NCBI GenBank assembly: GCA_004524445.1 | Contig: SDNP01000039.1 | Location: 1-21,941, forward strand | DNA from: Candidatus Thorarchaeota archaeon | GTDB taxonomy: Archaea > Asgardarchaeota > Thorarchaeia > Thorarchaeales > Thorarchaeaceae | DNA length: 21,941 nucleotides | Direction of reading: 5' to 3' | Shown: positions 1-21,941 of the stretch, in pieces | Position numbering within the stretch: position 1 is the first letter of the stretch | Layout: each line of letters starts with the position of its first letter | Program-made: the position numbers and the translations under genes | The notes under the pieces: generated by a model | Databases searched by the model: none | The model's input: the letters and a program-made list of their open reading frames with translations, nothing else | Told to the model about the DNA's origin: nothing

Positions 1-425
1 GCAGTCCATACATCATCTGCGTTAATTTCGGGGATCGACAAGTCTCTTGCCAAATTTAGATGATTAGAGGTTGTCTGTTGCCCTATATAATTAAAGACAC
101 CTTCTTGCACTAGTCGAAGAACATCTGATGCTTTACCATTGATTAACAGGTAACCATCAACCTTGCTTTTCTGAAGACTCCCACAACTGAATTTTACATT
201 CTGCATTCCTACACTTTCGATAAATTCCTTGGTGAATGGTTCGTCAACTCTCACTACAGCAGCAATCAGGTTCTCTCCTAGTCCCTCTAATTCGTTAATT
301 GCATGTTCCTGCTGAATCGTCTGCATTTTGTGTTTGCTTTCTTGTCGGGGAGCATTCAATTCAAAGGGCAATGCCGTGGATACAATCAAGATACATATGG
401 ACAAGGACACGAGCAGTTTTTTCAA
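1..425 (-). CDS. Secreted protein, N-terminal part (truncated by window edge); probable S8 subtilisin-like peptidase pre-pro region
   Basis: Absent from the ORF track; translated by hand. TTG start at 425 (or 428) after AAGAGGT. Reads MKKLLVSLSICILIVSTALP (signal peptide) and stays open to base 1, ending ...LARDLSIPEINADDVWT, which resembles the S-x-x-x-I-x-A-x-x-V-W start of mature subtilase domains. Catalytic residues lie outside the window. Confidence 0.6.
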   Translation of the reverse strand, partial: MKKLLVSLSICILIVSTALPFELNAPRQESKHKMQTIQQEHAINELEGLGENLIAAVVRVDEPFTKEFIESVGMQNVKFSCGSLQKSKVDGYLLINGKASDVLRLVQEGVFNYIGQQTTSNHLNLARDLSIPEINADDVWT

Positions 426-624
426 CAAATCCAACCTCTTGAGGTACTTTGGAGCCTATATAGCGCGAATACAAAATGGAATAACCTCGCCTCTTAGATT
501 AATCTATCTTGTCTTTGATGGACTCCTCTTGTAATCCATTCCAATCTCAAATTACATGGTAAAATGACTTCGCGGATGTAAGTACATTTATGACAGAAAA
601 TACAGTCCATTAATAAGAGAAAAA

Positions 625-1083
625 TTGGCACCTAAAGCGACTGATGACAAGGATAGGATACCATCCATTGAGGAAGTCCAAGAGAGGTTAGACCAGATAT
701 CTCAACGCCTAATGCGAGTTGAAAGTCTTATCGAACGCATGGAACCGGGAATTGAGGAAGTCAATGAATCAGCCAAAGTCATCCGCGAAGGCTTCGAGTT
801 CTATGATGGCATGGTCAAGCTAATGTCAAAATTCACAAAGGCTGAAAGACTGGAATCCCGATATGGTGATCTCAAGAAAGACCAGATTGCATGGCAAATC
901 ATCAAGGTACTGGACTCACATGCACCTCTTAATATCAGCCAAATAACAGCAAAGGTTAGAGCTGAGCGAGGTACAGCATCCCGAAGAATAATCAGGGAAA
1001 GAGTCAATGAGATGCTTGAGAAAGGCATTCTAAAGACTGTGGAAACTGATGATGATCGAGCAAGATATTTCGCGCTTGAATGA
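625..1083 (+). CDS. Coiled-coil plus C-terminal winged-HTH protein, putative transcriptional regulator
   Basis: N-terminal heptad-like EEVQERLDQISQRLMRVESLIERM. C-terminal IIKVLDSHAPLNISQITAKVR...SRRIIRERVNEMLEKGIL matches a wHTH pattern. Confidence 0.7.
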   Translation: MAPKATDDKDRIPSIEEVQERLDQISQRLMRVESLIERMEPGIEEVNESAKVIREGFEFYDGMVKLMSKFTKAERLESRYGDLKKDQIAWQIIKVLDSHAPLNISQITAKVRAERGTASRRIIRERVNEMLEKGILKTVETDDDRARYFALE

Positions 1084-1106
1084 GGATTAGCTGTCCAATT
1101 GTGGAT

Positions 1107-1126
1107 GAAGAAGTGGTCACTTCTTC
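1107..1126. promoter_or_regulatory. Palindromic candidate operator GAAGAAGTG-GT-CACTTCTTC
   Basis: Perfect 9-bp inverted repeat with a 2-nt spacer, just upstream of a TATA-like TTTTTCATAT (1132-1141). The same TTTTTCATAT recurs at 1806-1815, upstream of the aminopeptidase. Confidence 0.45.
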
Positions 1127-1178
1127 CCAATTTTTTCATATTAGGTGACCAGCCTAAGTACAAGTGGAGATAAAAAAC

Positions 1179-1520
1179 ATGAACGATGAGGAGTTCAAAA
1201 AACGTGATGCAAAGAGAAAAAAGGGACATGAGGATGCGGAAGAAATCAGAGAAATCTTCTCTGCCCTAAACGAGTCTATTCCGAGCCTCATTTCTGGTCT
1301 TATTGGAAGCGTCTACAGCCCAGAAGCAGCTGGTAACATGGCAACCGCCATCGGTAGGTTCTACTCAAAACTAATTGAAGAGGGAATCCCGCAAGAAGTT
1401 GCGCTAGATATGACAAAGAAGTATGTTGGGGCGTTAGACTTCCAGAAGATTATGAATATAGCATCTGACGGAGCTTCACCAAAGAAGACCAAAGACTTGG
1501 AAATCGATATAGAGGAGTGA
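1179..1520 (+). CDS. Hypothetical helical protein (FYxxLxExGIPxExA motif)
   Basis: ORF 1164-1520. ATG at 1179 follows GGAG and is the likelier start. Confidence 0.7.
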   Translation: MNDEEFKKRDAKRKKGHEDAEEIREIFSALNESIPSLISGLIGSVYSPEAAGNMATAIGRFYSKLIEEGIPQEVALDMTKKYVGALDFQKIMNIASDGASPKKTKDLEIDIEE

Positions 1521-1530
1521 CATTGGATCA

Positions 1531-1785
1531 ATGTCTGCTAGAGAAGTGGCTTCAATTGTCTGGACTGCCCTCTCTGGAGGCACGAAGTTGCTTGTAAAGT
1601 CATTTTGGACGCTTCGTAAAGCGAAGGGTGCAGTCAAGAAGGGTTCCAAGAAATTCTACAATAATCTTGTAGAAGCAGGTATCCCAAAAGAGCACGCCAA
1701 AGATATTTCAGACAAGTTTCGAGAACCAGCAGAGGAAGTACTTAAAATTAGAAACCTGATTCGGTTTGCTCAAGAGATGGGCTGA
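1531..1785 (+). CDS. Hypothetical protein sharing the FYxxLxExGIPxExA motif with the upstream gene
   Basis: 84 aa; 10-nt gap after the previous gene; GGAGTGA SD-like sequence upstream. Confidence 0.7.
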   Translation: MSAREVASIVWTALSGGTKLLVKSFWTLRKAKGAVKKGSKKFYNNLVEAGIPKEHAKDISDKFREPAEEVLKIRNLIRFAQEMG

Positions 1786-1865
1786 AAAAGACCCATCTCC
1801 AACGCTTTTTCATATTTAGCAACAAACTAAAGGCAGGCTTGTTATCTGATACTTGTGAATTGACC

Positions 1866-2879
1866 ATGAAACCTCAAACTGCAGCGGCCAATGCACTGGA
1901 GTCTGTGCTTGAAGCCAAACCAGGTGAATCAATACTTATTCTCGCCGATGATGTGCGAGAGGATATTGGAAAGGCATTTGCTCAAGGCGCACTAAAACTT
2001 GGGCTATGGACACGTTTGGTGGTCTTGGAAACGCCAAAAGATGATTATCGAACAGAACCACCCGTTCACTTAGTCGAGATGATTAATGCTCCGAATCAGC
2101 CAGATATTTTCATAAACATCCTTCGAGGACCTGCTCAGGAAACACCGTTCAGGATAAAGGTCATCAAACTTGAAACACGCAAAGGCCGCTCAAGGCTTGG
2201 TCACTGCCCGGGAATCACTATGGATATGCTAACCGATGGCGCTCTGTCACTCACAAAGAGTGAGAATGAGAAGATGCAGAAGAGAGCTAGGAATTTGCTT
2301 GCGCGTCTATCTGACGTTGAGAAGGTGCGTGTGACGGCTCCGGCTGGAACCGACTTCACCCTAAGCGTGAGGGGAAGAACTTGGTTCTCTGATACCTACA
2401 TCAATTGGAAGGACATGAAATGGATGAACCTACCGACAGGAGAAGTACTCGTAGGTCCAGTTGAAACCTCAATGCAGGGCACACTCGTAGCTGACCTTGC
2501 AGTGGGTGGCATTGGCCCCTTGAACAGTCCAGTCGAAATAGAAGTTGAAGACGGCAAAGTCCAGAATCTTGAATCGAAAGATGAAGAATCTCTCCATATA
2601 ATTCGGGAAGCTCAATCTGTTGACGAAATGGCCAAGCATGTTGGAGAGTTTGCAATCGGCCTCAATCCAAAAGCTCGGATTGTGAAGGAATTTCTTGAAT
2701 CTGAGAAAGTGGGAAATACGATACATGTTGCCTTTGGGAATAACATGGATTACCCGGGAGATGTAAGAAATGACTCTGCTAACCATCAGGATTTCCTCGT
2801 ATCCAAGCCAACGGTAGAAATAACATATTCGTCAGGCAAGACCAAAGTCATCATGAAGAATGGTGATCTCTTCGTTTGA
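1866..2879 (+). CDS. Peptidase M29 family (aminopeptidase T / thermophilic metalloprotease-like)
   Basis: Motifs NLPTGEV, GEFAIGLNP, ESEKVGNTIHVAFGNN and HQD; N-terminal AKPGESILILAD. ATG at 1866 preferred over TTG at 1839. Confidence 0.85.
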   Translation: MKPQTAAANALESVLEAKPGESILILADDVREDIGKAFAQGALKLGLWTRLVVLETPKDDYRTEPPVHLVEMINAPNQPDIFINILRGPAQETPFRIKVIKLETRKGRSRLGHCPGITMDMLTDGALSLTKSENEKMQKRARNLLARLSDVEKVRVTAPAGTDFTLSVRGRTWFSDTYINWKDMKWMNLPTGEVLVGPVETSMQGTLVADLAVGGIGPLNSPVEIEVEDGKVQNLESKDEESLHIIREAQSVDEMAKHVGEFAIGLNPKARIVKEFLESEKVGNTIHVAFGNNMDYPGDVRNDSANHQDFLVSKPTVEITYSSGKTKVIMKNGDLFV

Positions 2880-2952
2880 CCAACCCTTCGATTTTGAGAA
2901 TAGAGTCGGAATGTTGATATTCCATCAGTAAACAGGCACTGTGGGAAGAAAA

Positions 2953-3303
2953 ATGCCGAGAAAAAAGAAGAATACCAAGAGAAATGCAACAATACTATTG
3001 ATATTAATTGCAGTTTCACTGGGCGTGGTCGCTTGGCACGATGGTCTCATCGGTGTAACTCCAATTAGGGACATCAATCAGGGCGATATTGATAACGGAA
3101 CCGCAGTGAGAATCAAGGGGCAAGTAACAGTGATTCTTGGTAATCTTATGACAGTCAGCGATGGCGAGGGTCACACAGTGGGATTCTCATGGTCGGGCGA
3201 TAAACCGGCACTTGATTCTATTGTAGTAATAGCCGGCGAAGTTAGCTCACCTCTTACTCTGAGTGATGTGAGCTCTGTATGGTCCGTGTGGATCTTCACC
3301 TAG
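2953..3303 (+). CDS. Small membrane-anchored OB-fold-like protein
   Basis: Basic N-terminus, one hydrophobic helix (ILLILIAVSLGVVAW), then TPIRDI...VRIKGQVT...VSDGEG...VVIAGEV, typical of exported OB folds. Confidence 0.6.
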   Translation: MPRKKKNTKRNATILLILIAVSLGVVAWHDGLIGVTPIRDINQGDIDNGTAVRIKGQVTVILGNLMTVSDGEGHTVGFSWSGDKPALDSIVVIAGEVSSPLTLSDVSSVWSVWIFT

Positions 3304-3318
3304 TAGTGCTTTTGCAAA

Positions 3319-4074
3319 TCATCGATGCAATTGAACCTCTGCGAAATCATGGATGGTTCCATCTATCTCGTGAAGGTGAAAAGAGGCGCTTCCTTCCTCT
3401 AACTCGATACGAGTATATGCTTGGGAATGTGCGCCTCTAATACGCCTCGAAAGAAGTGTACCCGTACAATACAAGGACATGTCATTAAGCTTCCAGTACC
3501 ACGGCACATGTCGGTGCCCATGTAGCACAAGAGAACAGCCCACCTCCCCTAGGACTGCCAGCAAATCTCCAGCGTCTTCGACCACATTATGCTCACGACC
3601 CGTATGTGGAATCGCTACCAAGTGATGATGCAAAGCAAATATTTTGACCTTGTCATCTTTCTTTGTGAAAAATTCCCGAATGCGGCCGTAATTTTCTCGT
3701 CCAACGTGCCCAGCATCGTTATCGGGCTCAGCACTATCGGCTGCAAACAGTGCAATGATATCATTGTCAAATGTCTTGAATCTGGAACCAAACAACTCTT
3801 CAAAGACTGATGAGCCGTAGTTTCTCTCATCATGGTTTCCAGGTATTATGATATTTGGAACATCAATCTTTAAGAATTCTCGAGCAAAATCCTCGTACTC
3901 TTCTCTGAGCCCATCACTTGTAAGATCGCCAGTCACCAAAAGGAGCGGATTGTCTGCCTCTTGACACTTCTTTTCAATTCCATCGAGAATACGTCTGAAG
4001 TCTTGAGTATGAACACCAGATTCTCCGAGATGAATGTCGCTCATATGAAATATGGTCATCTTGGATGATGACAT
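3319..4074 (-). CDS. Calcineurin-like metallophosphoesterase (Icc/CpdA-like)
   Basis: All five motifs present: SDIH, TGD, PGNHD, HHH and HGHRH. Its ATG abuts the stop of the 722-aa gene (TGA-ATG). Confidence 0.88.
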   Translation of the reverse strand: MSSSKMTIFHMSDIHLGESGVHTQDFRRILDGIEKKCQEADNPLLLVTGDLTSDGLREEYEDFAREFLKIDVPNIIIPGNHDERNYGSSVFEELFGSRFKTFDNDIIALFAADSAEPDNDAGHVGRENYGRIREFFTKKDDKVKIFALHHHLVAIPHTGREHNVVEDAGDLLAVLGEVGCSLVLHGHRHVPWYWKLNDMSLYCTGTLLSRRIRGAHSQAYTRIELEEGSASFHLHEIDGTIHDFAEVQLHR

Positions 4075-6243
4075 TCACCTGAAGCCTCCAGATACACAGG
4101 CACTATGACAAGCGCTGTGGCATGCACTGTGGCACACGCATGCGCTATGACAGGCACTGTGACACGCACTATGACAAGCGTCGTGTGAAACGCAGGCGGA
4201 GTGGCATGCATCATGAGACACACATCGACTAGTTCCATCGACTATGGGACTTAGAGGAGCTGATATCGTCTCTCCCACATTTTGGAGGATGGTTCCAATA
4301 GTGTTTGTTACATTAGACATTATTTCACCAGTAGTGGCCACTACATCGCCGACAGCTCGTCCAACTCCGGAAATGGCATTTCCAGTTGCGTCAGCTAGAT
4401 TAGAGAACCAGTCAGGAATCGGGGGTGGCGAGATTGCTCCACTTGGTTCAGTGAATACTCTGCCAACCTCATTATTATGGCGAGGATGCATATATAGCCA
4501 ATGCCACGCCCATCCACGATGATAGTATGTATCGAAATAGAAGTCAGACCGCCCATCTAGCGTTGGTTTTGATTCAAGTTCCTCCCACGCGTCATCCACC
4601 ATTCTATCATGCTCTTCCTTAGTAGCCTTGAAATCCGCATCCCATGATTTTTCTTGAACTCGGTCTGCTATCTCATCAATCATAGCATTAACCAAGTCAG
4701 GGTCAAGTTCGTTATCCGCGATTGCCTCAACGAACATCTTCTCGTAATATGTTAGGTCGTCAAATGCGATTCCAGTATCAGATACTCTAAGTGGATCAGA
4801 CGATATGACACGAACAGCCCCCTTCTTGACACAAGACATGAGAATCATTGTAACTAGTTTTTGTCGAGTCGTATTAACAAAAAAGGCGGACTCAACGGGA
4901 TCCAATTCAGCCACCGTCCCAGGTTCTCCAAACGTCTGTATTGTCATCTCGGGACTTTGATATACAGAGGTTGTTTCATCTTCCGCCCAGGTTGCACCAT
5001 AGCGTGTAGTCACACGTTTGTATGCGTAATAGACAACTCCAATGGCAACTGCTGCAAACACGCCAAGAATAATCATACTTGGTGGAATCAAAGGCGGGAT
5101 ATACTCTCGAACATATACATTGACTGAGAATGTTACCCAATCAGTTGCATTGAGATTTTCAGCCAATATTTGGAAACTGACAGTGAGTACCTGAGGAGTA
5201 TTCGCAGGGATGAAGGAGTAAGATAATGGATAATATTCCCCGCCATCTAGAGTTCCTACTAGAGTTGATGTTGAGCCAGAGGTCAAGGTCAGATTCTCAG
5301 GAACTGACACAGCTACTGTGACCCCATAGAGTTCAGAGTCTCCTATGTTGATCACATCAATGTCGATACTGAATTCTTGCTCAGCATCTGCGTTTACATA
5401 GGACTCCGCATTATACGCGAGCGCACCGGGCTGCTGGAATGGAGCGTAGAAGCTCCAATTTGTATAATGAAATACTCGGAAATGATCATAAGCTAGAAGA
5501 TCATTCTCTTCCATGCTAACGCTGAAGTTTCTCTGACTCGCCGAGGAACTCGATGGGTATGCTAACAGGTTAGTTTCTTCAAAACTACGTTGGTCGCCAT
5601 CCGATTCCTCAATTCCTTGCCGAAAGTCCTCCACGTAGCCTGCATAGTCAGCCCCAGCGGGCGTTATGCCACCGGACTCTTCTATCCAGCTCGAATTCAT
5701 CACGATGGGATATATCGCTCGAACATTCTCGTACCCAACTTGTTGTTCCCATTGAACAGGAGCCCAATTCAATACCCCAAATGTGCCAGTAACCTCTTCC
5801 TCCGTTGTTTCATCAATGAAGGTACCGGTGGTTTCTTCGATTATCCTGTTGGTGCTAAAATAGCCAAAGACAACAGTAACGGATTCTCCTTCTTGGGTTC
5901 GGGGCGTCCAATCAAGCCCATAACCATTTGATAAGACTGTGACAACCAGTAAGTATCTCTCACCTTGATATTCAACATATGCTCTATCCGGGTCATAGAT
6001 ACTAGACTCTTGAATACCCTCTAGATCGAACCCTCCAAGAGAACCGCTCAATACAGAGAAGGTCATCCAGTAAGTTACGTTTATTCGTCCATTAGGGAGA
6101 ACTACCACGTCGACTAGAATACTATCGATAGAAACTTGGGGGCTTTGTGATGGAACATGCGCGTCCACTGATGCAAAGGACACCATGACAACGATTACAA
6201 TTGATAGCATCAGTGTTTTAGTTTTGAGATTCATTTTACCCAA
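4075..6243 (-). CDS. Large type-I membrane protein, DUF2207-like, with an Ig-like domain and a Cys/His-rich C-terminal repeat tail; candidate radical SAM substrate
   Basis: Signal peptide ending SVDA; DUF2207-like start (IDSILVDVVVLPNGRINVTYWMTF); Ig/CARDB-like segment (IDVINIGDSELYGVTVAVSVPENL); TM helix IILGVFAAVAIGVVYYAY followed by KR; DUF2207-like cytoplasmic motifs (LDPVESAFF...VKKGAV...LTYYEKMFVEAI); CHSA tail ending SGGFR. AGGAG SD upstream. Confidence 0.75.
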   Translation of the reverse strand: MGKMNLKTKTLMLSIVIVVMVSFASVDAHVPSQSPQVSIDSILVDVVVLPNGRINVTYWMTFSVLSGSLGGFDLEGIQESSIYDPDRAYVEYQGERYLLVVTVLSNGYGLDWTPRTQEGESVTVVFGYFSTNRIIEETTGTFIDETTEEEVTGTFGVLNWAPVQWEQQVGYENVRAIYPIVMNSSWIEESGGITPAGADYAGYVEDFRQGIEESDGDQRSFEETNLLAYPSSSSASQRNFSVSMEENDLLAYDHFRVFHYTNWSFYAPFQQPGALAYNAESYVNADAEQEFSIDIDVINIGDSELYGVTVAVSVPENLTLTSGSTSTLVGTLDGGEYYPLSYSFIPANTPQVLTVSFQILAENLNATDWVTFSVNVYVREYIPPLIPPSMIILGVFAAVAIGVVYYAYKRVTTRYGATWAEDETTSVYQSPEMTIQTFGEPGTVAELDPVESAFFVNTTRQKLVTMILMSCVKKGAVRVISSDPLRVSDTGIAFDDLTYYEKMFVEAIADNELDPDLVNAMIDEIADRVQEKSWDADFKATKEEHDRMVDDAWEELESKPTLDGRSDFYFDTYYHRGWAWHWLYMHPRHNNEVGRVFTEPSGAISPPPIPDWFSNLADATGNAISGVGRAVGDVVATTGEIMSNVTNTIGTILQNVGETISAPLSPIVDGTSRCVSHDACHSACVSHDACHSACHSACHSACVCHSACHSACHSACVSGGFR
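4078..4224 (-). repeat. Protein-level tandem repeat (CHSA)x7 + (CVSHDA)x2
   Basis: Encodes CVSHDACHSACVSHDACHSACHSACHSACVCHSACHSACHSACVSGGFR: 49 aa, 11 Cys, 9 His. Confidence 0.95.
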
Positions 6244-6257
6244 ACATTCTCCTCTTC

Positions 6258-6578
6258 CTACTCAATACTTCTGTATTCATTTTCCTCATTTAGAAGGGTT
6301 TCAGCCGATTTGATGAGTCTAGTTACCTGATTCATAACTGTACTCCGGTCCTGCCAGTCTAGGTGCTCCAATAGCTCTCTGACAGGCCCCAGGTTATCAG
6401 CGCTATTCTGCAGAATAACTTTGACAGGGGCGTGCATCCTACTGTAGAGATTATGCTTCGCCAGATATTCCTTTGAAATGCTTTCAAACAATTCAGGAAC
6501 TGTCCTGTAAGTATCTGAATGCTTGACAGTCCTCTCACGAAGCTCATAGACAACATCAGGTATCTCGACTGCAGCCAT
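6258..6578 (-). CDS. Hypothetical protein with a ribbon-helix-helix-like N-terminus
   Basis: AVEIPDVVYELRERTVKHSDTYRTVPELFESISKEYL fits the beta-alpha-alpha pattern of CopG/MetJ-like proteins. GGAG upstream; 14-nt gap to the next gene. Confidence 0.55.
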   Translation of the reverse strand: MAAVEIPDVVYELRERTVKHSDTYRTVPELFESISKEYLAKHNLYSRMHAPVKVILQNSADNLGPVRELLEHLDWQDRSTVMNQVTRLIKSAETLLNEENEYRSIE

Positions 6579-6596
6579 TTTGGAGGTGATTCTCCT

Positions 6597-6992
6597 TCAC
6601 TTCTCTCTTCGAACACGCATTACTTCTGCTTGAGCGAACGTCAAGCTCGAAAGATCTGCTTTTGCTTCAGCCCAATCGACCAAGTCCGGAAATTCCTGAA
6701 TGATACCACTCCAAACTATATGATAGACCCTCTTGAGGATGACAGTAGCATCAGTTTCCTTTCCCAAGTATTCGAAGAAGACCTTGATTTCAGCTGGCTT
6801 CTGTTGTGACATTTCTTCAGGTACATCAGTTCCGAAGCCTGAGAACGCAACCTGCAACTCCTTCAGAACATCTGATCGCTCTCTGACTCCAGCAGCTATT
6901 ACTGGCAAGTCCATATCGAAAGCACTGAAGTTCATTATCAGTTTCTTATTCTTGATTGTGCCGTATGGCAGTTTAGTTTCATTGGCGCTCAT
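6597..6992 (-). CDS. Hypothetical protein, first gene of the leftward operon
   Basis: 131-aa ORF with ATG preceded by GGTGGAG; 18-nt gap to the next gene; no recognisable family. Confidence 0.7.
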   Translation of the reverse strand: MSANETKLPYGTIKNKKLIMNFSAFDMDLPVIAAGVRERSDVLKELQVAFSGFGTDVPEEMSQQKPAEIKVFFEYLGKETDATVILKRVYHIVWSGIIQEFPDLVDWAEAKADLSSLTFAQAEVMRVRREK

Positions 6993-7142
6993 GGATTCTC
7001 TCCACCTTCTTGCGATTCTGTGGAAACATCTAACGCTGATAAGCCTTTCATTTTTTCCACACCAGCTGGTGCAGAAAGTAGCATCAATCGATAAACATTC
7101 AAGACAACCCTTAAGACCAAAGGCTTCACGGCATTCTCAACC
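6993..7142. promoter_or_regulatory. Divergent promoter region with 12-bp palindrome CACCAGCTGGTG (7060-7071)
   Basis: TATA-like AAAGGCTTATC on the minus strand (~7039-7049) and CTTAAG (~7110-7115) about 28 nt before the radical SAM ATG, suggesting a leaderless transcript. The palindrome lies between the two. Confidence 0.45.
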
Positions 7143-8576
7143 ATGACCGGATCGAACAACATTGGTGGATATGATTACAATCTGAAGGAACTCAGATGGG
7201 TCCCTAAGTTCATTGAAGAGGTGAAAGACTACTTCTTTGTAAGACCAGAAGACAAGCTTCTCATTTTACGGCCAAATAAAGTAATGCACCTCAACGAGAC
7301 AGCTCTAACGATGCTGAAGTTGCTGTTGGAAGGAAATGAACCAGTCAATGTTGTAGACCATTTTACTGAGAAGTATAATATTACTCAACAGCAGGTTCTG
7401 AATGATCTTGCTGACTTCGTTGATGACCTCATGAATATGACAAATGGAAATCAGAACGTCTACTCGTATAACACAGCCAAGATTGTTCCGTTCGGAGAGG
7501 GCGATATTGATTATCCGGTATTAAGTGAGATTGCGCTGACATATCGATGCAACAACAAATGTGAATTCTGCTACGCCTATTCGCCTTATAGAGAGAGCGA
7601 CGAGATGACTACCGATGAGGTGAAGAAAGTCATCGATATTATAGCCGATGATGCAAAGGCACCCAGTCTATCATTCACAGGGGGTGAACCGACGCTCCGT
7701 GATGACCTCTTTGAGCTGATCACCTACGGGAGAAAGAAAGGTCTTCGGATGAATCTCATTACGAATGGTAGAAGATGTGCAGACCCAGAATTCGTGGCTT
7801 CACTTGTGGACGCAGACTTGAACAGCGCACAGGTTTCTATCGAGGGCCCCGATGCTAAAACACATGATTCTATTGTCGGAGTTCTAGGCGCATTCGAGCA
7901 GACGGTTCAAGGGATCAAGAATCTTCGAAAAACCGATATTTACACCCACTGCAATACCACCATTTGCAAGCTTAACGTCGATCGACTAGAAGATCTTGTC
8001 GACTTTCATGCTGATGAACTCGAACTGACATACTTTAGTATGAACATGGTGATCTATACAGGGACTGCAGCGAAGAAAAGAGAGCAACTTCAAATAACAT
8101 TCTCAGAGATTGGTGATATTGTCCGTAAAGTGAAGAAGAGAGCAAATAAAAAGGGAGTTCAGTTTGTGTGGTACGCTCCGACACCAGTCTGTCTTTTCAA
8201 TCCTATTGCTCATGGGCTTGGCGCAAAACACTGTGCTGCATGTGACGGATTGATATCCGTTGATGCTGAGGGCGGTCTTTTACCCTGCTCAAGTTTCAGC
8301 GAACCAGTCGGCAATCTTCTTGAAGAGGGATTCGAAAAGGTCTGGAATAGCCGCTCAGCCAAATTCTGGAGAAACAAAGAATACGCACCCGAAGGGTGCA
8401 AAGAATGTGAATATTTCAAGTATTGTTACGGTGCCTGCCCACTCTATTTCGATGTAATGGGCTTTGAAGAAATCAAAGAGTTCTGGCCAGACAAAAACAA
8501 GGTCCTTTCTAAAATCGATAACATAAGGCTCACGCTTCGCCGTGCAATTAAAGGTGACCAGCACGGAATCACCTGA
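7143..8576 (+). CDS. PqqD/RRE-fused radical SAM/SPASM-domain protein (peptide/protein maturase type)
   Basis: N-terminal PqqD-like HLNETALTMLKLLLEG...VVDHFTEKYNITQQQVLNDLADFVDDL; radical SAM motif CNNKCEFC; FTGGEP; SPASM CAAC...LLPC...VGNL...CKECEYFKYCYGACP. Confidence 0.92.
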   Translation: MTGSNNIGGYDYNLKELRWVPKFIEEVKDYFFVRPEDKLLILRPNKVMHLNETALTMLKLLLEGNEPVNVVDHFTEKYNITQQQVLNDLADFVDDLMNMTNGNQNVYSYNTAKIVPFGEGDIDYPVLSEIALTYRCNNKCEFCYAYSPYRESDEMTTDEVKKVIDIIADDAKAPSLSFTGGEPTLRDDLFELITYGRKKGLRMNLITNGRRCADPEFVASLVDADLNSAQVSIEGPDAKTHDSIVGVLGAFEQTVQGIKNLRKTDIYTHCNTTICKLNVDRLEDLVDFHADELELTYFSMNMVIYTGTAAKKREQLQITFSEIGDIVRKVKKRANKKGVQFVWYAPTPVCLFNPIAHGLGAKHCAACDGLISVDAEGGLLPCSSFSEPVGNLLEEGFEKVWNSRSAKFWRNKEYAPEGCKECEYFKYCYGACPLYFDVMGFEEIKEFWPDKNKVLSKIDNIRLTLRRAIKGDQHGIT

Positions 8577-8627
8577 TTTCTGACGAAGACACAGGTTTCT
8601 AATAGTAGAACTGACTTCTTCATTGGT

Positions 8628-9779
8628 ATGAATCTTGAAGATGTTTTTACGCCAGCTCTACTTGTGGACTACCAGCGCCTGGAAGATAATATCAGGAAAA
8701 TGGCGAAGAAAGCTGAGAAGAACTCAGTATCACTTCGCCCACATATCAAGACACACAAATGCATCGAAATAGGTGAGATGCAGCTAAGAGCAGGAGCTCA
8801 GGGGATCACCGTCTCTACAGTTGAGGAAGCTCGAGTTTTTGCGGAACATGGTTTTCAAGATATCACGCTTGCAGCTCCACTCTGTCACGATAAGATAAAT
8901 GCGATTCTTGCCTTGTCGGAAGACACCACTCTTCGGGTCTTAATTGATCATCCAAAGACGCTTGAGATTCTAGAAAAGAGTTGTAGGAATGCAGAAACAG
9001 AAATCCAGGTGCTTCTGAAGGTTGACTGCGGGTACCACCGGGCAGGAGTAGACCCGAAGAGCGAAGAAGCAATACGGTTAGCCAGAAGTATTGCAAATGC
9101 GAAGCACCTGCATTTCAATGGAATTCTTACTCATGCAGGTCATGCATATGGCACAGAAACGGTTTCGCAAATCGAAGAAATCGCCCAGCAAGAACAGAAG
9201 GTCATGGTTGATTTCGCATCGAAGCTGGAGCGATACAGCAAAGACTTATGCTGCGAAGTGGTCAGTATCGGTTCCACCCCCACTTGCACAGTCAGCCCTG
9301 AATTTATTGAGGGCATAACAGAAATTCGCCCTGGAAATTACGTTTTCTATGATTACACACAAGTAGCCTTGGGAGTGTGCGAAATCAATCAGGTGAGCCT
9401 CAGCATCCTGAGTAGCGTTACAAGTGTCTATGATGACCATCTGGTTCTTGACACAGGGGCAACAGCATTATCAAAAGACCTAGGCGCCTCGCATCTTACA
9501 GAGCGTGTTTCATTCGGTGAGGTATTCGGTGATTACAGCAAGGGAACGTTGAATACAGATTTGAGAATTGCTTCGCTCTCTCAAGAACATGGCAAGGTAA
9601 CCGGTAAGCCTGCCATAGTTTCCAATTTTGAACCAGGTGATAGAATGCGAATACTTCCAAATCACTCCTGTCTCACTGCAAATTTGGGAAATAGATTATC
9701 TGTGGTTGAAGATGATACAGTCAAGGATATTTGGAAGATATGGAGAGGCAGATTAGAGCCCAAGCCGATTAGTGATTAG
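8628..9779 (+). CDS. PLP-dependent fold-type III enzyme, D-serine dehydratase / D-threonine aldolase (DSD1-like) family
   Basis: TPALLVD, LRPHIKTHK (PLP lysine), GSTPT, EIRPGNYVFYD, SQEHG and PNHSC (metal ligands). Confidence 0.88.
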   Translation: MNLEDVFTPALLVDYQRLEDNIRKMAKKAEKNSVSLRPHIKTHKCIEIGEMQLRAGAQGITVSTVEEARVFAEHGFQDITLAAPLCHDKINAILALSEDTTLRVLIDHPKTLEILEKSCRNAETEIQVLLKVDCGYHRAGVDPKSEEAIRLARSIANAKHLHFNGILTHAGHAYGTETVSQIEEIAQQEQKVMVDFASKLERYSKDLCCEVVSIGSTPTCTVSPEFIEGITEIRPGNYVFYDYTQVALGVCEINQVSLSILSSVTSVYDDHLVLDTGATALSKDLGASHLTERVSFGEVFGDYSKGTLNTDLRIASLSQEHGKVTGKPAIVSNFEPGDRMRILPNHSCLTANLGNRLSVVEDDTVKDIWKIWRGRLEPKPISD

Positions 9780-10466
9780 ATGCCCACAATACGGACATTT
9801 TTCCTCTTCTCCAGGTAGAACGGGCTCTTCAAGCTTGCCGCCACAATTTGGACAGGAAGTTACTGCATTAGGGAGTTCTTCGACAGCCTCCTGAGTATAG
9901 ACTACTCCAGAGTTTTCATCAATGACTCCTCGGAATTTCCCTTCTCTTGAGAGGTCGCGAAGAGTTTCAATTATCTCCTCCTCGCGCGCGTCCGTTACCT
10001 CTTGCAGCTGTTTGAAGGTCATTCTCCGTTGGGCGAAAAGAAGATGCAGCAGACTATCCCGCAGCTCGACTGAACGCGGACTTACAATTTCATTCGTGGA
10101 GCGATTCAAATATACGACAGGAAGTCGTTTTCGGGCGAGGCGTTCAGCTGCATCTGAAACCACATCTTCAGTGGTCCCCAATTCGCGAGCAGCAGCGCTA
10201 ACACTCATTCTGCCTTCGTCTTGTATCAGGGGAATCAGATCGCCACTAATATCGCTTAATTTGGCCTGTCTAGAACCTCTCGAGATGAGCCATAACCCAA
10301 TAGCTAGTTCAGGGAGAGCCAAGATTGCCCAGGCAACTAGCCCTGAAGTCAGCAGGAGTCCGAAATCGTCACTAACTCCTATTGTGCTTGTGTACACGAC
10401 ATAGCTCATGGCAAGACTCACAAAAACCAACAGCGCACCAATCAGTTGTTGCAGGCGACCACTCAT
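9753..10466 (-). CDS. Membrane protein with 2 TM helices, tandem PCI-like winged helices and a C-terminal zinc ribbon
   Basis: Two hydrophobic helices; RMSVSAAARELG...VYLNRSTNEIV and RMTFKQLQEVT...LSREGKFRGVIDENSGVVY; CPNCG...CPYCG. Overlaps the convergent PLP enzyme gene by 27 nt. Confidence 0.75.
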   Translation of the reverse strand: MSGRLQQLIGALLVFVSLAMSYVVYTSTIGVSDDFGLLLTSGLVAWAILALPELAIGLWLISRGSRQAKLSDISGDLIPLIQDEGRMSVSAAARELGTTEDVVSDAAERLARKRLPVVYLNRSTNEIVSPRSVELRDSLLHLLFAQRRMTFKQLQEVTDAREEEIIETLRDLSREGKFRGVIDENSGVVYTQEAVEELPNAVTSCPNCGGKLEEPVLPGEEEKCPYCGHLITNRLGL

Positions 10467-10671
10467 CTACTGAAACCTCATTCATGATGAAATTAGTACC
10501 TGCAATTATAGGTTGCGCCTTTATTTTGAAGGAATCAGCATATCAGATTCTGAACGCCAAAAGAGTCTTATCAAAGGAAATGTAATACTAGGATATACAT
10601 GTGTGGGCTAGGACAGAATAACTTAATTAGTAAGGTTGTATCAAATCCAAATACAACCTAGAAGGGCGTAT

Positions 10672-11109
10672 ATGATAAAGGAAGTTGAGACGATGGTTAT
10701 AGACAGAGAGGGTGCAACCTCAGCAATTATTCTTCACTTCAAACCGGGTAAGGCCGTAGAGTTCCCTGCCGAATTTGTGGCAGACATTAAGGAAGAAGCG
10801 GCTCTGACAGTATTACACCACAAAGACAGAGTCATGAAAATCTTCCCCGTTGCCTCAGACGATATCTACCTTCTTAGGATAGAAATTAGCGACCTGTCGA
10901 GGAACTTTTTGAAACAACTGAACTTTGCATTTAACGATGCGAAACTCAGTGACATCATTTTCACGACCGGAGTTTGCTTGCGCGGCGAAAAGTGCTATTA
11001 TGAGTGCTATTTTGTGCCTGACCAGCTAGTTGTCACCTTGGAAGAGCTTGAGGATAGTCTCAAGAAGATCCCAGGCGTTACCAGAGTGGTCTTAAGAAAG
11101 GTAAAGTAG
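10672..11109 (+). CDS. Hypothetical protein, possible AbrB-like N-domain plus ACT-like C-domain
   Basis: The C-terminus LEELEDSLKKIPGVTRVVL is ACT-like. GKAVEFPAEF...MKIFPV is weakly AbrB-like. Start uncertain (10636, 10672 or 10693). Confidence 0.55.
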   Translation: MIKEVETMVIDREGATSAIILHFKPGKAVEFPAEFVADIKEEAALTVLHHKDRVMKIFPVASDDIYLLRIEISDLSRNFLKQLNFAFNDAKLSDIIFTTGVCLRGEKCYYECYFVPDQLVVTLEELEDSLKKIPGVTRVVLRKVK

Positions 11110-11337
11110 ACTGGCTGAATGCAGTTTCACATCAAATGGTGGAAGGAGCGGTTCATCCGTTTCTGGCCCATGTAATCATTTTGTATGTGCTACTTTGAGC
11201 TTGTCCATACTCATTTCGGACCCATATTTGCATTGAATAATGCATTTTTTGGCTTTAGAATTCATCATGAAAGCAAGCATCCAATGCAATCTTCGTTATG
11301 GGTGGTGACTGATAGGCTTGGCAGCATCACAATATTA

Positions 11338-11637
11338 CTAGCTGGAGCGATACAGATGCAATCTAAAGAGGCCATATAGGATTGTCACAGCAACTGCGCT
11401 TAGAATTATCAGCTGGATCATTAAAGTGTTGAATATGGTCCACTCGATGGGAACTTGATTGGGATTGTAGAATTGAGCCCACCCCTCGTGTGAAACGAGA
11501 AACCAAATAGCATGAATTGCCATGCCCCAACAGGTTATAAAACCAAGGTTGGCAATGGTTCTGCAGAATTGCCTAGATTTCTCTTTTTCATGTTCTTTCT
11601 TTCTCTCTTTCCAAATGTCATCCCTTTCTGTACTCAA
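11338..11637 (-). CDS. Small 2-TM membrane protein
   Basis: Charged N-terminus followed by two hydrophobic segments; GAGGG upstream of the TTG start. Confidence 0.6.
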   Translation of the reverse strand: MSTERDDIWKERKKEHEKEKSRQFCRTIANLGFITCWGMAIHAIWFLVSHEGWAQFYNPNQVPIEWTIFNTLMIQLIILSAVAVTILYGLFRLHLYRSS

Positions 11638-11756
11638 ATCCGTCCCTCAATAACTACCGCATCATGTGTGTATATTGGTTATGTGAAAATCATTCAAGGT
11701 GGGAGAATAGAGTAATCCTTGCAAATCTTTCATACCAGCGAGTGATTGGATGAAGT

Positions 11757-12041
11757 CTACCTCTGCAGCAGTATTGTGAGATTATCTTCAGTCACTGAGT
11801 CAGATCCATTATGCTTGACAAACTCTCGAACCTTTTCGTAATTAGGAACATAGAGGGGACGTCGCATGTCTTGAAGGTTTGGAATCTTTTTGCAGAGTTT
11901 ATACCTAAGCAACCGCTTCAGAGCATGGCTCACTGTTCTTGGAGGTATCTCAGCACTCTCCGTTATATCATTTGGAGACATCGGACCTGTGGATGCCAAA
12001 TGGCTCAGTACATCCACTGCGCTCTTAGTTAGTGCTTTCAC
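11757..12041 (-). CDS. Winged-HTH (MarR/TrmB-like) transcriptional regulator
   Basis: VLSHLASTGPMSPNDITESAEIPPRTVSHALKRL...PNLQDMRRPLY. The GTG start overlaps the RIO kinase stop (GTGA), with GGTGGTGA SD. Confidence 0.8.
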   Translation of the reverse strand: MKALTKSAVDVLSHLASTGPMSPNDITESAEIPPRTVSHALKRLLRYKLCKKIPNLQDMRRPLYVPNYEKVREFVKHNGSDSVTEDNLTILLQR

Positions 12042-12868
12042 AATAATTCACCACCTTGGGGTGCTAGTTCTTTGTAGTATTTCTGGTTCGCAGGTACATA
12101 CGAACTGAGGAAGACATCCAGAATCTCATCGATGTTTCTTCGGATTCCATACGATTTGAAATGAGCCAGAAGATTTCGTATATCCCTTCTGAGAAGTTTT
12201 TCTGCCTTCAGCATGTTACAGTGAACTCCTACATGGTAGCCTTGAGGCACATCTATTATCCATGGTTTGTCATCCCACCAGAGTATGTTGTATTCACTCA
12301 AGTCACCATGGACATAGTGAACATCTCGATACATTATCAAATAATCATCCAATATCTGATCGAGGACCAAATCAGGCTCTTCTAGGGTAACCTCTCTCAG
12401 CTGTGGGCCCGGAACTGTACCGTCGCCGATAAGCCTCATAGTGAGATAGTTACAGACTCTCCCTATTGGAGTGGGAACTCTCATTCCAGCTTGGAAACAC
12501 CTCATCAATAGGTCATATTCTGCAACTGCGAAGTTTTCCATCATATGAAGAGCTGAATATGTCCGTTTGCTGGATGCTTGCGTCCGAAATCCACTTGACT
12601 TAGAGAGGCTGTGCGAAGATTGCCATATCCGGTATGCTTTGAGGACAATCGGATGGTCTTTCCAGGCAGCTAGAAAAATGGATGCCTCCTTACCAGCGCT
12701 CATCTGGTATAATACATCCGTAGCAAGGCCCATTCCCATGGCATCTTGCTTCACAGTTTCAAACGTGATTTCCTCTAGTTCAGCACGACGTTTGCCGCCT
12801 TTTGCGCTCTTGACCTTTCGAGTTGCTGCACTGCTCTTCAAGGGATTGAATTTTTCTACGGGGTTCAA
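12038..12868 (-). CDS. RIO1-family atypical Ser/Thr kinase
   Basis: SAGKEASIF (P-loop), VLKAYR, VPTPI, VHGDLSEYNIL (catalytic loop), IIDVPQ and LRRDIRN. Confidence 0.9.
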   Translation of the reverse strand: MNPVEKFNPLKSSAATRKVKSAKGGKRRAELEEITFETVKQDAMGMGLATDVLYQMSAGKEASIFLAAWKDHPIVLKAYRIWQSSHSLSKSSGFRTQASSKRTYSALHMMENFAVAEYDLLMRCFQAGMRVPTPIGRVCNYLTMRLIGDGTVPGPQLREVTLEEPDLVLDQILDDYLIMYRDVHYVHGDLSEYNILWWDDKPWIIDVPQGYHVGVHCNMLKAEKLLRRDIRNLLAHFKSYGIRRNIDEILDVFLSSYVPANQKYYKELAPQGGELL

Positions 12869-12891
12869 AGCTGTTCTCTCTTTTGTTGAAT

Positions 12892-12991
12892 TTTTACACG
12901 CCTAATGTTCATTATCACAATACTCATCCAAAATCAGTTGTCAAGCACAGAAACCATTGCTTGATGCAATAGAGAATCCAGGCGTGTAAAA
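12892..12991. repeat. Nested inverted repeats upstream of the RIO kinase gene
   Basis: TTTTACACGCCT (12892-12903) pairs perfectly with AGGCGTGTAAAA (12980-12991). Inner TCAAGCA (12941-12947) pairs with TGCTTGA (12958-12964). Confidence 0.7.
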
Positions 12992-13029
12992 TGAAACCAG
13001 TCACAAAAAGCGGCGGAGTTTCCTAGCTC

Positions 13030-13098
13030 CTATGGCACATGTGCAGACACTATCTGATTTCGACCGACCTTCTTAGTTGATTTATTTACTATCATCAT
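13030..13098 (-). CDS. Putative 22-aa small ORF / leader peptide MMIVNKSTKKVGRNQIVSAHVP
   Basis: Perfect SD AAGGAGGTG (13114-13106) 7 nt before the ATG; TATA-like TTATAT at ~13164-13159. Too short to appear in the ORF track. Confidence 0.5.
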   Translation of the reverse strand: MMIVNKSTKKVGRNQIVSAHVP

Positions 13099-13191
13099 TT
13101 GTCTGCACCTCCTTGTATAATCTACAAAGCCATTAGAAATCCGTTCCTAAGAGACAGAATATAAGGAAATCGGTCAGCGCCAAAAGACTTG

Positions 13192-14619
13192 CTATGTGGC
13201 ATCAATGACCGCTTCATCATCAGCTTCCACAATCTTGGTAGGATGAGTTTCATCGACAAAGAACCATACGAGTAGTGCGCTGATTATGCCCAATACGGCG
13301 GCAATCCAAAATGGAATCACCACGCCCCCAATGGATAATGGACCCAGTTGAAGAGTAGTAAGTGAAAAGAATGCGAAGAGACCACCACCAACTAGCGGCC
13401 CAAGCGTTGCGCCCGCATTGAAGAAGGCTTGAATCGTTCCAAATAGTTTCCCGCGAAGATGCCAAGGAACTATATCAGCTTGAAGCGCTCTCATGGCGGG
13501 TTGAGATACAGCCATCCCAGCGCTTTGAGCGACCCAAACTCCCGAAGTTTGTGGAATTGTGGAAGTCAGAGGGAGTACACCCAGGCTCAGCCTAGCTCCA
13601 ATCGCGCCGCTGACAGCCAGTCCCTTTCGTCCATGTCGGTCTGCATACCTGCCTGAAGGTATTGAGAAGAACATTCCGATGGCTCCAGCCCCGGAAATAA
13701 TCAAGCCTAACAGACCTATGTCAGTAGTGATTCTGCTCATCAAATATAACTGAAAAAGAGGCTGTCCTAATCCCATTGCGATTCCATCGGTCGCAGCCAT
13801 AATGTATAACACATTCACGAGGCGTCTAGTCTTCGGATTCATCTCGTCTTCTGTTTCTTCTATGGGCTCAGCAGGAATTTGAACCAACGCGGGACCATTA
13901 TCAATTACAACTTCGACTCCTGATTCGTCATTTTTTGCGGGTGCAGTTTCATCCAGTATGATAAAAGTAAGAAAAACCGAGGGCAATACAATGGCAGCAG
14001 CAATGTAATATGGTACTCGGAAAACGTGGGGCACTGGTAGGAGCAATACATCTCTACTGAAGTTGTAGAGGAATCCTCCCAAACCGGGGCCTATAATATA
14101 TCCGGTACTGGAAACCATCATGTATAGACCAAGACCTTCTCCACGTGCCTTGCTGCCAACAATGTCCATCAAAGCAGCTTGTGCAACTGGCCAAACCATG
14201 GCTGATACTACACCTTGACCCGCACGAATCAAGAGAAGATGAATCCAGTTCTGGGCTGCACCAAAGGCAAACAGAAGGAGGACATAACCAACTAATCCAG
14301 TTAGAAGGAGTGGCTTTCTTCCGTACTCATCTGAGATGCCGCCCCAGAATCTGGCAAGCAGTGTTCGAGTTGCCATGAAAGCGGCCATCATGACTCCGAA
14401 AATCACCGAATATTGCGCTACAACTTCATTTGGAACGGTGTAGCCGGGTCCGGGAGGCTGTGTTAATCCACCTTCTAACGCGATCAAATAGAAGGATAGA
14501 GAAGGCCCCACCAGACCAAATCCAAGCATAACTAGCATTGCATTGAGAGCAAGGACCATTACCTTGGGATTTCTGTACAATTTTGCTTTTTTAGGCGCAG
14601 CAGACTCAGAGGGCATCAC
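13192..14619 (-). CDS. MFS transporter (DHA1/TetA-like)
   Basis: About 12 TM helices; motif A twice (GGISDEYGRK, GRYADRHGRK); LIRAGQG; motif C-like GYIIGPGLGG. Confidence 0.9.
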   Translation of the reverse strand: MMPSESAAPKKAKLYRNPKVMVLALNAMLVMLGFGLVGPSLSFYLIALEGGLTQPPGPGYTVPNEVVAQYSVIFGVMMAAFMATRTLLARFWGGISDEYGRKPLLLTGLVGYVLLLFAFGAAQNWIHLLLIRAGQGVVSAMVWPVAQAALMDIVGSKARGEGLGLYMMVSSTGYIIGPGLGGFLYNFSRDVLLLPVPHVFRVPYYIAAAIVLPSVFLTFIILDETAPAKNDESGVEVVIDNGPALVQIPAEPIEETEDEMNPKTRRLVNVLYIMAATDGIAMGLGQPLFQLYLMSRITTDIGLLGLIISGAGAIGMFFSIPSGRYADRHGRKGLAVSGAIGARLSLGVLPLTSTIPQTSGVWVAQSAGMAVSQPAMRALQADIVPWHLRGKLFGTIQAFFNAGATLGPLVGGGLFAFFSLTTLQLGPLSIGGVVIPFWIAAVLGIISALLVWFFVDETHPTKIVEADDEAVIDAT

Positions 14620-14794
14620 GTGTTCTCGGTACCGAGAAACGATATCTGTCTAATATACATCCTTGTTTTGACATACATAGGCAAGCATTTATCACTCCAG
14701 AATTTTGTTTTTTCCCGTTTTGTTAGCAAAAGATGCGACACTTCAATATGAATGCGAATAGCCAAAGACAGAGGAACTACAATTGCCCAATCCC

Positions 14795-16489
14795 ATGAAT
14801 CCACTAATAGTTCAGTCCGACAAATCAGTATTACTTGAAGTCGATAATCCGAAGTACGAGGATGCGAGAGATTCTCTTGCCAGATTCGCAGAGTTAGTGA
14901 AGTCTCCTGAGTACGTTCATACCTATAGAATAACACCACTATCATTATGGAATGCTGCTGCAATGGGCATGTCAGCAAGAGAAGTTGTTGACGCACTTCA
15001 GGAGTTTGCCAAATATCCTATTCCGAGTAATATCTCGAAAGATGTAATCGAGTACATGGGAAGGTACGGTCAGCTTACTCTTGAGAAAATCGGCGAAGAT
15101 ATGGTCCTAGTGGCCGCTGACGAAGAACTGGCAATTGAGATTTGGCAGAGTAAGGGTGTCAGAGCGCACATTATTGAACCAGTTGATAGAAAGACATTCT
15201 TAGTTGATCCTGCAAAGAGAGGTTTCTTGAAACAAGCACTGATTGAGATAGGTCACCCAGTTGAGGACCTCGCAGGCTATGTTGAGGGCGAACCACTACA
15301 TTTCGATTTGCGAGAAGAAACACTTAGTGGGAATGAGTTTGGTCTTCGAGATTATCAACAGGACGCAGTTGACACTTTCTATGCTGGAGGAGGAGTCAAG
15401 GGTGGCTCCGGTGTAGTAGTGTTGCCTTGTGGTGCTGGAAAAACAATGGTCGGGATTGGTGCTATGCATAAATTGCAAACATCAACCATTATTCTCTGCC
15501 CAAACACAGTCGCGGTCCGACAATGGATTGCTGAATTATTAGATAAGACAACATTGACAGAAGACGAGATAGGAGAGTATACGGGCGACCGGAAAGAGAT
15601 TCGTCCGGTTACTGTTGCTACCTATCAGATACTGACCTTTCGAAAATCCAGAGAGCATGATTTTGAGCACTTTGAAATCTTCAATGCTAGGCCCTGGGGC
15701 TTGACAATATATGACGAGGTGCATCTCTTGCCAGCCCCTGTCTTCCGTGTCACAGCGAATCTGCAGGCCACACGCCGACTCGGACTGACGGCAACTTTAG
15801 TTCGAGAGGATGAGAGAGAGGAGGAGGTATTCAGCCTTATTGGTCCCAAACGGTTTGATATGCCTTGGAAGATGCTTGAGAATAAGGGATGGATAGCAAC
15901 CGCAGTATGCTATGAGATTCGTATTGAATTGCCAGAAAAGATGAGAAGAAAATATGCGGTTACAGAAGACCGAAGGAAATATCGGATTGCCGCTGAAAAT
16001 CCCAAGAAAATTGGAATTATCAAGCAAATAGTCAATTATCATGAGGGAGATAATATTCTCGTTATCGGGATGTATATTCGTCAGCTAAAAGCGATTGCAG
16101 AGGAACTGGACGTACCACTAATTACAGGAAAGACGAGTAATGAGGATAGGCAAAAGCTCTACCGTGCATTTGGCGAAGGTCGAGAAAAAGTACTCGTTGT
16201 TTCAAAGGTGGCAAACTTCGCCATCGACTTGCCGGATGCCAACGTCGCAATACAAGTTTCTGGAACTTTTGGTTCCAGACAGGAAGAGGCGCAGCGTTTA
16301 GGTCGCCTTTTGAGACCCAAATCGGATGGCAGCTATGCGCGATTCTATTCTATTGTAACCAAAGACACGCGGGACATGGAATTTGCAGCAAAGAGACAGC
16401 TTTTCCTAACTGAGCAGGGATACCAGTATGTGATTGCGTCAGAAGATGAATACATTTGGGAAAAACCGCCTGAGCTGTTCTTTCAATAG
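14795..16489 (+). CDS. xpb: XPB/Ssl2/ERCC3-family SF2 DNA helicase with N-terminal Helicase_C_3-type domain
   Basis: PLIVQSDKSVLLEV...FAELVKSPEYVHTYRITPLSLWNA; LRDYQ; LPCGAGKT; DEVH; LGLTATLVRED (RED motif); GSRQEEAQRLGRLLRPK; KRQLFLTEQGY. Confidence 0.92.
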   Translation: MNPLIVQSDKSVLLEVDNPKYEDARDSLARFAELVKSPEYVHTYRITPLSLWNAAAMGMSAREVVDALQEFAKYPIPSNISKDVIEYMGRYGQLTLEKIGEDMVLVAADEELAIEIWQSKGVRAHIIEPVDRKTFLVDPAKRGFLKQALIEIGHPVEDLAGYVEGEPLHFDLREETLSGNEFGLRDYQQDAVDTFYAGGGVKGGSGVVVLPCGAGKTMVGIGAMHKLQTSTIILCPNTVAVRQWIAELLDKTTLTEDEIGEYTGDRKEIRPVTVATYQILTFRKSREHDFEHFEIFNARPWGLTIYDEVHLLPAPVFRVTANLQATRRLGLTATLVREDEREEEVFSLIGPKRFDMPWKMLENKGWIATAVCYEIRIELPEKMRRKYAVTEDRRKYRIAAENPKKIGIIKQIVNYHEGDNILVIGMYIRQLKAIAEELDVPLITGKTSNEDRQKLYRAFGEGREKVLVVSKVANFAIDLPDANVAIQVSGTFGSRQEEAQRLGRLLRPKSDGSYARFYSIVTKDTRDMEFAAKRQLFLTEQGYQYVIASEDEYIWEKPPELFFQ

Positions 16490-16495
16490 ATTCCA

Positions 16496-17356
16496 CTATG
16501 ATGAGTTTCCAGCATCAAATCTAGTTATGCCCTTGGCAAGATCTCGAATCTCATCTAAACTCAATCTCTTCAATCCATAAGAACCAACCTCAAAAGTAAT
16601 CCACATTGGATTGTGAGGGGCTCCTTTTACTTTGGTGATGCGAAATTGCTTCAGTAGAAGTCCAGCATTCTGAACGACCGGTTCATGCCTTGTATCAATT
16701 ATAATGTCGCTAGAGTAGGTCAGCATGTCGTCATAGGTGGCAAATTGCTGTAGACCTGTATGATAGGTAGCCCAACAGGGAATAACTTGGTCCTTACAGA
16801 AAGTTGCTCGCCATGCCTTCAAAGCATTTACAGCCTTGTAAGGATGTGACTGAAAGAACATCTCCGTGATGCTGTCCATATAGATACCTCCGATTTCATT
16901 CTGTTCTTCATCACGCACCACTGTATGAAGAACATCGCTTATTTCATCTGGGTCAGAGGGGTTTCTAACTATCGTTGTGTGATCATATTTGGTCATCCGT
17001 CTGAGAATATGACTTGAGAAGCAATCTATCAGGTGAATTGTTTCATCATTGAGCAGTGTTTTGTAGTCCCAGCCTAGTGATGATAGATTCTGAAGGATTG
17101 CAATCGGTGTATCTTCTAGGCAAACGAATATGACCTTTTTTCCTGATTCCATCATTCGGATTGCCATCTCATTCAATAATGCTGATTTTCCCCCTCCACC
17201 TGGACCACGGATGACACCAAAAGCATTCTTCGGAAAGCCTTTGGGAACTTCAGAATCCAAAACCTCAATATTGCTTAGATAATGTTCTCGTCCCTTCCTG
17301 AGCATATCTTCCAAACTCAATTCAATGACCAACGTTATGACTCTGCCTAGCAACAA
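16496..17356 (-). CDS. KaiC/RAD55-like RecA-superfamily ATPase
   Basis: Walker A GPGGGGKS, CLED, IDCFS, Walker B YMDSIT and ITKVKGAPH. Exact start uncertain. Confidence 0.85.
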   Translation of the reverse strand: MLLGRVITLVIELSLEDMLRKGREHYLSNIEVLDSEVPKGFPKNAFGVIRGPGGGGKSALLNEMAIRMMESGKKVIFVCLEDTPIAILQNLSSLGWDYKTLLNDETIHLIDCFSSHILRRMTKYDHTTIVRNPSDPDEISDVLHTVVRDEEQNEIGGIYMDSITEMFFQSHPYKAVNALKAWRATFCKDQVIPCWATYHTGLQQFATYDDMLTYSSDIIIDTRHEPVVQNAGLLLKQFRITKVKGAPHNPMWITFEVGSYGLKRLSLDEIRDLAKGITRFDAGNSS

Positions 17357-17377
17357 ATCAATCTATTGGGGGTGGAT

Positions 17378-17848
17378 TTACGAGGCAAAACTAAATTTCC
17401 ATATATCTTGCAGTTGGATGGAATAGTAGCTGACAGATGATAGACACATGCCAAAAGAAAGCGCTATCGTGAGGGTTATGGATGGCATTAAAGCATTGGC
17501 CTGCAAAGAGTATTCCCCCAATACGTAAAAGGCAAACAAATATGTCGTTAGGCTCATCAAGAGAGCCGATAGCATAAGTAGAAACAGGACGGCGTATGCC
17601 ATCCGATGAAGTATCCAGCCGATTTCAGTTTCCTTGTCCACGTACATGATCACGAGAATCAACTGGCCAAAGAGGAACACTAAAGCAAAAACGACTGAAA
17701 TTGATGTGATAACCTGGAAGACAACATTCCCCATCGCACCTAATAAAGATGAAATGATCGATATCACCAAAATCAGAAAAGTCACTAAGGCATAATTCCG
17801 GTGTAGGTGTCCCTCATCAAGTAGTCGTTTTGCATCCAAATTCATCAA
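17378..17848 (-). CDS. Hypothetical 4-TM membrane protein
   Basis: Four hydrophobic segments; start overlaps the hydrolase stop codon. Confidence 0.7.
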   Translation of the reverse strand: MMNLDAKRLLDEGHLHRNYALVTFLILVISIISSLLGAMGNVVFQVITSISVVFALVFLFGQLILVIMYVDKETEIGWILHRMAYAVLFLLMLSALLMSLTTYLFAFYVLGEYSLQANALMPSITLTIALSFGMCLSSVSYYSIQLQDIWKFSFAS

Positions 17849-19158
17849 TCCTCAAGAAGTTCTAGAGCCATAAAGCGTTCTACATAGTAGGTTGAAATCT
17901 GACCTCCAAAACCATTGAAGTCATAGTCAAAACCATGTCCCGCCCAAGGGATAGTGACCAAGATGCACTTATCTCCAAGGCTCAATGCATATTCATAGAA
18001 ACTCAAACCTTGGGTTTCATAGTCAGCTAACCCGTCCTTGCTGCCATGAAGAATCATAATGGGTGGCACAACGCTGCTATTTGTTATTAGGTTCGCAGCG
18101 AAGAGCTTCGTATATTGATCCTCAATTGGCAAGTCACCTTTCACTAGCGCATCAAATAGTCCTGATGAACCCCTAGTTACATTCGTCACCGGATAGTACC
18201 AGATCCCTCCTTCTATTTTCATGCCTGTTGAAAAATTGCCTTCGTATAGAGGGTTCTTGTAACCCAAGGTAACCAATGAAGCCAAATGCCCCCCAGCGGA
18301 TCTGCCTGCCACGAAGACGTGATCGATATCTGCTTTGTATTTAGATCTGTTCAACTCCAAGACCTTAGTGAATTCACCCACATTCTCGATTTGGGCTTCC
18401 ATCGTGTAACTTCTGTTATAATTGGGGGAAATGTCAAAGCCTAGATTGGCAAATGAAGAGAGAGCTGTGCTTTGATCTTCTGGCAGTGTGTCGGGGTCAA
18501 AAAGACCATACTGGATGTCGAAAATGGCATACCCTTTGGACGCAAAATAATGATTGAACAAAGGAATATTCGAGAAGCCCTTGTTTCCAATTACCCAAGC
18601 TCCACCATGAATTGTTATTATAACCGGGAAAGGCCCTTCGCCAACAGGGCAGTACCAGTCAAAATACAGCGTGTCATCACCATTATCCAAGTATGGAATA
18701 TCATACTGAACTGAATATGTTGTTCCGTCAATGGAGAGCCCATAGAGGTCATCATAAAGAGAATATGGAACCTGTTTCATACCCGTTGTGTCTAGGTTGT
18801 CATAGAGTTCCCCATATACCTCCTGCATCTGTGACTCTGCATCAGATATCCCCAGTGGGATTGCTGCGTAGGGAAGAATCATCCCAATGAAGATAAATGT
18901 GCAAACAATGGATACGAGAAAAATCTCCCTTTTCTTGCTCAAAAACGAGAAGCGAATAATAATAAAGCCGCATCCAACAACCAGGATGAAAAGCATTGGT
19001 GCGATGCTCGGGTAGAACATGGCAATAAGCCATCCAAGGGTGGAGGACTCCAAGAAAAGATAGAGTATCGTAACGACACTAAGAATACCTAACCACAGAT
19101 AGCATAAGAAAAGGATCATGAATCTTAGCACCCTTTTTCCGTCTGCGATAATCTCCAT
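17845..19158 (-). CDS. Membrane-anchored alpha/beta hydrolase (HSL-like esterase/lipase)
   Basis: Three N-terminal TM helices; HGGAW oxyanion motif; GRSAGG nucleophile; HGSKD (Asp); AGHGFD (His). GGGGGAG SD upstream. Confidence 0.9.
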   Translation of the reverse strand: MEIIADGKRVLRFMILFLCYLWLGILSVVTILYLFLESSTLGWLIAMFYPSIAPMLFILVVGCGFIIIRFSFLSKKREIFLVSIVCTFIFIGMILPYAAIPLGISDAESQMQEVYGELYDNLDTTGMKQVPYSLYDDLYGLSIDGTTYSVQYDIPYLDNGDDTLYFDWYCPVGEGPFPVIITIHGGAWVIGNKGFSNIPLFNHYFASKGYAIFDIQYGLFDPDTLPEDQSTALSSFANLGFDISPNYNRSYTMEAQIENVGEFTKVLELNRSKYKADIDHVFVAGRSAGGHLASLVTLGYKNPLYEGNFSTGMKIEGGIWYYPVTNVTRGSSGLFDALVKGDLPIEDQYTKLFAANLITNSSVVPPIMILHGSKDGLADYETQGLSFYEYALSLGDKCILVTIPWAGHGFDYDFNGFGGQISTYYVERFMALELLED

Positions 19159-19459
19159 TTTGCTTCAATCTCCCCCTATGGACTCGCAGTGTTATAATAC
19201 TCACTAATTGAATCTCAGAGAAATAGGCAAGCAAAGAATGAGGTTTTGTTTCCAAAATTAGCCATTTTGTACTTCGCTCATATCTTAGGGCATTTCAGAA
19301 AGCCCTGAAGGTTCAGACTGTGATTTAGTTCGCTACAAAATACGACTTTTGTAATGAGAGTTCAGGTGAGCCATCGGAATCAAGCGCAGACACAATTGCT
19401 TTATATTATATAATAATAGCAACAAATGATACCTATCTTGATATAGGAGCGTTCAAAGA

Positions 19460-19705
19460 TTGAATGAGCTAAATAGACGGGAGGACAGCTCTAGCACCAG
19501 TTCAACACTACTCAAAATAAGGCAAGAAGCATTGGGAAAGGCCTTCAATGAGATTGGTAAGAGGAGATTTGAACTCGATGAGAAGTTGGACAATGGATGG
19601 ATTTCAAAAGAGGACTATCAGAAAGACCTCTTGAAACTGATTCTTGAAAGCCGAGAAATCCGCGATAAACAGCAGGAAATCAATGAGAAATTGGGGCTTG
19701 GATAG
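19460..19705 (+). CDS. Small helical/coiled-coil hypothetical protein
   Basis: 81 aa; AGGAG upstream of the TTG start; AT-rich TATA-like region at ~19400. Confidence 0.6.
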   Translation: MNELNRREDSSSTSSTLLKIRQEALGKAFNEIGKRRFELDEKLDNGWISKEDYQKDLLKLILESREIRDKQQEINEKLGLG

Positions 19706-19714
19706 TAGATACTT

Positions 19715-20692
19715 TCATGAATCGGCTAAGAATTCCTTTAACATAGCAATCTTCTCTCTAGTGTACTCCATGACTGCGGCAAATGCTTTGGGACTCGTTA
19801 GCCACGGCGAAACCAAATCCATTTCGGAATAACATAGCCTTTCTATACTCCATGCAACGAGAACCGCTAAGACCAAAGGAACCACCGCGAAGATGTCATC
19901 AAATGATATTCTACTAAATTTTGGCAGTTTGGGAATATCGGTCGGAGAATTGCTAGGGCTTTGTAAATACATGTAACATATGTCGTATGAGGGATCACCT
20001 ATGCAGCATTCTTCAAAATCTAGAAGAAATGCGCAGCTCCTCTTGAAGATGATATTACTTTCTTGGAGGTCGCCATGCATTGGTACTCGACTCCATTCAA
20101 TTAATGAAAGAGCCTTCTTAACTTCCATTTCCACAGAGAACAAGTCGGTGATAAGCTGCTCAAGGGCTGGAGAAGCAGTGTCCAGCAGTGATATTGTTGA
20201 CCTAACATCCCCAAATTTCTTTGCTAAGTAATCATCAGGTGTACTATAGGTCTGCAAGCCTGCAGGTGCTGACCCATTGAGAAGCATTAATGTTTCATCA
20301 AGCAATCTGGCCTTTTCCCAATTTAGTTCATTAAGAGAGTTGATGACCTCTCCTTGCAAATAGTTGAGTATTAGGAAGGGAGTATGTCTAGCATCTTCCA
20401 GCCGCCCCATTTGGATTGGCTCAGGCGCAATATCTAAAGCATTGAGTTCATGTAGAATCCGGTATTGGTAATCGTATGGATGATCGGCATATACAATACG
20501 AAAGGGTGGGAACTTGACCACAAACATGCCTTTTTCTGAACGTGCCAAAAGGTTGAGATTAGACCATCCGCCAAGAGTAGTGCCAGTGAAAGAAATCGCT
20601 CCTAGTTCATCCACCTGCGCCCGAAGCAAATCATTAAGGCGCGATAGGGAATGTCCATGTACATGTGTTGGAGCGCGTTTCATGACCATCAA
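19715..20692 (-). CDS. Aminoglycoside phosphotransferase / choline kinase-like protein
   Basis: LGGWSNLN, FVVK, HGDLQESNI (Brenner motif), LLDFEE and GDPSYD. Start uncertain. Confidence 0.82.
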   Translation of the reverse strand: MMVMKRAPTHVHGHSLSRLNDLLRAQVDELGAISFTGTTLGGWSNLNLLARSEKGMFVVKFPPFRIVYADHPYDYQYRILHELNALDIAPEPIQMGRLEDARHTPFLILNYLQGEVINSLNELNWEKARLLDETLMLLNGSAPAGLQTYSTPDDYLAKKFGDVRSTISLLDTASPALEQLITDLFSVEMEVKKALSLIEWSRVPMHGDLQESNIIFKRSCAFLLDFEECCIGDPSYDICYMYLQSPSNSPTDIPKLPKFSRISFDDIFAVVPLVLAVLVAWSIERLCYSEMDLVSPWLTSPKAFAAVMEYTREKIAMLKEFLADS

Positions 20693-20721
20693 AAGAGGAG
20701 TTTGCTTAAACTACTTAAAGG

Positions 20722-21030
20722 ATGACCATACGCAAGCCGCGTATGAACGGACGTCATCTACTCCTAATCTTGGCACATCTCTTCAGAAAGAAAGGCGGCA
20801 CTATGGACATAGAGGATGCTGTCGAGTTCCTTTCGTTTAGGTGCCGATATGCCAGGCCATCCGTAGTGCGACGAATGTTAACACTCGCATTGTCCAAAGG
20901 TATGATAGAGATAGATGATGATCAAATCAAGTCGAATTTCCTATTTGATCAGCAAGACCTTTCTCCTAACCAAGTTCACATCTTCAAGCAGGAGATTAGT
21001 GTGGACCGTTCAGTGAAACCCTTGCGCTAA
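20722..21030 (+). CDS. DUF2240-like archaeal protein
   Basis: ILAHLFRKKG...VEFLSF...PSVVRRMLTLALSKGMI...IKSNF resembles the DUF2240 N-terminal pattern. Alternative ATG at 20743. Confidence 0.6.
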   Translation: MTIRKPRMNGRHLLLILAHLFRKKGGTMDIEDAVEFLSFRCRYARPSVVRRMLTLALSKGMIEIDDDQIKSNFLFDQQDLSPNQVHIFKQEISVDRSVKPLR

Positions 21031-21941
21031 TCCATCTCTTCGGAATCCAAGTTGCCAAGTGAGGCAAGTAACGCTTCTAATTGTATAAAGGGATTCCTAG
21101 CCTGAGTCATTCTGAAATCGATTTCTGCAATTCGCTTCAAAGCTTTAGAGGTAACATTATTCTCAAGAGGCCGATTTACAAATTCCGCTTGAATTGCCAG
21201 AATGACTTTTTGCGGACTGTATCTCTCAAGCGCAAGAAGACTCCTAAGCTTTTGTCTAGCCCTGATGAATTTGCCAGCAAGAGATAATGATACAATTTCT
21301 CTTACCTCTGAAACCAGAGGGGTTTCTGAGTATTCGTACACAACATCTTCATTGACAAGCATACCTGTTGAACCAGATACTTGAAGCAAGTTTATTGCCC
21401 GTCTAAAATCACCATTGGACTCACGAGATATCGCATTTAGTCCTGACTCATCAATCTCTACATTCTCCTTGTCTGCGATATCCTGGACCAAATCCCGCAA
21501 GACCTTTTTTGACCCTGCTCTGAATTTCACGACTAAGCATCGAGATATTATAGCTGGATGCCAACCGGAAAGCGATGGAGTGATGAAGATGAACCGGGTG
21601 GCATCCGAGTATATCTCCATAGTGCGCCTTAGTGCTTGTTGCATGTTATTGTCCAGCGCGTCTGCTTCATCGAGCACGAGAATCTTCACAAGTTCATCGC
21701 TGACGGTGATTGTTGAGGCAAAGAGACTGATGGCTTCCTGCAACAATTGGCTTCGATTTGGATCCCCTGACTGCCCTCTTAGCTTTCGTGCAGCCTTGAC
21801 CTCTCTAAAAACAACGGACATATACTCGTCCAATTCACTTCTCTCATCTCGGCTAAGTTTGGCGATTTTCTTGATATTTCGTTTCGCCTTAGTAATCGGG
21901 TAGTTTCTAATGTCCCGAATATTGAGATTCTTGTAGTTTGA
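21027..21941 (-). CDS. rfcS: Replication factor C small subunit-like clamp-loader ATPase (5' end beyond the window)
   Basis: KILVLDEADAL (Walker B), QQALRRTMEIYS, IISRC (Arg finger), GDFRRAINLLQ and IAEIDFRM...IQLEALLA. The frame stays open from 21833 to the window end. Confidence 0.85.
   Translation of the reverse strand, partial: SNYKNLNIRDIRNYPITKAKRNIKKIAKLSRDERSELDEYMSVVFREVKAARKLRGQSGDPNRSQLLQEAISLFASTITVSDELVKILVLDEADALDNNMQQALRRTMEIYSDATRFIFITPSLSGWHPAIISRCLVVKFRAGSKKVLRDLVQDIADKENVEIDESGLNAISRESNGDFRRAINLLQVSGSTGMLVNEDVVYEYSETPLVSEVREIVSLSLAGKFIRARQKLRSLLALERYSPQKVILAIQAEFVNRPLENNVTSKALKRIAEIDFRMTQARNPFIQLEALLASLGNLDSEEMD

Follow-up and report, generated by a model that had tools for sequence, protein, structure and literature searches.

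The radical SAM/SPASM enzyme P0002 is probably the dedicated maturase of the (CHSA)n tail at the C-terminus of P0001, a membrane protein encoded in the operon that faces it. Both genes lie on a contig of a thorarchaeote (Asgard archaea) that was analysed over its 21,941 nt in the forward orientation, referred to here as the window. Co-occurrence, adjacency and the conservation of the tail make it very probable that the enzyme modifies the cytoplasmic tail of the carrier in place. Thioether chemistry can be proposed for P0002 by analogy only, with CrpC/CrpA, QhpD and PapB as models.

The tail-carrier protein and its locus

The features of the locus are given in Table 1. The initial annotation described a tight operon with gaps of 18, 14 and 0 nt, separated from the enzyme gene by a divergent region of 150 nt, and the gene set, the gaps and the divergent region all match the ORF coordinates. 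No ORF with at least four Cys starts within 6993–7142, and no ORF of 20–120 aa with at least four Cys lies clear of the annotated genes in 2900–10600. Each of the small Cys-rich ORFs by the enzyme gene lies out of frame within or across a real gene, and repeats are absent from all of them.

Table 1. Features of the locus in the window
Feature	Position (nt)	Strand	Basis
P0003, calcineurin-like metallophosphoesterase, 251 aa, abuts the tail gene	3319..4074	-	Pfam
P0001, tail-carrier membrane protein, 722 aa	4075..6243	-	Hydropathy, AF2 model
Cys/His tail, P0001 residues 674-722	4078..4224	-	Sequence
Cytoplasmic helical/winged-helix-like domain, P0001 residues ~445-660	4264-4911	-	AF2 model
Ectodomain of beta-sandwiches, P0001 residues ~33-382	5098-6147	-	AF2 model
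P0004, 106-aa ORF, Cys-free, weakly conserved	6258..6578	-	BLAST
P0005, 131 aa, Cys-free, operon gene 1, co-inherited accessory	6597..6992	-	Thorarchaeal loci, presence profile
Divergent intergenic region between the radical SAM gene and the tail-protein operon, 150 nt	6993..7142	.	ORF coordinates
P0002, radical SAM/SPASM enzyme, 477 aa	7143..8576	+	ORF coordinates, Pfam
PqqD-like RRE of P0002, residues ~20-100	~7200-7440	+	Pfam, NCBIfam
Radical SAM core of P0002, C136/C140/C143	~7536-8006	+	Pfam, alignment
SPASM region of P0002, C350, C364, C382, C419, C422, C428, C432	~8190-8438	+	Alignment
Unrelated gene between the radical SAM and zinc-ribbon genes	8628-9779		
TM/winged-helix/zinc-ribbon protein, 237 aa, co-inherited accessory	9753..10466	-	Sequence, TM segments, presence profile

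P0001 has a TTG start codon with an ATG three codons on, so the protein is perhaps 719 aa long. It has only two hydrophobic segments, a signal-like one at residues ~6–28 and a TM segment at ~388–408 that is followed by K/R (mapped as a feature to 388–414, nt 5002–5082), which agrees with the signal-peptide/single-TM protein proposed at the outset. The AF2 model has a mean pLDDT of 80.9. In structure comparisons of this model, residues 33–268 match yeast Ost1 (Z 16.8) and human ribophorin I (Z 14–15), and residues 274–382 form an MG/CARDB-like Ig domain. The tail had been placed after the TM helix. Hydropathy and the model support the cytoplasmic location that this implies, but the tail does not follow the helix directly, as the two are separated by ~250 aa that form a folded cytoplasmic domain. 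A Foldseek search with this domain found no structure in the PDB with an E value of 0.001 or less. A wider structural search (VIA) reached only GOLPH3/Vps74, with Z scores of 5.9 and 5.3, which are too weak to name the fold.

The carrier had also been described as DUF2207-like. P0001 itself has no match to the Pfam DUF2207 N-terminal domain (PF09972), even at E up to 1, but it aligns end-to-end (E 2e-40) with the relative P0148, residues 32–175 of which pass that model (26.8 against 24.4 bits); support for the description is only indirect. The Atlas structural neighbours of P0001 include DUF2207 clusters (TM 0.25–0.39). In the literature on DUF2207, our search found no more than an S. mutans phenotype in stress and biofilms, and an OvoA neighbourhood that is unrelated.

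The 49-residue tail holds 11 Cys and 9 His in a Cxxx register, with seven CHSA units, and ends in CVSGGFR. Apart from Cys471, all Cys residues of P0001 are in the tail, at eleven positions from 674 to 716, in agreement with the earlier count of 11 in the last 49 aa and one in the rest. The helices modelled in the tail have a pLDDT of ~35, so no fold is predicted for it. There is a single such tail in the genome of the window. A control search with the reversed pattern gave no match in 400 genomes, which shows that the tail motif is not due to chance.

The tail is identical at 46–49 of its 49 residues in 11 orthologues; the body of the protein has 53–65% identity in the ten of these that come from other genera. 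Over the 147 nt that encode the tail, orthologues have 23–47 nucleotide differences, mostly silent, against 0–3 amino acid differences, and most orthologues across genera have no amino acid change in the tail at all. The seven CHSA units are encoded by seven different 12-mers. As judged from this pattern of substitutions, the tail is under purifying selection and is among the most strongly constrained sequences to be found. Such tight constraint despite mostly silent nucleotide changes implies an exacting function. The unit has a fixed C, H (+1) and A (+3) throughout the family, with variation at +2. Between thorarchaeal and bacterial members there is no conservation of the sequence that precedes the tail; the whole carrier of 550–920 aa, including the cytoplasmic domain, is conserved along with the tail.

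Salt-lake RNA libraries from two studies contain contigs that match the carrier and its tail, the junction with the phosphoesterase gene and the radical SAM gene; this support is weak, and the contigs may derive from contaminating DNA. One contig (4089–4239) covers the tail with no mismatch, another (3775–4091) bridges the junction of the tail and phosphoesterase genes and a third (6162–6510) overlaps the 106-aa ORF. Stretches without coverage, such as 5211–6014 and 6618–7421, are not evidence of silence.

The radical SAM/SPASM enzyme and its co-inheritance with the tail

P0002 had been read as an enzyme with a PqqD-like domain, a CxxxCxxC motif and a SPASM domain. All three domains are recovered by Pfam (PqqD, residues 41–97, E 4e-8, 33.9 bits against a cut-off of 23.4; Radical_SAM, residues 132–288, E 1.6e-25; SPASM, residues 366–423, E 3e-7, 30.9 bits against a cut-off of 21.5) and C136, C140 and C143 are present. 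The N-terminal 125 aa match PqqD-family chaperone models of NCBIfam with scores below the cut-offs of those models. In an alignment of 28 archaeal and bacterial members of the enzyme family, the three Cys of C136-x3-C140-x2-C143 are invariant (28/28), as are C364, C382, C419, C422, C428 and C432 of the SPASM region; C350 is found in 25/28. Within the RRE region R34, D37 and N51 are invariant over archaeal and bacterial members. By sequence, P0002 has the hallmarks of an RRE-dependent radical SAM/SPASM maturase, namely CxxxCxxC, SPASM, an RRE and a co-inherited Cys-rich candidate substrate.

The enzyme and the tail are co-inherited within the thorarchaeal family. Among 86 family genomes, 55 have both, 19 have neither, eight have the enzyme only and four have the tail only. 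Six of the 12 discordant genomes were examined closely and were explained by five assembly breaks and one integrase-bearing insert. In all four tail-only genomes the contig or scaffold breaks are inside the tail gene; in one enzyme-only genome (G375) the sequence ends at the contig end, and in another (G349) the tail gene is cut after ~84 aa by an insert with an integrase-like ORF. The tail, 131-aa, radical SAM and zinc-ribbon genes are all missing from the five module-less relatives, and in four of these (G319, G321, G324 and G325) the gene order is kept on both flanks. Comparison of these loci indicates that the whole module has been cleanly lost.

The pairing extends beyond the family. In Asgard archaea outside it, five genomes have the tail motif, and precisely these five have radical SAM homologues (43–49% identity). 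The two genes are co-directional in all of them; they abut or overlap in two, have one gene between them in two and are ~3 kb apart in G130. Loci from 80 species in more than 20 phyla were also inspected, and in 68 of them a homologous radical SAM gene lies on the same strand, 48–1163 nt after the tail motif. Of the remaining 12, six are loci whose sequence runs on for less than 1.3 kb downstream, and in two or three the motif match is spurious or broken. There is no radical SAM gene within the 8-kb locus of the tail gene in L052 and L079, and the tail locus L040, which lacks one, has its radical SAM gene at a second locus, L049. The enzyme and tail genes are translationally coupled in several loci. 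Taken together, the genomes surveyed indicate that the pairing of enzyme and tail is widespread, and co-inheritance and adjacency support the functional pairing that was first suggested by the window alone. In Thorarchaeota adjacency is weaker evidence than the pattern of loss, because much of the neighbourhood is conserved anyway.

Two further proteins appear, from their distribution, to be part of the inherited unit of the thorarchaeal module. The 131-aa gene lies between the radical SAM and tail genes in 12/12 thorarchaeal loci read, and the per-genus presence profile of its product over the 86 genomes is that of the enzyme and tail. Three bacterial loci (L046, L074 and L078) have a gene for a homologue (33–38% identity, E 1e-21 to 1e-24) immediately upstream of their tail gene. 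The 237-aa zinc-ribbon protein begins with two TM helices, continues with a winged-helix/PCI-like part and closes with a CxxC...CxxC zinc ribbon at its C-terminus; its Pfam matches to zinc-ribbon and PCI models are weak. Its gene has the same per-genus profile over the 86 genomes and is never present without the enzyme or the tail, and two genomes (G336 and G337) have kept it on a different contig from the radical SAM gene. No usable family was found in Pfam or NCBIfam for the 131-aa, 106-aa or zinc-ribbon proteins, and an Atlas feature search with the 131-aa protein gave scores of at most 0.87, which are chance-level leads. BLAST matches to the 106-aa ORF were found in only two of the thorarchaeal loci (L004 and L010).

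P0003 matches Pfam Metallophos (E 3.5e-15). Its gene abuts the tail gene in seven thorarchaeal loci, is ~0.8 kb away in L010 and was not found in three, and it is kept in one module-less genome (G324). From this distribution the phosphoesterase is a frequent but not an obligatory neighbour of the tail gene.

Known systems and alternative explanations

Radical SAM thioether chemistry is known mostly from small secreted peptides, and to our knowledge whole-protein substrates are few: QhpC and, since 2026, CrpA. The initial annotation stated that it knew of no characterised archaeal example. This is now outdated, since CrpC of Methanococcus voltae (TIGR04463) installs thioethers of the ranthionine type on the whole CrpA protein (PMC13692751, 2026). 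Like P0002, CrpC is an archaeal RRE-rSAM-SPASM enzyme, and CrpA is a Cys-rich protein with C-terminal repeats, modification of which is improved by a second small partner protein (PMC13692751). However, CrpC appears to belong to another radical SAM family, and CrpA is a soluble protein of 28.8 kDa with a 17-residue repeat and C-x-x-Q/D motifs whereas the thorarchaeal substrate would be a membrane protein with CHxA units. The TIGR04463 model is outside the best 25 of the 85 NCBIfam models that match P0002 and therefore scores below 75.6 bits. QhpD, a radical SAM/SPASM enzyme that forms Cys-to-carbon thioethers within a protein subunit (cited in PMC13692751), is by its description also similar to the proposed enzyme in that its target is a protein subunit and not a free peptide. 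QhpC differs, being a small periplasmic subunit with Cys-Asp/Glu links, a quinone cofactor and other acceptor residues. PapB/freyrasin, CteB/SCIFF, SkfB and AlbA share with the thorarchaeal system an RRE, a radical SAM domain, a SPASM or twitch domain and Cys-rich cores with short spacing, but ranthipeptide and sactipeptide substrates are free peptides of less than ~60 aa that have N-terminal leaders and are exported. P0002 scores 92.2 bits with the PapB model (NF047865; cut-off 340), and a bacterial relative of P0002 is likewise below the family cut-offs of the SkfB and AlbA models.

A repeat of this type has been named in silico. Pfam PF27846 ('tSAM_targ_Cxxx_rpt') already names the Cxxx repeat as a radical SAM target, and the target systems of PF27846 and TIGR04117 ('Cys-Xaa-Xaa-Xaa repeat radical SAM target protein') have, like the thorarchaeal one, a Cys at every fourth residue beside a radical SAM/SPASM enzyme. 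Bacterial relatives P0132–P0169, as well as loci L017 and L018, have precomputed matches to PF27846, and the tail of P0001 shares their CH[SD]A...CVSGG pattern. TIGR04117 models proteins of ~98 aa, whereas in P0001 the repeat forms the end of a membrane protein of 722 aa; the model has no match to P0001 residues 400–722 at E up to 1 and scores 14.4 and 13.0 bits on the relatives P0132 and P0148 (cut-off 50). A literature search for the Cxxx repeat with radical SAM, for TIGR04117 or for the tail motif found nothing relevant.

A sister system is present in Loki-, Heimdall- and other Asgard lineages. Its membrane proteins have tails that end in (CA)n-GGGR, and they show the same kind of pairing with a radical SAM clade of their own (33–39% identity to P0002). 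In a quick tree with an unresolved backbone, the (CH) and (CA) enzymes form one family with respect to the other radical SAM paralogues of the genome of the window (SH-aLRT 100). As in Thorarchaeota, the sister carrier has a signal peptide, an ectodomain, a TM segment, a cytoplasmic region and a Cys-repeat tail ending in GG-x-R. The sister enzyme is of the same family and its gene overlaps the tail gene, and a small TM and zinc-ribbon protein is encoded upstream in 4/6 of the sister loci. The sister tail differs in being made of Cys-Ala without His, and most sister loci differ in having a class-I methyltransferase-like gene after the radical SAM gene.

Metals are typically bound by Cys in Cxxx spacing and by ladders of Cys and His, and a tail that binds metal in unmodified form could therefore account for the extreme conservation. 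It would then be a metal or iron-sulfur site (a Zn, Cu or Fe store, a sensor or a cluster carrier), and the radical SAM enzyme would be linked to it otherwise, as a docking, electron-transfer or cluster-transfer partner, or because its substrate is a small molecule or a different part of the carrier. The 11 Cys and 9 His in strict register within 49 residues are in keeping with this, as are the conservation across phyla of precisely the Cys/His pair and the Ala and the metal role suspected for the CrpA product (PMC13692751). We consider this explanation unlikely, however. A conserved RRE and strict one-to-one pairing across more than 20 phyla, with translational coupling in several loci, are the signature of a radical SAM/SPASM enzyme and its substrate, the (CA)n tail has its own radical SAM clade despite lacking His, and metal binding after modification does not conflict with P0002 being the maturase of the tail.

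It is very improbable that the tail is a membrane-tethered RiPP precursor that is first modified and then cleaved to give a small Cys-rich peptide for release or export. The arrangement has a leader/core-like logic, the Cxxx core resembles ranthipeptide precursors, a GG pair is found close to the C-terminus and there is a gene for an M29 aminopeptidase at a distance of 1.2 kb. Against this, the M29 gene persists in relatives that lack the module, the tail is cytoplasmic, and the carrier is conserved in full together with the tail. In addition, no protease or exporter gene was recognised in the thorarchaeal, other Asgard or bacterial cassettes read, which weakens the option of release by proteolysis raised in the initial annotation. 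The pairing could also be synteny without function, with P0002 a cofactor-type enzyme (AhbD/NirJ/PqqE-like) or one that acts on an unrecognised small peptide nearby. The best NCBIfam matches of P0002 are AhbD (156.9 bits) and NirJ2 (143.2 bits), and gene order is broadly conserved among Thorarchaeota. Yet both scores are far under the curated cut-offs of 500, NirJ gives 110.6 bits against 515, and many peptide maturase models score at similar levels, so that P0002 is not a member of the Ahb/NirJ group when checked as originally proposed. The best solved relative in a PDB profile search is the thioether-forming SkfB (111 bits), followed by PqqE (94 bits), with CteB at 62 bits. Within 2900–10600 no free-standing ORF of 20–120 aa encodes a peptide with four or more Cys, and the 131- and 106-aa proteins are Cys-free. 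Co-loss, and adjacency in other layouts and phyla, exclude mere synteny. This explanation is hardly credible and is largely refuted.

Proposed mode of action

If P0002 is the maturase of the tail, the carrier would be inserted with its Ost1/DUF2207-like ectodomain outside and the helical domain of ~250 aa and the 49-residue tail in the cytoplasm. The PqqD-like RRE would dock on the cytoplasmic region of the carrier upstream of the tail. Such recognition would be non-canonical, since the tail lies ~265 residues past the TM segment and there is no N-terminal leader. The radical SAM cluster would cleave SAM and the SPASM clusters would hold Cys thiolates. The Cxxx units would then be processed in turn by Cys-centred radical chemistry, most likely giving small thioether rings. 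The partner of the Cys is more likely to be His or Ala than Ser, because +2 varies while H (+1) and A (+3) do not. The product would stay on the membrane protein as a rigid, His-rich and possibly metal-binding cytoplasmic appendage. It is conceivable, but rather doubtful, that the tail becomes a protein-borne cofactor-like structure of a kind not so far described, for instance Cys-His or Cys-Ala crosslinks arranged as a ladder, with a role in metal binding or electron relay. This structure would then serve a widespread class of Ost1/DUF2207-like single-pass surface receptors, in Asgard archaea and in bacteria of more than 20 phyla, as an output or input device on the cytoplasmic side.

Membrane proteins with a cytoplasmic tail matured in place would, if the proposal is true, add a large and widespread class. 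The system is directly testable, since its core is only two genes, the target is defined to 49 residues and one or more of the organisms that carry it are in culture. One of these is Desulfobulbus alkaliphilus DSM 24258, where locus L091 has the tail gene, a radical SAM gene 144 nt downstream of it and the third gene described below. The two thorarchaeal accessory proteins may show how the enzyme reaches a membrane-bound substrate, and an Ost1/ribophorin-I-like ectodomain in an Asgard archaeon may interest work on the origin of eukaryotic membrane machinery.

Particular to the window are the divergent thorarchaeal gene layout, the two co-inherited accessories, the clean loss of the whole module in relatives and the Ost1/ribophorin-I-like ectodomain. 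Bacterial and non-thorarchaeal cassettes have a 'third' gene for a membrane protein of 330–406 aa, with no detectable homologue in the thorarchaeal loci. A 36-residue stretch of the product of this gene is similar to the N-terminus of the thorarchaeal radical SAM enzyme (E 0.05).

Gene layout, tail and enzyme

The window spans the whole of contig C46, which belongs to a 2.79-Mb Thorarchaeota genome (90% complete), and the closest relatives of its proteins are all labelled Thorarchaeota or Promethearchaeota. The ORF coordinates exactly match the gene layout of the initial annotation (see the table). The spacers between the minus-strand genes for the 131-, 106-, 722- and 251-aa proteins are 18, 14 and 0 nt.

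Features of the locus and bacterial homologues of its 131-aa protein
Feature	Coordinates	Strand	Remark	Basis
251-aa phosphoesterase gene	3319-4074	-		ORF coordinates
722-aa tail-carrier gene	4075-6243	-		ORF coordinates
106-aa protein gene	6258-6578	-		ORF coordinates
131-aa protein gene	6597-6992	-		ORF coordinates
Divergent gap, radical SAM gene to minus-strand genes			150 nt	ORF coordinates
Radical SAM (rSAM) gene	7143-8576	+		ORF coordinates
PLP-dependent enzyme gene	8628-9779	+	between rSAM and co-inherited zinc-ribbon genes	
TM/winged-helix/zinc-ribbon protein gene	9753-10466	-	237 aa	
Bacterial 131-aa homologues	L046:2987-3370, L074:3621-3989, L078:3911-4291		one locus from Aminicenantes	

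The tail of the carrier (P0001) holds eleven Cys between residues 674 and 716, and there is one other Cys at 471. It consists of seven CHSA and two CVSHDA units, ends in CVSGGFR and is the only Cys/His tail in the source genome. Eleven orthologues from other family genomes were compared. Their bodies are 53-65% identical to that of the window carrier (ten orthologues from other genera) or 87% identical (one from the same genus), and their last 49 residues are identical at 46-49 of 49 positions in all eleven. The 147 nt of tail DNA show 23-47 differences, including switches between Ser codon families, but only 0-3 amino-acid changes. Within the window, each of the seven CHSA units is encoded by a different 12-mer. 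The tail peptide is under strong purifying selection and recent repeat slippage is not the cause of its pattern.

A domain search of the enzyme finds all three elements named in the initial annotation: PqqD-like at 41-97, a CxxxCxxC motif (C136-x3-C140-x2-C143) within the radical SAM core, and SPASM. In NCBIfam it scores highest against AhbD (157 bits) and NirJ2 (143 bits), both far under the cut-offs of 500; membership of either family was rejected, and the clustering with Ahb/NirJ that had been raised against a maturase role is not found. PqqE, ScmE, HxsC, StsB and PapB were also rejected (92-123 bits, no model passed). Against solved structures, the rSAM family profile matches SkfB best (111 bits), followed by PqqE (94) and CteB and SuiB (62). 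On these scores the enzyme belongs to an unnamed clade in the part of the SPASM superfamily that holds peptide/protein maturases.

Association of the enzyme with the tail

Four independent lines of evidence (phyletic pattern, clean loss, other Asgard lineages and bacteria) concur in tying the enzyme to the tail. We scanned 400 Asgard genomes for enzyme matches (E up to 1e-60) and for a DNA pattern for CHxACHxAC. Within the Thor family both share one per-genus distribution: 55 of the 86 genomes have both, 19 neither, 8 the enzyme only and 4 the tail only. In all four tail-only genomes the tail gene runs into a contig end or an N-gap. Loci were inspected for two of the eight enzyme-only genomes. 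In G375 the contig ends straight after the enzyme gene. In G349 (99% complete; L028:1-3229) the tail gene is interrupted after about 84 codons by an insert encoding a tyrosine-recombinase-like (integrase-like) 336-aa protein and two more ORFs, whereas the rSAM, 131-aa and zinc-ribbon genes are undamaged. The interruption looks like either a recent loss of the substrate gene by insertion or an assembly error. The match in most of the other six is partial or begins within about 2 kb of contig coordinate 1.

The tail, 131-aa, rSAM and 237-aa zinc-ribbon genes are absent from all five module-less relatives. Flanking gene order is retained on both sides in four of these (G319, G321, G324 and G325), with an M29 peptidase or 120-aa gene on one side and a 157-aa gene plus six to eight genes beyond on the other; G320 retains the genes of one flank only. 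The PLP enzyme gene is kept by four of the five, so it is probably not part of the module. Its product has an alanine racemase N-terminal domain and a D-serine dehydratase domain; the best NCBIfam match, 3-hydroxy-D-aspartate aldolase, is far under cut-off. Genus by genus, the 131-aa and zinc-ribbon genes follow the distribution of the enzyme and tail, and neither occurs without at least one of these. In an Atlas feature search the zinc-ribbon protein lies near clusters of 171-174-aa Chloroflexota proteins (score 0.91, 197/256 features shared), which may be its counterparts since CH-tail cassettes are present in Chloroflexota too (L044).

Beyond the family, the tail motif and rSAM homologues of 43-49% identity are confined to the same five of the 400 genomes. 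The two genes are co-directional in four of these, abutting or overlapping in two and with one gene between them in two; G130, the fifth, also has them co-directional, about 3 kb apart. This layout is unlike that of the Thor family, and shared synteny is therefore no explanation for the pairing. More distant Asgard homologues (33-39% identity) overlap, in six of eight loci (L021, L022, L023, L026, L027 and L030), the end of a 500-634-aa membrane protein with a (CA)n-GGGR terminus. Four of the six encode a small TM and zinc-ribbon protein immediately upstream, and most have a class-I methyltransferase-like gene on the downstream side of the rSAM gene. In a quick maximum-likelihood tree both rSAM kinds form one family apart from the other rSAM paralogues of the source genome (SH-aLRT 100), and the CA-linked enzymes form one supported clade, although the backbone is unresolved. 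One lineage (L015:13143-14465 in G130, and protein P0179) has a hybrid tail, CH units and then CACACACAGGGW; with CH[SN]A units before CVSCACACACAGGGW, it joins both tail types in one protein.

When one genome from each species was searched for runs of four CHxA units, at least 120 stretches matched. Among the matches listed are Bacillota, Spirochaetota, Planctomycetota, Myxococcota, Acidobacteriota, Desulfobacterota, Chloroflexota, Omnitrophota, Aminicenantes and others, as well as one Thermoplasmata archaeon. An enzyme homologue lies on the same strand, 48-1163 nt past the motif, in 68 of the 80 loci among the matches listed. Among the other 12, the downstream sequence is shorter than 1.3 kb in six, the motif match is spurious or broken in two or three, and L040 is a second tail copy in a genome whose other copy (L049) is accompanied by the enzyme; L052 and L079, with the motif and no enzyme homologue in the locus, are real exceptions. 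Three bacterial contexts fetched by protein identity combine a tail protein, an rSAM/SPASM enzyme and a membrane protein of roughly 330 aa for which several TM segments are predicted. The co-occurrence and adjacency of enzyme and tail that the initial annotation had proposed to test were both observed.

Homologues of the 131-aa protein (33-38% identity, full length) are encoded just 5' of the tail-carrier gene in three bacterial loci, and this accessory therefore predates Thorarchaeota. The cultured Desulfobulbus alkaliphilus DSM 24258 (L091, NZ_JAFFQC010000005.1) has a full cassette, with the tail motif at 3783-3833, the rSAM gene 144 nt downstream and a third gene, and is suited in practice to native proteomics.

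Carrier structure and proposed maturation

The carrier has a signal-like N-terminus and one TM segment (about 388-408) followed by basic residues. It had been called DUF2207-like: P0001 has no direct Pfam match to DUF2207, but aligns end to end (E 2e-40) with its relative P0148, in which the N-terminal domain scores above the DUF2207_N cut-off. In the AF2 model (mean pLDDT 80.9), beta-sandwich ectodomains (36-380) precede the TM helix (388-414). A cytoplasmic domain that begins in a winged-helix-like manner (445-620) is predicted with confidence and is followed by a conserved long helix (634-659); the tail is left unmodelled (pLDDT about 35). The first ectodomain (residues 33-268, window 5440-6147) resembles yeast Ost1 in its second luminal domain (6ezn_A, Z 16.8, rmsd 3.1 Å over 190 residues), as well as human ribophorin I (Z 14-15), and the closest unrelated group comes after these, with the ERAP1 N-domain at Z 12.8. 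Bacterial relatives align across residues 33-268, so this fold need not be eukaryote-specific. An OST-subunit fold in a DUF2207-like domain of an Asgard archaeon may merit separate study. Residues 274-382 form a macroglobulin/CARDB-like Ig domain. Folded by itself, the conserved cytoplasmic domain (about 445-660, window 4264-4911) gives pLDDT 80.4 and pTM 0.77. GOLPH3 (Z 5.9) and Vps74 (Z 5.3), PI4P-binding Golgi proteins, are its top two neighbours in both Foldseek and VIA (next row 3.4), but the likeness of the model is too weak for a fold assignment.

The data establish the architecture and predicted topology, the co-inheritance and neighbourhood of enzyme and tail, and the selection on the tail. 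We infer that the RRE would dock on the cytoplasmic region N-terminal to the tail, which would be non-canonical, as in CrpA. The Cxxx units would be processed via Cys-centred radical chemistry, most likely to small thioether rings, and the product would remain on the carrier. The main rival explanation is that the tail is an unmodified metal site. Of 454 CxxxC units in non-Thor relatives, 93% have His at +1 and 94% have Ala at +3, whereas +2 is variable (S 61%, D 24%, followed by N, H, G and A). If the units are crosslinked, this pattern makes His or Ala the more likely partner of Cys; the +1 His lies three residues ahead of the next Cys.

Precedents and environmental matches

Bacterial carrier relatives carry the Pfam label PF27846, 'tSAM_targ_Cxxx_rpt', and NCBIfam TIGR04117 is named 'Cys-Xaa-Xaa-Xaa repeat radical SAM target protein'. 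Curators have thus made the in silico connection between Cxxx repeats and radical SAM enzymes before. CrpC, like the window enzyme an archaeal RRE-rSAM-SPASM protein but of a different family (TIGR04463), installs ranthionine-type thioethers on whole CrpA, a 28.8-kDa protein, and co-expression of the small partner CrpB took this modification further (2026; PMC13692751). We found no paper on CHxA-tailed membrane proteins. Genetically, the rSAM-tail system is well supported.

RNA contigs from salt-lake libraries of two studies, in which DNA carry-over is possible, match the tail region 4089-4239 with no mismatches; further matches span the boundary of the phosphoesterase and carrier genes (3775-4091), that of the 106-aa and carrier genes (6162-6510), the carrier itself and rSAM (7439-7647). 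Freshwater-sediment metagenomes and salt-lake metatranscriptome libraries contain DNA 95-100% identical to window 3000-9000. Their studies are distinct from that of the probable source sample, and relatives of this strain therefore inhabit several sediment and saline habitats.

Follow-up and report, generated by a model that had tools for sequence, protein, structure and literature searches.

The CHSA repeat that ends a 722-residue protein encoded in the window (the whole 21,941-nucleotide stretch of Candidatus Thorarchaeota contig SDNP01000039.1 analyzed here) is probably the cytoplasmic tail of a single-pass membrane protein, the carrier, and the core substrate of the RRE–radical SAM–SPASM enzyme encoded beside it. 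Thioether cross-linking of the tail cysteines is the most likely chemistry. The substrate role is favored because the enzyme gene is a fixed, co-occurring neighbor of the carrier gene, in this family as well as in other Asgard families and in Anaerolineae. Radical SAM cross-linking of cysteines is well known on short secreted peptides; cysteine cross-linking of a large protein by a radical SAM enzyme was first shown in 2026, for the CrpA/CrpC pair, and the pairing of such an enzyme with a whole membrane protein is so far uncharacterized. In the present case, an enzyme of the same kind is firmly tied to the tail of a membrane protein shaped like a receptor. The modification that it may carry out is thus open to direct test, and the pairing offers a functional lead into a large family of membrane proteins that lack annotation. 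The central features of the window are the following.

4075..6243, minus strand: carrier gene, an ORF of 722 aa with signal peptide, ectodomain, TM helix, cytoplasmic domain, linker and tail

5002..5088, minus strand: TM helix, residues 386–414 (AF2 helix 388–414)

4912..5001, minus strand: juxtamembrane segment, residues 415–444, with a Y-x-x-P-x-I...G motif, predicted to be disordered

4078..4230, minus strand: invariant C-terminal block of 51 residues, S672–R722, a Cys/His repeat with 11 Cys and 9 His and a GGFR end

7143..8576, plus strand: RRE(PqqD)–radical SAM–SPASM enzyme, 477 aa, divergent from the carrier gene and the proposed tail maturase

The AF2 model of the carrier (mean pLDDT of 81.7) comprises a β-sandwich ectodomain (residues ~31–385), the TM helix, and a cytoplasmic α/β domain (residues ~445–600), followed by a Gly/Thr/Val-rich linker and the tail. 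Lys and Arg residues are found immediately after the TM helix, which argues that the C-terminal half of the protein, including the tail, is cytoplasmic. The juxtamembrane segment is the best-conserved part of the carrier outside the tail, with a column identity of 0.76; pLDDT is below 50 for residues 415–436, and P431 is invariant in 67 diverse members of the carrier family. The last 49 residues, C674–R722 (window positions 4078–4224, minus strand), are laid out as [CVSHDA-CHSA]x2-[CHSA]x2-C-V-[CHSA]x3-C-VSGGFR, with a Cys spacing of i, i+4, and hold 11 of the 12 Cys and 9 of the 17 His residues of the carrier. The pLDDT of the tail is 30–40, the remainder of the carrier being modeled with confidence, and thus AF2 assigns the tail alone no fold.

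Every residue of the tail is under extreme purifying selection. In 32 Thorarchaeota orthologs, the 51-residue block is encoded by 32 different DNA sequences but occurs in 6 protein variants, with 24 orthologs identical; synonymous sites in the tail are saturated (pS ~0.92), and a given Ser position is TCN in some orthologs and AGY in others. The tail reaches a column identity of 0.99, against 0.61 in other parts of the carrier, and is among the most conserved sequences of the locus. Ser, Ala, Val, and Asp are fixed as firmly as Cys and His, and the repeat number, which the earlier note had wished to see compared among orthologs, is constant within the Thorarchaeota family, with zero length variation in the 32 sequences. 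Together, these data bear out the view of that note that selection acts on the protein and not on the DNA. The note had also held that loss of the tail in close orthologs, or unconstrained substitution of its Cys and His residues, would speak against it; in the orthologs, the tail is retained with every Cys and His invariant. Two apparently tail-less cases were rejected: the DNA of P0001 has an in-frame TAG followed by an intact tail in the same frame, and the contig of P0002 ends in a Nextera adapter and is thus uninformative on the tail.

As the earlier note had listed, the seven CHSA units of the window are encoded by seven distinct 12-mers. Its reading of mixed Ser codons is likewise correct: of the seven Ser codons in the CHSA units, one is TCC and the other six are AGT or AGC, and the two CVSHD units use TCT and TCA. 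In the repeat DNA, Tandem Repeats Finder detects weak period-12/24 arrays alone (68–85% matches), indicating that the CHSA repeat is not recent at the DNA level. A degenerate DNA pattern for CHSACHSAC has no second match across the 2.79-Mb genome, and its reversed control has 0 matches.

The enzyme gene adjoins the carrier gene in 28 of the 29 family loci retrieved, and the remaining locus stops at a contig edge; in the window, the enzyme gene lies 900 bp from the carrier gene, and this arrangement is conserved. Of 85 other genomes assigned to this family, 61 contain the carrier. Both genes are present in 58 genomes and neither is present in 19, of which 7 have a completeness of 91% or more. 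In this count, 9 genomes are discordant; they represent partial matches, and the one inspected has an N gap. An apparent carrier without enzyme in G369 was rejected, since a 100-N scaffold gap cuts the carrier gene. Beyond this family, the two genes also adjoin each other in seven further Asgard families, whose tails are of the (CHxA)n or (CA)n type; several of these pairs form overlapping operons. The enzyme gene is likewise adjacent on two metagenome contigs. In Anaerolineae, it is located directly downstream in 77 of 80 loci, mostly at a distance of 30–180 bp, and the other 3 loci have insufficient downstream room to show it. The gene pair spans many Asgard lineages and hundreds of Anaerolineae, cultured strains among them; Bellilinea caldifistulae, Levilinea saccharolytica, Ornatilinea apprima, and Anaerolinea thermophila are cultured species with the (CA)n cassette. 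Counting against a substrate role, the Asgard families f14 and f23 have an enzyme ortholog that is unlinked to the carrier gene.

The tails of the related carriers are composed of CHDA units or of pure (CA)n. The (CA)n tails contain no His, yet the same enzyme partner is kept. The features common to every tail type are Ala-Cys units and a terminal Gly-Gly and nothing else, which points to cysteine as the target. The (CA)n cassettes also include a gene for a SAM methyltransferase, and that of Bellilinea has a second radical-SAM-like gene besides.

The enzyme has three Pfam domains: PqqD (residues 41–97), Radical_SAM (residues 132–288), and SPASM (residues 366–423). The CX3CX2C cysteines C136, C140, and C143 are invariant, as are the SPASM cysteines C364, C382, C419, C422, C428, and C432. 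Its closest solved relatives are SkfB, the top match, PqqE, SuiB, and CteB; these are peptide cross-linkers, and the relationship counts in favor of a substrate role for the tail. The enzyme passes no NCBIfam cut-off, and the NCBIfam models that it scores highest against describe AhbD/NirJ, PqqE, and mycofactocin-type enzymes rather than thioether synthases. It scores 92.2 bits against NF047865 (rSAM_PapB; cut-off of 340) and 62.9 bits against TIGR04463 (rSAM_vs_C_rich, the CrpC family; cut-off of 525), and SCIFF maturase models are absent from its best 25 NCBIfam matches. The earlier note had viewed the tail as a radical SAM substrate on the strength of ranthipeptide motifs. The substrate idea is upheld by the conserved gene pair in Asgard archaea and Anaerolineae, whereas the motif argument is weak, since CX3D is limited to this lineage and the enzyme falls short of the PapB, CXXX-repeat, and CrpC family cut-offs. 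A selenocysteine suggested by one internal TGA in the enzyme of G281/G282 was rejected; the TGA is an ordinary stop codon that the profile match overran. A predicted complex of the enzyme with carrier residues 590–722, three [4Fe-4S] clusters, and SAM has a score of 0.00 and is evidence neither way.

In the proposed mechanism, the enzyme would recognize the carrier via its PqqD-like domain; the conserved juxtamembrane segment, disordered and next to the inner face of the membrane, is a candidate docking site. Chemistry based on the 5′-deoxyadenosyl radical, with the help of auxiliary Fe-S clusters, would then modify the regularly spaced cysteines. The likeliest products would be Cys-derived thioether cross-links to nearby residues, of the sactionine or ranthionine type, and the floppy tail would be converted into a fixed cross-linked structure that could possibly bind metal through His and any leftover thiols. 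If the chemistry is family-wide, a PapB-type Cys–Asp link would be impossible, because the (CA)n tails offer no Asp, Thr, or Glu acceptor. The cores of typical RiPPs are variable. The frozen core of the carrier is unlike these, and a structural or cofactor role fits it better than that of a secreted natural product. It is conceivable, if rather unlikely, that the processed tail is a protein-tethered, peptide-derived redox or metal cofactor, a “wire” of cross-linked Cys and His on the cytoplasmic side of a receptor-shaped, Ost1-like membrane protein, and that the carrier is a transmembrane sensor or an electron or metal relay. The carrier would then represent a novel class of sensor or relay, common to Asgard archaea and Anaerolineae, and not the precursor of a secreted product, and a modified tail that binds metal or carries electrons would be a protein-derived cofactor without precedent.

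CrpA/CrpC of Methanococcus voltae (TIGR04463) is the closest precedent. In that pair, CrpC, itself an RRE–radical SAM–SPASM enzyme, forms thioethers at CAG/CAV-type motifs of CrpA, a large protein rich in Cys (PMC13692751). Both systems are archaeal and place the gene of such an enzyme beside that of a large Cys-rich protein with repeated C-terminal cysteines. The main differences are that CrpA is a 28.8-kDa (~29-kDa) protein in a paper that never uses the word “membrane” (PMC13692751), whereas the carrier is a 722-residue membrane protein with an ectodomain; that the repeats of CrpA are 17 residues long, whereas the tail has an invariant 4-residue period; and that CrpA/CrpC is a methanogen system, whereas the carrier and its enzyme are found in Asgard archaea and Anaerolineae.

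Tandem cysteines at every fourth residue, encoded beside a radical SAM/SPASM gene, are also seen in the CXXX-repeat radical SAM target system (TIGR04114, TIGR04115, and TIGR04117), whose NCBIfam definition is computational only. The known targets of that system are short peptide paralogs and not membrane-protein tails. The tail of the window has no match to TIGR04117 or TIGR04114; its (CHxA)n relatives P0016 and P0021 have a faint one to TIGR04117 (~15 bits, with a cut-off of 50), and one relative has a weak precomputed match to PF27846. The TIGR04115 maturase model (cut-off of 350 bits) has no match at 7143–8576, its sole match in the genome being another gene at 21.7 bits.

Similar to the ranthipeptides (freyrasin PapA/PapB and SCIFF CteA/CteB), the carrier combines a Cys-rich core with an RRE–radical SAM–SPASM enzyme. 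The earlier note had equated the two CVSHD units with the CX3D motif of PapB. CX3D is indeed the motif cross-linked by PapB (PMC9413430), but its two occurrences here are a mere pattern match confined to the Thorarchaeota tail and missing in related tails that keep the same enzyme. Moreover, unlike in ranthipeptides, the Cys-rich sequence ends a 722-residue membrane protein instead of a short leader–core peptide, matches no NCBIfam peptide model, and is frozen instead of variable. A further analogy is offered by the quinohemoprotein amine dehydrogenase system QhpC/QhpD, in which a radical SAM/SPASM enzyme is reported to form Cys thioethers within a subunit of a working protein and not in a secreted peptide; QhpC is a small enzyme subunit and, unlike the carrier, is not known to have a repeat tail. 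No Pfam or NCBIfam model covers the carrier-tail/enzyme system, and the tail alone has no meaningful match in either collection at E values up to 10. Literature word searches with CHSAC, CACACAGGG, and other motifs returned nothing relevant, and those with “Cxxx repeat” and “tSAM” likewise returned nothing useful.

Alternatively, the tail could be an unmodified module for binding metal or Fe-S clusters, such as a metallothionein-like store of Cu(I), Zn, or Ni, with the enzyme linked to it for another reason; for instance, the tail could act as a supply or buffer of metal or clusters on which the enzyme draws, or the target of the enzyme could be another part of the carrier or another protein. 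The richness of the 49-residue tail in Cys (11, spaced i, i+4) and His (9) is consistent with such a module, as are the (CA)n relatives, which look like the C-X-C strings of metallothioneins, and the AF2 model, which predicts no fold for the tail without a ligand. In the CrpA study, too, the modified protein is suspected of a metal role (PMC13692751). However, metal-binding strings normally tolerate changes in length and in residues that are not ligands, whereas Ser, Ala, Val, and Asp are fixed in the tail, and the (CA)n tails have the same enzyme partner without having His. A metal module leaves both the fixed partner and its peptide-recognition domain unexplained, and the tail matches no metallothionein or Fe-S family in Pfam or NCBIfam at E values up to 10, although short biased sequences are poorly modeled and a missing match carries little weight. 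We therefore consider this explanation rather unlikely. The repeat could also have arisen as low-complexity sequence by replication slippage, or could act as a string for lipidation or disulfides, its exact sequence being immaterial in either case. This would suit a periodic sequence at a protein terminus, but there is no repeat identity at the DNA level, the length is constant despite saturated synonymous change, and the probable cytoplasmic location speaks against disulfides; this explanation is highly improbable.

The tail could also be a substrate for chemistry other than thioether formation, with a protein-tethered cofactor as a possible product. The options include C–C or C–N cross-links of His, oxidation of Cys to formylglycine or dehydroalanine, epimerization, and, in the cassettes with a methyltransferase, methylation. 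The NCBIfam scores of the enzyme lean this way, since they are best for AhbD/NirJ, PqqE, and mycofactocin-type enzymes, and PqqE and SuiB are near solved relatives. A frozen core is also more reminiscent of cofactor precursors than of antibiotics, and the SAM methyltransferase of the (CA)n cassettes and the second radical-SAM-like gene of Bellilinea would fit such chemistry. Against this, Cys and Ala are the sole residues common to all tail types, the top solved match, SkfB, is a sactionine synthase, and the sole characterized example on a large protein makes thioethers. Non-thioether chemistry is accordingly doubtful, and thioether cross-linking of the tail by the neighboring enzyme is the preferred reading.

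In overall architecture, the carrier is reminiscent of DUF2207 membrane proteins and of Ost1/ribophorin I, with a signal peptide, a β-sandwich ectodomain, one TM helix, and a cytoplasmic domain; unlike the carrier, neither family is known with a Cys tail or a radical SAM partner. By fold, the carrier body comes closest to Ost1/RPN1 (Foldseek E value of 1.7e-10; VIA Z of 13–15.8 over 178–186 residues), a small margin given that unrelated generic β-sandwich proteins reach Z ~12. At E values up to 10, Pfam Ribophorin_I (PF04597) does not match the ectodomain, and a genome search for Ribophorin_I, with uninformative controls, found none. By sequence, no link between the carrier and solved structures was found, and the L044 carrier matches no PDB chain, including any Asgard OST1 domain deposited there. 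The carrier has a sub-threshold match to DUF11 alone in Pfam (18.2 bits, with a cut-off of 24.6) and none in NCBIfam; it is not matched by Pfam DUF2207, and its (CA)n relatives have faint matches to DUF2207_C.

Four further genes accompany the pair in the window.

6597..6992, minus strand: conserved 131-aa protein of no known family, always between the enzyme and carrier genes in the Thorarchaeota family

6258..6578, minus strand: 106-aa ORF immediately upstream of the carrier gene, variably present in the cluster

3319..4074, minus strand: calcineurin-like metallophosphoesterase (Pfam Metallophos, 3.5e-15)

8628..9779, plus strand: Ala_racemase_N/D-Ser-dehydratase-like PLP enzyme (Pfam), downstream of the radical SAM gene

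The 131-aa protein has no match in Pfam or NCBIfam, is absent from the distant cassettes, and shows no similarity to the small protein encoded upstream of the (CA)n carriers; by tblastn, it is found in every family locus with enough flank, at 65–92% identity. The 106-aa ORF is present in some family loci only, at 27–63% identity, and its sole Pfam match is a sub-threshold one to EzrA (16.5 bits, with a cut-off of 39.6), with none in NCBIfam. The ATG of the metallophosphoesterase gene directly follows the carrier TGA with a 0-nt gap; this gene is absent from the distant cassettes and is located downstream of the carrier gene in about half of the family loci. The PLP enzyme gene, which was not seen in the distant cassettes, is a neighbor in Thorarchaeota only and occupies the same position in loci L001, L047, and L054.

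The tail belongs to a predicted membrane protein, the carrier, whose gene points away from that of a radical SAM enzyme on the opposite strand.

Features of the carrier and enzyme (carrier domains from an AlphaFold2 model, 67-sequence alignment)
4075..6243, minus strand: carrier ORF, 722 aa
4078-4224, minus strand: tail, the carrier's last 49 residues, [CVSHDA-CHSA]x2-[CHSA]x2-C-V-[CHSA]x3-C-VSGGFR
Carrier start: signal peptide
Residues 36-379 (about 31-385; 5089-6150, minus strand): confident beta-sandwich ectodomain
Residues 388-414: single transmembrane helix
Residues 415-444: disordered juxtamembrane stretch
Residues about 445-600: confident cytoplasmic alpha/beta domain
Between alpha/beta domain and tail: Gly/Thr/Val-rich linker
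7143-8576, plus strand: enzyme, 477 aa, with PqqD-like RRE, Radical_SAM, and SPASM domains

The earlier note described the seven CHSA units as seven different 12-mers in which Ser is encoded by both TCC and AGY, and a codon-by-codon listing of the tail recovers both features: all seven 12-mers are distinct, and TCC is used once and AGT or AGC six times. The tail holds 11 of the 12 Cys and 9 of the 17 His residues of the whole carrier, Tandem Repeats Finder detects only weak period-12/24 signals, and a degenerate DNA pattern for CHSACHSAC (two and a quarter units) has no second site in the 2.79-Mb genome. Together, these features establish that the repeat observation is correct and rule out a chance feature.

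When 400 genomes of the same phylum were searched in six frames, the carrier turned up in 61 of the 85 further genomes that represent the window's family (Thorarchaeota by database names), with alignments that nearly always reach residue 722. Across 32 orthologs, the 51-residue block S672-R722 is represented by 32 DNA sequences and six protein sequences, with the identical protein in 24. Substitutions are rare and confined to Ser/Thr, Ser/Ala, and Phe/Tyr/Val. Averaged over columns, identity reaches 0.99 in the tail and 0.61 in the remainder of the carrier, and the unit count is constant throughout the family. Synonymous differences are saturated (proportion ~0.92), and a given Ser position may use a TCN codon in one species and AGY in another. 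The near-constancy of the protein despite this saturation bears out the proposed purifying selection. Orthologs without the tail, or with varying Cys and His residues, were looked for; the tail is kept and its Cys and His are invariant, so the refutation proposed in the earlier note fails.

Two apparently tail-less orthologs are artefacts. At locus L001 (contig shared with L046; genome G358), an in-frame TAG (L001:4371-4373), aligned to Gln654 of the window carrier, separates the body from a 51-residue tail that is intact and in frame. Sequencing error, recent nonsense mutation, and read-through are all possible explanations for this codon, at which gene callers split the gene, thereby hiding the tail. 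The contig of the second, P0002, stops in a Nextera transposase adapter (L002:2495-2544; CTGTCTCTTATACACATCT...), and the final residues of this protein are therefore artefactual.

By tblastn, 28 of the 29 family loci retrieved have the enzyme beside the carrier; the remaining locus stops at the carrier gene. Of the 86 genomes in the family, 58 contain both genes and 19 contain neither, including seven that are at least 91% complete; in each of the nine discordant genomes, the gene detected is a partial match. The one discordant genome inspected, which appeared to have a carrier without an enzyme, has a scaffold gap: this "single-contig" genome (L053, G369:C1) consists of pieces joined by 100-N runs, one of which interrupts the carrier gene, and the enzyme gene is probably hidden in the same gap. 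Inside each of two genera, carrier and enzyme are present or absent in step. In the genus represented by L054 (G313:C1:755000-769000), about 5.5 kb of other DNA separates the enzyme gene from the 131-aa protein gene, so the cluster evidently can be split yet retained.

Beyond Thorarchaeota, an enzyme ortholog adjoins the carrier in seven other Asgard families, with overlapping operons in some, and in two metagenome contigs; in two families the ortholog is present and unlinked. The tails of other Asgard families are (CH[S/D/N/G/A]A)n-CVSGG-x or (CA)n closing in AGGGR. A scan of species-representative genomes for the (CA)n subgroup yielded at least 366 loci. The 80 top-ranked ones all come from Chloroflexota/Anaerolineae and include the cultured genera Bellilinea, Levilinea, Ornatilinea, Leptolinea, and Anaerolinea. 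Of these 80, 77 have an enzyme ortholog downstream of the tail, usually 30-180 bp away, and in the other three the contig runs out within 400 bp. In a 1.8-billion-protein library, a Cys tail closes almost every full-length member of the carrier family, with about 3 to 15 Cys residues depending on lineage. Cassettes of every type share only the carrier and enzyme. Thorarchaeota cassettes alone have the 131-aa protein, the phosphoesterase, and the PLP enzyme; (CA)n cassettes carry a small zinc-ribbon protein and often a methyltransferase.

Accessory genes of (CA)n cassettes
L044:9418-9804, L061:3615-3989, L049:4149-4505, L050:5607-5960: ~120-aa conserved protein directly upstream of the carrier
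L061:7029-8294 and 8243-9028; L044:5354-6079: methyltransferase and, in Bellilinea, a second radical-SAM-like gene

The ~120-aa protein occurs in both Asgard and Anaerolineae cassettes; it combines two TM helices with a CxxC...CxxC zinc ribbon and is unrelated to the Thorarchaeota 131-aa protein. A class I SAM methyltransferase follows in some of these cassettes, and that of Bellilinea adds a second PqqD/radical-SAM-like gene; both hint at additional tailoring steps.

On the simplest reading, the enzyme acts on the tail as its substrate. The CX3CX2C motif of the enzyme is invariant and its SPASM cysteine set is full. It passes none of the curated NCBIfam models, the best scores (AhbD/NirJ, PqqE, and other SPASM enzymes) being far below cut-offs; among solved structures, it is closest to the peptide cross-linkers SkfB, PqqE, SuiB, and CteB. 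Since Ala-Cys units and a terminal Gly-Gly alone are common to all tail types, cysteine is likely the target residue. The family resemblance of the enzyme, its relatives SkfB and CteB, and the precedent of CrpC suggest thioether cross-linking as the most likely chemistry; CrpC modifies the large protein CrpA at Cys-Ala-Gly and Cys-Ala-Val motifs, the one characterised thioether case on a large protein (PMC13692751). The match of the CVSHD units to the CX3D motif of PapB, raised in the earlier note, is correct as a pattern and does not generalise, because most related tails are without CX3D. Complex prediction of the enzyme with the carrier's C-terminal 133 residues gave no answer.

Antibiotic RiPPs have variable cores, unlike the frozen tail, and cofactor precursors are closer. 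This fixity makes a structural, redox, or metal-binding end product seem more likely than a released peptide. The Cys- and His-rich tail could possibly serve as a metal-binding module without modification, but this would leave both the fixed enzyme partner and the invariance of non-ligand residues unexplained. The carrier-enzyme system works like CrpA/CrpC and the computationally defined CXXX-repeat target system but is a member of neither. The window enzyme scores 62.9 bits on TIGR04463 against a cut-off of 525 and is not matched by the maturase model TIGR04115; TIGR04117 is silent on the window tail and gives its relatives about 15 bits (cut-off 50). Neither the carrier nor the enzyme is covered by a Pfam or NCBIfam model, cultured Anaerolineae included, and a literature search found no paper on this system.

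The carrier itself has only a sub-threshold DUF11 match in Pfam and no match in NCBIfam. Basic residues following the helix suggest that its C-terminal half is cytoplasmic. The juxtamembrane stretch is disordered in the model yet conserved in sequence; tail pLDDT is 30-40. The top-ranked fold neighbour of the ectodomain is Ost1/ribophorin I of the eukaryotic oligosaccharyltransferase (Foldseek E 1.7e-10; VIA Z 13-15.8, a small margin over the Z of about 12 reached by generic beta-sandwich proteins), which shares the layout of ectodomain, one TM helix, and cytosolic domain. Sequence-level support for kinship was looked for and none was found, and the modelled resemblance may serve as a lead only.

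From the ORF list, 9753-21941 reads as typical archaeal housekeeping genes, which we take to include a RIO-type kinase (12038-12868), an MFS transporter (13192-14619), an XPB-like helicase (14783-16489), a KaiC/RecA-like ATPase (16496-17356), and a clamp-loader small subunit (21027-21941).
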